Below are positions 1 through 64,000 of a stretch of 64,000 nt of DNA, one piece after another. Under the pieces are notes generated by a model that had not been told where the DNA came from, did not search any database, and was given only the letters and a program-made list of their open reading frames with translations. The position numbers were made by a program, and so were the translations under genes. The number at the start of each line of letters is the position of its first letter. The first letter of the stretch is position 1. This stretch comes from Macrostomum lignano (taxonomy: Eukaryota). Location of the stretch: the NCBI GenBank assembly GCA_002269645.1, contig NIVC01001751.1, positions 124,001-188,000 on the forward strand, given 5' to 3'.

Positions 1-2776
1 AATTCGAAACTTACAAGATCTTTTGGTTTCGTCTTGCAATCATCTACATATAATTTTACCATTTAAATGATCGCATGACGAAAGTGAATATAAGCTACGT
101 GCTTTCATAACTATGCTATGCCCACTGCACGATCCTCAAGTTGACTGAAAAGTGAGTTGCAGTGATGAATTAGGTTGACTGGAAAGTGAGTTGCAATGAT
201 TTTGTTCTTGAAATATAAATGTGAAACATACTTTTTGATAAACTATAGTGTCTCTTCGACTCTTTTTTAATAGGGATCGTAAGACAAAACTTGACCTGCT
301 CAGGGATCATAAAATGAAAGAATACCGGTAATTGATATGACTATTTAAATTCTACTATCAGAATTGATTGAATTACTGATTTATGGAATTGTATTATACT
401 TAGGGCACTTGCAATTAAATCAATTGAATAAATGAAAAATTAAAATGAAAATTTATAGATTTTTTAGGAGATAAAATAATTATTCAGACAAAAAACAAAC
501 AGCAAGAACAACAGCAGCAAAAAATGAGACAAGTAGCAAAAACAAAAAAGAAAAGTTAGACTCATCACTTATCAGTTATCAGTCATCACTATTGTCTATC
601 AGGCATCAGCATAAGTCTATGATCTATCTATGAGTCCTATGACTATCAGTATGACTGACTATCAATTTATTTTATTTCTATCCCTATCAGTATGACAATA
701 TCAGTATAGTATACATGACTTGATTGTAAATTCTAAATACTGTTACATTATGTACATTTAAAAAGATTTAAAAAATTGAAATCAGTAAAACAAAATTGTT
801 TAAAAGACTGAGAACCCTAAAAAACAATGTAAAAAATTAGATGCCTAAAATTTAGCAAATTCCAATTTTTAGCAAATTTGAGCAAAATGTAGCAGCACTT
901 TTGTAGTGTACGCTAAGTCAAAATTCAATTTAGCAATATTAGCAAATTTCAAATTTAGTGCCCGCTATGCCCATCACTAAGTATAAGATAATTGTACTTA
1001 GGAAAATAAATAAAAATGACTGCTTCTTCCACAGACTGCCAAGAAATTTCCCACAATTTGTTAAGTCTGCTATATCTTCCCACTTTTGCTTGTCCAAGAG
1101 CCTTGAAGGCCTTCAACCATGTGCGTATGCAATCCAGATTGGTCAAGTCCAAACTGTCTAGTTGCAATCCTATTGTTGTGACTTAAAAAAGAGTATTTGA
1201 ACTTCCTATTAAACTTTAATTATTTGAGGTTAGGCTTGTAACTGACAGCTGCTTAGAATTGCATTTTATTTTGTACAACAAAGAGAAGGGAGAATACTTT
1301 AGGGTGGGTGTTATTTGATATTATTGAGTATGGTCATAGATAAATGAAGTATTGCACTCACAGACCCAACTATTTTTTCTCTTGTCTCACTTAAAGCACA
1401 TGTATATATCCTCATCTTAAACACAAAATATAGAAACAGAAATATGAGACAACATGAGCATGGAAAATGTGAAGCAGACATCATCAAGTAGCCTTTTAAT
1501 TCCAATCAGAAGCCCAAATTGATAGTAGCTATCTGGATCTACACATTTCACTCTTGATACAGCCTTAGGAGAATCTTACTCAGTGTTCTTGGATCAATAA
1601 GAAGGGATGGATCTTTCTTGTGCAAAGCAGCCATGAGACACTGCTAAAAGGCTTATTTTGTTGCATATAGACACTGGGCAAGTTGCACTGGGCAATTGTT
1701 GCATATTGCCCCCTATTCTAAGGCCTTACTCAGATCTACATCGGATTCTTGATAGCTGTCAGTTTCTGAATTTGAGGAGTCTGAATTAAATGGAAAATTA
1801 TCACCTTCCTCAACTCTTTCCTTAAGTTGATTACCCAATATCCCTTCATGACAACCTGTTCTATTGGGCAAGGATGATGTCATCATTGGAATTATCTCTT
1901 CTTCATAATGAGAGCTGGAACTAGTATCATTGATGGCATCTAGTAGTTACCTCTCTTGTCCTCTTTACCCAAGTGGCCATCTGAAATTGGCAGAGAAAGG
2001 TATATTTGGGTATAAAAAGGTTATAAACTTTATGTATTTGTATAGTTATATTTTATATATTTATAAATTGTAATATATGAAACTATCAAATTATATAGAA
2101 GCCTTCAGCCTTCTATTAGAAGATGCATTTAGTATATAGACAATTGTTCAAATTGTATACCCCAACACAATGCAAGAGGAGTACAAAGGCATCTCCTTAC
2201 TGCCCTATGCTATCAAGGTGTTCAACCAACTGCTGTTAATATAGTTTTTAGCTAGAACTTATAATAACTCTTTCTATTTATATCAATTGAGAGACTTACT
2301 AACTTGCTATTGCTTTATGTCCTTCTGTACCTAAAAATATATTAGGTATATTTATGGCAGCTAAAAATATAATTTGAATAGTATGCAACTAGCAGAAAGA
2401 CCCTTAGTATCATTGCAAAGTTTCATATAGCTGGTTGTCACTAGCTTAATGAAAAGAAATGCACATTATGTTATGATAAGCAATTATCATGCAGCAAAAT
2501 ATTAAAATATATGATTTTCATGATTACATATTGACAAAATAAACTATAAAAAACGAGCCTTATTTTTCCCCAACTTTCAGTGTTATAAAGCACTGCAGCA
2601 TAGAAATGTCATATTTTAGGTTTCTTAATGACTAAAGTTTAACTTTGATTTTTCAACTTCTTTCAACAAATATTGTACTACCAGGTATGTTACTTCTTTT
2701 CTATTTCTCGTGTATTATTGAACTAGCAAAATGATGACTATTAATGTACAGTGACTCTGGCATCTGGTTATGCAAT

Positions 2777-2808
2777 ATGAACCACAATATCAACAAAGAT
2801 GGACTGTG
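2777..2808 (+). CDS. Candidate first coding micro-exon of dynein light intermediate chain (MNHNINKDGLW)
   Basis: ATG at 2777, open frame, phase-2 donor TG|GTGAAT. Joining to the acceptor at 4710/4711 gives GLW-SRILEEV, resembling the conserved NLWSxILxEV motif. Short, so it could be chance. Confidence 0.35.
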
Positions 2809-2982
2809 GTGAATAGATTTGTGAGGGTATTTTTTGCAACATCAACGCAACCGCAAATTGATGTCAAAATGTTACTCAGGAATGATATCTCGATCTTTTT
2901 CAAGCCGGCCCATTCTCGCTCTGTGACTAGTACTCCCAACACCTCGACCTTGTACTCCTCCAGCAGTGTCTCCAGACTCCTG

Positions 2983-4140
2983 TTAAACCTGTCTGGTTGC
3001 TCTTGTAATTCCCACCACCGAAAACGCATTTATTCGAATATTACTCGTACTCGTATATACAGAGTTAATTGAGAATCCCGTTTGTTGCTGCTGGGAGACT
3101 TTCTTGTGAGCTGGGAATCGATTCTCTCTCATCGGTTCCCTGGGTTCAGTTCCCAATTTGTTGCACTTGACGGAGATGTGGCCTTCTTCTCCGCACTTGA
3201 AGCACCAGACACATGGACCAGAATTTGCTCCAGCCGCACTCCTGATCTTCCTTTGCGGCACCTTGCAGCTGCGTGGTCCCCCTTCAGACACGAACAGCAC
3301 TGCACTGCCAAAGATCGTCGCAACAGGCTGTTTTTCGGCTTTCCTAGTCACCGATTCTTTCATCCTAACTTCCATCACTGCCAATTGCTTCCGCAGCATT
3401 TCCACTTCCTTGGATTCTATGGACTCCTTTGTAGCCTCCGTCGTCTAACCGCAGACTGCCCCTTGTGCTGGTGTACCATGGCTGGCTCTCATGGAAGCTT
3501 CGAGTTGGTGAACGCGTTTCCGTTTCCGACCAGTTCTATGGCCTCAAAAATTGTTCGACTGTTTCCTTTTCTGTCTGCTCTCGGTTGTTTAGCTCAGTGT
3601 GGTAGTCCAGGACAGTGCAATGCATGTTAATGCGGTCCAGCAGCGCCTGCTGGATTCCTCATAGCCGAGGTCTGCATTCAGGTTCATGTTGTCGACCATG
3701 ACGACATGCCTTGTCGACCATGCCTTGGAAGGTGCTAAAGACTAGGTTGCTAGGCAACTGAGCACGTTGATTATGCATCGGAATATGCATGGGATCAACA
3801 ATATGCTTCGAAGTGCCGCCACCACTTCACAAAGTTCATTCCTGGAGCCGTTGAATTCTGAGGGTGAAGGCACCAGCTTGCTGCATGTTCTGGGCAGTGA
3901 ATGCAGCAACCAGGTCATTAACACTGAAGACAGCACCTCCAGCTGCACTTCTAGCATTCATGCCGCAGCTTCACAGTCTCTAATCTCAACATCTGAATAT
4001 CTCAAAAGGTTTCGCGACTCAATCTTGGCTTGGTCTTCCCCAGCGCAGGGCTCCACCAAGGGTGCCAATTTGTGATGATGAAGCTCGAGGGCTCGGTCCT
4101 CAAGGGTTCGTGTACTGACTCTGGCTACCGTCAATTCCAC
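2983..4140 (-). mobile_element. Degenerate LTR-retrotransposon (Gypsy-like) gag relic
   Basis: CCHC zinc knuckle CFKCGEEGHISVKC in ORF 2983-3405, preceded by a coiled-coil-like stretch. Upstream ORF fragments are broken by stops. No RT or integrase seen. Confidence 0.6.
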
Positions 4141-4710
4141 CGAACCGCGTACGACACGGAGTCGGTTGACTCACATAAGTTGGCGCCCTGGGCGCTCATT
4201 GAATTCACATTCACCACACTTGTAATTATCAAAGGAGAATGAAAAAATCGAACTGAATTTTATGTTGCACACTTAAGCATTTATTTTGTTATCTAGTGTC
4301 AATGTCTTGATTATGTTGGAGTCTATTTTTAGTGTACATTTTGATAGATTCCAGTGCATATTAGTTGATTCTTTCTAAATAAAAGACTACCTGACATATG
4401 CCTTTCTAGGAAAATTATACACATTAGTGAAAAATAAATATATATATATTGTGCTTGATATATAAAATATACTCTGGGACCTGAATATTCAAGGCCAAAT
4501 AGACCAACATTACAGAGGATTATAGGGTTTAAGAACAATTATCAATTAAGACTTTGTCTTTATGCTTGACAAGTTCTCAATTTAACTTCTAGACAACTAA
4601 TTCGGCCTCCTAAAAATAAGTTTTATTTACTCATTCTCTGACATTATTGCAGCTTAGTTAAAGTAAGACATGCATAACTAAAACAGCTCTTTGTCTCTGT
4701 CACCCTGCAG

Positions 4711-5501
4711 GTCCCGCATCCTGGAAGAGGTCCGCTCCAACGCTACGCAGAGCCAGCCGGCACCAAAGAGCCTACTAATGCTAGGCGACGTTAGCAGCGG
4801 CAAATCGTCGCTGGTAGCCCGGCTTAAAGGCGAGGAAGTGCTTGGCAAAGGTCACGGGCTCGAGTACCACTACCTGGACGTGACCGATTCCGGTCGCGAA
4901 GCCGAGAGCCGCCTGGGCGTGTGGATCCTAGACGGAGACCCATTCCACCAGAACCTGCTGAGATTCGCGCTGACCAAGGCCAACTTCTCCGACACACTGG
5001 TGCTGCTGGTTGGCAGCGCCGATGCGCCCTGGGCCCTTATCGAGTCTCTGCAGCAGTGGATCGACATCCTGTCCCGCTACGTTGACCGGCTTGGCCTGGA
5101 CGCTGACGAATTGCGCGAAGCCCGCGACTCGCTGACGCGTCAGTTTGTTGACTACGTCGAGCCCGACGCCGATGCCACCGCCGCTGCCGCCGCCGCTCAA
5201 CAGGCTGCTGCTGCCGCTGCTGCCGCCGCCGCTGCTGCTGCTGCCAGCTCCGCGACAAACCCGTCAGCGTCTGCCGCTTCCCTAGCCAGACGGGCGCCGA
5301 ACCCGCTGCACCCGCCGGCTGACCCGGACAAGGTGGCCTTGCCGCTACCCGAAGGCTCATTCACCTGCAACCTGGGCCTGCCAATAGTTGTTGTTATAAC
5401 CAAAACTGACACAATGGCCGGCGTGCTTGAGAAAGAGATGGATTACAAAGAGGAGCACTTTGACTTTTTGCAGTACCACCTGCGTTGCTTCTGTCTTAAA
5501 T
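4711..5501 (+). CDS. DYNC1LI: Cytoplasmic dynein 1 light intermediate chain, G-domain exon
   Basis: Acceptor ccctgcag|G at 4710. P-loop-like GDVSSGKS, GLEYHYL, VWILDGD and LGLPIVVVITKTD motifs. Donor AAAT|gtgagt at 5502. Confidence 0.93.
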
Positions 5502-5561
5502 GTGAGTTGGCTTTCTTGCAGGGTATACTAGCGTATTAGAGATGATTTATTGCAATCATTG

Positions 5562-5932
5562 TGTCCCTAATCCCTGTGTATTGATCCCTAATCTCTGTGT
5601 ATTAGTCCCTAATCCCTGTGTATTGGTCCCTAATCTCTGTGTATTAGTCCCTAATCTCTGTGTATTGATCCCTAATCTCTGTGTATTAGTCCCTAATCCC
5701 TGTGTATTGATCCCTAATCTCTGTGTATTAGTCCCTAATCCCTGTGTATTAGTCCCTAATCCCTGTGTATTGGTCCCTAATCTCTGTTTATTGGTCCCTA
5801 ATCCCTGTATATTGGTCTCTAATCTCTGTTTACTGGTCCATAATCCCTGTTTATTGGTCCCTAATCCCTGTATATTGGTCTCTAATCTCTGTTTACTGGT
5901 CCATAATCCCTGTTTATTGGTCCCTAATCCCG
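5562..5932. repeat. 21-bp intronic minisatellite (CCCTAATCCCTGTGTATTAGT), about 17 copies
   Basis: Tandem periodicity; translates as 7-aa repeats. Confidence 0.95.
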
Positions 5933-6001
5933 GTCTCATAAGGCAGCCCTAGCGTATGCCGCAAATCCAAAAAAAGATTTTTTTACTCGTCCGTCTCGCA
6001 G

Positions 6002-6858
6002 ACGGCGCAGCCTTGGTGTACACGTCAGTCCGCGAGGACAAGAACTGCGCCCTATTGCGCAGCTACCTGCTGCACCGGGCCTACGGCTTGCCCTGCCCGC
6101 ACGCCGCTTATGTTGTCGAGCGCGACTGCGTGTTTGTCCCGGCTGGCTGGGACAGCCACGCCAAGGCCTACCTGCTGGCGGCCAGCACCGGCTCGCTCAC
6201 CAAGGACCTGTCCAACACGCCATTCAGCGATGTCATCACCAGGCCAGCGGGCTTCGCCGCCGGGGTCAGGCGGGCCGGCGCCAGCGGTTCAACGCCGGGT
6301 CGCGGAGGCTCCGGGGTTGGCGTAGGCGGCGGCGGAGCTGCTGGCGGTGGCGACGCGGAGCAGGCGGAGGACGAGCAGGTGTTCTTGTCCCGGCTGCAGT
6401 CCGCTCTGCTCAAGCAGTCGGCAGCACCGGCTGGCGGCGCCGGCGGCCCCCTGCCCGGTGTAGGTGGCGGCGCCGGTGTCGGGGCGCCTGGCGCCTCGCG
6501 CGCCAGTGTCGGCGGCGCCGGAAAGGCGGTAGGCGCGGCTACGGGCCGCTTGCCGCCCGGAGCGGCCGGTCAGGGCGCCTCGGCGGCCGCCATGGGCGCC
6601 AACGATGGCGTGCTGGCGAATTTCTTCAACTCGCTGCTGTCGAAGCGGTCGGGCGGGTCGCCGGGCCAGCAGCAGCAGCAGCAGCAGACGTCCCAGGCTG
6701 GTGCGTCTCCGGCCGCAGCAAGCGCTGGCGGCGGCTCGGCGCCGGCGAAGATTCAGCCGAAATCGCAGCAGCAGCAGGACGGGTCGCCGGCGGCCGATGG
6801 CGAGGCGGCGGAGTCGCCAGTGAAGCGGGTCGGGCCGCCCACGCCCGCCCAGTCGTAG
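6002..6858 (+). CDS. DYNC1LI: Dynein light intermediate chain, last exon
   Basis: Acceptor ctcgcag|AC restores T|AC = Tyr (YGAALVYTS). VFVPAGWDS motif and the conserved C-terminal helices EDEQVFLSRLQ and GVLANFFNSLLSK are present. TAG at 6856-6858. Confidence 0.93.
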
Positions 6859-7989
6859 CTGTCTGCGTATCCGGTGTAGCCAGGGAAATTGTCCCAGCTT
6901 TTCTCTGGCTTCCCCCCTCTTGGCTTCTGCCCGCCCTCATTCCTGCCCAGCCTAGCCCAATTTCATTCACCTGAGCCGCGTACGATTTACATTTTTGAGC
7001 AATTATTTCTATTTATTAATTTATTAAACCGTTTTTTCTGTCTATATGTTGCATATTTATCTGTTGCTTTCCCAACTCTGCTGGAACTGCGCTAAAACTG
7101 GATAAAAATAACTGACACTGTGGCGCAGTGTCCGGGTATGCCGCCTTTTAAACTAATTTATTGCATTGATCAATCAGTGTTCAAATTGCCGCGCAAAGCA
7201 CTTTGCCTCTAGAGACGTCTCACACTTTACTGTACCTTACTGATACAATCATTAATTCGCTACGAGATTAGTAGTTTCCTACAGCAATCATCGGTGTAGC
7301 AGATAATAGTAGTTGCTGGATTAGCTGAGAGCCAGTGCAGAATCTCAGATGAGATGCTAATCAAGTGTTAATTTGTAAACGCGCTCCGTTCACGCGAGCT
7401 TATGTTAAGTTTCCCTTGGATACTGTTGTCACACACAAATTAGCTGTCTAACAATAATTTCATATATTCTACATTCATTTCCCTCGGCCAAGCAGTGCTT
7501 ATTGCATTCGTGATATAATTAATCAGTTATCTTTCTGTCACAAAACCTATTCTGGCCTGGAAGAGCTCTACAAACCGGTTCGGTCTATGGTGTTCTACTT
7601 TTTAAGCCCCCCCCGTTTTTGCACCCTTAGATAAACTTTCAACTTTTTTGTCTCCAGCTTCAGCCATTGCTAAATATTTTGCTGACAAGGCCGCCTGCTG
7701 ACAATGGACAATATTAGCGCTGGTCAATTTGAAACACTATGCAAAGAGACTTTGTTGCCATCAAATGCTGAATGCTGAATATATATTAATAATAATAATT
7801 GATGTGCTATTTTTGTTTGAAACAGCTTAGTGAATTTTAATTGGCTCATCAATCAATCATTTAAACTAAAATGTTTTCTTTTTAAACGATGGTTTGAATA
7901 TTAATTTACACAATACTAATGGTAGCAGTTTAGTAGGGTAAGTGGCTTTCATGACCCTAAATAAAAACTTAGTCTTGATAAAAAGATTT

Positions 7990-8603
7990 CCGCTGCAATT
8001 ATTGAGGCCAGCCAGTCTGTTGTTCTCTTGTAGGAGAGCAGTGAGGTGCAAATGTCTGCTCGGCTTTGACGGTCCCTGTCAGTCAGGTCATGGGGGGTCC
8101 ACTGTCCGAGCTTGCTTTTCTTGCCCATGGCAGCCAGGTGTTCAGCGACTTGCACATGGGAGCACCCGAGAGTGGCTGCCAACTCTCGTGTAGTCTGGTG
8201 CGGATTGGCCTCCACAAGTGTTCGCAGCAGCTCAGTGTCTATCTCAGATGGGCGTCCAGGGCGAGGTTCGTCAGCAAGGCTGTAGTCGCCGCTGCGAAAG
8301 CGATCAAACCAACGACGGGCTGTGCGGTCAGAGACAGCATCCTGGCCAAATGCACTGCACAGGCGTCGAGTCGATTCGGCTGCTGTAATACCTGCTAGAA
8401 AATCATATAGCATGCACTGCCTTAGAGCGATGCTGTTTAATTCAAAATTTCTGGCCATAATTGGGCGCTGAAAAGCAAATGACTTGGTTAGAATGACCAC
8501 AACTCTGGCTGTATATGCATACACAAGTATTGGATCCAACACAGCTTCATGATCCTCTGCATAGAAAAATAAAAAAACGGACAGAACTTTCCTAACAACC
8601 CAA
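7990..8603 (-). mobile_element. 3'-truncated mariner transposon (left TIR plus DNA-binding half of transposase)
   Basis: On the minus strand TA|TTGGGTTGTTAGGAAAGTTCTGTCCG, a mariner-type TIR. ATG at 8458 gives HTH region RRWFDRFRSGD..PRPGRP and WTPHDL (WVPHEL motif). Similarity stops near the first catalytic Asp; no right TIR found. Confidence 0.85.
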
Positions 8604-9287
8604 TAGTTAAAATCCAATACACTAAGTAGTATTACCGGTATATCTGGATCGAAAATTGGAGCCATTTAAAAGCTCGTTTTATTACAAGTTGTTTTAATCA
8701 AGCGTCTGCAGAGACAGTAAAGGATTTGCAGTAGAATAGCTCGTGCTAAAATGAAGCTAAGAGATGTTTTCAAACGTAACGATAATTTCGTTCTCGTTAC
8801 CTTTGAAAACACGCTTGGTAATTCCTATGTAGTTGAAGTTCAATTAATAAGAGCGCATAATGAAGTTTAAGTACAGACAGGGAGTAAATTGCGCAGGATA
8901 GTACTAATAGTAGCCAGTGCCCTCAGAAATGAATATAATCATCCAGTAAGGTCAGGGAATATCAGGAAGAGGACAATGGGACAGCAGTAGGCATTTGTAC
9001 AGTATAAATTGTACTCACAGAATTATTGTCAGGTGCAAATGAAGGTCAGCAGACTTTCAGAGCAAGAGATTATAAAAGACTGAAATTGAGCGCACACTGG
9101 TATCAGCGTGAGGTGATGACAAAAAGTAAAGTTTAGACTTATCAGTTAGGGCTGACGAGGAGGCTGGAGGTGTATATGGCTATATATACTCGTATATATA
9201 TTAATCATTAAAGTTTCTCTACACTCTATTGCTACTATGAGTAGACATAATCAGATACTGATTGCCCGCAGAGTAGTAGTTAACCAT

Positions 9288-9716
9288 TTAAGGCGTAGAC
9301 CGGCCCTGGTCGCAGGCAGCCAGCATGTTCTTAACAAACTGGATAGCGCTATCGAACTGGGTCCAGAAGTAGCACTCGGCGCCCATTCTCAGGGCCAATC
9401 GCTCGCCATAGACGTCGCGCACGTACTCGAGCTGGCTGAGCAGGGCTGGCGGGTTGGCTTTGATAATAACGAATACAAATGCGGGCAGCAGATCGTCGGC
9501 GCTAAGCGGCCGCTCGCAGGACAAATAGAGCAGCCGGCTGAGCAGGTCGTAGGCCCGGCGCACGCAGGCCACCTTGTCGCGGGCCAGCTTGAATACGGGC
9601 AGCAGGCGGAGCTGCTCCTGGGCTGGCAGCCAGGGACAGCCGGAGTGGAAGGCGCGCGGAATGCGCAGCAGCCGGTGATTGGGCGACAGGTCGCGGCCCA
9701 GTTCGTCCATGGCTCG
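9288..9716 (-). CDS. GAPVD1: GAPVD1 last exon (VPS9 Rab5-GEF domain)
   Basis: Acceptor cacacag|CGA. Motifs SADDLLPAFVFVIIKANPP and YFWTQFDSAIQFV. 429 nt including TAA. Confidence 0.92.
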   Translation of the reverse strand, partial: RAMDELGRDLSPNHRLLRIPRAFHSGCPWLPAQEQLRLLPVFKLARDKVACVRRAYDLLSRLLYLSCERPLSADDLLPAFVFVIIKANPPALLSQLEYVRDVYGERLALRMGAECYFWTQFDSAIQFVKNMLAACDQGRSTP

Positions 9717-9774
9717 CTGTGTGCGGCAAGTGAGGGGAACTCGCTTTATTTGTTGGACTGAGAGTGAAACTCGG

Positions 9775-9816
9775 AGTGACGAGTGACAGGGTGGGATTGA
9801 GAGCGACAAGGATGAG

Positions 9817-9877
<61 letters not shown>

Positions 9878-10415
9878 GATGTTGGGAGTGACAAGGGTGA
9901 GATTGAGAGTGTCAAGGATGATATTGGGAGTGACAAGGGTGAGATTGAGAGTGTCAAGGATGATATTGGGAGTGACAAGGGTGAGATTGAGAGTGACAAG
10001 GTGGGATTTGAGTGACAAGGGTGGAGTTTAGAGTGACAAGGGGAGACTGTGAGTGATACAGTCATGGCTCTCGAGTTTAGAGTGACAAGGGGAGACTGTG
10101 AGTGATAACGAGACTGAGAGTGACAAGGGTGATGTTGGGAGTGACAAGGGTGAGATTGAGAGTGACAAGGTGGGATTGGAGTGACAAGGGTGGAGTTTAG
10201 AGTGACAAGGGGAGACTGAGAGTGACAAGGGTGGATTTTAGAATGACAAGGGTGAGATTGAGAGTAACAAGGTGGGATTGGAGTGACAAGGGTGATATTG
10301 GGAGTGACAAGGTGGGATTGGAGTGACAAGGGTGAGACTCGGAGTGACAAGGATAAGACTGGGAGTGACAAGGGTGAGACTCGGAGTGACAAGCATGAGA
10401 CTGGGAGTGACAAGC
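9775..10415. repeat. Compound intronic minisatellite (GAGTGACAAGGGTG core) with a (GA)n tract
   Basis: Repeated gagtgacaag core; (GA)n at about 9820-9873. Fills the last GAPVD1 intron. Confidence 0.9.
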
Positions 10416-10488
10416 GTCAGCAGTGAGAAGTGCCAAGAGGTGCAGTGGCAGCAGGCATTAAAGCGGCCAGCATGGAGCCAACTCTCAC

Positions 10489-12594
10489 CCGGAACACCTC
10501 GTCCCGCTCCTGCATGACGCGCATGTCGTTAGAGCCGCTCAGGTAGGCATAGACCTCCGGGTAGCTCACTAGCCAGCGCTCAATATAATCGTAGGACTGC
10601 TGCAGCAGGTCGCCAGCTGGCGAGTCCTCCTCGGAGTTGGCCGCGGCCGCCACTGACGAGTCCTGCTGATCGAATCCTAGGCCGACAGACCGGCTCCAGT
10701 TGAGCCTGGCGCACAGGTGAGCCACGAGTTTCTGGGTCTCTTCGCATTTCTCGTCAGCAGAATTGCACTGACGCAGCGTGGCCTGCAGGCTGCGCACCTC
10801 GTGCTCGTCCGAGCGCTTTAAGAAGGCGCGCAGCTCGCACAGCAGCAACTGTTGAAAGGCCAGGCGGCGGGAGTGTCGCAGGCGGCGAAGCGCGTGCTCG
10901 GCTCGGTCCCGCCTGGCGGCCAGGGCGTGCCGCGTGTTCACCAGGTAGGCGGCGTACACGGCCCGCTGCTTCAGGTCGCGCCGCATCGACAGCAGCAGCC
11001 GCTTCAAGGCGTGCGCGTCGAACGGGGCCAGCAGGGCCAACAGGTCGGCCAGGGCGGCAGCCAGCTGGTCCAGGCCCAGTTCGGCCGCCTCGGCCAGTTG
11101 GCGCCTCAACAGGTCGGCGACACCGCCGCTAGCCGCGCCGGAGTCGAAGCCGCCGGGCGGCAGCAGGCGGAACTCCGAGCTGGTGAGGGCAGAGCGCAGC
11201 CGCCGCTTGGCCTCGGCGAAGGCCGGGCTGTCCTCCGGATTGCTTGGATCGAAAAACGGCGGCGCGGCTGTCCCGCCCTCCGCCTGGGAGGACTCGGCGC
11301 CGGTCGCACCGTCGGCGGCGTCTTCGGCGTCAGCGGCGGCAGCGGGCGCCGGCGACCCGGTTGAGTTGTTGGCCGCAGCGGCAGAGGCCGTGGCTGGCCC
11401 GGCCGGCGGCCTTCGGGCAGTTTTGTATTTTGTGAACACCAGGTCAGCGGCCGACAGTGGAGTCGCTGCCGCGGCGGCCGGCGAGGCAGTCACCGCTGGG
11501 GACGCCGCCGATTCTGATTCAACGGCGCCGCTGGAGCCGCCACCGCCTCCGACGATGCCGCCAGACTTGGCGGCCGCGTTCAGCAGCGTCTTCTTGGCTA
11601 GCGGCTTCTTCAGCTTGCCAGCCGGACCGGCCGGCCGGGATAGTCGGCCGCCGCCGCCGCTGCCGATCGCGCCGCCGGTGCCTCCGCCCGGCTCGCTGCC
11701 GGTGTCGCTGGCCCCGATGCCGGCAGCTGCGGCTTCGACTGGGCCGGCGTGGTCGTCTTGCGATCGGCGCCGATTGGCGGCTGCCGCGGCTGCGTTGGCT
11801 GCGGCCGCCGCGGCTGCGCCAACCTTAGCGGCCGACACGCTGCTGCTGCAGTTGCTGGCCGTCTCGTCGAAATCCTCGCCAAGCCGCTCCGAATATTTGT
11901 CGTCGGCCTCGCTGGCTGGCACTTCAATCGAGAACTTGTCGTCGGTGTCCAGCATCAGGTCGCGCGCCGTGGCGTCCCTGTCGCCTTCGCTGTCAATCAC
12001 CGACGTAGACCATTGATCGTCGGGGCGTTCAACAGGCGACATGTCCCGCTGCGGGGGCGGAATGTCGAACTTGTTGAATCGCTCGGTGACGTCTTTGCCG
12101 CTGCTGCCGTCTGGCAGGGCGTCTAGCGGACTGTCCCGGCCGCTGATGCTGGGCGTACCGCGGCCGCTGACGTTGGCGGAGACCAGACTCTCGTCCTCCT
12201 CGTCCATCTCCACTGACGGCGCGCTGTGCGTGGAGGCCACCTCCGAGATGGCGGTCTCGCTGACAATCTCCAGACAGTCTCCGCCGCTGCCGCCACCCCC
12301 ACCGCCGCCGCCGCCACCGGCGCCTCCGCCTTGATGACTGCCAGATGTTGAGCCGCCGCCTTCGGAGTCGCCGCCGAGTCCGCTAAGTGAAAACCGGGTC
12401 TTCTTCTCGTTGCCGCCGCTGCCGCCGCTGCCACCGCCGCCGCCGCCCCTAGTGTAGGAAGACTCCTCTGGCGCGAAGATTGACACCCTGGCTCGCTTGC
12501 TGGCCTTCTCCAACACCCGGTCCTCGGGCAGCAGGCCGGGACAGTCGGCCGGCGGGTCCAGCTGGAGCACCAGGACGTCGCGGGACTGCCGGAT
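10489..12594 (-). CDS. GAPVD1: GAPVD1 large central exon
   Basis: 2106 nt, phase 0/0. Acceptor taacag|ATC (IRQSRDVLVL..CPGLLPEDRVL), AYLVNTR region, donor CGG|gtgaga. Confidence 0.9.
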
Positions 12595-12826
12595 CTGTTA
12601 ATGAGGAATGAGGAAATGTTAAATGTTTACTAATAGTAGAATATCCTATTCTTCAAAGTTTAGACAGACCTAACGGAACCTTAGGTACCTAAGCTTTATC
12701 AATAAGACCACGATAAAGTTCACAATGTCCCGTCTATAAAGAGAACACAGGATCCGTTTGTACTTATTTTTTCTTAGTTTGAAGCATAGCACTATACATG
12801 AGCTATGGAAGTACATCAAGCCCTAC

Positions 12827-13730
12827 CATCTCCTGCCCGGAGTCCGGAGCGCACAGCGACTCCGTAGAGCCAGTCAGAGGCGAGTGGACCCCAATGCCGC
12901 CGCCTCCGCTGCCAAAGTTGCCGAGCAATGACGTCACCTGCCGGCGGCGATGCACAGAAGGCGACGAGCTCGACGCTGGCGAGTGCGACAGCGCCGCCTC
13001 GGCCCTCGGCGTTGAAGAGGCCGAGCCGACATTGTGAGCTGGCGATGCGGCTGCGGCCGTCGAGAAAGAGCCGGTGGCGTTGGCAGCGGAGCGACCCGGC
13101 ACGGACTCGGGCAGGTCGGCCAGACAGGCCTCCAGTCTGCGTCGCTGCTGCGATGCGGCCGCACTGGCTGCGGCAGCCGCCCCCGCTCCGTCGTCCTGCT
13201 GGCCGGAGCCGACGGCAACGCGGCAGGCCCGGACAAGCAGGTCCAGATCGTCCGGCGTGACAGCCAGGCTGCTCAGCTGGAGCTGCTGGTGCTGCTGCTG
13301 CGGCTGCAGGCCGGAAACTGGCCCGCTGAGCCCGGCGCCGATCCGCAGCAGCGAGTCCAGCCAGCCAGTCAGACAGTCCGGCTCGAACTGGCCAAATATC
13401 TCCGGGCTGAATACGCGCGAGTCCAGCGAGCCGCCCTGGCACAATGCCTCGAGTACCTGGCCCATCTGCATGAGGTTGTTCCGCTGGATGTAGTTGATAG
13501 CCACGCTGCCAACTATGCCGCTGTGCTCGGGGTCGAGCAGGGCCGGGATCAGGTAGTGCTGAAACACCAGGTGGCCGCAGAGGGAGCGCGCTGCCGCAGG
13601 CGACATTCGACTGTTGGGCCGGCCGCTGGCCTGCCGGTAGAGGCCGCTCAGCAACCAGAGGAACGGTCGGGGGAAGGCGCGCGTGTTCTCGCGGAGCTCG
13701 TCTATGAACAGGCGGGCCAGGCGGGCCACT
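12827..13730 (-). CDS. GAPVD1: GAPVD1 RasGAP-like domain exon
   Basis: Acceptor tttcag|A. Motifs ENTRAFPRPFLWLL, YLIPALLDPEHSGIV, NNLMQMGQVL. Donor ATG|gtaggg. Confidence 0.9.
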
Positions 13731-13809
13731 CTGAAATATGGAAAGCAGAGCTCGTGCGGGTTTGCCGGCCGCAGTCAGTTTGCAGCTTAGGTTAAGTCAC
13801 AAATTTTAC

Positions 13810-13910
13810 CTATCGGCCATCTGCTTGCGGTAGTCGCGCACGCACAGCTCGAACTGCTCGCTGCCCTCCTTCCCAAACATGTGCTCGCGTCGGTCCCGGC
13901 AGAACCGGTC
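13810..13910 (-). CDS. GAPVD1: GAPVD1 internal exon (DRFCRDRREHMFGKEGSEQF...)
   Basis: 101 nt, acceptor ccgcag|GAC, donor AG|gtaaaa. Matches the LFGEKGS segment of homologues, and phases agree with neighbouring exons. Confidence 0.85.
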
Positions 13911-13929
13911 CTGCGGCAGGGTTGAATGG

Positions 13930-15738
13930 TAGGGGTAGACGGTAGGGTAGACAGTAGGGTAGACAGAGTAGACAGTAGAATGACAGGGTAGACAGTAGGG
14001 TAGACAGGGTCGACAGTAGAATGACAGGGTAGACAGTAGGTTAGACAGGGTAGACAGTAGGATGACAGGGCAGACAGTAGGATGACAGGGTAGACAGTAG
14101 AATGACAGGGTAGACAGTAGGATGACAGGGCAGACAGTAGAATGACAGGGTAGACAGTAGGATGACAGGGTAGACAGTAGAATGACAGGGTAGACAGTAG
14201 GGTAGACAGGGTAGACAGTAGGGTAGACAGAGTAGACAGTAGAATGACAGGGCAGACAGTAGGATGACAGGGTAGACAGTAGAATGACAGGGTAGACAGT
14301 AGAATGACAGGGTAGACAGTAGGATGACAGGGCAGACAGTAGAATGACAGGGTAGACAGTAGGATGACAGGGTAGACAGTAGAATGACAGGGTAAACAGT
14401 AGAATGACAGGGTAGACAGTAGAATGACAGGGTAGACAGAAGAATGACAGGGTAGACAGTAGAATGACAGGGTAGACAGAAGAATGACAAGGTAGACAGT
14501 AGAATGACAGGGTAGACAGTAGGATGACAGGTTAGACAGTAGAATGACAGGGTAGACAGTAGGATGACAGGGTAGACAGTAGAATGACAGGGTAGACAGT
14601 AGAATGACAGGGTAGACAGAAGAATGACAGGGTAGACAGTAGAATGACAGGGTAGACAGTAGAATGACAGGGTAGACAGTAGGATGACAGGATAGACAGT
14701 AGAATGACAGGGTAGACAGTAGAATGACAGGGTAGACAGTAGAATGACAGGGTAGACAGTAGAATGACAGGGTAGACAGTAGAATGACAGGGTAGACAGT
14801 AGAATGACAGGGTAGACAGTAGAATGACAGGGTAGACAGTAGAATGACAGGGTAGAGAGTAGGATGACAGGGTAGACAGTAGAATGACAGGGTAGACAGT
14901 AGGATGACAGGGTAGACAGTAGAATGACAGGGTAGACAGTAGGATGACAGGGTAGACAGTAGGATGACAGGGTAGACAGTAGAATGACAGGGTAGACAGT
15001 AGGATGACAGGGTAGACAGTAGAATGACAGGGTAGACAGTAGAATGACAGGGTAGACAGTAGAATGACAGGGTAGACAGTAGAATGACAGGGTAGACAGT
15101 AGAATGACAGGGTAGACAGTAGAATGACAGGGTAGACAGTAGGATGACAGGGTAGAGAGTAGGATGACAGGGTAGACAGTAGAATGACAGGGTAGACAGT
15201 AGAATGACAGGGTAGACAGTAGAATGACAGGGTAGAGAGTAGGATGACAGGGTAGACAGTAGAATGACAGGGTAGACAGTAGAATGACAGGGTAGAGAGT
15301 AGGATGACAGGGTATACAGTAGAATGACAGGGTAGACAGTAGAATGACAGGGTAGACAGTAGAATGACAGGGTAGAGAGTAGGATGACAGGGTAGACAGT
15401 AGGATGACAGGGTAGACAGTAGAATGACAGGGTAGACAGTAGGATGACAGGGTAGAGAGTAGAATGACAGGGTAGACAGTAGAATGACAGGGTAGACAGT
15501 AGAATGACAGGGTAGACAGTAGAATGACAGGGTAGAGAGTAGGATGACAGGGTAGACAGTAGAATGACAGGGTAGAGAGTAGAATGACAGGGTAGACAGT
15601 AGAATGACAGGGTAGACAGTAGAATGACAGGGTAGAGAGTAGGATGACAGGGTAGACAGTAGAATGACAGGGCAGACAGTAGGATGACAGGGTAGACAGT
15701 AGGATGACAGGGTAGACAGTAGAATGACAGGGTAGAGA
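13930..15738. repeat. 20-bp intronic minisatellite (GTAGACAGTAGAATGACAGG), about 90 copies
   Basis: Strict 20-bp periodicity; ends about 20 nt from the acceptor at 13911. Confidence 0.97.
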
Positions 15739-15804
15739 CAACTGGCAATAATAGCCAGTAGAAGCCACAGGCAAGCGACAAGATCGGCCTATACCGGCAG
15801 TTAC

Positions 15805-15993
15805 CTGCACAGCCTTGTTGAGATCCAGATCCAAGAAGACATCGTTGAACTCCGCCAGCAGGGTGTGAATCGGCCGGCGCAGGGTCTGCACCAGAAAGCC
15901 GCCAGCGCCGGCGTCCAGGCTGAGGCGGAGCAGTCGGACAAAAGTGGCCGTGCCGCGAGACAACAGCTTGACGGGATTGTCCAGCGGCAGGAC
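15805..15993 (-). CDS. GAPVD1: GAPVD1 internal exon (VLPLDNPVKLLSRG...)
   Basis: 189 nt, acceptor actcag|GTC, donor CAG|gtaact. Matches DNPRRLLRRG of homologues. Confidence 0.87.
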
Positions 15994-16090
15994 CTGAGTA
16001 TGAGACAGGGGTTGGCAAAGATTTTTGAGTCACTTTATGTCCCTTACATTTGACTATTAGATAAATAACCATAAATCCCAGGATTTTAAT

Positions 16091-16407
16091 ATAATAATAA
16101 TAATAATAATTTATTCACACCTGCCCTAATTGGGCCAGGTGTGCAACCGACAGCTCAGCTGCTATTTGCGCGGCGCATCTGAAGGCTGCGTACGGCTGTT
16201 CAGTCCAAGGACTGGGGGGGGGGGGTCGCTACACACAGCCTCAATTACCCCAGCTAATGCTGGCACCCATTTTACAGCTGGGTGAACTGAAGCAGTGTAG
16301 AGTTAAGTGTCTTGATCGAGGACACAAACTGTTCCAGTGGGATCGGGAATCGAACCCCCGACCTTCAAGTCGTGAGTCCGTTGCTCTAACCACTAGGCTA
16401 CAACAGA
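16091..16407 (-). mobile_element. tRNA-derived SINE with CORE-like central domain and (ATT)n tail
   Basis: Minus strand has A box TAGCCTAGTGGTTAGAGC, B box GGTTCGATTCC, then TGTGTCCTCGATCAAGACACTTAACTC...CACCCAGCTGTAAATGGG (resembles the MIR/CORE domain) and an (ATT)n tail. A second copy lies at 26673. Confidence 0.8.
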
Positions 16408-16482
16408 GTAATAAATATCCATCAATAAATCACTCAGACTTAACAGGAAGGGCCAGTGAGTTCTCGCTAACTGAGCACCAAC

Positions 16483-17034
16483 CTGAATCTCCATCAGGCG
16501 CATCAGAGTCTGATAGCAGGCCTCCTCGGACGATTCGGCCAGGCAGTGGCCGAACAGGCAGGCGAAGACGCACTGCAGCAGTCTGGGCAGGCAGCCGCCG
16601 CTGCCGGGCGGGTCGTTGGTGCAGTCGGTGTCAGCGAGAGGCCGCCGCTCAACAGTGAGCAGCACGTGAGCCAGCAGGTCCGGGCTGGTTCGCAGCAGCC
16701 TGAGCAGGTCGGCGTACTTGTGCTCGTGACAGGTGAGCAGAGAGTAGGCATCGCGATAGCGCAGCTCGGCGTCCAAAGCGGCGGCGAAGCGAGCCAAATC
16801 CACGCAGCCTGTAGCGGCCGAGGCTGTGGCAGCTTCGCGGGTGAGCAGTCGCTGCTGCAGGTGCAAACGGAAGCCTTCGTGCAGTATTCTACGAGAGGCG
16901 TCGCTCAGCTGATCAAACAGCTGCCTGATGAGATCCTTCTCGCAGCAGACAAAGAGGCGCTCCTGGCGCAGCTGCTGGTGCAGACTGGCCAACTCGTCAG
17001 CCAGCGCCGGGGTCTGTTGAGCGTCTTGCTGAGG
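16483..17034 (-). CDS. GAPVD1: GAPVD1 5'-most recognisable coding exon (no ATG at its 5' end)
   Basis: 552 nt, phase 0. Acceptor ccccgcag|CCT. LASLHQQLRQERLFVCCEK matches the N-terminal LAHHLKQERLYV motif. Donor CAG|gttggt. Confidence 0.88.
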
Positions 17035-17256
17035 CTGCGGGGTGGCCGGACAAATTATTAATATTAATTACTGAGGTAAAACAACAGGTCTAAGCTCCAT
17101 AGATATTCAGATCAGGGAACACGGAGCGGGAGACATGGAAGTGACACTCCCACGCAAATTCAAGATGCCAAATTGAAATCCAGGATGCCAGCTGGCATTA
17201 ACCAAAAAGTTCAATCCCTACCCTTTACATTGCTGAGCATCCAGCACTGCGTTCTG

Positions 17257-17738
17257 CAGGCTCGATTCCAAGTGCAGTCACATTAATTTGGAGCCAAATT
17301 GGAATCTCTGCTCGTGCAATTAACGGCCTTGAGGGCCAACCCCACAAGGCTCAGTGAAGTGTACATGCCTAACTGTGAGCGTGTGCCTGTGCGTATGACT
17401 GCGTACGTATCCGCGCCATGGATGAAGGAATAGAAAGGATCGCTCATCTGAAAGCGAGTCTACGGCCAAGACTTCCTAAATATTGGGATATTCCCCCCAT
17501 GAATTTCATTGGCTGCTGGAATTTAATAATAGTACCCTCCCCCCCCCAAGTTCTTACTGGCTGAAGCTTGTACGCCGGTTTCAGATGAGCGAGCCTTTCT
17601 ATTGCTTCATCCATGATCCACGCGCTTGTGTGCCTGCTCAGGGGAGTTGGCGGAATGGGCAGCAATGCCTCTCGCCGGTTGTGTGCCTGCTCAGGGGAGT
17701 TGGCGGAATGGGCAGTAATGCCTCTCGCCGGTTGTGTG
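17257..17738. mobile_element. Dispersed repeat, copy 1 (inverted relative to 62331-62593), interrupted by a MITE
   Basis: Reverse-complement similarity to 62331-62593, plus a local 50-bp tandem duplication at about 17626-17725. Confidence 0.8.
17417..17615. mobile_element. 199-bp MITE with about 37-bp TIRs and 8-bp TSD (hAT-like)
   Basis: TIR CATGGATGAAG(G/C)AATAGAAAGG(A/C)TCGCTCATCTGAAA. TSD ATCCGCGC/ATCCACGC. Empty site present at 62392-62399. Confidence 0.85.
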
Positions 17739-18574
17739 CCTGCAGCCCCCTGACTCTATAGCATAGTACAGAGCCTCTCTGACCCACAGAGGGTTGCAGA
17801 AGTTTGCAGACTCCATGCTCACAGATTGCTCAAAGCTGACAACCGATAGAGGTCCAGAAACACCAAGAACCCCAATAAATATAAAACTATTAGCACTACA
17901 AATGAAATATGAACCAGATTTGACATTTGACATACAAGGATCCAAATTCATAATGCCAAAATGAAAGTTCCCCTAAATCGAATTCGGTGTAAATAAAAAA
18001 ATAAAAGCAGAAATTTGTGCTACACAAATAAATTTCCAATAAGCGTTTGTTGTCGTATTTTCGAATTTAATTCAGCCAAGGAATAATAAAAAATATAGTA
18101 TTACGAGCATATAGCATTAATTATAAGCAGTGTCAGGCCGAAACGCTTAGTATTTCATAACAAAAATACTGTGCAAGCATCGCATTAAAAAAATATGAAA
18201 ATCGGGGGTTATAAAGGAAGCAGTCAGCTCTTTCTCTTGTCGCTCACTGTATACGAGAAGCATCCGTTTTGGCAAATAACAGAGCAGTATGTACTGTGAA
18301 ACAGCTCGGCGCAGAATAGGAGTTTTTCTATCAATATAGGGATATAAAAATACCGTACATTGAACACAGTGCTACTGCAACACTGACGGCATCATATTGC
18401 ATAGAGAAAAGACAGAACAATAGACTGGATACATACTGCCGCTTGCAGAGATAGAAATCAAAATCACACTTCTTTTTTCATTTTAAGCTAGATTTAATGC
18501 GTAATTAATAAAAATTTACGCCCAATATTACTATTAGTAATAGAATAGTAGTCTATCGGTGTGATCAATCACTG

Positions 18575-19400
18575 TGAGAGATTGGGAGTGGCTGGGTGAG
18601 ACTGAGAGAGATTGGGAGAGTGACTGGGTGAGACTGAGAGAGATTGGGAGAGTGACTGGGTGAGACTGGGAGAGATTGGGAGAGTGACTGGGTGAGACTG
18701 AAATATTGGGAGAGTGACTGGGTAAGACTGAGAGAGATTAGAGAGAGTGACTGGGGGAGTCTGAGAGACATTGGGAGAGTGACTGGGTGAGACAGAGAGA
18801 CTGGGAGAGTGACTGGGTGAGACTGATAGAGATTGGGAGAGTGACTGGGTGAGACTGAGAGAGATTAGAGAGAGTGACTGGGGGAGTCTGAGAGAGATTG
18901 GGAGAGTGACTGGGTAAGACTGAGAGAGATTAGAGAGAGTGACTGGGGGAGTCTGAGAGACATTGGGAGAGTGACTGGGTGAGACAGAGAGACTGGGAGA
19001 GTGACTGGGTGAGACTGATAGAGATTGGGAGAGTGACTGGGTGAGACTGAGAGAGATTAGAGAGAGTGACTGGGGGAGTCTGAGAGAGATTGGGAGAGTG
19101 ACAGGGGTGAGACTGAGAGAGATTGGGAGAGTGACTGGGTGAGACTGAGAGAGATTAGAGAGAGTGACTGGGGGAGTCTGAGAGAGATTGGGAGAGTGAC
19201 TGGGTGAGACTGAGAGAGATTGGGAGAGTGACTGGGTGAGACTGAGAGAGATTAGAGAGAGTGACTGGGGGAGTCTGAGAGACATTGGGAGAGTGACTGG
19301 GTGAGACAGAGAGACTGGGAGAGTGACTGGGTGAGACTGATAGAGATTGGGAGAGTGACTGGGTGAGACCGAGAGAGACTGGGAGAGTGACTGGGTGAGA
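18575..19400. repeat. Minisatellite (GAGAGTGACTGGGTGAGACT core) between STAMBP and GAPVD1
   Basis: Repeated gagagtgactgggtgagactgagagagatt units. Confidence 0.93.
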
Positions 19401-19597
19401 TTAAGATTAAGGCTCTACAAGAGTCTCTAGCCCAAAATGCTTGAGTACATCTGGATAGCTAGCAAATCAGTATCCGTTAGAATTGATCGAACTCAGCAGG
19501 TTAAGCCATTCAGAGTTAGGCTTCAACAACACCGATATGTGTTGAAACAAACTATTCCGAAGGCAACACAATCCAAACGGAGCAGGCCCAGATGTAT

Positions 19598-20411
19598 TCA
19601 GCGCAAATCGTGCACCTTAAGATCGCCCTCGGGCGCATCAATGGCGTGCTTGGCCCGCTCAAACAGGGGCGGATGCTCCTGATGCGGGTGGAAGCCCTTG
19701 CCAGAGCAGCGGCTGAGATAGTCCAGGCCGTGCTGGGTCAGGGTGAACGTAGCCGTGTCGCCGAATTTCGGCGCGCACACAACGGCAACAGCTTCGGGCA
19801 GCATGAGCTGATAGGACAGGTGAGTGTGCAGGTCGATGCTAGATAGGAAAGCAGTCTGAGTAGGGTGCGTGTGCACCCAGCCGAGGGTGACCAGGTCGAA
19901 CCTGTCCAGCACGCCGAAGATCTCCTCCTCGCCGCTGGTGGTGCAGGAGTCCGAAGTTCCGCTCTGCTTCGGCAGCACCAAATCTGTGACGGCCAGGGCG
20001 CCGTCTCTCACTGAGCCGCAGAGAATGCCGCAGGTCTCCTTATTAGCGGCGGTGTTGCTGTCGGCCAGGCGGAGAAATCTCAGCCCGAGCTGGGCCGGCA
20101 GCACCAGAGTGCGCAGCGAACCAACGCCCGAATGGCTGCCCCAGCTGCTGTCAGAGAGGCCGAAGTCCTCCGACAGGCTGGGCGGTGCTATGGTCGACGA
20201 GGACGCATCGGCACCGCTGTACGGCGGCGGCGGCGCGCTCGGTTCAACAGGCGGCAGGATCTCCTCGGCCTGTTTGGCAGCAACGGCATTCGCCCTGGCG
20301 GCCTCGGCAGCTTCGGCTTCGGCCTTGGCTTTGGCGTGCTCGGCGGCGAACTGGTCTAACAGGAGGCGCTTGATGCGCTCGGCCTCGCTTAGAGCGGTTT
20401 TGCATTCGAGC
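19598..20411 (-). CDS. STAMBP: STAMBP/AMSH exon 2 (JAMM/MPN+ deubiquitinase domain)
   Basis: Acceptor ttgctcag|G. Motifs NKETCGIL and GWVHTHPTQTAFLSSIDLHTH (JAMM HxH..D), C-terminal Zn-loop GFHPH. Spliced protein about 360 aa. Confidence 0.94.
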
Positions 20412-20872
20412 CTGAGCAAGGAGCAAAGTTTTTGTCTTCTTTTTGAACAAGATTTTTTCATCTACTCGTAAAAGGACTTGAGTGCACATCTGCGCATAAG
20501 CTACTTTCAGTTCAGTAGGCAGTTCAAATAGAAGCATTTTAACGTATTTTAAGACGAGACTCATTTATTGGCCCTCTTAGCACCGCCCCCCCGCTGAATT
20601 TTATTGCCCATATCAGAGTGGCAGCCTAAAGCTGGCATGTACATTCTCAGTGGCTCTGGCTGGTAAATGTACATTACGGCTGCACCAATAGCCAGTTGTG
20701 TTGGCGTCTGCTAGTCACTCCAACTGCCTGTCTTTTCATAGAATAGCTTATGCATTCTGCCTTGCTACTGAGCTGAAAGTAGAGACAGTTTTAGCAAGCC
20801 AGTGTGCCCGAGTGGCCCATCCAGTTATTAGTGTGCTCGGGATACTCTAATTAAGCACTCGTGCATTGAAGG

Positions 20873-23800
20873 GCCTGAGAGAACATTGGGTAGCCTGAAA
20901 GAACACTGGGGAGCCTGAGAGAACATTGGGTAGCCTGAGAGAATATTGGGTAGCCTGAGAGAATATTGGGTAGCCTGAGAGAACACTGGAGAACCTGAGA
21001 GAACACTGGAATGCCTGAGAGAACATTGGGTAGCCTGAAAGAACACTGGGGAGCCTGAGAGAACATTGGGTAGCCTGAGAGAACACTGGAGAGCCTGAGA
21101 GAACATTGGGTAGCCTGAGAGAACATTGGGTAGCCTGAAAGAACACTGGGGAGCCTGAGAGAACATTGGGTAGCCTGAGAGAACACTGGATAGCCTGAGA
21201 GAACATTGGGTAGACTGAGAGAACATTGGGTAGACTGAGAGAACACTGGAGAGCCTGAGAGAACATTGGGTAGCCTGAGAGAACATTGGGTAGCCTGAGA
21301 GAATATTGGGTAGTCTGAAAGAACACTGGAGAACCTGAGAGAACACTGGAATGCCTGAGAGAACATTGGGTAGCCTGAGAGAACACTGGATAGCCTGAGA
21401 GAACATTGGGTAGCCTGAGAGAACACTGGGTAGACTGAGAGAACACTGGAGAGCCTGAGAGAACATTGGGTAGCCTGAGAGAATATTGGGTAGCCTGAGA
21501 GAATATTGGGTAGTCTGAAAGAACACTGGAGAACCTGAGAGAACACTGGAATGCCTGAGAGAACATTGGGTAGCCTGAGAGAACACTGGGTAGCCTGAGA
21601 GAACATTGGGTAGCCTGAGAGAACACTGGAGAACCTGAGAGAACACTGGAATGCCTGAGAGAACATTGGGTAGCCTGAAAGAACACTGGGGAGCCTGAGA
21701 GAACATTGGGTAGCCTGAGAGAACACTGGATAGCCTGGGAGAACATTGGGTAGTCTGAAAGAACACTGGAGAACCTGAGAGAACACTGGAATGCCTGAGA
21801 GAACACTGGGTAGCCTGAGAGAACACTGGGTAGCCTGAGAGAACACTGGGTAGCCTGAGAGAATATTGGGTAGTCTGAAAGAACACTGGAGAACCTGAGA
21901 GAACACTGGAATGCCTGAGAGAACACTGGGTAGCCTGAGAGAACACTGGGTAGCCTGAGAGAACATTGGGTAGCCTGAGAGAACACAGGGTAGCCTGAGA
22001 GAACACTGGATAGCCTGAGAGAACATTGGGTAGTCTGAGAGAACACGGGAGAGCCTGAGAGAACATTGGGTAGCCTGAGAGAACACTGGGTAGCCTGAGA
22101 GAACACAGGAGAGCCTGAGAGAACATTGGGTAGCCTGAGAGAACACTGGAGAGCCTGAGAGAACACTGGAGAGCCTGAGAGAACATTGGGTAGCCTGAGA
22201 GAACATTGGGTAGCCTGAGAGAACACTGGGTAGCCTGAGAGAACACTGGGTAGCCTGAGAGAACACTGGGTAGCCTGAGAGAACACTGGGTAGCCTGAGA
22301 GAACACTGGGTAGCCTGAGAGAACACAGGAGAGCCTGAGAGAACATTGGGTAGCCTGAGAGAACACTGGAGAGCCTGAGAGAACACTGGAGAGCCTGAGA
22401 GAACATTGGGTAGCCTGAGAGAACATTGGGTAGCCTGAGAGAACACTGGGTAGCCTGAGAGAACATTGGGTAGCCTGAGAGAACACTGGGTAGCCTGAGA
22501 GAACATTGGGTAGCCTGAGAGAACACTGGAGAGCCTGAGAGAACACTGGAGAGCCTGAGAGAACATTGGGTAGCCTGAAAGAACACTGGGGAGCCTGAGA
22601 GAACATTGGGTAGCCTGAGAGAATATTGGGTAGCCTGAGAGAATATTGGGTAGCCTGAGAGAACACTGGAGAACCTGAGAGAACACTGGAATGCCTGAGA
22701 GAACATTGGGTAGCCTGAAAGAACACTGGGGAGCCTGAGAGAACATTGGGTAGCCTGAGAGAACACTGGAGAGCCTGAGAGAACATTGGGTAGCCTGAGA
22801 GAACATTGGGTAGCCTGAAAGAACACTGGGGAGCCTGAGAGAACATTGGGTAGCCTGAGAGAACACTGGATAGCCTGAGAGAACATTGGGTAGACTGAGA
22901 GAACATTGGGTAGACTGAGAGAACACTGGAGAGCCTGAGAGAACATTGGGTAGCCTGAGAGAACATTGGGTAGCCTGAGAGAATATTGGGTAGTCTGAAA
23001 GAACACTGGAGAACCTGAGAGAACACTGGAATGCCTGAGAGAACATTGGGTAGCCTGAGAGAACACTGGATAGCCTGAGAGAACATTGGGTAGCCTGAGA
23101 GAACACTGGGTAGACTGAGAGAACACTGGAGAGCCTGAGAGAACATTGGGTAGCCTGAGAGAATATTGGGTAGCCTGAGAGAATATTGGGTAGTCTGAAA
23201 GAACACTGGAGAACCTGAGAGAACACTGGAATGCCTGAGAGAACATTGGGTAGCCTGAGAGAACACTGGATAGCCTGAGAGAACATTGGGTAGCCTGAGA
23301 GAACATTGGGTAGACTGAGAGAACACTGGAGAGCCTGAGAGAACATTGGGTAGCCTGAGAGAACATTGGGTAGCCTGAGAGAATATTGGGTAGTCTGAAA
23401 GAACACTGGAGAACCTGAGAGAACACTGGAATGCCTGAGAGAACATTGGGTAGCCTGAGAGAACACTGGATAGCCTGAGAGAACATTGGGTAGCCTGAGA
23501 GAACACTGGGTAGACTGAGAGAACACTGGAGAGCCTGAGAGAACATTGGGTAGCCTGAGAGAATATTGGGTAGCCTGAGAGAATATTGGGTAGTCTGAAA
23601 GAACACTGGAGAACCTGAGAGAACACTGGAATGCCTGAGAGAACATTGGGTAGCCTGAGAGAACACTGGGTAGCCTGAGAGAACATTGGGTAGCCTGAGA
23701 GAACACTGGAGAACCTGAGAGAACACTGGAATGCCTGAGAGAACATTGGGTAGCCTGAAAGAACACTGGGGAGCCTGAGAGAACATTGGGTAGCCTGAGA

Positions 23801-26003
23801 GAACACTGGATAGCCTGGGAGAACATTGGGTAGTCTGAAAGAACACTGGAGAACCTGAGAGAACACTGGAATGCCTGAGAGAACACTGGGTAGCCTGAGA
23901 GAACATTGGGTAGCCTGAGAGAACACTGGGTAGCCTGAGAGAATATTGGGTAGTCTGAAAGAACACTGGAGAACCTGAGAGAACACTGGAATGCCTGAGA
24001 GAACACTGGGTAGCCTGAGAGAACACTGGGTAGCCTGAGAGAACATTGGGTAGCCTGAGAGAACACAGGGTAGCCTGAGAGAACACTGGATAGCCTGAGA
24101 GAACATTGGGTAGTCTGAGAGAACACGGGAGAGCCTGAGAGAACATTGGGTAGCCTGAGAGAACACTGGGTAGCCTGAGAGAACACTGGGTAGCCTGAGA
24201 GAACATTGGGTAGCCTGAGAGAACACTGGGTAGCCTGAGAGAACACTGGGTAGCCTGAGAGAACATTGGGTAGCCTGAGAGAACACTGGGTAGCCTGAGA
24301 GAACACTGGATAGCCTGAGAGAACACTGGGTAGCCTGAGAGAACACGGGAGAGCCTGAGAGAACATTGGGTAGCCTGAGAGAACACTGGGTAGCCTGAGA
24401 GAACACTGGGTAGCCTGAGAGAACATTGGGTAGCCTGAGAGAACACTGGGTAGTCTGAGAGAACACTGGGTAGCCTGAGAGAACATTGGGTAGCCTGAGA
24501 GAACACTGGGTAGTCTGAGAGAACACTGGGTAGCCTGAGAGAACACAGGGTAGCCTGAGAGAACACTGGGTAGTCTGAGAGAACACTGGGTAGTCTGAGA
24601 GAACACTGGGTAGCCTGCGAGAACACTGGGTAGCCTGAGAGAACACTGGGTAGCCTGAGAGAACACTGGATAGCCTGAGAGAACACTGGGTAGTCTGAGA
24701 GAACACTGGGTAGCCTGAGAGAACACTGGGTAGTCTGAGAGAACACTGGGTAGCCTGAGAGAACACTGGGTAGCCTGAGAGAACACTGGGTAGCCTGAGA
24801 GAACACTGGATAGCCTGAGAGAACACTGGGTAGTATGAGAGAACACTGGGTAGCCTGAGAGAACACTGGGTAGCCTGAGAGAACACTGGGTAGCCTGAGA
24901 GAACACTGGGTAGCCTGAGAGAACACGGGAGAGCCTGAGAGAACATTGGGTAGCCTGAGAGAACACTGGAGAGCCTGAGAGAACACTGGGTAGCCTGAGA
25001 GAACACTGGGTAGCCTGAGAGAACACAGGAGAGCCTGAGAGAACATTGGGTAGCCTGAGAGAACACTGGAGAGCCTGAGAGAACACTGGAGAGCCTGAGA
25101 GAACATTGGGTAGCCTGAGAGAACATTGGGTAGCCTGAGAGAACACTGGGTAGCCTGAGAGAACACTGGGTAGCCTGAGAGAACACTGGGTAGCCTGAGA
25201 GAACACTGGGTAGCCTGAGTGAACACAGGAGAGCCTGAGAGAACATTGGGTAGCCTGAGAGAACACTGGAGAGCCTGAGAGAACACTGGAGAGCCTGAGA
25301 TAACATTGGGTAGCCTGAGAGAACATTGGGTAGCCTGAGAGAACACTGGGTAGCCTGAGAGAACATTGGGTAGCCTGAGAGAACACTGGGTAGCCTGAGA
25401 GAACACTGGAGAGCCTGAGAGAACACTGGAGAGCCTGAGAGAACATTGGGTAGCCTGAGAGAACACTGGAGAGCCTGAGAGAACATTGGGTAGCCTGAGA
25501 GAACACTGGAGAGCCTGAGAGAACATTGGGTAGCCTGAGAGAACACTGGAGAGCCTGAGAGAACATTGGGTAGCCTGAGAGAACACTAGGTAGCCTGAGA
25601 GAACACTGGGTAGCCTGAGAGAACACTGGGTAGCCTGAGAGAACACGGGAGAGCCTGAGAGAACATTGGGTAGCCTGAGAGAACACTGGAGAGCCTGAGA
25701 GAACACTGGAGAGCCTGAGAGAACATTGGGTAGCCTGAGAGAACACTGGGTAGCCTGAGAGAACATTGGATAGCCTGAGAGAACACTAGGTAGCCTGAGA
25801 GAACACTGGTAGCCTGAGAGAACACTGGGTAGCCTGAGAGAACACGGGAGAGCCTGAGAGAACATTGGGTAGCCTGAGAGAACACTGGAGAGCCTGAGAG
25901 AACACTGGAGAGCCTGAGAGAACATTGGGTAGCCTGAGAGAACACTGGTAGCCTGAGAGAACACTGGGTAGCCTGAGAGAACACTGGGTAGCCTGAGAGA
26001 ACC
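20873..26003. repeat. 5.1-kb 20-bp minisatellite (GAGAGAACACTGGGTAGCCT), about 256 copies, in the STAMBP intron
   Basis: Strict 20-bp periodicity with variant units and internal block duplications. Confidence 0.98.
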
Positions 26004-26128
26004 TTATAAGAATCCGTCAATCTAGATAGTACTTTTAGGAAACTGGGAAAACATTAAAGAAATGGGAGATTTATCAATCAATAACCAAATTATTGGACTT
26101 CAGAGAAAAACCCGCATGTCGCCAATAC

Positions 26129-26397
26129 CTTGCATTTTTCTTCAAATGCTCCGGTGCAGCAGCAAATCCAGGATGCTTGGGAAGTTTGTCCAGCACCATA
26201 ATGGCGAACTTGGAGAACAGCACGTAGGCATTCTGCAGCTCCTTAGTCCGCAAGTACATCCTAGCCATTCGCATCATTTCAACCCCCGATCTCAGATATT
26301 TCTCAACGCCAATCTCTTTTTGAATTGCGAAACTCTCAGCTGAGCTCATTAGGCGGCGAAGTCGCTGCTGCGGCTCCATGGCGGCTTCGTTTGGCAT
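26129..26397 (-). CDS. STAMBP: STAMBP/AMSH exon 1 (MIT-like / USP8-dimer domain)
   Basis: ATG at 26397. Motifs YLRSGVEMMRMA, AYVLFSKF, KLPKHP. Phase-2 donor AG|gtattg matches the exon 2 acceptor. Confidence 0.92.
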
Positions 26398-26672
26398 GGC
26401 AGATGCCGCCTACCCTGGCTGAAATGTAACAATAGCCGTGTGCCGTTAGTTTGCATTGGGGGGGGGGGGGGGCTGCAGGCGCTGCCGCAGGTAGATCAAG
26501 GCTACAGTTGACCTGTAGGCAGCAAGGGGGCTGCCCGATGAAAACGCTACCTAGGCCAAGAAGCATCTCTTATTAGTGTGAAATGTTTACTTAACTAACT
26601 AGCCTGGTGGCCTGCTCATCATGTGCTCAGATAGTGGTCTTCGTTTTTTATTGCTTCAGTGATAATATACTT

Positions 26673-26788
26673 ATAATAATTGATTCACACCTGCCCTGAT
26701 TGGGTCAGATGTGCAACCGACAGCTCAGCCGCAGCTATTGCGCAGATCATCTAAAGGCTGCGTACGGCTCTAACCACTAGACTACAAC
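26673..26788 (-). mobile_element. Internally deleted second SINE copy
   Basis: ATTCACACCTGCCCT...GGCTGCGTACGGCT matches 16113-16197 and is fused directly to CTAACCACTAG(A/G)CTACAAC from the tRNA head. Confidence 0.8.
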
Positions 26789-27790
26789 CTCCTCACTAGG
26801 CTACAACCTCCTCACTAGGCTACAACCTCCTCACTAGGCTACAACCTCCTCACTAGGCTACAACCTCCTCACTAGGCTACAACCCCTCACTAGGCTGCAA
26901 CCTCCTCACTAGGCTACAACCTCCTCACTAGGCTACAACCTCCTCACTAGACTACAACCTCCTCACTAGGCTACAACCTCCTCACTAGGCTACAACCTCC
27001 TCACTAGGCTACAATCCCCTCACTAGGCTACAACCCCCTCTCTGGGCTACAACCTCCTCAACCTCCTCACTAGGCTACAACCTACTCACTAGGCTACAAC
27101 CTCCTCACTAGGCTACAACCTCCTCACTAGGCTACAACCTCCTCACTAGGCTACAACCCCTCACTAGGCTGCAACCTCCTCACTAGGCTACAACCTCCTC
27201 ACTAGGCTACAACCTCCTCACTAGACTACAACCTCCTCACTAGGCTACAACCTCCTCACTAGGCTACAACCTCCTCACTAGGCTACAATCCCCTCACTAG
27301 GCTACAACCCCCTCTCTGGGCTACAACCTCCTCAACCTCCTCACTAGGCTACAACCTCCTCACTAGGCTACAACCTCCTCACTAGGCTACAACCTCCTCA
27401 CTAGGCTACAACCTCCTCACTAGGCTACAATCCCCTCACTAGGCTACAACCCCCTCTCTAGGCTACAACCTCCTCAACCTCCTCACTAGGCTACAACCTA
27501 CTCACTAGGCTACAACCTCCTCACTAGGCTACAACCCCCTCACTAGGCTACAACCTCCTCACTAGGCTACAACCTACTCACTAGGCTACAAACTCCTCAC
27601 TAGGCTACAACCTCCTCACTAGGCCACAACCTCCTCACTAGGCTACAACCCCCTCACTAGGCTACAACCCCCTCACTAGGCTACAACCCCCTCACTAGGC
27701 TACAACCTCCTCACTAGGCTACAACCTCCTCACTAGGCTACAACCTCCTCACTAGGCTACAACCTCCTCACTAGGCTACAACCTCCTCAC
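26789..27790. repeat. 19-bp minisatellite (CTCCTCACTAGGCTACAAC), about 53 copies, sharing 14 bp with the SINE head
   Basis: Tandem units begin immediately after the SINE head. Confidence 0.95.
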
Positions 27791-27799
27791 AAATGTGTC

Positions 27800-28198
27800 T
27801 AATGCGACGGAGAGGCAGCTGTTGCATTACAAGCGCATCATGCGAGTTGCAGAATCGTTAAAGAGTCGCGAAAGAGTCATCCAAGAGTCGTTGTGTTGGC
27901 GCTTAACTTTCGCTGAATATACGACTCTAATTCGTCAGCCGAAGCAAATGCACTTCAAACACAACTCAAATACGACTCTATGGCCCGAGTGTCGTTCTAC
28001 CGTCGCGCCAGAGTCGTTTCAGAGTCGCAGACTATAAAAACGCTTCAAAATGACTATTGGGCGACTCTTTGACGACTTGTTGGCGACATTTACCATGAAA
28101 ACTCGTTGCTTCAGAGTAACTTCTTTCCTATTTTACCTGTGTTACCTGCAACGACTCTCGGTTTTTCATCGGGTCAGAGTCGCCTCTCCATCGCATTA
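27800..28198. mobile_element. Putative non-autonomous DNA element rich in GAGTCG/CGACTC motifs
   Basis: Inverted 17-mer TAATGCGA(C/T)GGAGAGGC at 27800 and 28182, with many GAGTC motifs on both strands. No clear TSD. Confidence 0.45.
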
Positions 28199-28314
28199 AA
28201 GCCGCTTGAGTCGTTAAAAAGTCACAAGAGTCGCTAGAGTCACGAGTGAGTTGTTTTCAATGACTCTTTAGTCAGCGATTCTATATTGATTATTTAATCT
28301 GTCTGTCTGTCTGT

Positions 28315-28805
28315 CCAGGTATGCAAAGGTCTCTGTGGTAGCTATGGGACACATTGGTATGTGCAGGTCTGCTTCCGGTACAGGTATGCAAAGGTCTCTG
28401 TGGTAGCTATGAGACACATTGGTATGTGCAGGTCTGCTTCCGGTACAGGTATGCAAAGGTCTCTGTGGTAGCTATGGGACACATTGGTATGTGCAGGTCT
28501 GCTTCCGGTACAGGTATGCAAAGGTCTCTGTGGTAGCTATGGGACACATTGGTATGTGCAGGTCTGCTTCCGGTACAGGTATGCAAAGGTCTCTGTGGTA
28601 GCTATGGGACACATTGGTATGTGCAGGTCTGCTTCCGGTACAGGTATGCAAAGGTCTCTGTGGTAGCTATGGGACACATTGGTATGTGCAGGTCTGCTTC
28701 CGGTACAGATATGCAAAGGTCTCTGTGGTAGCTATGGGACACATTGGTATGTGCAGGTCTGCTTCCGGTACAGGTATGCAAAGGTCTCTGTGGTAGCTAT
28801 GGGAC
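28315..28805. repeat. 65-bp tandem repeat, about 7.5 near-identical copies
   Basis: Offset ORFs at 28354, 28419, 28484, 28549 and 28614 show the 65-bp period. Confidence 0.97.
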
Positions 28806-29293
28806 TGAACACGAGACAATAAGACTAGATTACTATTAAAAATCAAGCAGAAAAGAGCTAAACAAACAAACCGAAGAGCAAAATTCGTTCAATTTATAAT
28901 TTTTGCAATTTATATTGAAATCACAAGCTGAGAATTCCAATGGGAATGCATCAAGCCGATAGGGCACGAGTTACACCAATAGCGATAGATGAAACAATCA
29001 ATAAATCAATAATCAAAGTGAGGGAATTCCAAGTGTGACTACTCGCTCAATCAACATAGAGATGGGAGATGCAACGATCGAACTCATAATGCCCGAGATG
29101 AAAAATTATAATATAATTATAGCACTGAACACCGACTTCAAGCATACAGTTAATAAATATGTATGATTGTTCCGGCACCAAAGAAACATACCATTTATAT
29201 CTTGAATCTGACAACTAGTCTACAGCAATCAATATACTCAATTATTATACTCAACCAAAGTACTTAATCAATATGTTACACATAAAAATTTTA

Positions 29294-29296
29294 TCT

Positions 29297-29330
<34 letters not shown>

Positions 29331-29836
29331 CCTAGTGTCTGTCTGTCCGTCTGTCCTAGTGTCTGTCTGTCTGTCCTAGTGTCTGTCTGTCTGTCCTAGT
29401 GTCTGTCTGTCTGTCCTAGTGTCTGTCTGTCTGTCCTAGTGTCAGTCTGTCTGTCTGTCTGTCTGGCTGTCTGTCTGTCTGTCCGTCTGTCCTAGTGTCT
29501 GTCTGTCTGTCCTAGTGTCTGTCCGTCTGTCCTAGTGTCTGTCTGTCTGTCCTAGTGTCTGTCTGTTCTAGTGTCTGTCTGTCTGTCCTAGTGCCTGTCT
29601 GTCTGTCCTAGTGTCTGTCTGTTCTAGTGTCTGTCTGTCTGTCCTAGTGTCTGTCTGTCTGTCCTAGTGTCTGTCTGTCTGTCCTAGTGTCAGTCTGTCT
29701 GTCTGTCTGTCTGGCTGTCTGTCTGTCTGTCCGTCTGTCCTAGTGTCTGTCTGTCTGTCCTAGTGTCTGTTTGCCCTAGTGTCTGTCTGTTCTAGTGTCT
29801 GTCTGTCTGTCCTAGCGTCTGTCTGTCTGTCCTAGC

Positions 29837-29907
<71 letters not shown>

Positions 29908-30031
29908 CTAGTGTCTGTATGTCTGTCCTAGTGTCTGTATGTCTGTCCTAGTGTCTGTCTGTCTGTCTGTCTGTCTTTCTGTCTGTCCTAGTGTCTGTCT
30001 GTCTGTCCTAGTGTCTGTCTGTCTGTCCTTG

Positions 30032-30067
<36 letters not shown>

Positions 30068-30237
30068 CTAGTGTCTGTCTGTCCTTGTGTCTGTCTGTCT
30101 GTCCTAGTGTCTGTCTGTCTGTCCTAGTGTCTGTCTGTCTGTCTGTCTGTCCTAGTGTCTGTCTGTCCTAGTGTCTGTCTGTCTGTCCTAGTGTCTGTCT
30201 GTCTGTCTGTCCTAGTGTCTGTCTGTCTGTCTGTCTG
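29294..30237. repeat. (GTCT)n microsatellite interspersed with CCTAGT
   Basis: Direct inspection. Confidence 0.95.
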
Positions 30238-30883
30238 CTTGCACCGCAGAAAGAACCCCTGGTGGATTTTTTGACTGAGCAGCAAAGCAAAAGACACGCT
30301 AAAACAAGTTGACCGCATAAAAATAAAACGGCATGTAAAAAAACTTTATAGAAGTGGACAGCAACAAAGAACAAAAAATGGATACACAAGAGCCAACGAT
30401 AACTCAAAAGCCACTCAAGCACACAAAATTGCATCTTTGCAGAAAAAGTGGCTGACTAGTTAAAGTTCAATATTAGAAGACAAACGAATTCTAATCAGAT
30501 TACACCAAAGTAAACCACAGTTTTTATAAACAGAATCGAATAAATTTTAAAGTAAAATTTTATTATGCCAATTAGCATTTTTGATGAAGAGAAAAGTACG
30601 GAAACGATAGGATACGGTAGATTCGTAAGATTATCAGAGATTAGATTCACCAGAACCAGAGAAATACATCAATGGGAGTACCCTATATGCACAGTGAGTT
30701 ATAAATCAGGTAACAGGGCATGCTATCGCAACATACGAGTAAATCGCACACTTTCTAACAAATTTTATCACTGATATAAAATATAAGCCAGAGAATGCAA
30801 AATACACTGCAGTTTTATTGATGATAAATGCAAAAATCTACTAAAACATATTTTAAACAAAACGCGTTGTTTATTCGAGGTGC

Positions 30884-32699
30884 CTAGTTCTCCGAGCTGG
30901 CGGCACGTGAGCTGCTAGGAGCAGCAGCGGCAGCATCAGCATTGCTGGCGGCAGGTGAGCTGCTAGGAGCAGCAGCGGCCGCATCAGCATTGCTGCTAGA
31001 AGCAGCAGCGGCAGCATCATCATTGTTGCTAGGAGCAGCAGCGGCGGCATCAGCATTGCTGGCGGCAGGTGAGCTGCTAGGAGCAGCAGCGGCAGCATCA
31101 GCATTGCTGGCGGCAGGTGAGCTGCTAGGAGCAGCAGCGGCCGCATCAGCATTGCTGCTAGAAGCAGCAGCGGCAGCATCATCATTGTTGCTAGGAGCAG
31201 AAGCGGCAGCATCAGCATTGCTGGCGGCAGGTGAGCTGCTAGGAGCAGCAGCGGCAGCATCAGCATTGCTGGCGGCAGGTGAGCTGCTAGGAGCAGCAGC
31301 GGCCGCATCAGCATTGCTGGCGGCAGGTGAGCTGCTAGGAGCAGCAGCGGCCGCATCAGCATTGCTGCTAGAAGCAGCAGCGGCAGCATCATCATTGTTG
31401 CTAGGAGCAGAAGCGGCAGCATCAGCATTGCTGGCGGCAGGTGAGCTGCTAGGAGCAGCAGCGGCAGCATCAGCATTGCTGGCGGCAGGTGAGCTGCTAG
31501 GAGCAGCAGCGGCCGCATCAGCATTGCTGCTAGAAGCAGCAGCGGCAGCATCATCATTGTTGCTAGGAGCAGAAGCGGCAGCATCAGCATTGCTGGCGGC
31601 AGGTGAGCTGCTAGGAGCAGCAGCGGCGGCATCAGCATTGCTGCTAGGAGCAGCAGCGGCGGCATCAGCATTGCTGCTAGGAGCAGCAGCGGCGGCATCA
31701 GCATTGCTGCTAGGAGCAGCAGCGGCGGCATCAGCATTGCTGCTAGGAGCAGCAGCGGCCGCATCAGCATTGCTGCTAGGAGCAGCAGCGGCAGCATCAT
31801 CATTGCTGCTAGGAGCAGAAGCGGCAGCATCAGCATTGCTGGCGGCAGGTGAGCTGCTAGGAGCAGCAGCGGCCGCATCAGCATTGCTGGCGGCAGGTGA
31901 GCTGCTAGGAGCAGCAGCGGCCGCATCAGCATTGCTGCTAGAAGCAGCAGCGGCAGCATCATCATTGTTGCTAGGAGCAGAAGCGGCAGCATCAGCATTG
32001 CTGGCGGCAGGTGAGCTGCTAGGAGCAGCAGCGGCGGCATCAGCATTGCTGCTAGGAGCAGCAGCGGCGGCATCAGCATTGCTGCTAGGAGCAGCAGCGG
32101 CGGCATCAGAATTGCTGCTAGGAGCAGCAGCGGCCGCATCATCATTGCTGCTAGGAGCAGAAGCGGCAGCATCAGCATTGCTGGCGGCAGGTGAGCTGCT
32201 AGGAGCAGCAGCAGTGGCGTTAGCCTTGCTGGCTAAAGAAACACCATTGCAAGCGGTGTCGCCTTTAGGGTCAACAGTGCATTTGGAGACAGTTGCCGCG
32301 GCGGCCTCAGAGGCGGCCTGCTCAACAAACAGGTCGATTCGATCAGCTTCGGCGGGGCTCAGCAGGCAGGTCTCGGTGAAGGTTGCGGTGGCGGCAGCTG
32401 TAGCGGCGGCGGAGCCGGATGCACGAGACGGCCGGCCAACCAGGCTAGCGGGCGGCGATGCGGCAGCCGAGTTCCTTGAAGCAGACAGCCGCTTCTCCCG
32501 TCTTGGTCGCGTAGCGGCTGCAGCCGCCGTGGACGCTGATGCGGCAGCGGCATGCGTCGAGGCGGCCGACGCCGAGTTGGCGGGCGCCAGGCCGAGCAGA
32601 GCGGCCAGGCGGACGGATTTCTCGCGTCTGACATGTTGCCGACCTTTGACCAGGCGCTGGCGGGCAGCCATGCACCGGATGTGGTCGTCGAATATAAAT
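30884..32699 (-). CDS. CLEC16A: CLEC16A last exon with about 435-aa Ala/Ser-rich tandem-repeat tail
   Basis: Acceptor tttcag|A gives K-FIFDDHIRCMAARQRLVKGR (conserved). The frame stays open through 33/48-bp repeats to TAG at 30884-30886. Confidence 0.85.
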
Positions 32700-32849
32700 C
32701 TGAAATAAAGATGAGGGGAAATAATGAGCTGCATAATGAGCCTAGGCCAATAGTCTCTGATCTTTTCCCTTTAAGAGATTCTCATCACATTCGAATACAG
32801 AGGTCTCATATCTCATACCTCAATACATCTCATATCTATGGACATACAC

Positions 32850-33200
32850 ATCAGATCTATAGATATAAAACATCAAATCTATAGACAAACATCAGATATG
32901 TAAACAGAAACATCAGATCTATAGTCACTAAATCAGATCTATAGACATGAACATCAGATCTATAGACATGAACATCAGATCTATAGACATAAACATCAGA
33001 TACATGTATATGGTCATAAACATAGGATCTAATGGACGTAAACATAAAATCTATTGACATAAACATCAAATCTATGGACGTCTATGGATGAGACATACAC
33101 ATCAGATCTATATACTGAAACATCAAATCTATAGACAAACATCAGATATATAGTCATAAACATCAGATCTGTATGTACATACACATCAGATCTATAGATA
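32850..33200. repeat. Degenerate ACATCAGATCTATAG repeat in CLEC16A intron 3
   Basis: Recurring core motif. Confidence 0.8.
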
Positions 33201-33215
33201 CAAACGCAAACGTAC

Positions 33216-33853
33216 TTGGCGGCAAGCAGGGGCGGCCGAGGGCCCCCGTAAGGCGCAGTGCCCGGATTGTGAAAAGTGACGTGCAGACAGCGCGAATCCT
33301 CCCTATCCGAGGCCGCCTCAACGTGCTGCAGGTAGCCAACAAATTTCACCACACCCCAGCCGAGCCGGCGAGAGTCTGGCTCAACCAGCATGGCCTGGTG
33401 CCGCACCGCGTCTACAACTAGGAAGCGCCGCTCCACTGGCCGGCCGGCCTCCCGCTCTACTCGGCAGCCAATCAGATCGCTATTGTTCAAGTCTAGCGAG
33501 TCGGCCACGCGGACGGGCTCGGCCGGACCGCCAAGCGGCAGGTCGGCATCGGACACTCCAGGAGGGCTGGCCAGTCGCTGGTAGAGCCGACGCACCGTTA
33601 GAAACAGGCGCACAGAGCGGCGCGATCGTTCGACCTCGCCGCAGGGCAGCCGACGGGCGAAATCGTCGATGCCGGACATTGGCGTGGCGGCCGGCGCCAG
33701 CAGCAGGCTGGAGTCCATCAGCAGCAGCTCCAGGTTGACGGGCTTCAGTCTGGCCAGCTCGTCTTCGAATAGGTCAAGAAACAGATCGTCACCCGAGCGG
33801 AAGCGCAGCTGAGCGCCCAGCGTGCTGGCCTGGTTGACGGAGCCTAGCAGAGC
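33216..33853 (-). CDS. CLEC16A: CLEC16A exon 3
   Basis: 638 nt. Motifs LFLDLFEDE, LPCGEVERSRRSVRLF, LDLNNSDLIGC, LVEPDSRRLGWGVVKFVGYLQ. Donor AA|gtacgt. Confidence 0.92.
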
Positions 33854-33984
33854 CTGCAGATATTTCAATATGTATTACTGTTTATTTACGTTTGACAATG
33901 CGCACAACTGCCTACTGAAAGTACGGTAGTATGTGAAATCTATAGGTACTGAAAAACATACATAATAAATAACCAATGCTCATG

Positions 33985-34880
33985 CGCATCCTATGCCTGA
34001 TTCATGAGTGCCAGTGCATCCTATGCCTGATTTATATGAGTGCCAGTGCATCCTATGCCTGATTCATATGAGTGCCAGTGCATCCTATGCCTGATTCATG
34101 AGTGCCAGTGCATCCTATGCCTGATTTATATGAGTGCCAGTGCATCCTATGCCTGATTCATATGAGTGCCAGTGCATCCTATGCCTGATTCATATGAGTG
34201 CCAGTGCATCCTATGCCTGATTCATGAGTGCCAGTGCATCCTATGCCTGATTCATGAGTGCCAGTGCATCCTATGCCTGATTCATGAGTGCCAGTGCATC
34301 CTATGCCTGATTTATATGAGTGCCAATGCATCCTATGCCTTATTTATATGGGTGCCAGTGCATCCTATGCCTGATTCATATGGGTGCCAATGCATCCTAT
34401 GCCTGATTCATGAGTGCCAATGCATCCTATGCCTGATTCATGAGTGCCAATGCATCCTATGCCTGATTCATGAGTGCCAATGCATCCTATGCCTGATTCA
34501 TGTGAGTGCCAGTGCATCCTATGCCTGATTCATATGAGTGCCAGTGCATCCTATGCCTGATTTATATGAGTGCCAGTGCATCCTATGCCTGATTTATATG
34601 AGTGCCAGTGCATCCTATGTCTGATTTATATGAGTGCCAGTGCATCCTATGCCTGATTCATATGAGTGCCAATGCATCCTACGCCTGATTCATATGGGTG
34701 CCAATGCATCCTATGCCTGATTCATATGGGTGCCAATGCATCCTATACCTGATTCATGTGAGTGCCAGTGCATCCTGTGCCTGATTCATATGAGTGCCAG
34801 TGCATCCTATGCCTGATTCATATGAGTGCCAATGCATCCTACGCCTGATTCATATGAGTGCCAATGCATCCTATGTTTGA
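33985..34880. repeat. 25/27-bp intronic minisatellite (GAGTGCCAGTGCATCCTATGCCTGATTCAT core)
   Basis: Tandem units differing by an AT indel. Confidence 0.95.
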
Positions 34881-34974
34881 TCTATCCTATGCTATGGTTA
34901 AAAATCCTGAAATTTTTTAAATCCTAGAAGTAGGCTAGTAGGCTAGGCTAGATAATAAAGTACAATCAGCCCAC

Positions 34975-36156
34975 CTGCTGGCGCATCGAGCCGGCAATCT
35001 CGGCATTCTCAGACGCGGCCAATCGGTCAATGAGCTCGGCTGCCAATTCAGCTGTTGCCAAGCGAATCCGAGAATTTCCTTGGCAGGCGCTGGCAAGCAG
35101 TTTTAGCAGGGCCTCGGCCAGGCGGCCGGCACTGCCGGACACAACCCGTTCAATAGACTGGCCGTGCAAGCCGGGACTCCGGGCCAGCGAGTGCAGCAGG
35201 CCGAGCGAGTGCAGCGCAAACGAGTCGGCATCGACCGAATCTGCCGAATTGGCGGCGGCTTCCAAGGCGGACAGCAGAGCCTCGAGCAGGCTGCCCGATT
35301 GGGGCGTCTGCGCCAGCTGATGAGGCACATCGTCAAGAGCGTCTTCGAACGTGTCGCCTCCGCTGCCGTCCTCTGAAGACGAGGCCAGGTCGGCAGTCGC
35401 TGCCGCCTCCTCGTCCGGCAGGGAGCCCTGCCGCTGGACGCTGCCATCCTGCCCGACTCGAATGCCTGGCCGAGGTCGGCCGGCCCGTTTGTCAAGCGCT
35501 TCGGCCAGACTCTCGGCCGGCCGGACGAATTCCCGGTTGCGACAGGCGGCCAGTCCGGTCAGAGCGGCGTCAAGCAGGCGCCGACAAAGTGGCGGATGGT
35601 GCACAGCCAGGTAGAGGTGAGCCAGCAGGTAGGCGGCTAGGGAGCGGTTGACGCCAACGCTGGTGGATGCCGAGCTGGGGTCGCCGCCAAGCAGGGAGCG
35701 CACAGTCAGCGGCAGCAGGAGACCGTCAACCAGATAGTCGGTCAGGGTGGCGTTCAACGCTTCGATGCCTAGACGGAGAACGTCGCCAATGTAATGCAGC
35801 TGGTCCAGGTGCTCGGAGACCAGGTCGGCTAGGCGAGCCCTGGCGGTGTGATCCGACCGGATGCAAGCGTCCATCTCTAGCGCGTGGCTGCCCATCACCC
35901 AGACCAAATTGGAAAAGTAGGGCCCGGCTGATTTCTCGCGAATATAACGCATCATGGCCTTATCGTCAACCCTATAGACATTGAGGGTGATGGTGCGAAC
36001 GGCTATGCGCACCATGCTCTCCGGGTGGTTGAAGAATTTTATGGCCTCGGTGTACAGAGCGAAGTCGTTAGTGTGCTCATTGTAGAAGAAGTGAATTGTG
36101 TGCTTGTTCAGCTTCAGCGATAGAGTCTTCAGAAACGATATGTAGTAGGCCATCAC
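34975..36156 (-). CDS. CLEC16A: CLEC16A exon 2
   Basis: 1182 nt, phase 0/0. VMAYYISFLKTLSLKLN..FNHPESMVRIAVRTITLNVY is near-identical to the FPL domain. Confidence 0.95.
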
Positions 36157-36404
36157 CTGGGCAAAGAGAGGGTGGGTAAAACTTGACACTTCAACCATAT
36201 TTTTTAATCACTTGACTCAATAGTTTTTATGCGCCATCAATTACTCCAACTTAAAAGTACATCCGTGTTCTCATAATCACTCCTATTTTAAAGTAGGCCT
36301 AAGATTAAAAAAAAGATTTTAGAGAGCTAAGAACCCCTATAACAGGTTTTTTTGTGCAATAAAGATGCTATAGCATCCTGACTCTCCTGACATTTGTAGC
36401 ACAT

Positions 36405-36835
36405 CAATGTGCCTAATCACTCCTATTTAAAAGTACATCAATGTACCCAATCACTCCTATTCAAAAGTACATCAGTGTGTCCAGAATCATTCCCATTGAA
36501 AAGTACATCAGTGTGCCCAGAATCATTCCCATTTAAAAGTACATCAGTGTGCCCAGAATCATTCCCATTGAAAAGTACTTCAGTGTGCCCAGAATCATTT
36601 TCATTCAAAAGTACATCTGTGTGCCCAGAATCATTCCCATTCAAAAGTACATCAGTGTGCCCAGAATCATTCCCATTCAAAAGTACATCAGTGTGCTCAG
36701 AATCATTCCCATTCAAAAGTACATCAGTGCCCAGAATCATTCCCATTCAAAAGTACATCAGTGTGCCAAAAATCATTCCCATTCAAAAGTACATCAGTGT
36801 GCCCAGAATCATTCCCATTCAAAAAGTACATCAGT
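36405..36835. repeat. 36-bp intronic minisatellite, about 12 copies
   Basis: Unit AAAAGTACATCAGTGTGCCCAGAATCATTCCCATTC (12-aa periodicity). Confidence 0.93.
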
Positions 36836-36918
36836 GTGTCCAGTCCAGAAGCTCTTCCCTTAAAACTTTCCCCGTATAAGTTATTGGCATTGCTGACAAA
36901 ATAGGCCATTTCGCATAC

Positions 36919-37338
36919 CTCTTCATCGTTGAAGTCGAACTTCTGACAGATAATTGAGTTAACATGGTTATTAGACAGCAGATAATACACTGAAGACTCC
37001 TTGCTGATGTTCTCAAACAGAATGCTGAGGGTCTGAAGCAGCTGGACGCAGATGAACTGGCCAGACTTCTGCTTCATATAATTAAGAAAGAATGACAGCA
37101 GACTCTTCTCAAGAAAGAAGTCAAACACTGTATCGTCATTCTGATCTCCCCAGATCAAAGTTTCGGACATCGATCGCAGGGCCTCAACTACTAGGCTCCG
37201 ATTCTGCTCAGTGACATTTTGGTTTTTGCAGAGCACGCCATACAAATACTTAAGATACTCAAGCGAGTGCGGATTCTTCGACTTCCACAGCTGGCCAGAG
37301 GAGAAGAATCCGCCGCCTTTGCCCGAGCGTGAGAACAT
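36919..37338 (-). CDS. CLEC16A: CLEC16A first coding exon (FPL domain)
   Basis: ATG at 37338. Motifs HSLEYLKYLY, LIWGDQND..FDFFLEK, VQLLQTLSILFEN, YLLSNNHVN. Donor GAG|gtatgc. Confidence 0.95.
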
Positions 37339-39359
37339 GAGAGCGAGGTCTGGTCTGGCTGCATGACAAGAAAATCAGAAATTTAATTAAAATTACTCGT
37401 ATATCCTTTAGCCTAAAAAAGTAACCAATTGATAATTAAATAAATGCAAACATTTATAAAAAAGATAATAAAACTCTTTGTGTAACCCTTTTCATATTGT
37501 TATCTTAATTTATATCAAATCTTACATTAAATACCTTTCATTCAGGATTAAATTTCCTTTTTTTAAAGTTTTGATACTTAAATTATGGCAAAACAAATCA
37601 ACAAAGTACTAAAAACTGTCACATAAAGGCTTTCTAGATACAAATGTCATTTTTGTAGAAAAATTTCCTACCAGCTAGGTAAAACTTGAGGTTGCATGTG
37701 TATGTTAATTTTTTTGTAATTAGTATAGTTAGTAACCTTTATGCCAAATGTACAACTTTGACTTCACTTTTTCTATTATCAATAATTACTTTCAATAGCA
37801 TTTCTCTATATTCTTATAATGTCTAACCCCATTAGCTATATTATTATATGTGCTCAATATAAATTAATAATATACATCAAGATGATAAACTATAATAACA
37901 AACCTCTACTAATACAATATTTATTAATGCAAAAACTATTAAGCCAATAACAGTGAAGTTAGATAGTCTAGCCTATTTTAAAAGTTAAAGTTGGAGTCAT
38001 ACCATTATAATATAATTAGTTTGCCTTTATTGTGCTTATAATTCTAATTGCTGCAAAGTCTATTTAAAAGCATGACCAGGTTGTGGCTACTAAACCTATA
38101 ACCTATATACATTGTGATTCTATTCATAGCTATATCAATGACTTCAAAACAGTTTTTTTATTAAATTTATAGCTGATTGTAATATTAGGCATTTAAGGCC
38201 AACCAAGCTTTCTAAATCAAGACTATTTTATATATTGTTAACTTGCCTATCTATGCAATAATATAAATCTTGCCTATCTTTATTGTGATATAAAGTGCTT
38301 GGCTAATGTATTTATTAGAAAGAAAAAAAATTATCAGAATAAAAATTGATGTAAGACATCAGTTAGTTAACTATTGGTAGCTTTTTTTCTAGGGCAATTT
38401 ATTGCTTTAATACAAGAACTAAATAAGAAATAAAATTTTTTTTGTATTACAAAAATTTATTATTTTCTAAGAAGTTAGGAACTAGCTTTGTGTTAATAAG
38501 AAAACTCAAAGAAATTAGATAGGCCAAATATTTTCCTATTCTTGGTTTTGTCTAGGCCTATTGTACATTCTCTATGTTCTAAAAGTACATTTGTCTAACT
38601 GTTAATTTTTAGCTTTTTGACCTATCTATATATTATTTTAATTTTTTCCAAATGCCTATTTATACTTAATTACATTAGTCTGCCTAGAATCACTTTAGTG
38701 ACTCTAAATTTATAAACTAAAGTTACTAAAGTTGCTAAAATTATTGCATTTATATATTAAATTTAAATCTTATATCAAATACATTAAAATCTAAACAAAA
38801 AACAGCTGGGATATAAGGCATTTTGGCAACAGTTCATTTTAGCAAGAAGAAATTTATTTACTTTGGCAATAATTAGTAAATATATCTCAATTGTCTATGC
38901 TCTGCAAGTCTGTGCTTCCTAGGTCTATTGATGCTTGCTTCTATCCAAGTTAGAATATATTGTAAATCTATCTAAAAATCTATGGCCAGGGGTACTCAAA
39001 TAATAACTCATTATACTAAGTAAAAAGCACATTAAATAATAGGACTTTTGATCCTATACCATAGTGTAGATCATGCTAATTGCATGTCTAAACAAGAATT
39101 GAATGATGGCCAAATGTATGCTAATGTATATCAAAAAAGTTTTTAGTACATGCCAGCTAAAAATTAAAAATATCTTTTATAATATTTTGCCTGATGCCTG
39201 TTAATTATTCTATACTAGTTGATATAAATTCAAATGTACAAAGCAAAGCTTCAAGAATTTATGCCTAAAATGGACATTTTCTACTTATTATATAAACTTT
39301 TCCATGTGATTGCATAAAGTGTAGGGTTATGATGCAAAGATAATAAATGATCTTATATA

Positions 39360-40651
39360 CGAGGGGGGTTCAAAAAGTTTTGTTGTTTGGCTATATCACA
39401 TAATATTTTCATGAAACTTTTTTGGTTTAGAATAGTACTTTTATATAGAGTGTATATGGCAGATGTTCAACCTTCTATCAGTTTTTAAAGTCATTTTTTC
39501 AGCAAGAACTCAAGGCATTCCCTGCATTTTCAGCAAAATTGAGAAACAGGAGTATCGAGCTTTCATTAAATTTTTTACCATAAAAGGATTAAAGCCACCA
39601 GCAATCAAAGCAGAAATCAAGTCTGTGTACCCCACAACTTGCCCGTCTCTATGCACAATTGAGAGACACCATACTGAATTTAAGCAAGGCAGGGTGACCC
39701 TCGAAGATGACCCCCGGAGTAGGCGCCCTGCTACTAGTGCCAACCAGGAGAAAGTTGATGCAGTTGCCAAGCTCCTGGATGAAGATCGGCAAATTTGACT
39801 TGCCAGCATTGTATACACTGTTGGCATCTCAATTGGCTCAGTTGAGGAAATCCTGCACCAAATCCTTGGATACAACAAGGTCAGTGCCCATTGGGTGCCC
39901 GAATGCTTTTGCAGGACCACAAGCTGAATCGGGTGAACTCTAGCCACTTCATGCTTGACCTGTACAATGCAGACCCAAATGGATTCGAGTGACGAATCAT
40001 AACAGGGGATGAGTGCTGGCTACACCACTATGACCCTGAGTCCAAGCGTGACTCCATGGAGTGGCGGCGCCCAGGAGAAGGTGCACCTTGCAAGTTCAAG
40101 CAAGTGAAGTTGGCTGACAAGGTCTTGGGCTGCTTCTTCTGCGATTGTCAGGGGATGCTGCTTGCTGAGTACCTGCCAGTTGGGCACACTGTGACAGGTG
40201 TGCGGTACGCTGAACAGCTGGGCCGACTTTGTCAAGCAGTTGTCAGGAAGAGGCAAGGCAAGTTGAGTGCTCACCCCCTGCTGCTTCATGACAATGCCCC
40301 TGCTCACACAGCCCAAGTTGCAGTGAATGCTGCCACCACTGCAGGATTCGAAATTCTGCCCCATCCTACCTATTCACCAGACCTGGCCTTACAGATTTCT
40401 ACTTGTTTTGCCAGCTGAAGAAGCCACTCCGAGGGCGCCATTTTGAGTCCAATGAGGAAGTCATCGCCCTCATGAACCAGTGGCTGGAGGACCAGACAGC
40501 AACCTTCTACACCAGCGGCATCCAAGAGCTGCGTGACCATTGGCAGAAGTATATTGATCGCCAAGGAGATTATATTGAAAAATAATGTAGCCTTGTCCCA
40601 AAATTTTTTGTTTGAATGTACAAACAACAAAACTTTTCAAACCCTCCCTTG
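39360..40651 (+). mobile_element. Full-length (1292 bp) but dead mariner, irritans/Hsmar2-like
   Basis: TA TSDs at 39358-39359 and 40652-40653. TIR C(G/A)AGGG..GGTT..AAAAGTTTTGTTGTTTG. Motifs WVP, TGDECW, HDNAPAH and YSPDLA are split by stops and frameshifts. Confidence 0.92.
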
Positions 40652-41446
40652 TATATTAAAATAAAATAGTTCATTAACTTCCCCCATAGTCAGGTTTATG
40701 GCATACATATGCCAGAACAAATCCTATCAAAAAGTTTGATTGCACTATGCACTACAACTATTCCTGTCAAATAAGTTTACTTTGCTATATCATATGCCAG
40801 AACATTTTTTTATAAAAAAAACAAGAACACAAAAATTAATTTTTCTATTTTAAAAATACTTATAAAACATGTATTTGAATCTACTTCATAGAAAATTCAA
40901 TGTTAATATACTTTATTTGAAAAAAATCTATCAATATAAATATACTATTAAACAAGAAAGTGCTAATTTTCTGTCTATAAAATTATTGTTCCATTAAAAA
41001 ATTTTCTTGCCAAATTGTAACAGTTTTTGTCTTGCACCATACTATACCAGATTTCCCTCTTCCCATCATCTGCTGTTGCACCAGAATGTGCTAGCATAGT
41101 TACTTGTTCAACATCTTTTTGTGCCATAATTTTCTATGAAAAAGGCCATCTTCCTAACTATGGCAATGCCCTGGAATTCATTAGTCTTTATTTTATTTTA
41201 ATTTATTCATTTAAGTAAAATTTATTACTTCAATTATAAATTCTAGGGCATTGCCCTAGATGTGCATCTGATAAGCTTAGAATTTGACTATTAAAATGTT
41301 TAAATAATAGGCCTAAGACTAAGCTACCACAATGTAATCAATAATATTAGACCTCTCAGTTTATGCCTATACTAAATTAGGCCCTACTTTATATCATATT
41401 TATTAAATTAAAAATGATACAATTGGCCATTACACCCTATACTTAT

Positions 41447-43547
41447 GGTTCCGGCCAAAGTCGTCATATTTGAGATCGTCATCTATGGCTTACGAGAAAA
41501 ACAACTAAATTATCTAAATCGTCATCATCTCAGTATTAGACAATGCTGCATTCACTAAATTGTCATATTGTGTTGCATTGGCTACGCAAGGATCTTAGCT
41601 CATGGCAGCAGCATGTTCTTGTTTAACAAAAAATAAAACAATTTACAGTGTATAACTTAAGGCTTATTCAAACTACTATCAAATGAGCTATCAAAATCAT
41701 ACAGTCAAATACAAAGGAATCAAATTAAATGAGCCTTTATAGGCCAGGGAAATAATCTCAATTATACAAGTACATTATGTACCCTGTACAATGTAACTGT
41801 GTACATATAGTTTTTTGATCTCATGTACACGATGTACATGTGTATATATTGCATGAATGAAAGCAGATATATGTACATGCATGGCTTACACTGAATATTG
41901 AGCACTCCTGCAACGCTTTTACTGCAGCTTAACTTTATAAACAGGGGCAAACTCTACTAGTGAGTTGATGAATTGTGAACTGATAAATATCACTCATCGC
42001 TCATTGACGATGCGAATCCAGCACCAGTTGAGCAGCCTGCAGCTGAGTTGGATGATTATTCGTTGTTGGGTGAGCTGTATGCTGATGTCCAGCCCTTTGA
42101 AATGCCATCAGTAATTGCAGAGAACGCCCTTGCTGAATTACCAGTGCAGCCTCCTCTCATCAAAGATCAGCAGGAAATGCACTTTGAAGTCCTTCATGGT
42201 GCTAGTCAGAGAGGGAAGGATGTCTGTATTACTTTTAGTAGTACAGAGTCCCCCCCGGTCATCAGCAGCGAACATCAAAGTTAAGAGATCACCTGCTAGC
42301 TATCTGCAAAGACTGTAATATTAGCACCATCCTGGGTCTACAGCTGCGAAGCACTAAGCTGATTTGGTCACTGCATGTGGATTACCTGGTCTCTGGCTAT
42401 TGAGTTTCTGATTGGTTGGGTGAGAAGCTGCCTAGACTTGCTTGATTGGGTGATTCCTTATCTGTCCCCTGTTTTAGTAGCTGGATTAGGTGCACACTTT
42501 TGCTCTTTTTGTTTAGTAGTGCTGTTTGCTAAGGCAGAAGTCATTCAATAATACTGCTAGTAGTCTAAAACTCCAATTCTATCTGAAGTGTGAAGTGATC
42601 TGAGGAGAAGGTTAAATCTAACAGTTATTTTTATTGGTTTTATTTCTTTGTTTGCCGATGGCTCAGATGAGTAGCTAAGCTAGTAGGCGCCGGTCACAGT
42701 GGACCAATGGCAAGGCAGTTCTCAGTTGATCAATCTATCAAATCAATGAGCAAAATTGCCTCGGCGAGTGCAGAATCGGTGCTAGAGATGTACTTTGTAC
42801 ACTCTAGGATTGCCAAGCAGCTCGGGTAATGAATCATGTGGTCTCTGATGTTCAAGTTAGCCTATCATCAGCACTAGGAGAGGCTGGTTGGGGCATTGCA
42901 GGCCCGAAGGCTTCCCCACAAGGGGGCCAAAAGGTCAAAACCCGTCAATTGTACACAGCTAGGCAGCTGAGCATCCGCAGATTCCTATGTGCTTACAGTC
43001 AGCTTCAGCCTGAAGGATTGCATTAAGGATTGCAAGCTTTTGCTTTAAATTTTTGTAATATTTTTATTTACTGAAATTGAAATATGAAATTTGCTTTTAA
43101 CTTGGAACTAATTTTATTGCATCATCACGCCTAGCCTTATAAAAATGTCAGCTATACAGTGTAGTTAATTTTTCGTGTTTTTATTTAATTGGCCAATAAT
43201 TGATACTTATAGTACATGTATATCAACAAATGAAATATAACTTAAAACTTGTGTTCCTTGCTACTGTAGGCAGTTCTCTTCATATAAATTAGTTTTGATA
43301 TTCATCATCTCTCTACTGTTAATTATATATTAGTCTCAGTAGTCATGCAGCAATCAGCATTAATTGACACAGTTAATATAAAAATTATGGGTGCATGCAA
43401 AGGATTTTTGCCTGAAGGTAGGAAAATCCTAAATATGACCCTTGCCTTTGGTCAAAGTCGTCATATTTAAATGTTTAAGTCTTCCAGATTTGTTCAAGTC
43501 GTCATCATCATATGACAATTTTGAATATGACGATTTTGGCTGCACCC
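41447..43547 (+). mobile_element. Mutator-like (MULE) non-autonomous DNA transposon
   Basis: Imperfect TIRs GG(T/G)T(C/G)C(G/A)GCCAAA(G/A)TCGTCATATT and a perfect 8-bp TSD ATACTTAT (41439-41446, 43548-43555). Internal FEVLHGASQRGKDV resembles the start of a FLYWCH domain. Confidence 0.7.
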
Positions 43548-44577
43548 ATACTTATAGGCAAGACTCTAGGCAAGATACTCAAGACTCTTAAGTATAAAAT
43601 CATAAAATAAAAAAGAATAGGCCCTAGGGCTAGGCCTAGTTAATATACATAAAATGTTTTACATAAATGAAAAATAGGCTATCTAGCAGAATTGTTCATT
43701 AAATTCCTTTCTCGTTATTTAAGTGATTCTTACCAATCCTAGCATTTGACTTTGAGGAGTCTAAAAAAGCTTACTAAAAAAATAAAGTATTACACCATAG
43801 CATAGCATTAAGTATTAGAATAGAACTTAGCAAATTAAATTGTAAAACTCAGTAATTGTTAGGCTAGAAATCTCATTAAATAGAAATTCATTTACAAATG
43901 ATTAATAAATTAAATAATAAATAAATAATTTAAATAAACTAATGAAGCTAAGCTACTTGTCTTGTTACTTAAAGAATCACCAAAGTTGCTAGTTGCTACT
44001 TACTGCTACTAATTACTGCAGAAGATTTATTAATTGAGAAATGAAACTCTGAATTAATAGCAGCTTAAGTCTAGTTAGCCAAAATTCCACTGATTCACAT
44101 TAACTAAATGTCTAAGATTTGTCTCCGCCTAAATTTAAAGCCTATAACATTCTAGTCACTTGCACACTATTCAATGTCGAGAATCGATTTCTTGTAATTA
44201 TTACTTTTAAACGACTGAAAGATTTCTACTTGGTTCGTCATTACATGTTAAAACAAAGTAGCAGAAAAATATACGTAACCTTTTTACCACGGTTAAAAAT
44301 TGTATCTGTTATTGCTTAATAACTAACATTCAATTGTTCATAAACTACAAATATTCTTCAGTTAAAAATCAGCTGATTTTTTAAACATTTTTAAAAGTTA
44401 TTGGTATCTTTGCTTTGTTTACCAACTTTACCTGGCAAGGTACCTTTTGGCCTTTGCTGGTTATCCAGTAAATTAACTACTGCATAGTGCGTACCAGCTT
44501 TACAAGCCTACTATCTTGCTATAAATTTGAAGTTTGAAAAGTTTCAAGATTATGTACTATATTTTAATATAAATCAA

Positions 44578-44757
44578 ATGGGAAATTGCCTTCGGAATTG
44601 TCTTTCAACTGATCAAGTTAGGCCCAATAGCGGTTCCGACTTTTTTCCTGATAGTAGAAATCAAGCGTCTTCCGAATCTGGCATTGTTATCAATCCGATT
44701 GTGGATCAATTGCAAAGGGGTACAAGGCGCTCATCTCATAATTCGGATGGAGTTCAA
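44578..44757 (+). CDS. RNF11: RNF11 exon 1 (MGNC N-myristoylation motif)
   Basis: ATG GGA AAT TGC; 180 nt; donor CAA|gtgagc. Confidence 0.8.
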
Positions 44758-45641
44758 GTGAGCTTTTTGCATTTTAACTAGCTAGTTTCTTTTTTATTTT
44801 TTCATTAATCGTTGTTCATTTTCTAGTAGGTCTGTAAATATCGTCTGTGATATTTGAAGGCAGATAGATTTTATTTACTGAATCTAGATAGATTTTTATG
44901 TAATTTTTTATAATTTTTTGTGCATCCAAATAATAATAAATTATATATTCTTAATACTTTTGACCTTGGCTTTGAATTAACAATTATGCCAACTTGGTAT
45001 TAAGCTTTGATATGCAATAAAAAGGTTTGTCTACTTATTTTTAAAAGGCATCTGATAATCATAACAATTATTTTGTACTACTTTATATTTTTGCAATTGT
45101 TTCAATGCTCTTATTAAAATATCTTAATTGGATCTAAATGAAATAGAAATATTTTATATTTTCTAATTTCTATTTTTAATCAAGCAATCATAATTTTATG
45201 GTATATATATTCTTATTGTTTATTATGTTAATTATTGTAAGTTTATTTTTTCTTTATTAAGATTTAGCTAAATTTGATATTATAAATAGTCTATGGTTTA
45301 TTTAAATAAATCTAGTTCTAAAATGTCATAGACAGAACTAAATAAAGAACTTATTTATGTATAGCTTTCTTTTCATAGTGACTATACAAATATAAAAAGG
45401 TTTACTAAATTGTGTTAATAGTTCTCATTTTGCTTTATTTACAAACATGGCAAAGCTTTTGTAATTTAAGCAAATAACTTAGACTTATAAAAAGTTTTGC
45501 AAGTTTTTATGAGAAAAGTATCATATCTAGGTCAAATTTATAGGCTTGATATATTTTGCACTCTAGTAAACATGTTTGTTGGGTAAGATTTTGACTACTA
45601 TCACAATGAATCTAATCATCCACCTTATCTCTACTCTGCAG

Positions 45642-45802
45642 GACCCAGCGCCACTTTATTACCTGGCCCCAGGTGTAGGGCGCCGGGTTGACCAGCTGTC
45701 TGAAGAGGAGCAGGTGCGCATTGCGAAAAGGATGGGGCTGATTGGCCACCTGCCAATTCGGCACTACAGCTGCGAAGAGGACGACAAAGACAACAATCCT
45801 GA
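45642..45802 (+). CDS. RNF11: RNF11 exon 2
   Basis: Acceptor ctctgcag|GAC. QLSEEEQVRIAKRMGLIGHLP matches the RNF11 UIM-like motif. Donor GA|gtgcgt. Confidence 0.9.
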
Positions 45803-46334
45803 GTGCGTGTCTTTGTATTTCCAGATTGACCTGAGCAAAATCGCATGCCTAATCCAGTTTTTACTAGATATGGCCTTAACACGAGTTGTATTGTAGACTA
45901 ACCTGTGCGCTGTGTACCCTTCACCGGCTGCTATGATAGTTCAAACAATACTTTCAAATCATAGGGCGTTGTCCAGCAGCCCTGCGCTGCAGTTTCGCTG
46001 ACGTGCGTGCCTGGATTTCAACTGGCTGTTTAATTCTACGCTTTTAAAGAATATTCTGCACTGGATAAGATGCGTCTAATTCTAATTTTAGCCAGTTATA
46101 TCTAAGAGCAGATCTGCATTCTGGGCATTGACAATAGCAGGGGCTGGGTGACCGCGCCGGCTTCAGCCGCAAGATTCAGCTGTTTTATTCATTGTTGGCT
46201 TGACTTGTGCATTTGATGGTCAAACTGTATGCCTAGGAGAGTTCAGCTTTTTTCTACCTAGTACTATAGTGACCCCTAACTTCTGCTATGCAAGAAGGAA
46301 ACCAGCTTCTGGCCCGCATCTGTCCACCTTCCAG

Positions 46335-46518
46335 GTGCGTGATCTGCATGGTTGAATACGCCGAAGGTGACCCGCTGCGGTGCCTGCCCTGCGGCCACGG
46401 CTATCACCGCGCCTGCATCGACGACTGGCTGATGCGCTCCTGCGCCTGCCCCTCCTGCAACCGGCCTGCCGATCCGGCCCTGCTGAACACCTTCAGCCCG
46501 CAGTCCACTGACCGGTGA
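46335..46518 (+). CDS. RNF11: RNF11 exon 3 (RING-H2)
   Basis: Acceptor ttccag|G gives ECVICM...CLPCGHGYHRACIDDWLMRSCACPSC; TGA at 46516-46518. Confidence 0.93.
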
Positions 46519-46709
46519 TGATGAATAACTGTGCCCCTTGCCGCGCAGAGGTGCGCTTAGCTACCTTGAAAGTTTCCTACAGGAAGTGATGTCCCTAATT
46601 AAGCATTGAGAACATGTTTGTTTCATCTGCGTCTGTCTGTCTGCCTTATCAGTCGTTTGTTTTGATTAGCTTTAGGTGTCGTACTATATATGTATAATTA
46701 GGCCTGCAG

Positions 46710-46947
46710 CAGGGGCGTCACCACCGGGGGGGGAGGGCTTGCCAAGGCTTTGTTCCCCAGCCGTCCCACCTTGTGACCAGTTGTGGAAATCAGTAATTTT
46801 GCTTCGGGGCGCCAAAATATAGCGTCTGTGGCGCCAAAATGAGTGCTAACAACTACGATTCTCAAAATATGTACATGTAGGAATTTAGTCATGTACATGT
46901 AGAATTCTTGGCTTCCCCCCACCACAAGATCCATGGCGACGCCCCTG
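46710..46947. mobile_element. 238-bp hAT-like MITE
   Basis: TIR CAGGGGCGTC(A/G)CCA; flanks GCCTGCAG/GCCTAGAG (6 of 8 match, decayed TSD). Confidence 0.7.
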
Positions 46948-47249
46948 GCCTAGAGTTTTAGTTATATAACTGGTTGGAGAAGCCGTTTCTGCTTCCGCCC
47001 GACAAATTATTTAATTAATAACTCAGTTAGTGCCTCTTTCAGGCGAGCTGATTTTAATACGTTCCAAAGTTTTATATATAGTTGACATAGTCTATAATAT
47101 GACCCGTCTATCCTTTTAAGTTCTACGTAGCGTTGATTCAGTCTGGTATAATTTAGTTTGCGTCTACTTAAAGTAGGATTGCACGTTTTCTAATGTTGGC
47201 TGTTAAAATGTTGCTTCAATTTTTGTGTGTATTGAGTTTTACCATAGAG

Positions 47250-47560
47250 TTCTAGACCTAGAATCTGGAGTGGAAACTGCTGGTCAAACCATGGACTTCT
47301 AGACCTAGAATCTGGAGTCGAAACTGCTGGTCAAACCATGGGCTTCTAGACCTAGAATCTGGAGTCGAAACTGCTGGTCAAACCATGGGCTTCTAGACCT
47401 AGAATCTAGGGTAAAAACTGCTGGCCAAACCATGGGTTTCTAGAGTTAGAATCTGGAGTGGAAACTGCTGGCCAAACCATGGGCTTCTAGAGTTAGAATC
47501 TGGAGTGGAAACTGCTGGCCAAACCATGGGCGTCTAGATTTAAAATCTGGAGTGGAAACT
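47250..47560. repeat. 47-bp tandem repeat, about 6.5 copies
   Basis: Unit TTCTAGACCTAGAATCTGGAGTCGAAACTGCTGGTCAAACCATGGGC. Confidence 0.92.
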
Positions 47561-48732
47561 TCCGGGGCTTATTCGCTTTGAATCTCTGAAGTTTTCTATG
47601 GCTCTGTAAATTTGTCATCTCATTGTTGTTTTGCATCAAAACATCCCATTCGCTGCGGCCAGTTATGCTCTCCCTCTATGCGTGATTCGTTTTGACCGTC
47701 CGTGAAACTCACTTTGATCAACGTACATGTACCAGTACATGCGTTGCGCGCATTAAAACACAGTCAGTCACATTAATATTTGCATTTTTTTTCTTTTCAC
47801 AATGTTTTCATCACGATTTTGCTTGCCCACGGGTGCTTCTCGGCGCTTAAGCCAATTACTAAAGTACATGTTGAACTTCATCTGTTCGGTCTGAATTAGC
47901 CACGTGACAGCCGGCTACACCGCCGCGAAAGATAGATAAGCTAAAGTCTAGAATAAGGATTTCGTTGTTAAGTATCCCAGGTTTAAACTCTGGTGTCGCG
48001 CACAGGCACATGATCTGTCATATTCAAGTATGTTCGCTGCTCAGTTTGTATTGTAGACAAAATGCCCCCGCACTTCTACTGTTGTTCAGTAGTGCACTCA
48101 GGCTATCAATGACTAGTTTTAAATTTATATATCCGCGGACGCATATTTAATTTCTAAAATTGTTTGCGCAAATCATGGACATCACTGTTCTATTTATATA
48201 TCTAGCATAGCTTTCACCACTTTGACATCATGCTTCCAGTCCGGACTGATTAATTTAGAGGTCCTTGGCGCTTAGGCGGCCTGGACAGCGCAAGCTTGGA
48301 CCGGTTTTTACTCTAGTCTTCTCTGCTCCGTATTGATTGTATAGCGAACAACAAGAAGCTGCTTGAATTTAGCATTGCCTTTTTTATAGCGCCATCGTTT
48401 CCCAGCCTCCTATTGTGTATTCGGCATGTGCGCCGCCTCGAGCCCTGTGCTCTTATGCTATGCTCCTCAGCTACAATGTATTATGAATATACCATTGTCT
48501 GGTGTGCGCGGTTTCAGCTGCTGACCGAATTAACGATATGAGTAACACTGATCTGCGATGTCTTTGTTTCCAACTAATTTTGCTATCGAAGTGAAGTTAC
48601 GCAATTCCTTTGCATTGTATAGTGACAGAAATTCGATGTTTAGCGGCAATATTCAACTTTTCCTGTAGTTTGAATGCATTATTTTATTTTAAGTGAATTA
48701 TTAATTAGCCATGGCTTGATTAAAACATGACA

Positions 48733-49447
48733 TGCAATCTGTCTCTATCCAATACGGATATCTGCCTGTAGATTCGGGCTGCAATCTGCCTCTATCCAAT
48801 ACGGATATCTGCCTGTAGATTCGGGCTGCAATCTGTCTCTATCCAATACAGATATCTGCCTGTAGATTCGGGCTGCAATCTGTCTCTATCCAATACGGAT
48901 ATCTGCCTGTAGATTCGGGCTGCAATCTGTCTCTATCCAATACAGATATCTGCCTGTAGATTCGGGCTGCAATCTGTCTCTATCCAATACGGATATCTGC
49001 CTGTAGATTCGGGCTGCAATCTGCCTCTATCCAATACGGATATCTGCCTGTAGATTCGGGCTGCAATCTGTCTCTATCCAATACGGATATCTGCCTGTAG
49101 ATTCGGGCTGCAATCTGCCTCTATCCAATACGGATATCTGCCTGTAGATTCGGGCTGCAATCTGTCTCTATCCAATACGGATATCTGCCTGTAGATTCGG
49201 GCTGCAATCTGCCTCTATCCAATACGGATATCTGCCTGTAGATTCGGGCTGCAATCTGTCTCTATCCAATACGGATATCTGCCTGTAGATTCGGGCTGCA
49301 ATCTGTCTCTATCCAATACGGATATCTGCCTGTAGATTCGGGCTGCAATCTGTCTCTATCCAATACGGATATCTGCCTGTAGATTCGGGCTGCAATCTGT
49401 CTCTATCCAATACGGATATCTGCCTGTAGATTCGGGCTGCAATCTGC
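48733..49447. repeat. 47-bp tandem repeat, about 15 very homogeneous copies
   Basis: Unit TGCAATCTGTCTCTATCCAATACGGATATCTGCCTGTAGATTCGGGC. Confidence 0.97.
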
Positions 49448-49659
49448 GGGGTGCTTTCACAAGGTCGAAATTTCACAACGTACGCTCGTAGAAAACCACT
49501 GTATGGTTCTTGTTATATTAAATTTTTGACCTTATGAAGTCTCTTGCTAAAGTTTTCGATGTTGTGAAATTTCGACCTTGTGAAATTTCGACCTTATGAA
49601 AGTGGCTGCTTTTCGAGTTTTCGACGTTGTAAAATTTCGAGTTTGTGAACCCCCCCCCC
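49448..49659. mobile_element. 212-bp MITE with GGGG termini and 8-bp TSD
   Basis: GGGG..TTCACAAGGTCGAAATTTCACAAC is inverted at the right end; TSD CAATCTGC at 49440-49447 and 49660-49667. Confidence 0.7.
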
Positions 49660-49709
49660 CAATCTGCCTCCTGTCAATATAATCAGTAGGGCTGCCATCA
49701 GCCCCTGGT

Positions 49710-50285
49710 CTATGCCGCAGTCTGCTTGGTCGATGCCGTATTCTCCAACGCTGAGCCTCGGCCCTCCGCTGCCAGGCCTTTCCGGTGGCTCCATACGATG
49801 ACCAAAGGCAGGAAGGTGGCCGGGACGCCAACGATCAGGCAGGTGATGGTGGGGCTGCCCAGCAGCAGCTGCACGGCCGAGCTGCAGGCGCGCAGGCTGG
49901 CGCCGCCCAGTAGCAGAGAGTAGAAGCAGGCAATGTAGACGGTTGTCAGGCAGAGCAACGCCAGGCCGAGCAGCACCGCCAGTCGGTGAGACCAGCCGGC
50001 GGCCCGGCGCAGGGTCTGCAGGCTGCAGAGCACGAGGCAGAGGCCGCCCAGGCCGAGGTCGCCGATGCCCACCAGCAGTGCGAGGCCGGTCCGAACTCGG
50101 ACGCACTGGGCGGCGAGCTCAAAGCTGCCAACGCAGGCCAGGAAGAAGCCGTGCAGCAGCAGGGCGGCTCCGCAGGCGCCAACCCTGGCGAAGTCAGTCC
50201 GGCGCATCGGCCTGCCATCGTCACTGGCGAACCGGCCGAGCCCGGAGTCGGGCTGGTCAGGCAGTGGACTGACGGCGGCGGTCAT
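49710..50285 (-). CDS. Intronless hypothetical membrane protein, about four hydrophobic helices (191 aa)
   Basis: ATG-initiated, GC-rich like the other exons, with four Leu/Cys/Gly-rich hydrophobic segments. No family recognised. Confidence 0.65.
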   Translation of the reverse strand: MTAAVSPLPDQPDSGLGRFASDDGRPMRRTDFARVGACGAALLLHGFFLACVGSFELAAQCVRVRTGLALLVGIGDLGLGGLCLVLCSLQTLRRAAGWSHRLAVLLGLALLCLTTVYIACFYSLLLGGASLRACSSAVQLLLGSPTITCLIVGVPATFLPLVIVWSHRKGLAAEGRGSALENTASTKQTAA

Positions 50286-50539
50286 GTCGTTGCGGGGCGC
50301 GGGTCTGAGCTGCCTGCGAGTGCCGCGGGTCTTGCCTCTTGTATCTAAGACAGCTCACCACCCCAGCTGTCTTAGGCCTCTGGGATTGGTCCGCGTATAA
50401 GGGACAACTTTTTTGTAGAAATCATGCACGGTCATGGACAACTAAAATCTGCACTCGCAAATCCTGCAGATTTTTCCGGAGACGATGAAGTTTTTTCGTA
50501 AGACTTAAATTTCACATCGCCTTAAAGATTTCAGCATCC

Positions 50540-51165
50540 AACTTCATCACATCTGAACCTCATAACACCTGAGCCTCATAACACCTGAGCCTCATCACAT
50601 CTGAATCTCAACACCTGAACCTCATAACACCTGAACTTCATAACACCTGAGCCTCATAACACCTGAACCTCATAACACCTGAACCTCATAACACCTGAGC
50701 CTCATAACACCTGAACCTCATAACACCTGAACCTCATAACACCTGAGCCTCATAACACCTGAGCGTCATCACATCTGAACCTCAACCCTGAACCTTGGTC
50801 ATTAACGCCTGAGCCTCAACACGTAAACCCCATAACACCTAAACCGCATAACACCTGAACCTCATAACACTTGAACCTCATAACACTTGAGCCTCATAAC
50901 ACCTGAACCTCATAACACCTGAACCTCATAATACCTGAGCCTCATAACACCTGAGCCTCATAACACCTGGTTCTCAACACCTGAACCTCATAACATCTGA
51001 ACCTCATAACACTTGAGCCTCATAACACCTGAGCCTCATAACACCTGAGCGTCATCACATCTGAACCTCAACCCTGAACCTTGGTCATTAACGCCTGAGC
51101 CTCAACACGTAAACCCCATAACACCTAAACCACATAACACCTGAACCTCATGACACCTAAACCTA
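50540..51165. repeat. 16-bp minisatellite (TAACACCTGA(G/A)CCTCA) with a larger internal block duplication
   Basis: Tandem units; the ccttggtcattaacgcc block occurs twice. Confidence 0.9.
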
Positions 51166-51755
51166 TGGGGTTTAAACCTAATATCTATATCTATAATATT
51201 ATCTAAATCTGTAATATTAGGAATGACTTGGCAGCCATCCCGATAGCCAATATTGATGCATCAGCATTTCATGCCCCCCCCCACATAAACGGCTTGCCTT
51301 AGCAGAATTTTATCGACAGAAATCTGTTCGATGCCCGCCGACAGCACCTGATATCCGTTGCGTGTCAACCCGAGCCTTTGCATCGGAAACGCCTTCCTCG
51401 TTTCCCTCAGGCCTTCCGCCAACACTTTTCCCGTAGGGGGGGGAGGGGGGGGGGTAGGCAATCCGAATTCTTGTCTCCGCGATGTAGATTACAAATCTAA
51501 GCTAAAATTATTTTGATTGCCACAGTTCGATCTGCCTTTGAGTTTTAGGCAGGTACCAGTAGCTGTCCCAGGTACAGGGATTTATAAGGTGGGAAGGCAG
51601 CTGTCTGTGTGTTTTACAGTTCTGTGCATTTTCTACGTACTGTGTTTACAGTAATTTTGTTTTAATGTATGCTTGATAATTACTGTTTGTTTATTGTCAC
51701 TGTGTTTATTATCATTGTGTTTGTACTATCATTGTGCAAGGACAACTTAAGTAGA

Positions 51756-52381
51756 AGGACGCAACACTCTAAATCTATGGTAAATGTTTTGAAGGCAACT
51801 TTTCGCCAAAAAAATACACTACAGAGATAGGAGGTTGTAATTTTTTCAGCAAAAAAATTGCTATTGCTTTTGATAGGAGGCAGATCCAGTGTTCATCTTT
51901 TGATATGTTGGGCCTTTCTTATTGCTTTATCGATATTCATAAAGCTTTTCGTTCAGAAATAGTTTTAAAGGCAGGTTTCACAGGAAAAAAACACTACGGA
52001 GATAGGAAATTTCACGATTTTCATCACTAAAACAGTGATTGGGTCTCTTAACAGTGTCAGAGAAAGTCCTAATCACACTATTTTGTGTCTCACATGCTGC
52101 TCTAACGACGCATTAATCGATTTTTCATGTAAAATTGATCACCTGAAAAAAACGTTTAAAATAATGACAAGACCAGTTTAACATTTAAAATCGATTAATG
52201 CGTCGTTAGAGCAGCATGTGAGGCACAAAATAGTGTGATTAGAACTTTCTCTGACACTGTTTTAAGAGACCCAATCACTGTTTTAGTGTTGAAAATCGTG
52301 AAATTTCCTATCTCCGTAGTGTTTTTTTCGGCGAAAAGTTGCCTTCAAACCATTTACCACAGATTTCGAGTGTAGCGTCCT
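51756..52381. mobile_element. Foldback / long-TIR element
   Basis: About 140-bp near-perfect inverted arms (51985-52125 vs 52187-52327) plus outer inverted termini AGGACGC.ACACTC.AAATCT.TGGTAAATG. Confidence 0.75.
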
Positions 52382-52399
52382 GTATATATGTTACTTGAG

Positions 52400-52790
52400 T
52401 AGTCCTTGTCATTGTGTTTATACCATCGTTGTGTTTTATACTCGTAGCTGTGCATACAATTGTTGTGTTTTTAACATTATTACGTTTACTATCATTGTGT
52501 TTATTATAACTGTGTTTACCGGCATTTAGTTGTTTATCATTGTGTTTATACAATCATGGGGTTTATACTATCATTGTGTTTACTTTCATTGTGTTTACTA
52601 TCATTGTGTTTACTATAATTGTATTTACACCATCGTTGTGTTTATACTATTGTTGTGTTTTATAATTTTGTTTATTATCATTGTGTTTGTACCACCATTG
52701 TTTTTATGCTGTATCATTGTGTTTATACTATCATTGTGTTTATATTATGTGTTTACAATCATTTTGTTTACTATTGTTGTGTTTTCTACA
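52400..52790. repeat. Degenerate TATCATTGTGTTTAC simple repeat (also at 51680-51735)
   Basis: Same motif flanks both sides of the foldback element. Confidence 0.75.
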
Positions 52791-55089
52791 AGTCTGCTTA
52801 CGGTCAGTGATAGCGAACCCCAAATCTGCGGCCACTCACTAATTTGTTTGAAGTCTCTATTTAGCCTACTAACAGTAGTGAAAGAGAGGTTGCTAAAATA
52901 CATGTAGAGCATGATTGTTGTCAAAAGCTTTGTACTACGTTGAAACACTAAACTTTAATCACCATAAATGCTTGCAGAAAAGAAAACAAGCTACATCAAA
53001 AAATCATTCCTATAGTCTACAATGAAACTAAAATGGATTATAAAATCTGTAACAAGGACCCTCAGCTGACAGGATTGCATCATACTCGTACAATCCCCAT
53101 CTTGACTATCGCGTGACCCTCAGCTGACAGGATTGCATTATACAATCCCTATCTTGGCTATTGATGACCTTCAGCTGACAATGAGGCAATTATTCAAACA
53201 AAAATCTTGAGAAGCTGACAGCTGACATCACGTGACCCTAGGTAGTTAAGCCCCAGAGTCCGGTTGTAATAACGGCTGACATTCTCAGGCCATTCCTTCC
53301 TCGACGCTGGCCTCCCGGACCTTCCATCTTTGATTTCCGAATGCCGGGGCACTCGCAGAGAATCGTACTCAAGAGTCGCTCACTCCCAGGAACATCCGCA
53401 GCTGCCAGCCGCAGCGAGGAGCGCGGACGGATTGGAGACGAAATACGAAAATTGAAGCACTTGGGAAATCGGCTAAGAGCCCCGGCAACTGTGGCCGAGG
53501 CCACTTGACTAAGGGGTGCCTGTGCTTGCTTTACAGCAGAACAGCGGGAGGGAGAGAGGGCTTGATGCAGCTAACGAAGGAGCGCAGGAGCGCAGGATTT
53601 TTGGTACCGATGCGGAGAATCTGCCACTTTTTAATTAAAAACCTTGGGTTTGAACGAGGCACGACGATCTTGGAATTCCGTCAAAAATTGATGCTGGATT
53701 GAGAGGCCTTTGATTTCGTCCCTTTTTATCATAACAGCGTCTTTCGTCGGCGAACGTCATGTAATGTAAGAGTACATATTTTAAGCTACGTCGAACTACT
53801 GTACGTGTTCGGGTATATGCCTATAAGGCTTGGCCATAGACAGTGTGCTTTTAAACGAGCCTCAGACTTTCTTCAACACGATTTTCGAGACTCCAGTCCT
53901 AAGCGATTAAGACGTCCTTGACTATACCATGACAGCGGTCGTAACTTTCACTCTGCTGCAGTAAAATTGAAACAACAGTAAGTAATAATATTAATAATTA
54001 ATTTTTTGTTTGGACAGATACGTCAGTAACCTATATACTAATTTGCGCTCCAGCTGGTGGGGACTTTGACTGAAACGCTGCTGAAAAAGGCTGCGACTGA
54101 TCGTTCGAGATGACGCCTTAACTTTTTCGCATTTTAGCCCTAGCTACATGTATATATGCAGCCACTATTGTCTATTATCACTATTAGCCTGTTGCCAGTT
54201 TCCAATGCTACATGGTCAACTACAGTAGCCGTCTCTCAAATATTTCTGCTTCTGTTGGCCATGTTAATAAATTTTAAAATCAAACGCCAACAATCATTAT
54301 GAATTTGGGCCTTCAATAAAACCTATAAAACTATTGGCCTGTGGGTGCCTGCTTATCTGGTTGTTCTGTTATTCATCTTTCGCATGCCCATTGAAGTGCA
54401 AACAGTGGGTTGCCTCCGGTAATCTTGTACCAAGTCGCATCACAAGGAAGACATCATCATCATCATCAGTCCAGGCCCAGCATCCATCAGACCAAAGGCA
54501 AGACAGATATGCGGCTGGGAGGCCCATCCCGAGAGAGAGCTACCCCCCCCCCCGCCATCCCCTCCGCGTGCTGGCACTCGCACGGTATTTTCTCAATTAG
54601 CTGTCTAACCATGCACCAGCGCACCGGGCATAAACACACAATCGGGCACGATCCCCCTCCATTGCATTTCCCAGTGAATCTTTCCTAGCAGAAGTATAAG
54701 ACAAGTTTGGGGATCCATATTGTTCCCTTATATAGTACTGTCTATATAAGCACAGTCCGAAAATAGCAGTCGAAGTTAATCCAGCAAAAAACGGCAATTT
54801 AGTAACTGGATACACGGCGGGGCCATCTGGAACTTGGGTCTGGTTTCACCAGTCAGCTGACACTCTGCAGGGACGATGCTTCATCACTGACCCAGTTACT
54901 AGCATTTTTTGTTATTTAATTTTCATCATTTGTTTATTGATCTTCAAGTGTCTGCAATGACTAACGGAGCAGGATTTCAGACTTTCGCGTTAGCAGCTGG
55001 GAAATACATGTAGTTGATAAGGTCTCGCAGCAACTGCTGTGTGGCACTTGCAGATTCTCTGTCAGTAAAAATAACAGGACAGAAACTGT

Positions 55090-56080
55090 ATTCAGTGGCA
55101 GATTCTCAATCGGTACAGGAGATAAACTGCTGTCAGTGGCAGATTCTCAATCGGTACAGCAGAGAAACTGCTGTCAGTGGCAGATTCTCAATCTGTACAG
55201 GAGATAAACTGCTGTAAGTGGCGGATTCGCAATCGGTACAAGAGAGAAACTGCTGTCAGTGGCGGATTCGCAATCGGTACAAGAGAGAAACTGCTGTCAG
55301 TGGCAGATTCTCAATCGGTTCAGCAGAGAAACTGCTGTCAGTGGCAGATTCTCAATCGGTACAAGAGAGAAACTGCTGTCAGTGGCGGATTCGCAATCGG
55401 TACAAGAGAGAAACTGCTGTCAGTGGCGGATTCGCAATCGGTACAAGAGAGAAACTGCTGTCAGTGGCGGATTCTCAATCGGTACAAGAGAGAAACTGCT
55501 GTCAGTGGCGGATTCGCAATCGGTACAAGAGAGAAACTGCTGTCAGTGGCGGATTCTCAATCTGTACAAGAGAGAAACTGCTGTCAGTGGCGGATTCTCA
55601 ATCTGTACAAGAGAGAAACTGCTGTCAGTGGCGGATTCTCAATCGGTACAAGAGAGAAACTGCTGTCAGTGGCCGATTCTCAATCTGTACAAGAGAGAAA
55701 CTGCTGTCAGTGGCAGATTCTCAATCGGTACAAGAGAGAAACTGCTGTCAGTGGCCGATTCTCAATCGGTACAAGAGAGAAACTGCTGTCAGTGGCGGAT
55801 TCTCAATCTGTACAAAATGTGCTGTCAGTGGCCGATTCTCAATCTGTACAAGAGAGAAACTGCTGTCAGTGGCAGATTCTCAATCTGTACAGGAGATAAA
55901 CTGCTGTCAGTGGCAGATTCTCAATCGGTACAGGAGATAAACTGCTGTCAGTGGCGGATTCTCAATCGGTACAAGAGAGAAACTGCTGTCAGTGGCGGAT
56001 TCTCAATCGGTACAAGAGAGAAACTGCTGTCAGTGGCGGATTCTCAATCGGTACAAGAGAGAAACTGCTGTCAGTGGCAG
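55090..56080. repeat. 41-bp tandem repeat, about 24 copies
   Basis: Unit GTCAGTGGCGGATTCTCAATCGGTACAAGAGAGAAACTGCT. Confidence 0.96.
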
Positions 56081-56499
56081 ATCTGTCTCAGGCATCAGTT
56101 GTAAGCTAAATTTAGGAGTGTCACAATAGACAGCTCCCCAAACAATGGACGCTGAGTAGCGGAGCACAATTGAAAGTCGGCAAGGAGAGATTGGTCAGAC
56201 CAAAGCAGGTAATTCTCTCATTCTGTCAGCTCATCAACCTTTTAGCGCTGGGCTCAGTGAGGCGGTTGGAGCACCAGCTGCACTCAAAGGCAGCAGCTTC
56301 TTCCTGAACGACTAAAGTGGGGATCCATGAGTCGAGTGGTCTCAAAATCTTTTTTTGAAATTCAATTTTAATTGTTAAAACGGCGGCATTGAGTCTGCAG
56401 TAAAAATGATTTATTCTGAATATAATACGATGAACTGTATTTTTACTCAGTCTCACAGATCTCTCTCAAACAAACTCACACTCGTGTAGTCTCACAACT

Positions 56500-57110
56500 C
56501 TCACACCATCTCAGACTGTCGCACGACCTCACTCACTGTCTCACCCTCACTCACTGTCTCACACTCACTCACTGTCTCACCCTCACTCTCTGTCTCACTC
56601 TCACTCACTGTCTCACTCTCACTCACTGTCTCACTCTCACTCACTGTCTCACTCTCACTCACTGTCTCACTCTCAATTACTGTCTCACTCTCACTCTCTG
56701 TCTCACTCTCACTCTCTGTCTCACTCTCACTCTCTGTCTCACTCTCACTCTCTGTCTCACTCTCACTCTCACTCACTGTCTCACTCTCACTCACTGTCTC
56801 ACTCTCACTCTCTGTCTCACCCTCACTCACTGTCTCACTCTCACTCACTGTCTCACTCTCAATTACTGTCTCACTCTCACTCTCTGTCTCACCCTCACTC
56901 TCTGTCTCACTCTCACTCTCTGTCTCACTCTCAATCACTGTCATACTCTTACTCTCAGTCTCACCTTCACTCACTGTCTCACTCTCACTCCCTGTCTCAC
57001 TCTCACTCTCTGTCTCACTCTCGCTCACTGTCTCACTTTCACTCCCTGTCTCACTCTCACTCACTGTCTCACTCTCACTCACTGTCTCACTCTCTCACAC
57101 AGTCTCACAC
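56500..57110. repeat. CTCA/CTGT low-complexity repeat (CTCACTCACTGTCTCACT)
   Basis: Direct inspection. Confidence 0.92.
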
Positions 57111-58019
57111 TCTCACAGTCTCAGACTTTCACACAGTGTCACTCTCACACAGCCTCACACTCACACACAATTTCAGACTGTCACACAATCTCATAATCTC
57201 ACTCAACATCTCACATTCTCCTTTACACTCTCACACAATCTCACTCACTCCCACTCTAGATCTCACTCTAGATCTCACTCTAGATCTCACTCTAGATCCC
57301 ACTCTAGATCTCACACCAAATCTCACCAGCACTCCCAATCTGAGTCCAACTCAGAATCTCTCACTAAAAGCTTCCCTCGCGCCATCATCGCCGCAGTGAT
57401 TCGCCCTCAAATTCGAATTTCGATCTGTCAGTTTTCTCTCGCTTTCAAAACACAGGCGGGGCCGCCATCGACTGCCCCCCGCTGCAGTGCTGCCGCGCCC
57501 ATCGAAGCGGCAAGCTCAAGCCGGACCCCCCCCCAGCTCCCCATGCATGCGGACCTAATGAGCCGGGCCCTTGGCTTACTTCATCTTCAATCGTCCTCAG
57601 CTTGCACGCTACGCACTCATCGACCCCCCATCTGATTTCGCATGTCTCGCCTTCCAGAAGTGCAGAATATCAGTACTCAGTTGCTATCATGCCGGCTATG
57701 CGATTCGGAAACTTGAATTTTTTACTTTCTCGAGGCTTGTCCGAACTGTGACATCATCTGACAAATAATTACGAGCTGATTAAATGTCCTCACGCCCTCG
57801 TAACGTCATCACAAAATTGAAAAGAAACCCCCCAAGCCAGTTAGAATCTAGCAAAGGCCTTCTCTGTCAAAGGCCTGATTAGTCAAAAGGTCAATAAAGG
57901 CTCAAGGCGGGCCCGCTGGCTAAACAAGATTTCTAGTCAATTAAACAATTAATTATCCTGACTGCAGACCCTCGATTTCGGTGTCCGAGAAGCTAATTAT
58001 TATAGCCTTTTTTCAGAGA

Positions 58020-58036
58020 CAGAGAGACAGACAGAC

Positions 58037-58133
<97 letters not shown>

Positions 58134-58285
58134 CTAAGACACTATGACACTAAGACACTAAGACACTAAGACACTAAGACACTAAGACACTAAGACACTA
58201 AGACACTAAGACACTAAGACACTAAGACACTAAGACACTAAGACACTAAGACACTAAGACACTAAGACACTAAGACACTAAGACG
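58020..58285. repeat. (GACA)n microsatellite followed by (AGACACTA)n
   Basis: Direct inspection. Confidence 0.95.
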
Positions 58286-59839
58286 GTTCGCCATCTGTCA
58301 CAACAATTTTCCCTCCATGCCCTGCGAGCAGTTTGCAGCCAATGGCTGAATCGCACAGGACTGGCTGAAGGCAGAATGGCTGAATCGCCGCTGTCGGGGA
58401 TTCGCTGAAGGCAGTGGAATAAATTCAAAGCTGACGAGAGTCCACAGCTGAGCAGTCAAGGAAAACTGATTGCAGTCCCAGGCGAGGATTGGGATACGGA
58501 AATCGCATAAACTGTCTGACGTGGTGAGTGGCAACTGTGTTTAAAATTATTGTTAAAGAGTTCTGGTTAGGGTTATGACTGGGTTTGTGACGAAAGTGCG
58601 TCGGGACGGTGCCAGTCGCCACCCCGTAATCAGAGACGGATGTGCGAGTCCGAGTAGCCTCATTCGATCCGGCTCGCTCATGCGTCCAAAGGATGCTAAC
58701 GAAAGAAACGAGAAGCAAGGAAAATTGAGAGAAATCAGAAATCAAATCTTCCTTTTAGACTTTTCCGTAACTCAGTTCGTATAGGGAGATGGAAAATAAA
58801 TAATTAGCCTAGGAAGCGGTCATGGGATCTCAAGTATGAAGGTAGTCGGATCTGATCTTATCTGTATTCATTTCGGTCAGTCATTTGCCATGGCTTTACG
58901 GCTAAGCAGCTCGTAGACGCGCAGGTACAGGTTCCAATTAATGGAAGAGGAGAGAGAGATGCCAGACTTGTTCTTGTAACTGTGGGGCCGAGCTGTCAGC
59001 TTTGAGTGACGCTTGGCACGCAACATATGGCTGGGAAGCAGCCGAAATACTTTCTCTCCGGTTTAACAAGAGAGAAATCCCGAGTCTGATGATGGCTGCT
59101 GCAAGTTGCCGACCTGCCGAATTGGGAAGCGTAAGTAGGCGCTGAAATCCTCTTTAAGCGGGCTGGTGGCAGACCCGCAGCAGCGGGCACTTCGTGTTTC
59201 ACTGAAAACTATCCCAACCGAGTTTTTCACCCCTTCATTACGGCCCTGCGCCTCCCGCTATTGAGTTTCGTCTTTTGCGTTTCGTTTCCGATTCCAGCAA
59301 CATGCAGTCCTGGGTGGTCCTGGACTGCCATAACGTTTCATAACTTGGTCCAACACTTCAGTCTCTCCTCTGCAGCGCAATCCCTCACAGTAAAAAGGTA
59401 CTCGAGCGCAGGAATACGCTATGAATATGCTAATTAATTGCGGCTAGGAGTGCAAATTGAAGGAAATCCGGGCGGCCATTGAAGCGGAAAGGGCTGCGCT
59501 GAGCAAACGGAGTGCCCCACGCCCCGTCTCTCCAGTCCGCCCTAAGCCACGAAGTTGTTTGCCCCGACAAGCCAAGATGGCGTTGCAAAGCAGAGAGAGA
59601 GGAGAGAGCAGATTTCTGCTTCAAGGATGCGAGCGTCCGGCGACTTATTAATGGGAGCGGAGCTCTCCGGAATGCATTCAATCTTTCGCAGTCCACTAAA
59701 CTTGGCTCTCTGCGGCTCTCGCTTTCACGTTTGTGCATTCGCAGATTTGGCGAGCCTTCCATCATGGCGGTTGATTGCAGGGTTATGAGGCGAAGGGCTG
59801 CTTGAGTAATAGTAGCTGAAAGTCATTTTCCCAATGTCA

Positions 59840-60240
59840 GCGTGATTTTTGTTATAATAGTTAGCTGGGCTGATTTGAAACTGCGTGATTTTTGTTATAA
59901 TAGTTAGCTGGGCTGATTTGAAACTGCGTGATTTTTGTTATAATAGTTAGCTGGGCTGATTTGAAACTGCGTGATTTTTGTTATAATAGTTAGCTAGGCT
60001 GATTTGAAACTGCGTGATTTTTGTTATAACAGTTAGCTGGGCTGATTTGAAACTGCGTGATTTTTGTTATAATAGTTAGCTGGGCTGATTTGAAACTGCG
60101 TGATTTTTGTTATAACAGTTAGCTGGGCTGATTTGAAACTGCGTGATTTTTGTTATAATAGTTAGCTGGGCTGATTTGAAACTGCGTGATTTTTGTTATA
60201 ATAGTTAGCTGGGCTGATTTGAAACGGCGTGATTTTTGTT
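59840..60240. repeat. 43-bp tandem repeat, about 9 copies
   Basis: Unit GCGTGATTTTTGTTATAATAGTTAGCTGGGCTGATTTGAAACT. Confidence 0.96.
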
Positions 60241-60569
60241 TCTAAAAAATCTATTTAATCGGTTATTGACTTTCTTCTTTTTTCCCGGAGTTTTCTCCTT
60301 TCAACACAAAAAGGAAGCAAGCTTGGCAAAATATTGGAGAAAATATTTGAAAAAATGAGGCAGAATTGCAGACTCGGGACACTCCAATTAATGATCATAC
60401 TTTGAAGATTTTGAGGAAAAGACGCGCGCATAAGCTTGAAATATGAATTTCTTTAGCTAACTACGTTTCAGTGGGGCTGGCGGTACTGGTATAGCTTCTG
60501 GTGAGGGCAATAAGAATGTCAATCAATGTTGATGGCGCGCTAAAATCAGTGGTGATGAGGCACCAAAAA

Positions 60570-60900
60570 CAGTGCTCATGGCGCCATATCAGTGCTCATG
60601 GCGCCAAAATCAAAGCTGATGACGCCAAAATCAGTGCTGATGGCGCCAAAATCAGTGCTGATGACGCCAAAATCAGTGCTGATGGCGCCAAAATCAGTGC
60701 TGATGACGCCAAAATCAGTGCTCAAGGCGCCAAAATCAGTGCTGATGACGCCAAAATCAGTGCTGATGGCGCCAAAATCAGTGCTGATGGCGCCAAAATC
60801 AGTGCTCATGGCGCCAAAATCAAAGCTGATGACGCCAAAATCAGTGCTGATGACGCCAAAATCAGGGCTGATGGCGCCAAAATCAGTGGTGATGGCGCGC
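60570..60900. repeat. 21-bp tandem repeat (GCGCCAAAATCAGTGCTGATG)
   Basis: 7-aa periodicity in overlapping ORFs. Confidence 0.93.
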
Positions 60901-61401
60901 CAGAATCTTGCCTACCAAAGTCTCGTCTGGAACTACAAAATATGGATTTAGTCTTGAGCCCTATAAAATTGAGTGCTATTTTGTAATAAAAGGTGAACTA
61001 TTAATTTATCTAGGCACCGGACTCCCGTGACGGATTTTAACATCGGCAGTGAGGCTGCAGTCCTGTCAGCAGGCTTGACTTCAGTTGACAGCAATTACTC
61101 AAAATTATGGCCCATAATAAATATTTACGAGCAGAATTAAAGTCGGCAGTTTGGTTAATACACCACAGCTCATGGTATCCGAGGCAATTCATATTTCTAC
61201 TATCACTATATGCAAGCCTCCTGAGAATTAGAAATTTCAGCGGCTCGGTGTGGATCTTGGGAAAAACTTTTGACGTAGGTCTGACCCGAAACTTCTCTGG
61301 ATTAGAAATTTTATAATCCTGGAATGGGCTGCCAATTGAAATTCTATTTATACTTTATAGTTGTTGCAATAAACTTGATTTAAACACCTTGACTTGACTT
61401 G

Positions 61402-61688
61402 AACACCCACAAGTACCCCGCTTCCCATTGTTGCAGGGTATCTAACACCCACAAGCACCCCAATTCGCATTGTTGCAGGGTATCTAACACCCACAAGCAC
61501 CCCAATTCCCATTGTTGCAGGGTATCTAACACCCACAAGCACCCCAATTCGCATTGTTGCAGGGTATCTAACACCCACAAGCACCCCGCTTCCCACTGTT
61601 GCAGGGTATCCAACAACCACAAGCACCCCACTTCCCACTGTTGCAGGGTATCCAACAACCACAAGCACCCCGCTTCCCATTGTTGCAG
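61402..61688. repeat. 42-bp tandem repeat, 7 copies, each ending in an acceptor-like TTGCAG
   Basis: TTGCAG ends at 61436, 61478, 61520, 61562, 61604, 61646 and 61688. Confidence 0.93.
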
Positions 61689-61701
61689 AAAATCCTCAAC
61701 C

Positions 61702-61989
61702 ATGGGATCAGCGCTGAGCGGGCCCCTGGCCAACCGCACCCAGCTGATAGCCTGCAGCAACATATCCGGATTGCGAGCCTCAGAGCACCAGGCGCTGGCC
61801 AGGTTCCAGGAATTCTACCGGCCTGTCCATGGCTACGTGTGCGTGCTGCTGTGCGTCTTCGGCGTGGTGGCCAACGTGGCTAACATTGCCGTGCTCACTC
61901 GCAAGGTGATGCTGGCCTCCTCCATCAATGTCATCCTGCTGGCTGTGGCGGCCGCCGATCTGCTCACAATGCTGCTGTACTTTTTTCAG
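61702..61989 (+). CDS. Peptide GPCR (myosuppressin/DMSR-like, class A) exon 1, TM1-TM2
   Basis: CCATGG start. GYVCVLLCVFGVVANVANIAVLTRKVM..SINVILLAVAAADLL. Donor CAG|gtgctt, phase 0. Confidence 0.88.
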
Positions 61990-62330
61990 GTGCTTTTTTG
62001 ACTAAATAATTCATTTTTTATAACTATGGTACTTTTTAAGCATGCTGTGCTCTGAGGGTTAGGGCCGGCTAACATTTAAATCCGTTTGATGGATTCGTAC
62101 ATAGCTCGTGTACCCTATGTACAGACTTCATCACGTGACTGCTTTACCGCATTTATTATCTCGTCACGTGATGAAGCTTGTGCGTGGGGGGCAAATGTAC
62201 ATTGGGGGAGCAGCTGTGGAATAATGACCGGATAACTAACGCGCCACCATTGCTTAGTCTGTTGCATCTTAGTCTGCTTTATCAGTGGCAGGAGGCTGTG
62301 TGCACCCTGGCGCACTTTAAGCGACATTGC

Positions 62331-62593
62331 CACACAACCGGCGAGAGGCATTGCTGCCCATTCCGCCGACTCCCCTGAGCAGCACACAAGCGCGCGGATA
62401 CGTACGCAGTCACACGCGCAGGCACACACTCACACAGGAGTGTACAGCGGCCCTAACTTTATTTATCGTTAGGCATGTACACTTCACTGTGCCTTGGGGG
62501 TTGGCCATCAATGCCGCTAACTGCACGAGCAGAGCCAAGCCGGGATTCCAATTCAGCCCCAAATTCATGTGACTGCACTTGGAATCGAGCCTG
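62331..62593. mobile_element. Dispersed repeat, copy 2 (uninterrupted), in the GPCR intron
   Basis: Reverse complement of 17257-17738 without the MITE. Confidence 0.8.
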
Positions 62594-62861
62594 GGCCGCT
62601 GGCATATCGGAGCGCCACCTCAGACCACACATGTGTATCATTGCAGTGTGCTTTTTCTAAATTTAGCAGAATTAAGCTACTGCAAGTAGAAGCATTAGAA
62701 ATATCCATGGTACCCATTAGTTAGTTAAGTTAGATTGCAGTGGGTGAGTCGCACGAGCGTACGGCAACTCCTGGGACCAGTTTTTGGCCTGGAGCCAAAA
62801 AAGCACTTTAGCATTTTTGAAGTACCACGGAGCCACTCTGCCCCGCAACAATGCCCCGTAG

Positions 62862-63842
62862 ATTCTGCACTTCACCCTGCTATCGCCGGGCGAGGGCCTG
62901 AGCATGCCGCACACCCTATCGTACCCGTGGATCGTGTACTCGCTGTTCGCCATCAGCCTGGTGCTGGTGCTGCACACCGTGGCCTGCTGGCTGACGGTGG
63001 CGCTGGCCGTGTTCCGCTTCCTCTACATCGCCCTACCGACCCGCGGTGTCCAGCTGGCCAGCTTCCGCAACGCCTACATCAGCATAGCCGCCATCTGCCT
63101 GGTGTTCGCGCTGACCACCACGCCCAACTACCTGGTGAACGTGGCCAAAGCCTGCCGCTCCAGCCGGGACCAGGTGGTGTACTTCATCGGCCTGCCGGAC
63201 GTGATGACAGCAAGCCTGGTGGAGTCGAACTACTGGACCATCGCCGTGCTGTACAAGATCGTGCCCTGCCTGCTGCTCTCGTTGATGACCGTCCTGCTGA
63301 TTGTCCAGCTGTCCAACGCGGCCCGCAGGCGCCGAAAGCTGCTCAGCAGTGGCAAGAGTTCCCAGCGGGAGCAGCGGAAGGATAGGCGGGAGCAGCGGAC
63401 CACCATCATGCTGCTGGCCATTGTGATCATCTTCATCATCACCGAGCTGCCGCAGGGCATCATGTCCCTTCTCTGTTTCGTAGTTAAAAATTTCGACACC
63501 AACGTCTACAGTCCTCTCGGCGACGTCCTCGACCTGCTGTCCCTGATCAACAACAGCGTCAACTTCGTGCTGTACACCACCATGTCCAAGCAGTTTCGCG
63601 ACACCTTCGCTGACGTGTTTCTCACCTGGTGCCGCCGGCCGGGACCGCCAGCCGCTGCAAAAGGCGGCGAAGCGAAAGACGCAGCCGCTGTGGAGATTGA
63701 GGATGACGATGGGGCCCAGCCGCCGGCGCCGAACGGCCAAGAGGCCGGCAGAGCGAAGCCGGCCGCCGCCTGCTCGACAGGGGAAATCGCCTGCGAGGAG
63801 GCGATGCCGCTGCAGTCTCAGAGACGGAGCCACCTGGTCTGA
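62862..63842 (+). CDS. Peptide GPCR exon 2, TM3-TM7
   Basis: Acceptor ccgtag|ATT. Motifs WLTVALAVFRF, YKIVPC, ITELPQG, DLLSLINNSVNFVLYTTMSKQFRDTF, typical of DMSR/Srw-like receptors. Spliced protein about 422 aa. Confidence 0.92.
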   Translation: MLHFTLLSPGEGLSMPHTLSYPWIVYSLFAISLVLVLHTVACWLTVALAVFRFLYIALPTRGVQLASFRNAYISIAAICLVFALTTTPNYLVNVAKACRSSRDQVVYFIGLPDVMTASLVESNYWTIAVLYKIVPCLLLSLMTVLLIVQLSNAARRRRKLLSSGKSSQREQRKDRREQRTTIMLLAIVIIFIITELPQGIMSLLCFVVKNFDTNVYSPLGDVLDLLSLINNSVNFVLYTTMSKQFRDTFADVFLTWCRRPGPPAAAKGGEAKDAAAVEIEDDDGAQPPAPNGQEAGRAKPAAACSTGEIACEEAMPLQSQRRSHLV

Positions 63843-64000
63843 TCGAATTCTCGAACCTGAACCACTCTGGCGTTTTCGTCCTTACATCACGAGCTATGAA
63901 CCAACCGTTGTTTTCGTGTGTCTCGTGAACTGAAGCTGTCATAAACGGCAACATTTCCATCATTGTGTTGTGTGCTTAGCTGAGCCTCTGTGCGCGTCGA

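What the first reader, a model, noticed from the sequence alone, without database searches (positions are those of the whole stretch)
16483..17100. GAPVD1 lacks a genomic start codon; it may take its AUG from a trans-spliced leader
Seen: the conserved N-terminal motif begins about 14 codons after a phase-0 acceptor (ccccgcag|CCT CAG). Upstream in frame there is a TAA about 12 codons away with no ATG, and the first in-frame ATG is near the exon end, which would delete conserved sequence. By eye I found no convincing phase-0 ATG exon between here and STAMBP. Established: flatworm spliced leaders end in AUG, which can serve as the initiator. Inference: SL-AUG|CCTCAG gives MPQQDAQQ..., an N-terminus of about the normal length. 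The taxon is inferred, not shown.
Basis: partly seen in the sequence, partly recalled or inferred. Interest (0 to 1): 0.8.

Follow-up and report, generated by a model that had tools for sequence, protein, structure and literature searches.

The report
Flatworm GAPVD1 borrows its start codon

Summary
On the minus strand, the first recognisable GAPVD1 exon (17034..16483) begins at the acceptor ccccgcag|CCTCAG. An in-frame TAA lies 12 codons upstream with no ATG in between. The first in-frame genomic ATG is codon 178, well past conserved N-terminal sequence.

The window is GenBank contig NIVC01001751.1 of the Macrostomum lignano Mlig_3_7 assembly, so the guessed taxon is right. The M. lignano spliced leader ends in ATG, and 45% of its conserved genes are SL trans-spliced.

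The deposited annotation of this locus and of two paralogous copies gives a 5'-partial GAPVD1 CDS. It has no Met and no upstream exon, and it starts 0-3 nt downstream of this AG. That is what a pipeline that trims the SL and cuts transcripts at SL sites produces.

SL-ATG|CCTCAG is in frame and gives MPQQDAQQ..., an N-terminus at the long end of the orthologue range. Candidate cis ATG exons upstream are no better than chance, and several lie in repeats.

No SL-containing read could be examined, so the support is indirect.

The mechanism was described for Schistosoma by Cheng et al. 2006. This is a new instance of a known kind. Confidence about 0.8, interest low to moderate.

The parts
16483..17034 (-). 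First coding exon of GAPVD1 (184 codons, phase 0 to phase 0). It encodes PQQDAQQTPALADELASLHQQLRQERLF... and has no in-frame ATG until codons 178 and 181.
   Evidence: It is 100% identical to residues 1-184 of PAA62231.1. The junction to exon 2 (15993..15804) was confirmed against the orthologues and the deposited proteins.
17035..17056 (-). 3' splice site used as the SL trans-splice acceptor (inferred): pyrimidine-rich tract tttgtccggccaccccgcag ending in AG at 17036-17035. This is the end of the outron.
   Evidence: The deposited CDSs of three genomic copies begin 0-3 nt after this AG. Two older, independent gene models also use this acceptor. It matches the enriched trans-acceptor motif [T/C]TNCAG at 5 of 6 positions (CCGCAG); that motif is present at only 44% of sites.
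17068..17070 (-). In-frame TAA 12 codons upstream of the exon. It closes the reading frame in the genomic sequence.
   Evidence: It is conserved in all four copies.
17086..17100 (-). Nearest upstream ATG, in frame (ATGGAGCTTAGACCT, followed by GTTGTT). In the genome it opens a 10-codon ORF that ends at the TAA. It is the rival 'mini-exon' with a 51-nt intron, but most likely it is just outron sequence.
   Evidence: The donor CCT|GTTGTT scores 0.5 of 5.5. No deposited model uses it. One copy has ATGCAG instead of ATGGAG.
9288..17031 (-). Deposited GenBank CDS for this locus: BOX15_Mlig015927g1, PAA64431.1, 1425 aa, 'partial'. It starts QQDAQQ (second codon after the acceptor) and ends ...DQGRSTP*.
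   Evidence: Pfam finds RasGAP and VPS9.
16492..16503 (-). The first two in-frame genomic ATGs (16503-16501 and 16494-16492). Starting here would delete about 177 residues, including conserved N-terminal sequence.
17002..17004 (-). In-frame CTG in a good context (GCGCTGG). This is the site of the rival non-AUG initiation reading. It aligns one residue from the human initiator Met.
17035..19597 (-). Outron or intergenic space between the STAMBP stop and the GAPVD1 acceptor (2563 nt). It contains a 32-nt-unit minisatellite (18571-19400), a dispersed repeat (17257-17743) with a 199-nt MITE-like insert (17417-17615), and an AT-rich stretch (17744-18570, 36% GC).
19598..26382 (-). Upstream same-strand neighbour STAMBP/AMSH (BOX15_Mlig001162g1, PAA64432.1, 355 aa, two coding exons). 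A cryptic donor AAG|GTGCAC (exon end 19616) was joined to the GAPVD1 acceptor in older models.

Best explanation
The GAPVD1 pre-mRNA of Macrostomum lignano is SL trans-spliced at the acceptor 17035|17034. Everything upstream is an outron that is discarded, including the in-frame TAA and the short MELRPVVLPQ* ORF.

The 35-nt leader ends in AUG. Joining it to CCUCAG gives a mature mRNA in which the leader AUG (nt 33-35) is the first AUG and is in frame with the whole GAPVD1 ORF. The protein therefore starts MPQQDAQQTPALADELASLHQQLRQERLF.... The gene carries no initiator codon of its own, so making the protein depends on trans-splicing.

Shown here: the anatomy, the taxon, the leader sequence, the frame, and the deposited transcript models that start at the acceptor.

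Inferred: that SL reads really map to this site, and that the ribosome starts at the leader AUG.
For: 1. The window equals Mlig_3_7 contig NIVC01001751.1.
2. The M. lignano SL ends in ATG, and 45.3% of conserved genes are trans-spliced.
3. Three independent genomic copies carry deposited 5'-partial CDSs without Met and without any upstream exon. Two start exactly at the first codon after the AG and one starts a codon later. A 5'-partial ORF can begin there only if the transcript model itself begins within 0-3 nt of the acceptor, because the in-frame TAA lies 33 nt upstream. The pipeline trims the SL and cuts transcripts at SL-read peaks.
4. The SL AUG is in frame and open. The next AUG is out of frame (mRNA nt 319, an 82-codon dead-end ORF). 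The next in-frame AUG is codon 178.
5. Orthologues have 8-21 residues before the L..L..E(R/K)L motif. The SL-AUG start gives 22, one more than the longest orthologue examined.
6. There are 61 phase-compatible ATG...|GT candidates in the 2.56 kb upstream, against 38 +/- 12 in shuffles. The best donor score of 3 is reached by 95% of shuffles. The two candidates with GT[AG]AG donors lie in a MITE-like repeat or in 36%-GC non-coding-looking sequence.
7. Initiation at the flatworm SL AUG has been shown experimentally: Cheng et al. 2006, cited in PMC9851317 and PMC12582326.
Against: No SL-containing read, cDNA or peptide for this gene was seen; the support from the annotation is indirect.

In this particular copy the deposited CDS starts one codon after the acceptor (17031, not 17034), so the transcript end is not placed to the nucleotide.

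The acceptor (CCGCAG) lacks the T of the enriched [T/C]TNCAG motif.

The leader AUG sits in a weak Kozak context (U at -3, C at +4).

Real cis donors in these genes are degenerate (GTTGGT, GTAACT, GTAAAA, GTAGGG, GTATTG), and a 79-nt intron exists. A weak-donor mini-exon therefore cannot be excluded from sequence alone.

The four genomic copies are nearly identical upstream, so conservation gives no discrimination.
Confidence: 0.8

Rival explanations
1. Cis mini-exon. Transcription starts just upstream, and the ATG at 17100 opens a 5-codon first coding exon (ATGGAGCTTAGACCT). This is spliced through a 51-nt intron (17085..17035, GTTGTT...CGCAG) to the same acceptor, giving MELRP|PQQDAQQ....
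For: The ATG is the nearest one upstream, it is in frame, and a GT lies in phase 0 before the TAA. Donors in this gene are degenerate; exon 1's own donor is GTTGGT. Short introns exist, for example 79 nt at about 13806..13728. The ATG is present in all four copies.
Against: The donor CCT|GTTGTT scores 0.5 of 5.5 and lacks the GT[G/A]AG found at 65% of M. lignano donors. I estimate a 7-10% chance of an in-frame ATG plus a phase-0 GT within 10 codons. None of the three deposited RNA-seq-guided models contains this junction, although the aligner used can detect 51-nt introns. One copy has a non-synonymous change in the 5-codon 'exon'.
Confidence: 0.06
2. Another cis first exon with an in-frame ATG lies further upstream (17101..19597 or beyond) and was missed by the annotation. 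Examples are 17614..17558 (CCA|GTAAG) and 17951..17823 (TCT|GTGAG).
For: Two candidates have consensus-like GT[AG]AG donors. Short ATG-bearing first exons are common in animal genes.
Against: The candidates are no more numerous or better than in shuffled sequence. 17614..17558 lies inside a 199-nt MITE-like element with 40-nt inverted ends, within a dispersed repeat. 17951..17823 lies in 36%-GC sequence, unlike the 64%-GC exons. The deposited models of three copies have no upstream exon. The same-strand STAMBP gene limits the space.
Confidence: 0.05
3. Non-AUG initiation. Whatever the 5' end is, translation starts at a near-cognate codon inside exon 1, most plausibly the CUG at 17004-17002 (GCGCUGG). 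That would give an N-terminus of almost exactly the human length.
For: The CUG has G at -3 and G at +4, and it aligns one residue from the human initiator Met. The leader AUG has a weak context.
Against: If the mRNA is trans-spliced, a scanning ribosome meets the in-frame leader AUG first, and that AUG has been shown to initiate in flatworms. Near-cognate starts are rare and inefficient. The two readings are not exclusive: both would yield functional protein.
Confidence: 0.04
4. Read-through fusion. GAPVD1 exon 1 is cis-spliced to the cryptic donor AAG|GTGCAC five codons before the STAMBP stop (exon end 19616). This would give an in-frame STAMBP-GAPVD1 fusion protein, as in UniProt A0A1I8JQ11 and A0A1I8IYU6.
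For: Two older models from two loci use exactly this junction, and it is in frame, phase 0 to phase 0. The donor is no worse than real donors here. An open trans-splice acceptor can capture upstream donors in a polycistronic precursor.
Against: Those models carry frameshifts, intron read-through and truncated ends, which is typical of ab initio prediction on an error-rich early assembly. A gene finder with no ATG available is forced into such a join. The later RNA-seq-guided annotation separates the genes and gives them different transcriptional-unit names.
Confidence: 0.05

Closest known systems
[quoted passage not shown]
   Same: A flatworm SL ending in AUG is trans-spliced in frame onto an exon that has no genomic initiator upstream of conserved sequence. 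The leader AUG is the first AUG of the mRNA.
   Different: The species and leader sequence differ (M. lignano, a free-living macrostomorph). For this gene neither the trans-spliced cDNA nor translation from the leader AUG has been shown experimentally. I found no systematic survey of SL-AUG-dependent ORFs in M. lignano; PMC8629364 does not address it.
slORFs: open reading frames created by SL addition (slORFfinder, PMC9851317)
   Same: The ORF exists only in the trans-spliced mRNA, and its start codon is supplied by the leader.
   Different: Most slORFs reported there are new or alternative ORFs from NUG codons in nematode, ascidian or euglenozoan leaders. Here the leader AUG opens the canonical, conserved protein.
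Downstream genes of SL-resolved operons (C. elegans SL2 genes; M. lignano operons, PMC8629364)
   Same: There is a same-strand upstream neighbour (STAMBP), an acceptor with no cis donor, and both genes act in endosomal sorting.
   Different: The gap is 2563 nt, or about 1.2 kb after removing the repeats I could identify. The usual gap is about 100 nt, and the authors' cut-off is 1 kb. The deposited names put the two genes in different transcriptional units. Operon membership is not established.
Animal GAPVD1 / GAPex-5 / RME-6
   Same: An N-terminal RasGAP-like region and a C-terminal VPS9 domain. The N-terminal helix motif L..L..ERLFV..E is conserved.
   Different: The orthologues examined start with their own Met 8-21 residues before the motif. 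The M. lignano gene encodes no Met there.

Membership tests
SL trans-spliced genes of Macrostomum lignano | The organism has an SL RNA, and the locus belongs to that organism. | tested here: met
   The window has 0 mismatches over 27,031 nt to GCA_002269645.1 NIVC01001751.1. The SL sequence and the SL RNA gene are described in PMC8629364.
SL trans-spliced genes of Macrostomum lignano | [quoted passage not shown] | tested here: met
   The acceptor is ccggccaccccgcag|CCT. No upstream donor/ATG exon scores above chance. The deposited models of three copies start at the acceptor and have no upstream exon. The enriched motif [T/C]TNCAG, which is present at 44% of sites and is not obligatory, is matched at 5 of 6 positions.
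SL trans-spliced genes of Macrostomum lignano | RNA reads or cDNAs carrying the leader joined to the exon. | not testable with these tools
   No M. lignano RNA-seq data or genome-browser SL track could be reached. The junction pattern was absent from metagenome contigs, as expected. The supplements of PMC5730564, PMC5816591 and PMC5173321 do not list the gene.
ORFs initiated at the flatworm SL 3'-terminal AUG (Cheng et al. 2006 class) | The leader AUG is in frame with the conserved ORF, with no stop in between. | tested here: met
   SL+exon translates as MPQQDAQQTPALADELASLHQQLRQERLFV... and stays open through exons 1-2.
ORFs initiated at the flatworm SL 3'-terminal AUG (Cheng et al. 2006 class) | No genomic in-frame AUG upstream of conserved N-terminal sequence; use of the next AUG would truncate the protein. 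| tested here: met
   There is a TAA 12 codons upstream and no ATG between it and the exon. The first in-frame ATG is codon 178. The conserved motif starts at codon 16-20.
ORFs initiated at the flatworm SL 3'-terminal AUG (Cheng et al. 2006 class) | Translation shown to start at the leader AUG (N-terminal peptide, reporter or ribosome profiling). | not testable with these tools
   This needs experiment.
GAPVD1 / RME-6 | RasGAP-related domain plus C-terminal VPS9 domain in one protein. | tested here: met
   Pfam RasGAP 6e-08 (12803-13729) and VPS9 7.8e-19 (9288-9809). Both are in the single deposited 1425-aa product.
M. lignano operon (downstream gene) | Repeat-adjusted distance below 1 kb to a same-strand upstream gene (criterion of PMC8629364). 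| tested here: inconclusive
   The distance from stop to acceptor is 2563 nt. Subtracting the 830-nt minisatellite and the 487-nt dispersed repeat leaves about 1.25 kb, still including the unknown STAMBP 3'UTR. No repeat library was available.
M. lignano operon (downstream gene) | Both genes lie in one annotated transcriptional unit. | tested here: not met
   STAMBP is Mlig001162g1/Mlig002293g1 and GAPVD1 is Mlig015927g1/Mlig011836g2,g3. The authors note that units break in repeat-rich spacers, so this is weak evidence against.

The most novel reading that the evidence does not exclude
STAMBP (AMSH) and GAPVD1, two endosomal-sorting genes, are co-transcribed as a repeat-inflated operon. Besides SL trans-splicing, the open acceptor at 17035|17034 is sometimes cis-spliced to the in-frame cryptic donor at 19616, which would give a deubiquitinase-Rab5-regulator fusion isoform. 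Under this reading GAPVD1 would have lost its own AUG because the leader, or the upstream ORF, always supplies one.
Probability: 0.06. Interest if true: 0.45.

Novelty: new member of a known kind. Interest (0 to 1): 0.25.

Why it matters
This gene gives a clean example in a free-living, transgenesis-capable flatworm of a conserved housekeeping gene whose translation depends entirely on trans-splicing. Three or four genomic copies all lack an initiator.

On the practical side, it explains why GenBank lists these proteins as 'partial' and why an older annotation fused the gene to STAMBP. Trimming the whole leader, ATG included, removes real start codons. SL-aware ORF calling would complete such models.

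The outron plus exon 1 could also serve as an in vivo reporter of trans-splicing in M. lignano.

It does not change what is known about the mechanism.

Tried and rejected
- A word-indexed protein search with exon 1 alone found nothing. With 412 aa it found only the two old fused models. The exhaustive HMMER search was needed to find the deposited proteins.
- Exact look-ups of P0001 and of the STAMBP last-exon ORF found no contigs.
- The supplements of three M. lignano transcriptome papers do not mention GAPVD1 or STAMBP, and no paper pairs Macrostomum with GAPVD1.
- There is no SL RNA gene or SL-like sequence in the window, and no Rfam or tRNA hits.
- The SL-exon junction is absent from metagenome contigs.
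- Donor-consensus scoring was dropped as a discriminator after I saw that the five real donors in these genes all miss GT[G/A]AG.
- Conservation among copies is uninformative: there are only 6 single-copy differences in the 461 aligned nt, all of them upstream of the acceptor.
- I checked DLIC as a possible second SL-AUG case and rejected it. Its first visible acceptor is phase 2, out of frame with a leader ATG, and its deposited CDS starts beyond the window.
- I rejected the idea that the 'partial' label alone is evidence. What counts is that the ORF runs to the transcript's 5' end at the AG.

Full report
**What is at the coordinates.** The feature is on the minus strand. Read 5'->3', the sequence is ...ATGGAGCTTAGACCTGTTGTTTTACCTCAGTAATTAATATTAATAATTTGTCCGGCCACCCCGCAG|CCTCAGCAAGACGCTCAACAG.... 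The frame reads MELRPVVLPQ*LILIICPATPQ|PQQDAQQTPALADELASLHQQLRQERLFVCCEKDLIRQL... and stays open to the donor ATTCAG|gttggt at 16483|16482. The exon is 17034..16483: 552 nt, phase 0 at both ends. The in-frame TAA is at 17070-17068, with no ATG between it and the exon. The first in-frame ATGs inside the exon are 16503-16501 and 16494-16492, six and three codons before its end. GC content jumps from 41% in the 66 nt upstream to 64% in the exon.

**What the gene is.** Downstream ORF pieces on the same strand carry a RasGAP domain (12803-13729) and a VPS9 domain (9288-9809). An exhaustive HMMER search with exons 1-2 retrieves animal GAPVD1 proteins at 1e-16 to 1e-10, aligned from their residues 3-17 onward. 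Upstream on the same strand is STAMBP/AMSH (USP8_dimer and JAB domains; stop at 19600-19598). The only room for a cis first exon is therefore 17035..19597.

**Which organism.**
- A protein search returned two Macrostomum lignano UniProt models at 89-93% identity.
- The HMMER search returned a 100%-identical protein that is GenBank PAA62231.1.
- Fetching the encoding contigs showed that window 1..27031 is identical, with 0 mismatches, to Mlig_3_7 contig NIVC01001751.1 (window coordinate + 124000).

**Does this organism have an AUG-ending leader?** Yes. M. lignano has a single 35-nt SL, CGGTCTCTTACTGCGAAGACTCAATTTATTGCATG. About 30% of its genes and 45.3% of genes with a human homologue are SL trans-spliced. 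The enriched trans-acceptor motif is [T/C]TNCAG (44% of sites), and the usual cis donor is GT[G/A]AG (65%) (PMC8629364). The Macrostomum genome paper PMC10468722 also notes that the leader probably includes the final ATG as a translation start. Initiation at the flatworm leader AUG was shown by Cheng et al. 2006. In S. mansoni more than 40 cDNAs need it (as summarised in PMC9851317 and PMC12582326).

**Evidence that this acceptor is a trans-splice site.** I could not reach RNA reads, but the deposited annotation is informative.
- The Mlig_3_7 transcript models were built from RNA-seq with StringTie/TACO. The TBONE pipeline then cut them at peaks of SL-containing reads after trimming the leader, and ORFs were called with TransDecoder (PMC5730564).
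- Three genomic copies of this gene are annotated: NIVC01001751.1 (this window, BOX15_Mlig015927g1, PAA64431.1), NIVC01001960.1 (Mlig011836g2) and NIVC01002658.1 (Mlig011836g3).
- All three are 'partial', none starts with Met, and none has an upstream exon.
- Two begin PQQDAQQ, exactly at the first codon after cag|. The window's own copy begins QQDAQQ, one codon later.
- An in-frame TAA lies 33 nt upstream, so a 5'-partial ORF can begin there only if the transcript model itself starts 0-3 nt downstream of the AG.

A transcript 5' end that falls on a polypyrimidine-AG acceptor at a composition boundary, in three copies, is the signature of a trimmed leader. It does not look like a promoter-defined start. 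A cis-spliced upstream exon would have been joined through junction reads.

**The predicted mRNA.** SL + exon 1 reads ...UUAUUGCAUG|CCUCAG.... The leader AUG is the first AUG, is in frame, and opens MPQQDAQQTPALADELASLHQQLRQERLFV.... The next AUG (nt 319) is out of frame and opens an 82-codon dead end. The next in-frame AUG is codon 178. Nine orthologue N-termini carry 8-21 residues before the invariant L..L..E motif. The leader-AUG start gives 22, just past the longest of them.

**Cis alternatives.** I enumerated every ATG followed, without a stop, by a phase-0 GT between 17035 and 19597.
- There are 61 candidates, against 38 +/- 12 in block shuffles.
- The best donor score is 3 of 5.5, which 95% of shuffles reach.
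- The two candidates with GT[AG]AG donors are poorly placed. 17614..17558 is inside a 199-nt MITE-like element (40-nt inverted ends at 17417-17456 and 17576-17615), which itself sits in a dispersed repeat with a second copy at 62331-62593. 17951..17823 is in 36%-GC sequence that does not look coding.
- The candidate nearest the exon deserves mention: ATGGAGCTTAGACCT|GTTGTT...(51 nt)...CGCAG|CCT is in frame and would give MELRP|PQQ.... Real donors in these genes are degenerate (CAG|GTTGGT, CAG|GTAACT, TAG|GTAAAA, ATG|GTAGGG, AAG|GTATTG), and a 79-nt intron exists. I therefore cannot exclude it from sequence alone. Its donor is very poor, though, the configuration is expected by chance in roughly 7-10% of cases, and no deposited model uses it.
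- The four copies differ at only six positions, all within the 385 nt upstream of the acceptor, so conservation does not help.

**Other rivals.**
- An in-frame CUG at 17004-17002 in a good context aligns next to the human Met. It could start translation, but in a trans-spliced mRNA the leader AUG comes first.
- Two older UniProt models (A0A1I8JQ11, A0A1I8IYU6) join STAMBP ...APEGDLK (cryptic donor AAG|GTGCAC, exon end 19616) in frame to PQQDAQQ. They independently pick the same acceptor. However, they carry frameshifts, retained intron sequence and truncated ends, and they look like a gene finder's way out of a missing ATG.

**Operon question.** STAMBP and GAPVD1 are same-strand neighbours, and both act at endosomes. 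The spacer is 2563 nt. Removing the 830-nt minisatellite (18571-19400) and the 487-nt dispersed repeat leaves about 1.25 kb, still including the unknown STAMBP 3'UTR. That is close to, but above, the 1-kb repeat-adjusted cut-off of PMC8629364. The deposited names place the two genes in different transcriptional units. The question is left undecided, and it does not affect the main conclusion.

**Comparison with what is known, and novelty.** This works like the S. mansoni SL-AUG-dependent mRNAs of Cheng et al. 2006, and it meets every sequence-level criterion of that class: leader AUG in frame, open, and no genomic AUG before conserved sequence. The two experimental criteria (an SL-bearing cDNA, and a protein N-terminus) are untested. 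I found no paper that names this gene or surveys SL-AUG-dependent ORFs in M. lignano. It is therefore a new member of a known kind, already implicit in a public '5'-partial' annotation.

**Verdict.** About 0.9 of that is that the site is trans-spliced, and about 0.9 that the leader AUG is then the initiator. Interest is low to moderate (0.25). The inference from raw sequence was correct and useful for annotation, but a specialist would not be surprised.

Noticed in passing
window 26379-26426 (minus strand): The deposited STAMBP CDS (PAA64432.1, 'partial') starts at 26382 (GCC, then ATG at 26379). That is 2 nt after an AG at 26386-26385, not at the genomic ATG at 26397. A much better acceptor (catttcag|) lies at 26426-26419. 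If STAMBP is SL trans-spliced at 26385|26384, the leader AUG is out of frame and opens a 12-codon uORF (MPPWSRSSDFAA*) that overlaps the real, strong-context AUG (GCCGCCAUGG).
   Followed up: partly
window 19614-19621 and 17034 (minus strand): Two older UniProt models (A0A1I8JQ11, A0A1I8IYU6) fuse STAMBP to GAPVD1 in frame, through a cryptic donor AAG|GTGCAC five codons before the STAMBP stop. This is probably an ab initio artefact of the missing ATG, though it might reflect low-level read-through splicing.
   Followed up: partly
window 17257-17743, with 17417-17615; second copy at 62331-62593: A dispersed repeat in the GAPVD1 outron carries a 199-nt MITE-like insertion with 40-nt, 93%-complementary terminal inverted repeats. 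A copy lacking the insertion lies near the GPCR gene at 62.3-62.6 kb.
   Followed up: partly
window 16340-16404 (minus strand), GAPVD1 intron 1: A tRNA-like sequence with clear A and B boxes (GTTGTAGCCTAGTGGTTAGAGC...GGTTCGATTCCCGATCC), probably the head of a tRNA-derived SINE. Neither ARAGORN nor Rfam calls it.
   Followed up: no
window 20828-25964; about 13950-15750; 9800-10400; 18571-19400; 30871-32734: Introns and spacers are filled with long minisatellite arrays that create spurious ORFs of up to 1700 aa. One 5-kb array makes up most of the single STAMBP intron.
   Followed up: no
window 4691-6858 (plus strand): The first visible exon of the dynein light intermediate chain gene begins at the acceptor ctgcag|G (about 4711) in phase 2, out of frame with a leader ATG. 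The deposited 563-aa CDS starts beyond the window's left end, so this neighbour has a long first intron and a conventional start.
   Followed up: partly
loci L001 (NIVC01001960.1) and L003 (NIVC01002658.1): The whole STAMBP-GAPVD1 neighbourhood is present in at least three copies in Mlig_3_7. The unique sequence is nearly identical and the minisatellite lengths differ, consistent with the known duplication and hidden polyploidy of the DV1 line. One copy (PAA62231.1) has a truncated 1109-aa model.
   Followed up: partly
window 7949-8665 (minus) and 39463-40418: ORFs that look like mariner/Tc1-type transposase fragments (HTH-like N-terminal regions). This is judged from the ORF list only and was not checked against Pfam.
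   Followed up: no
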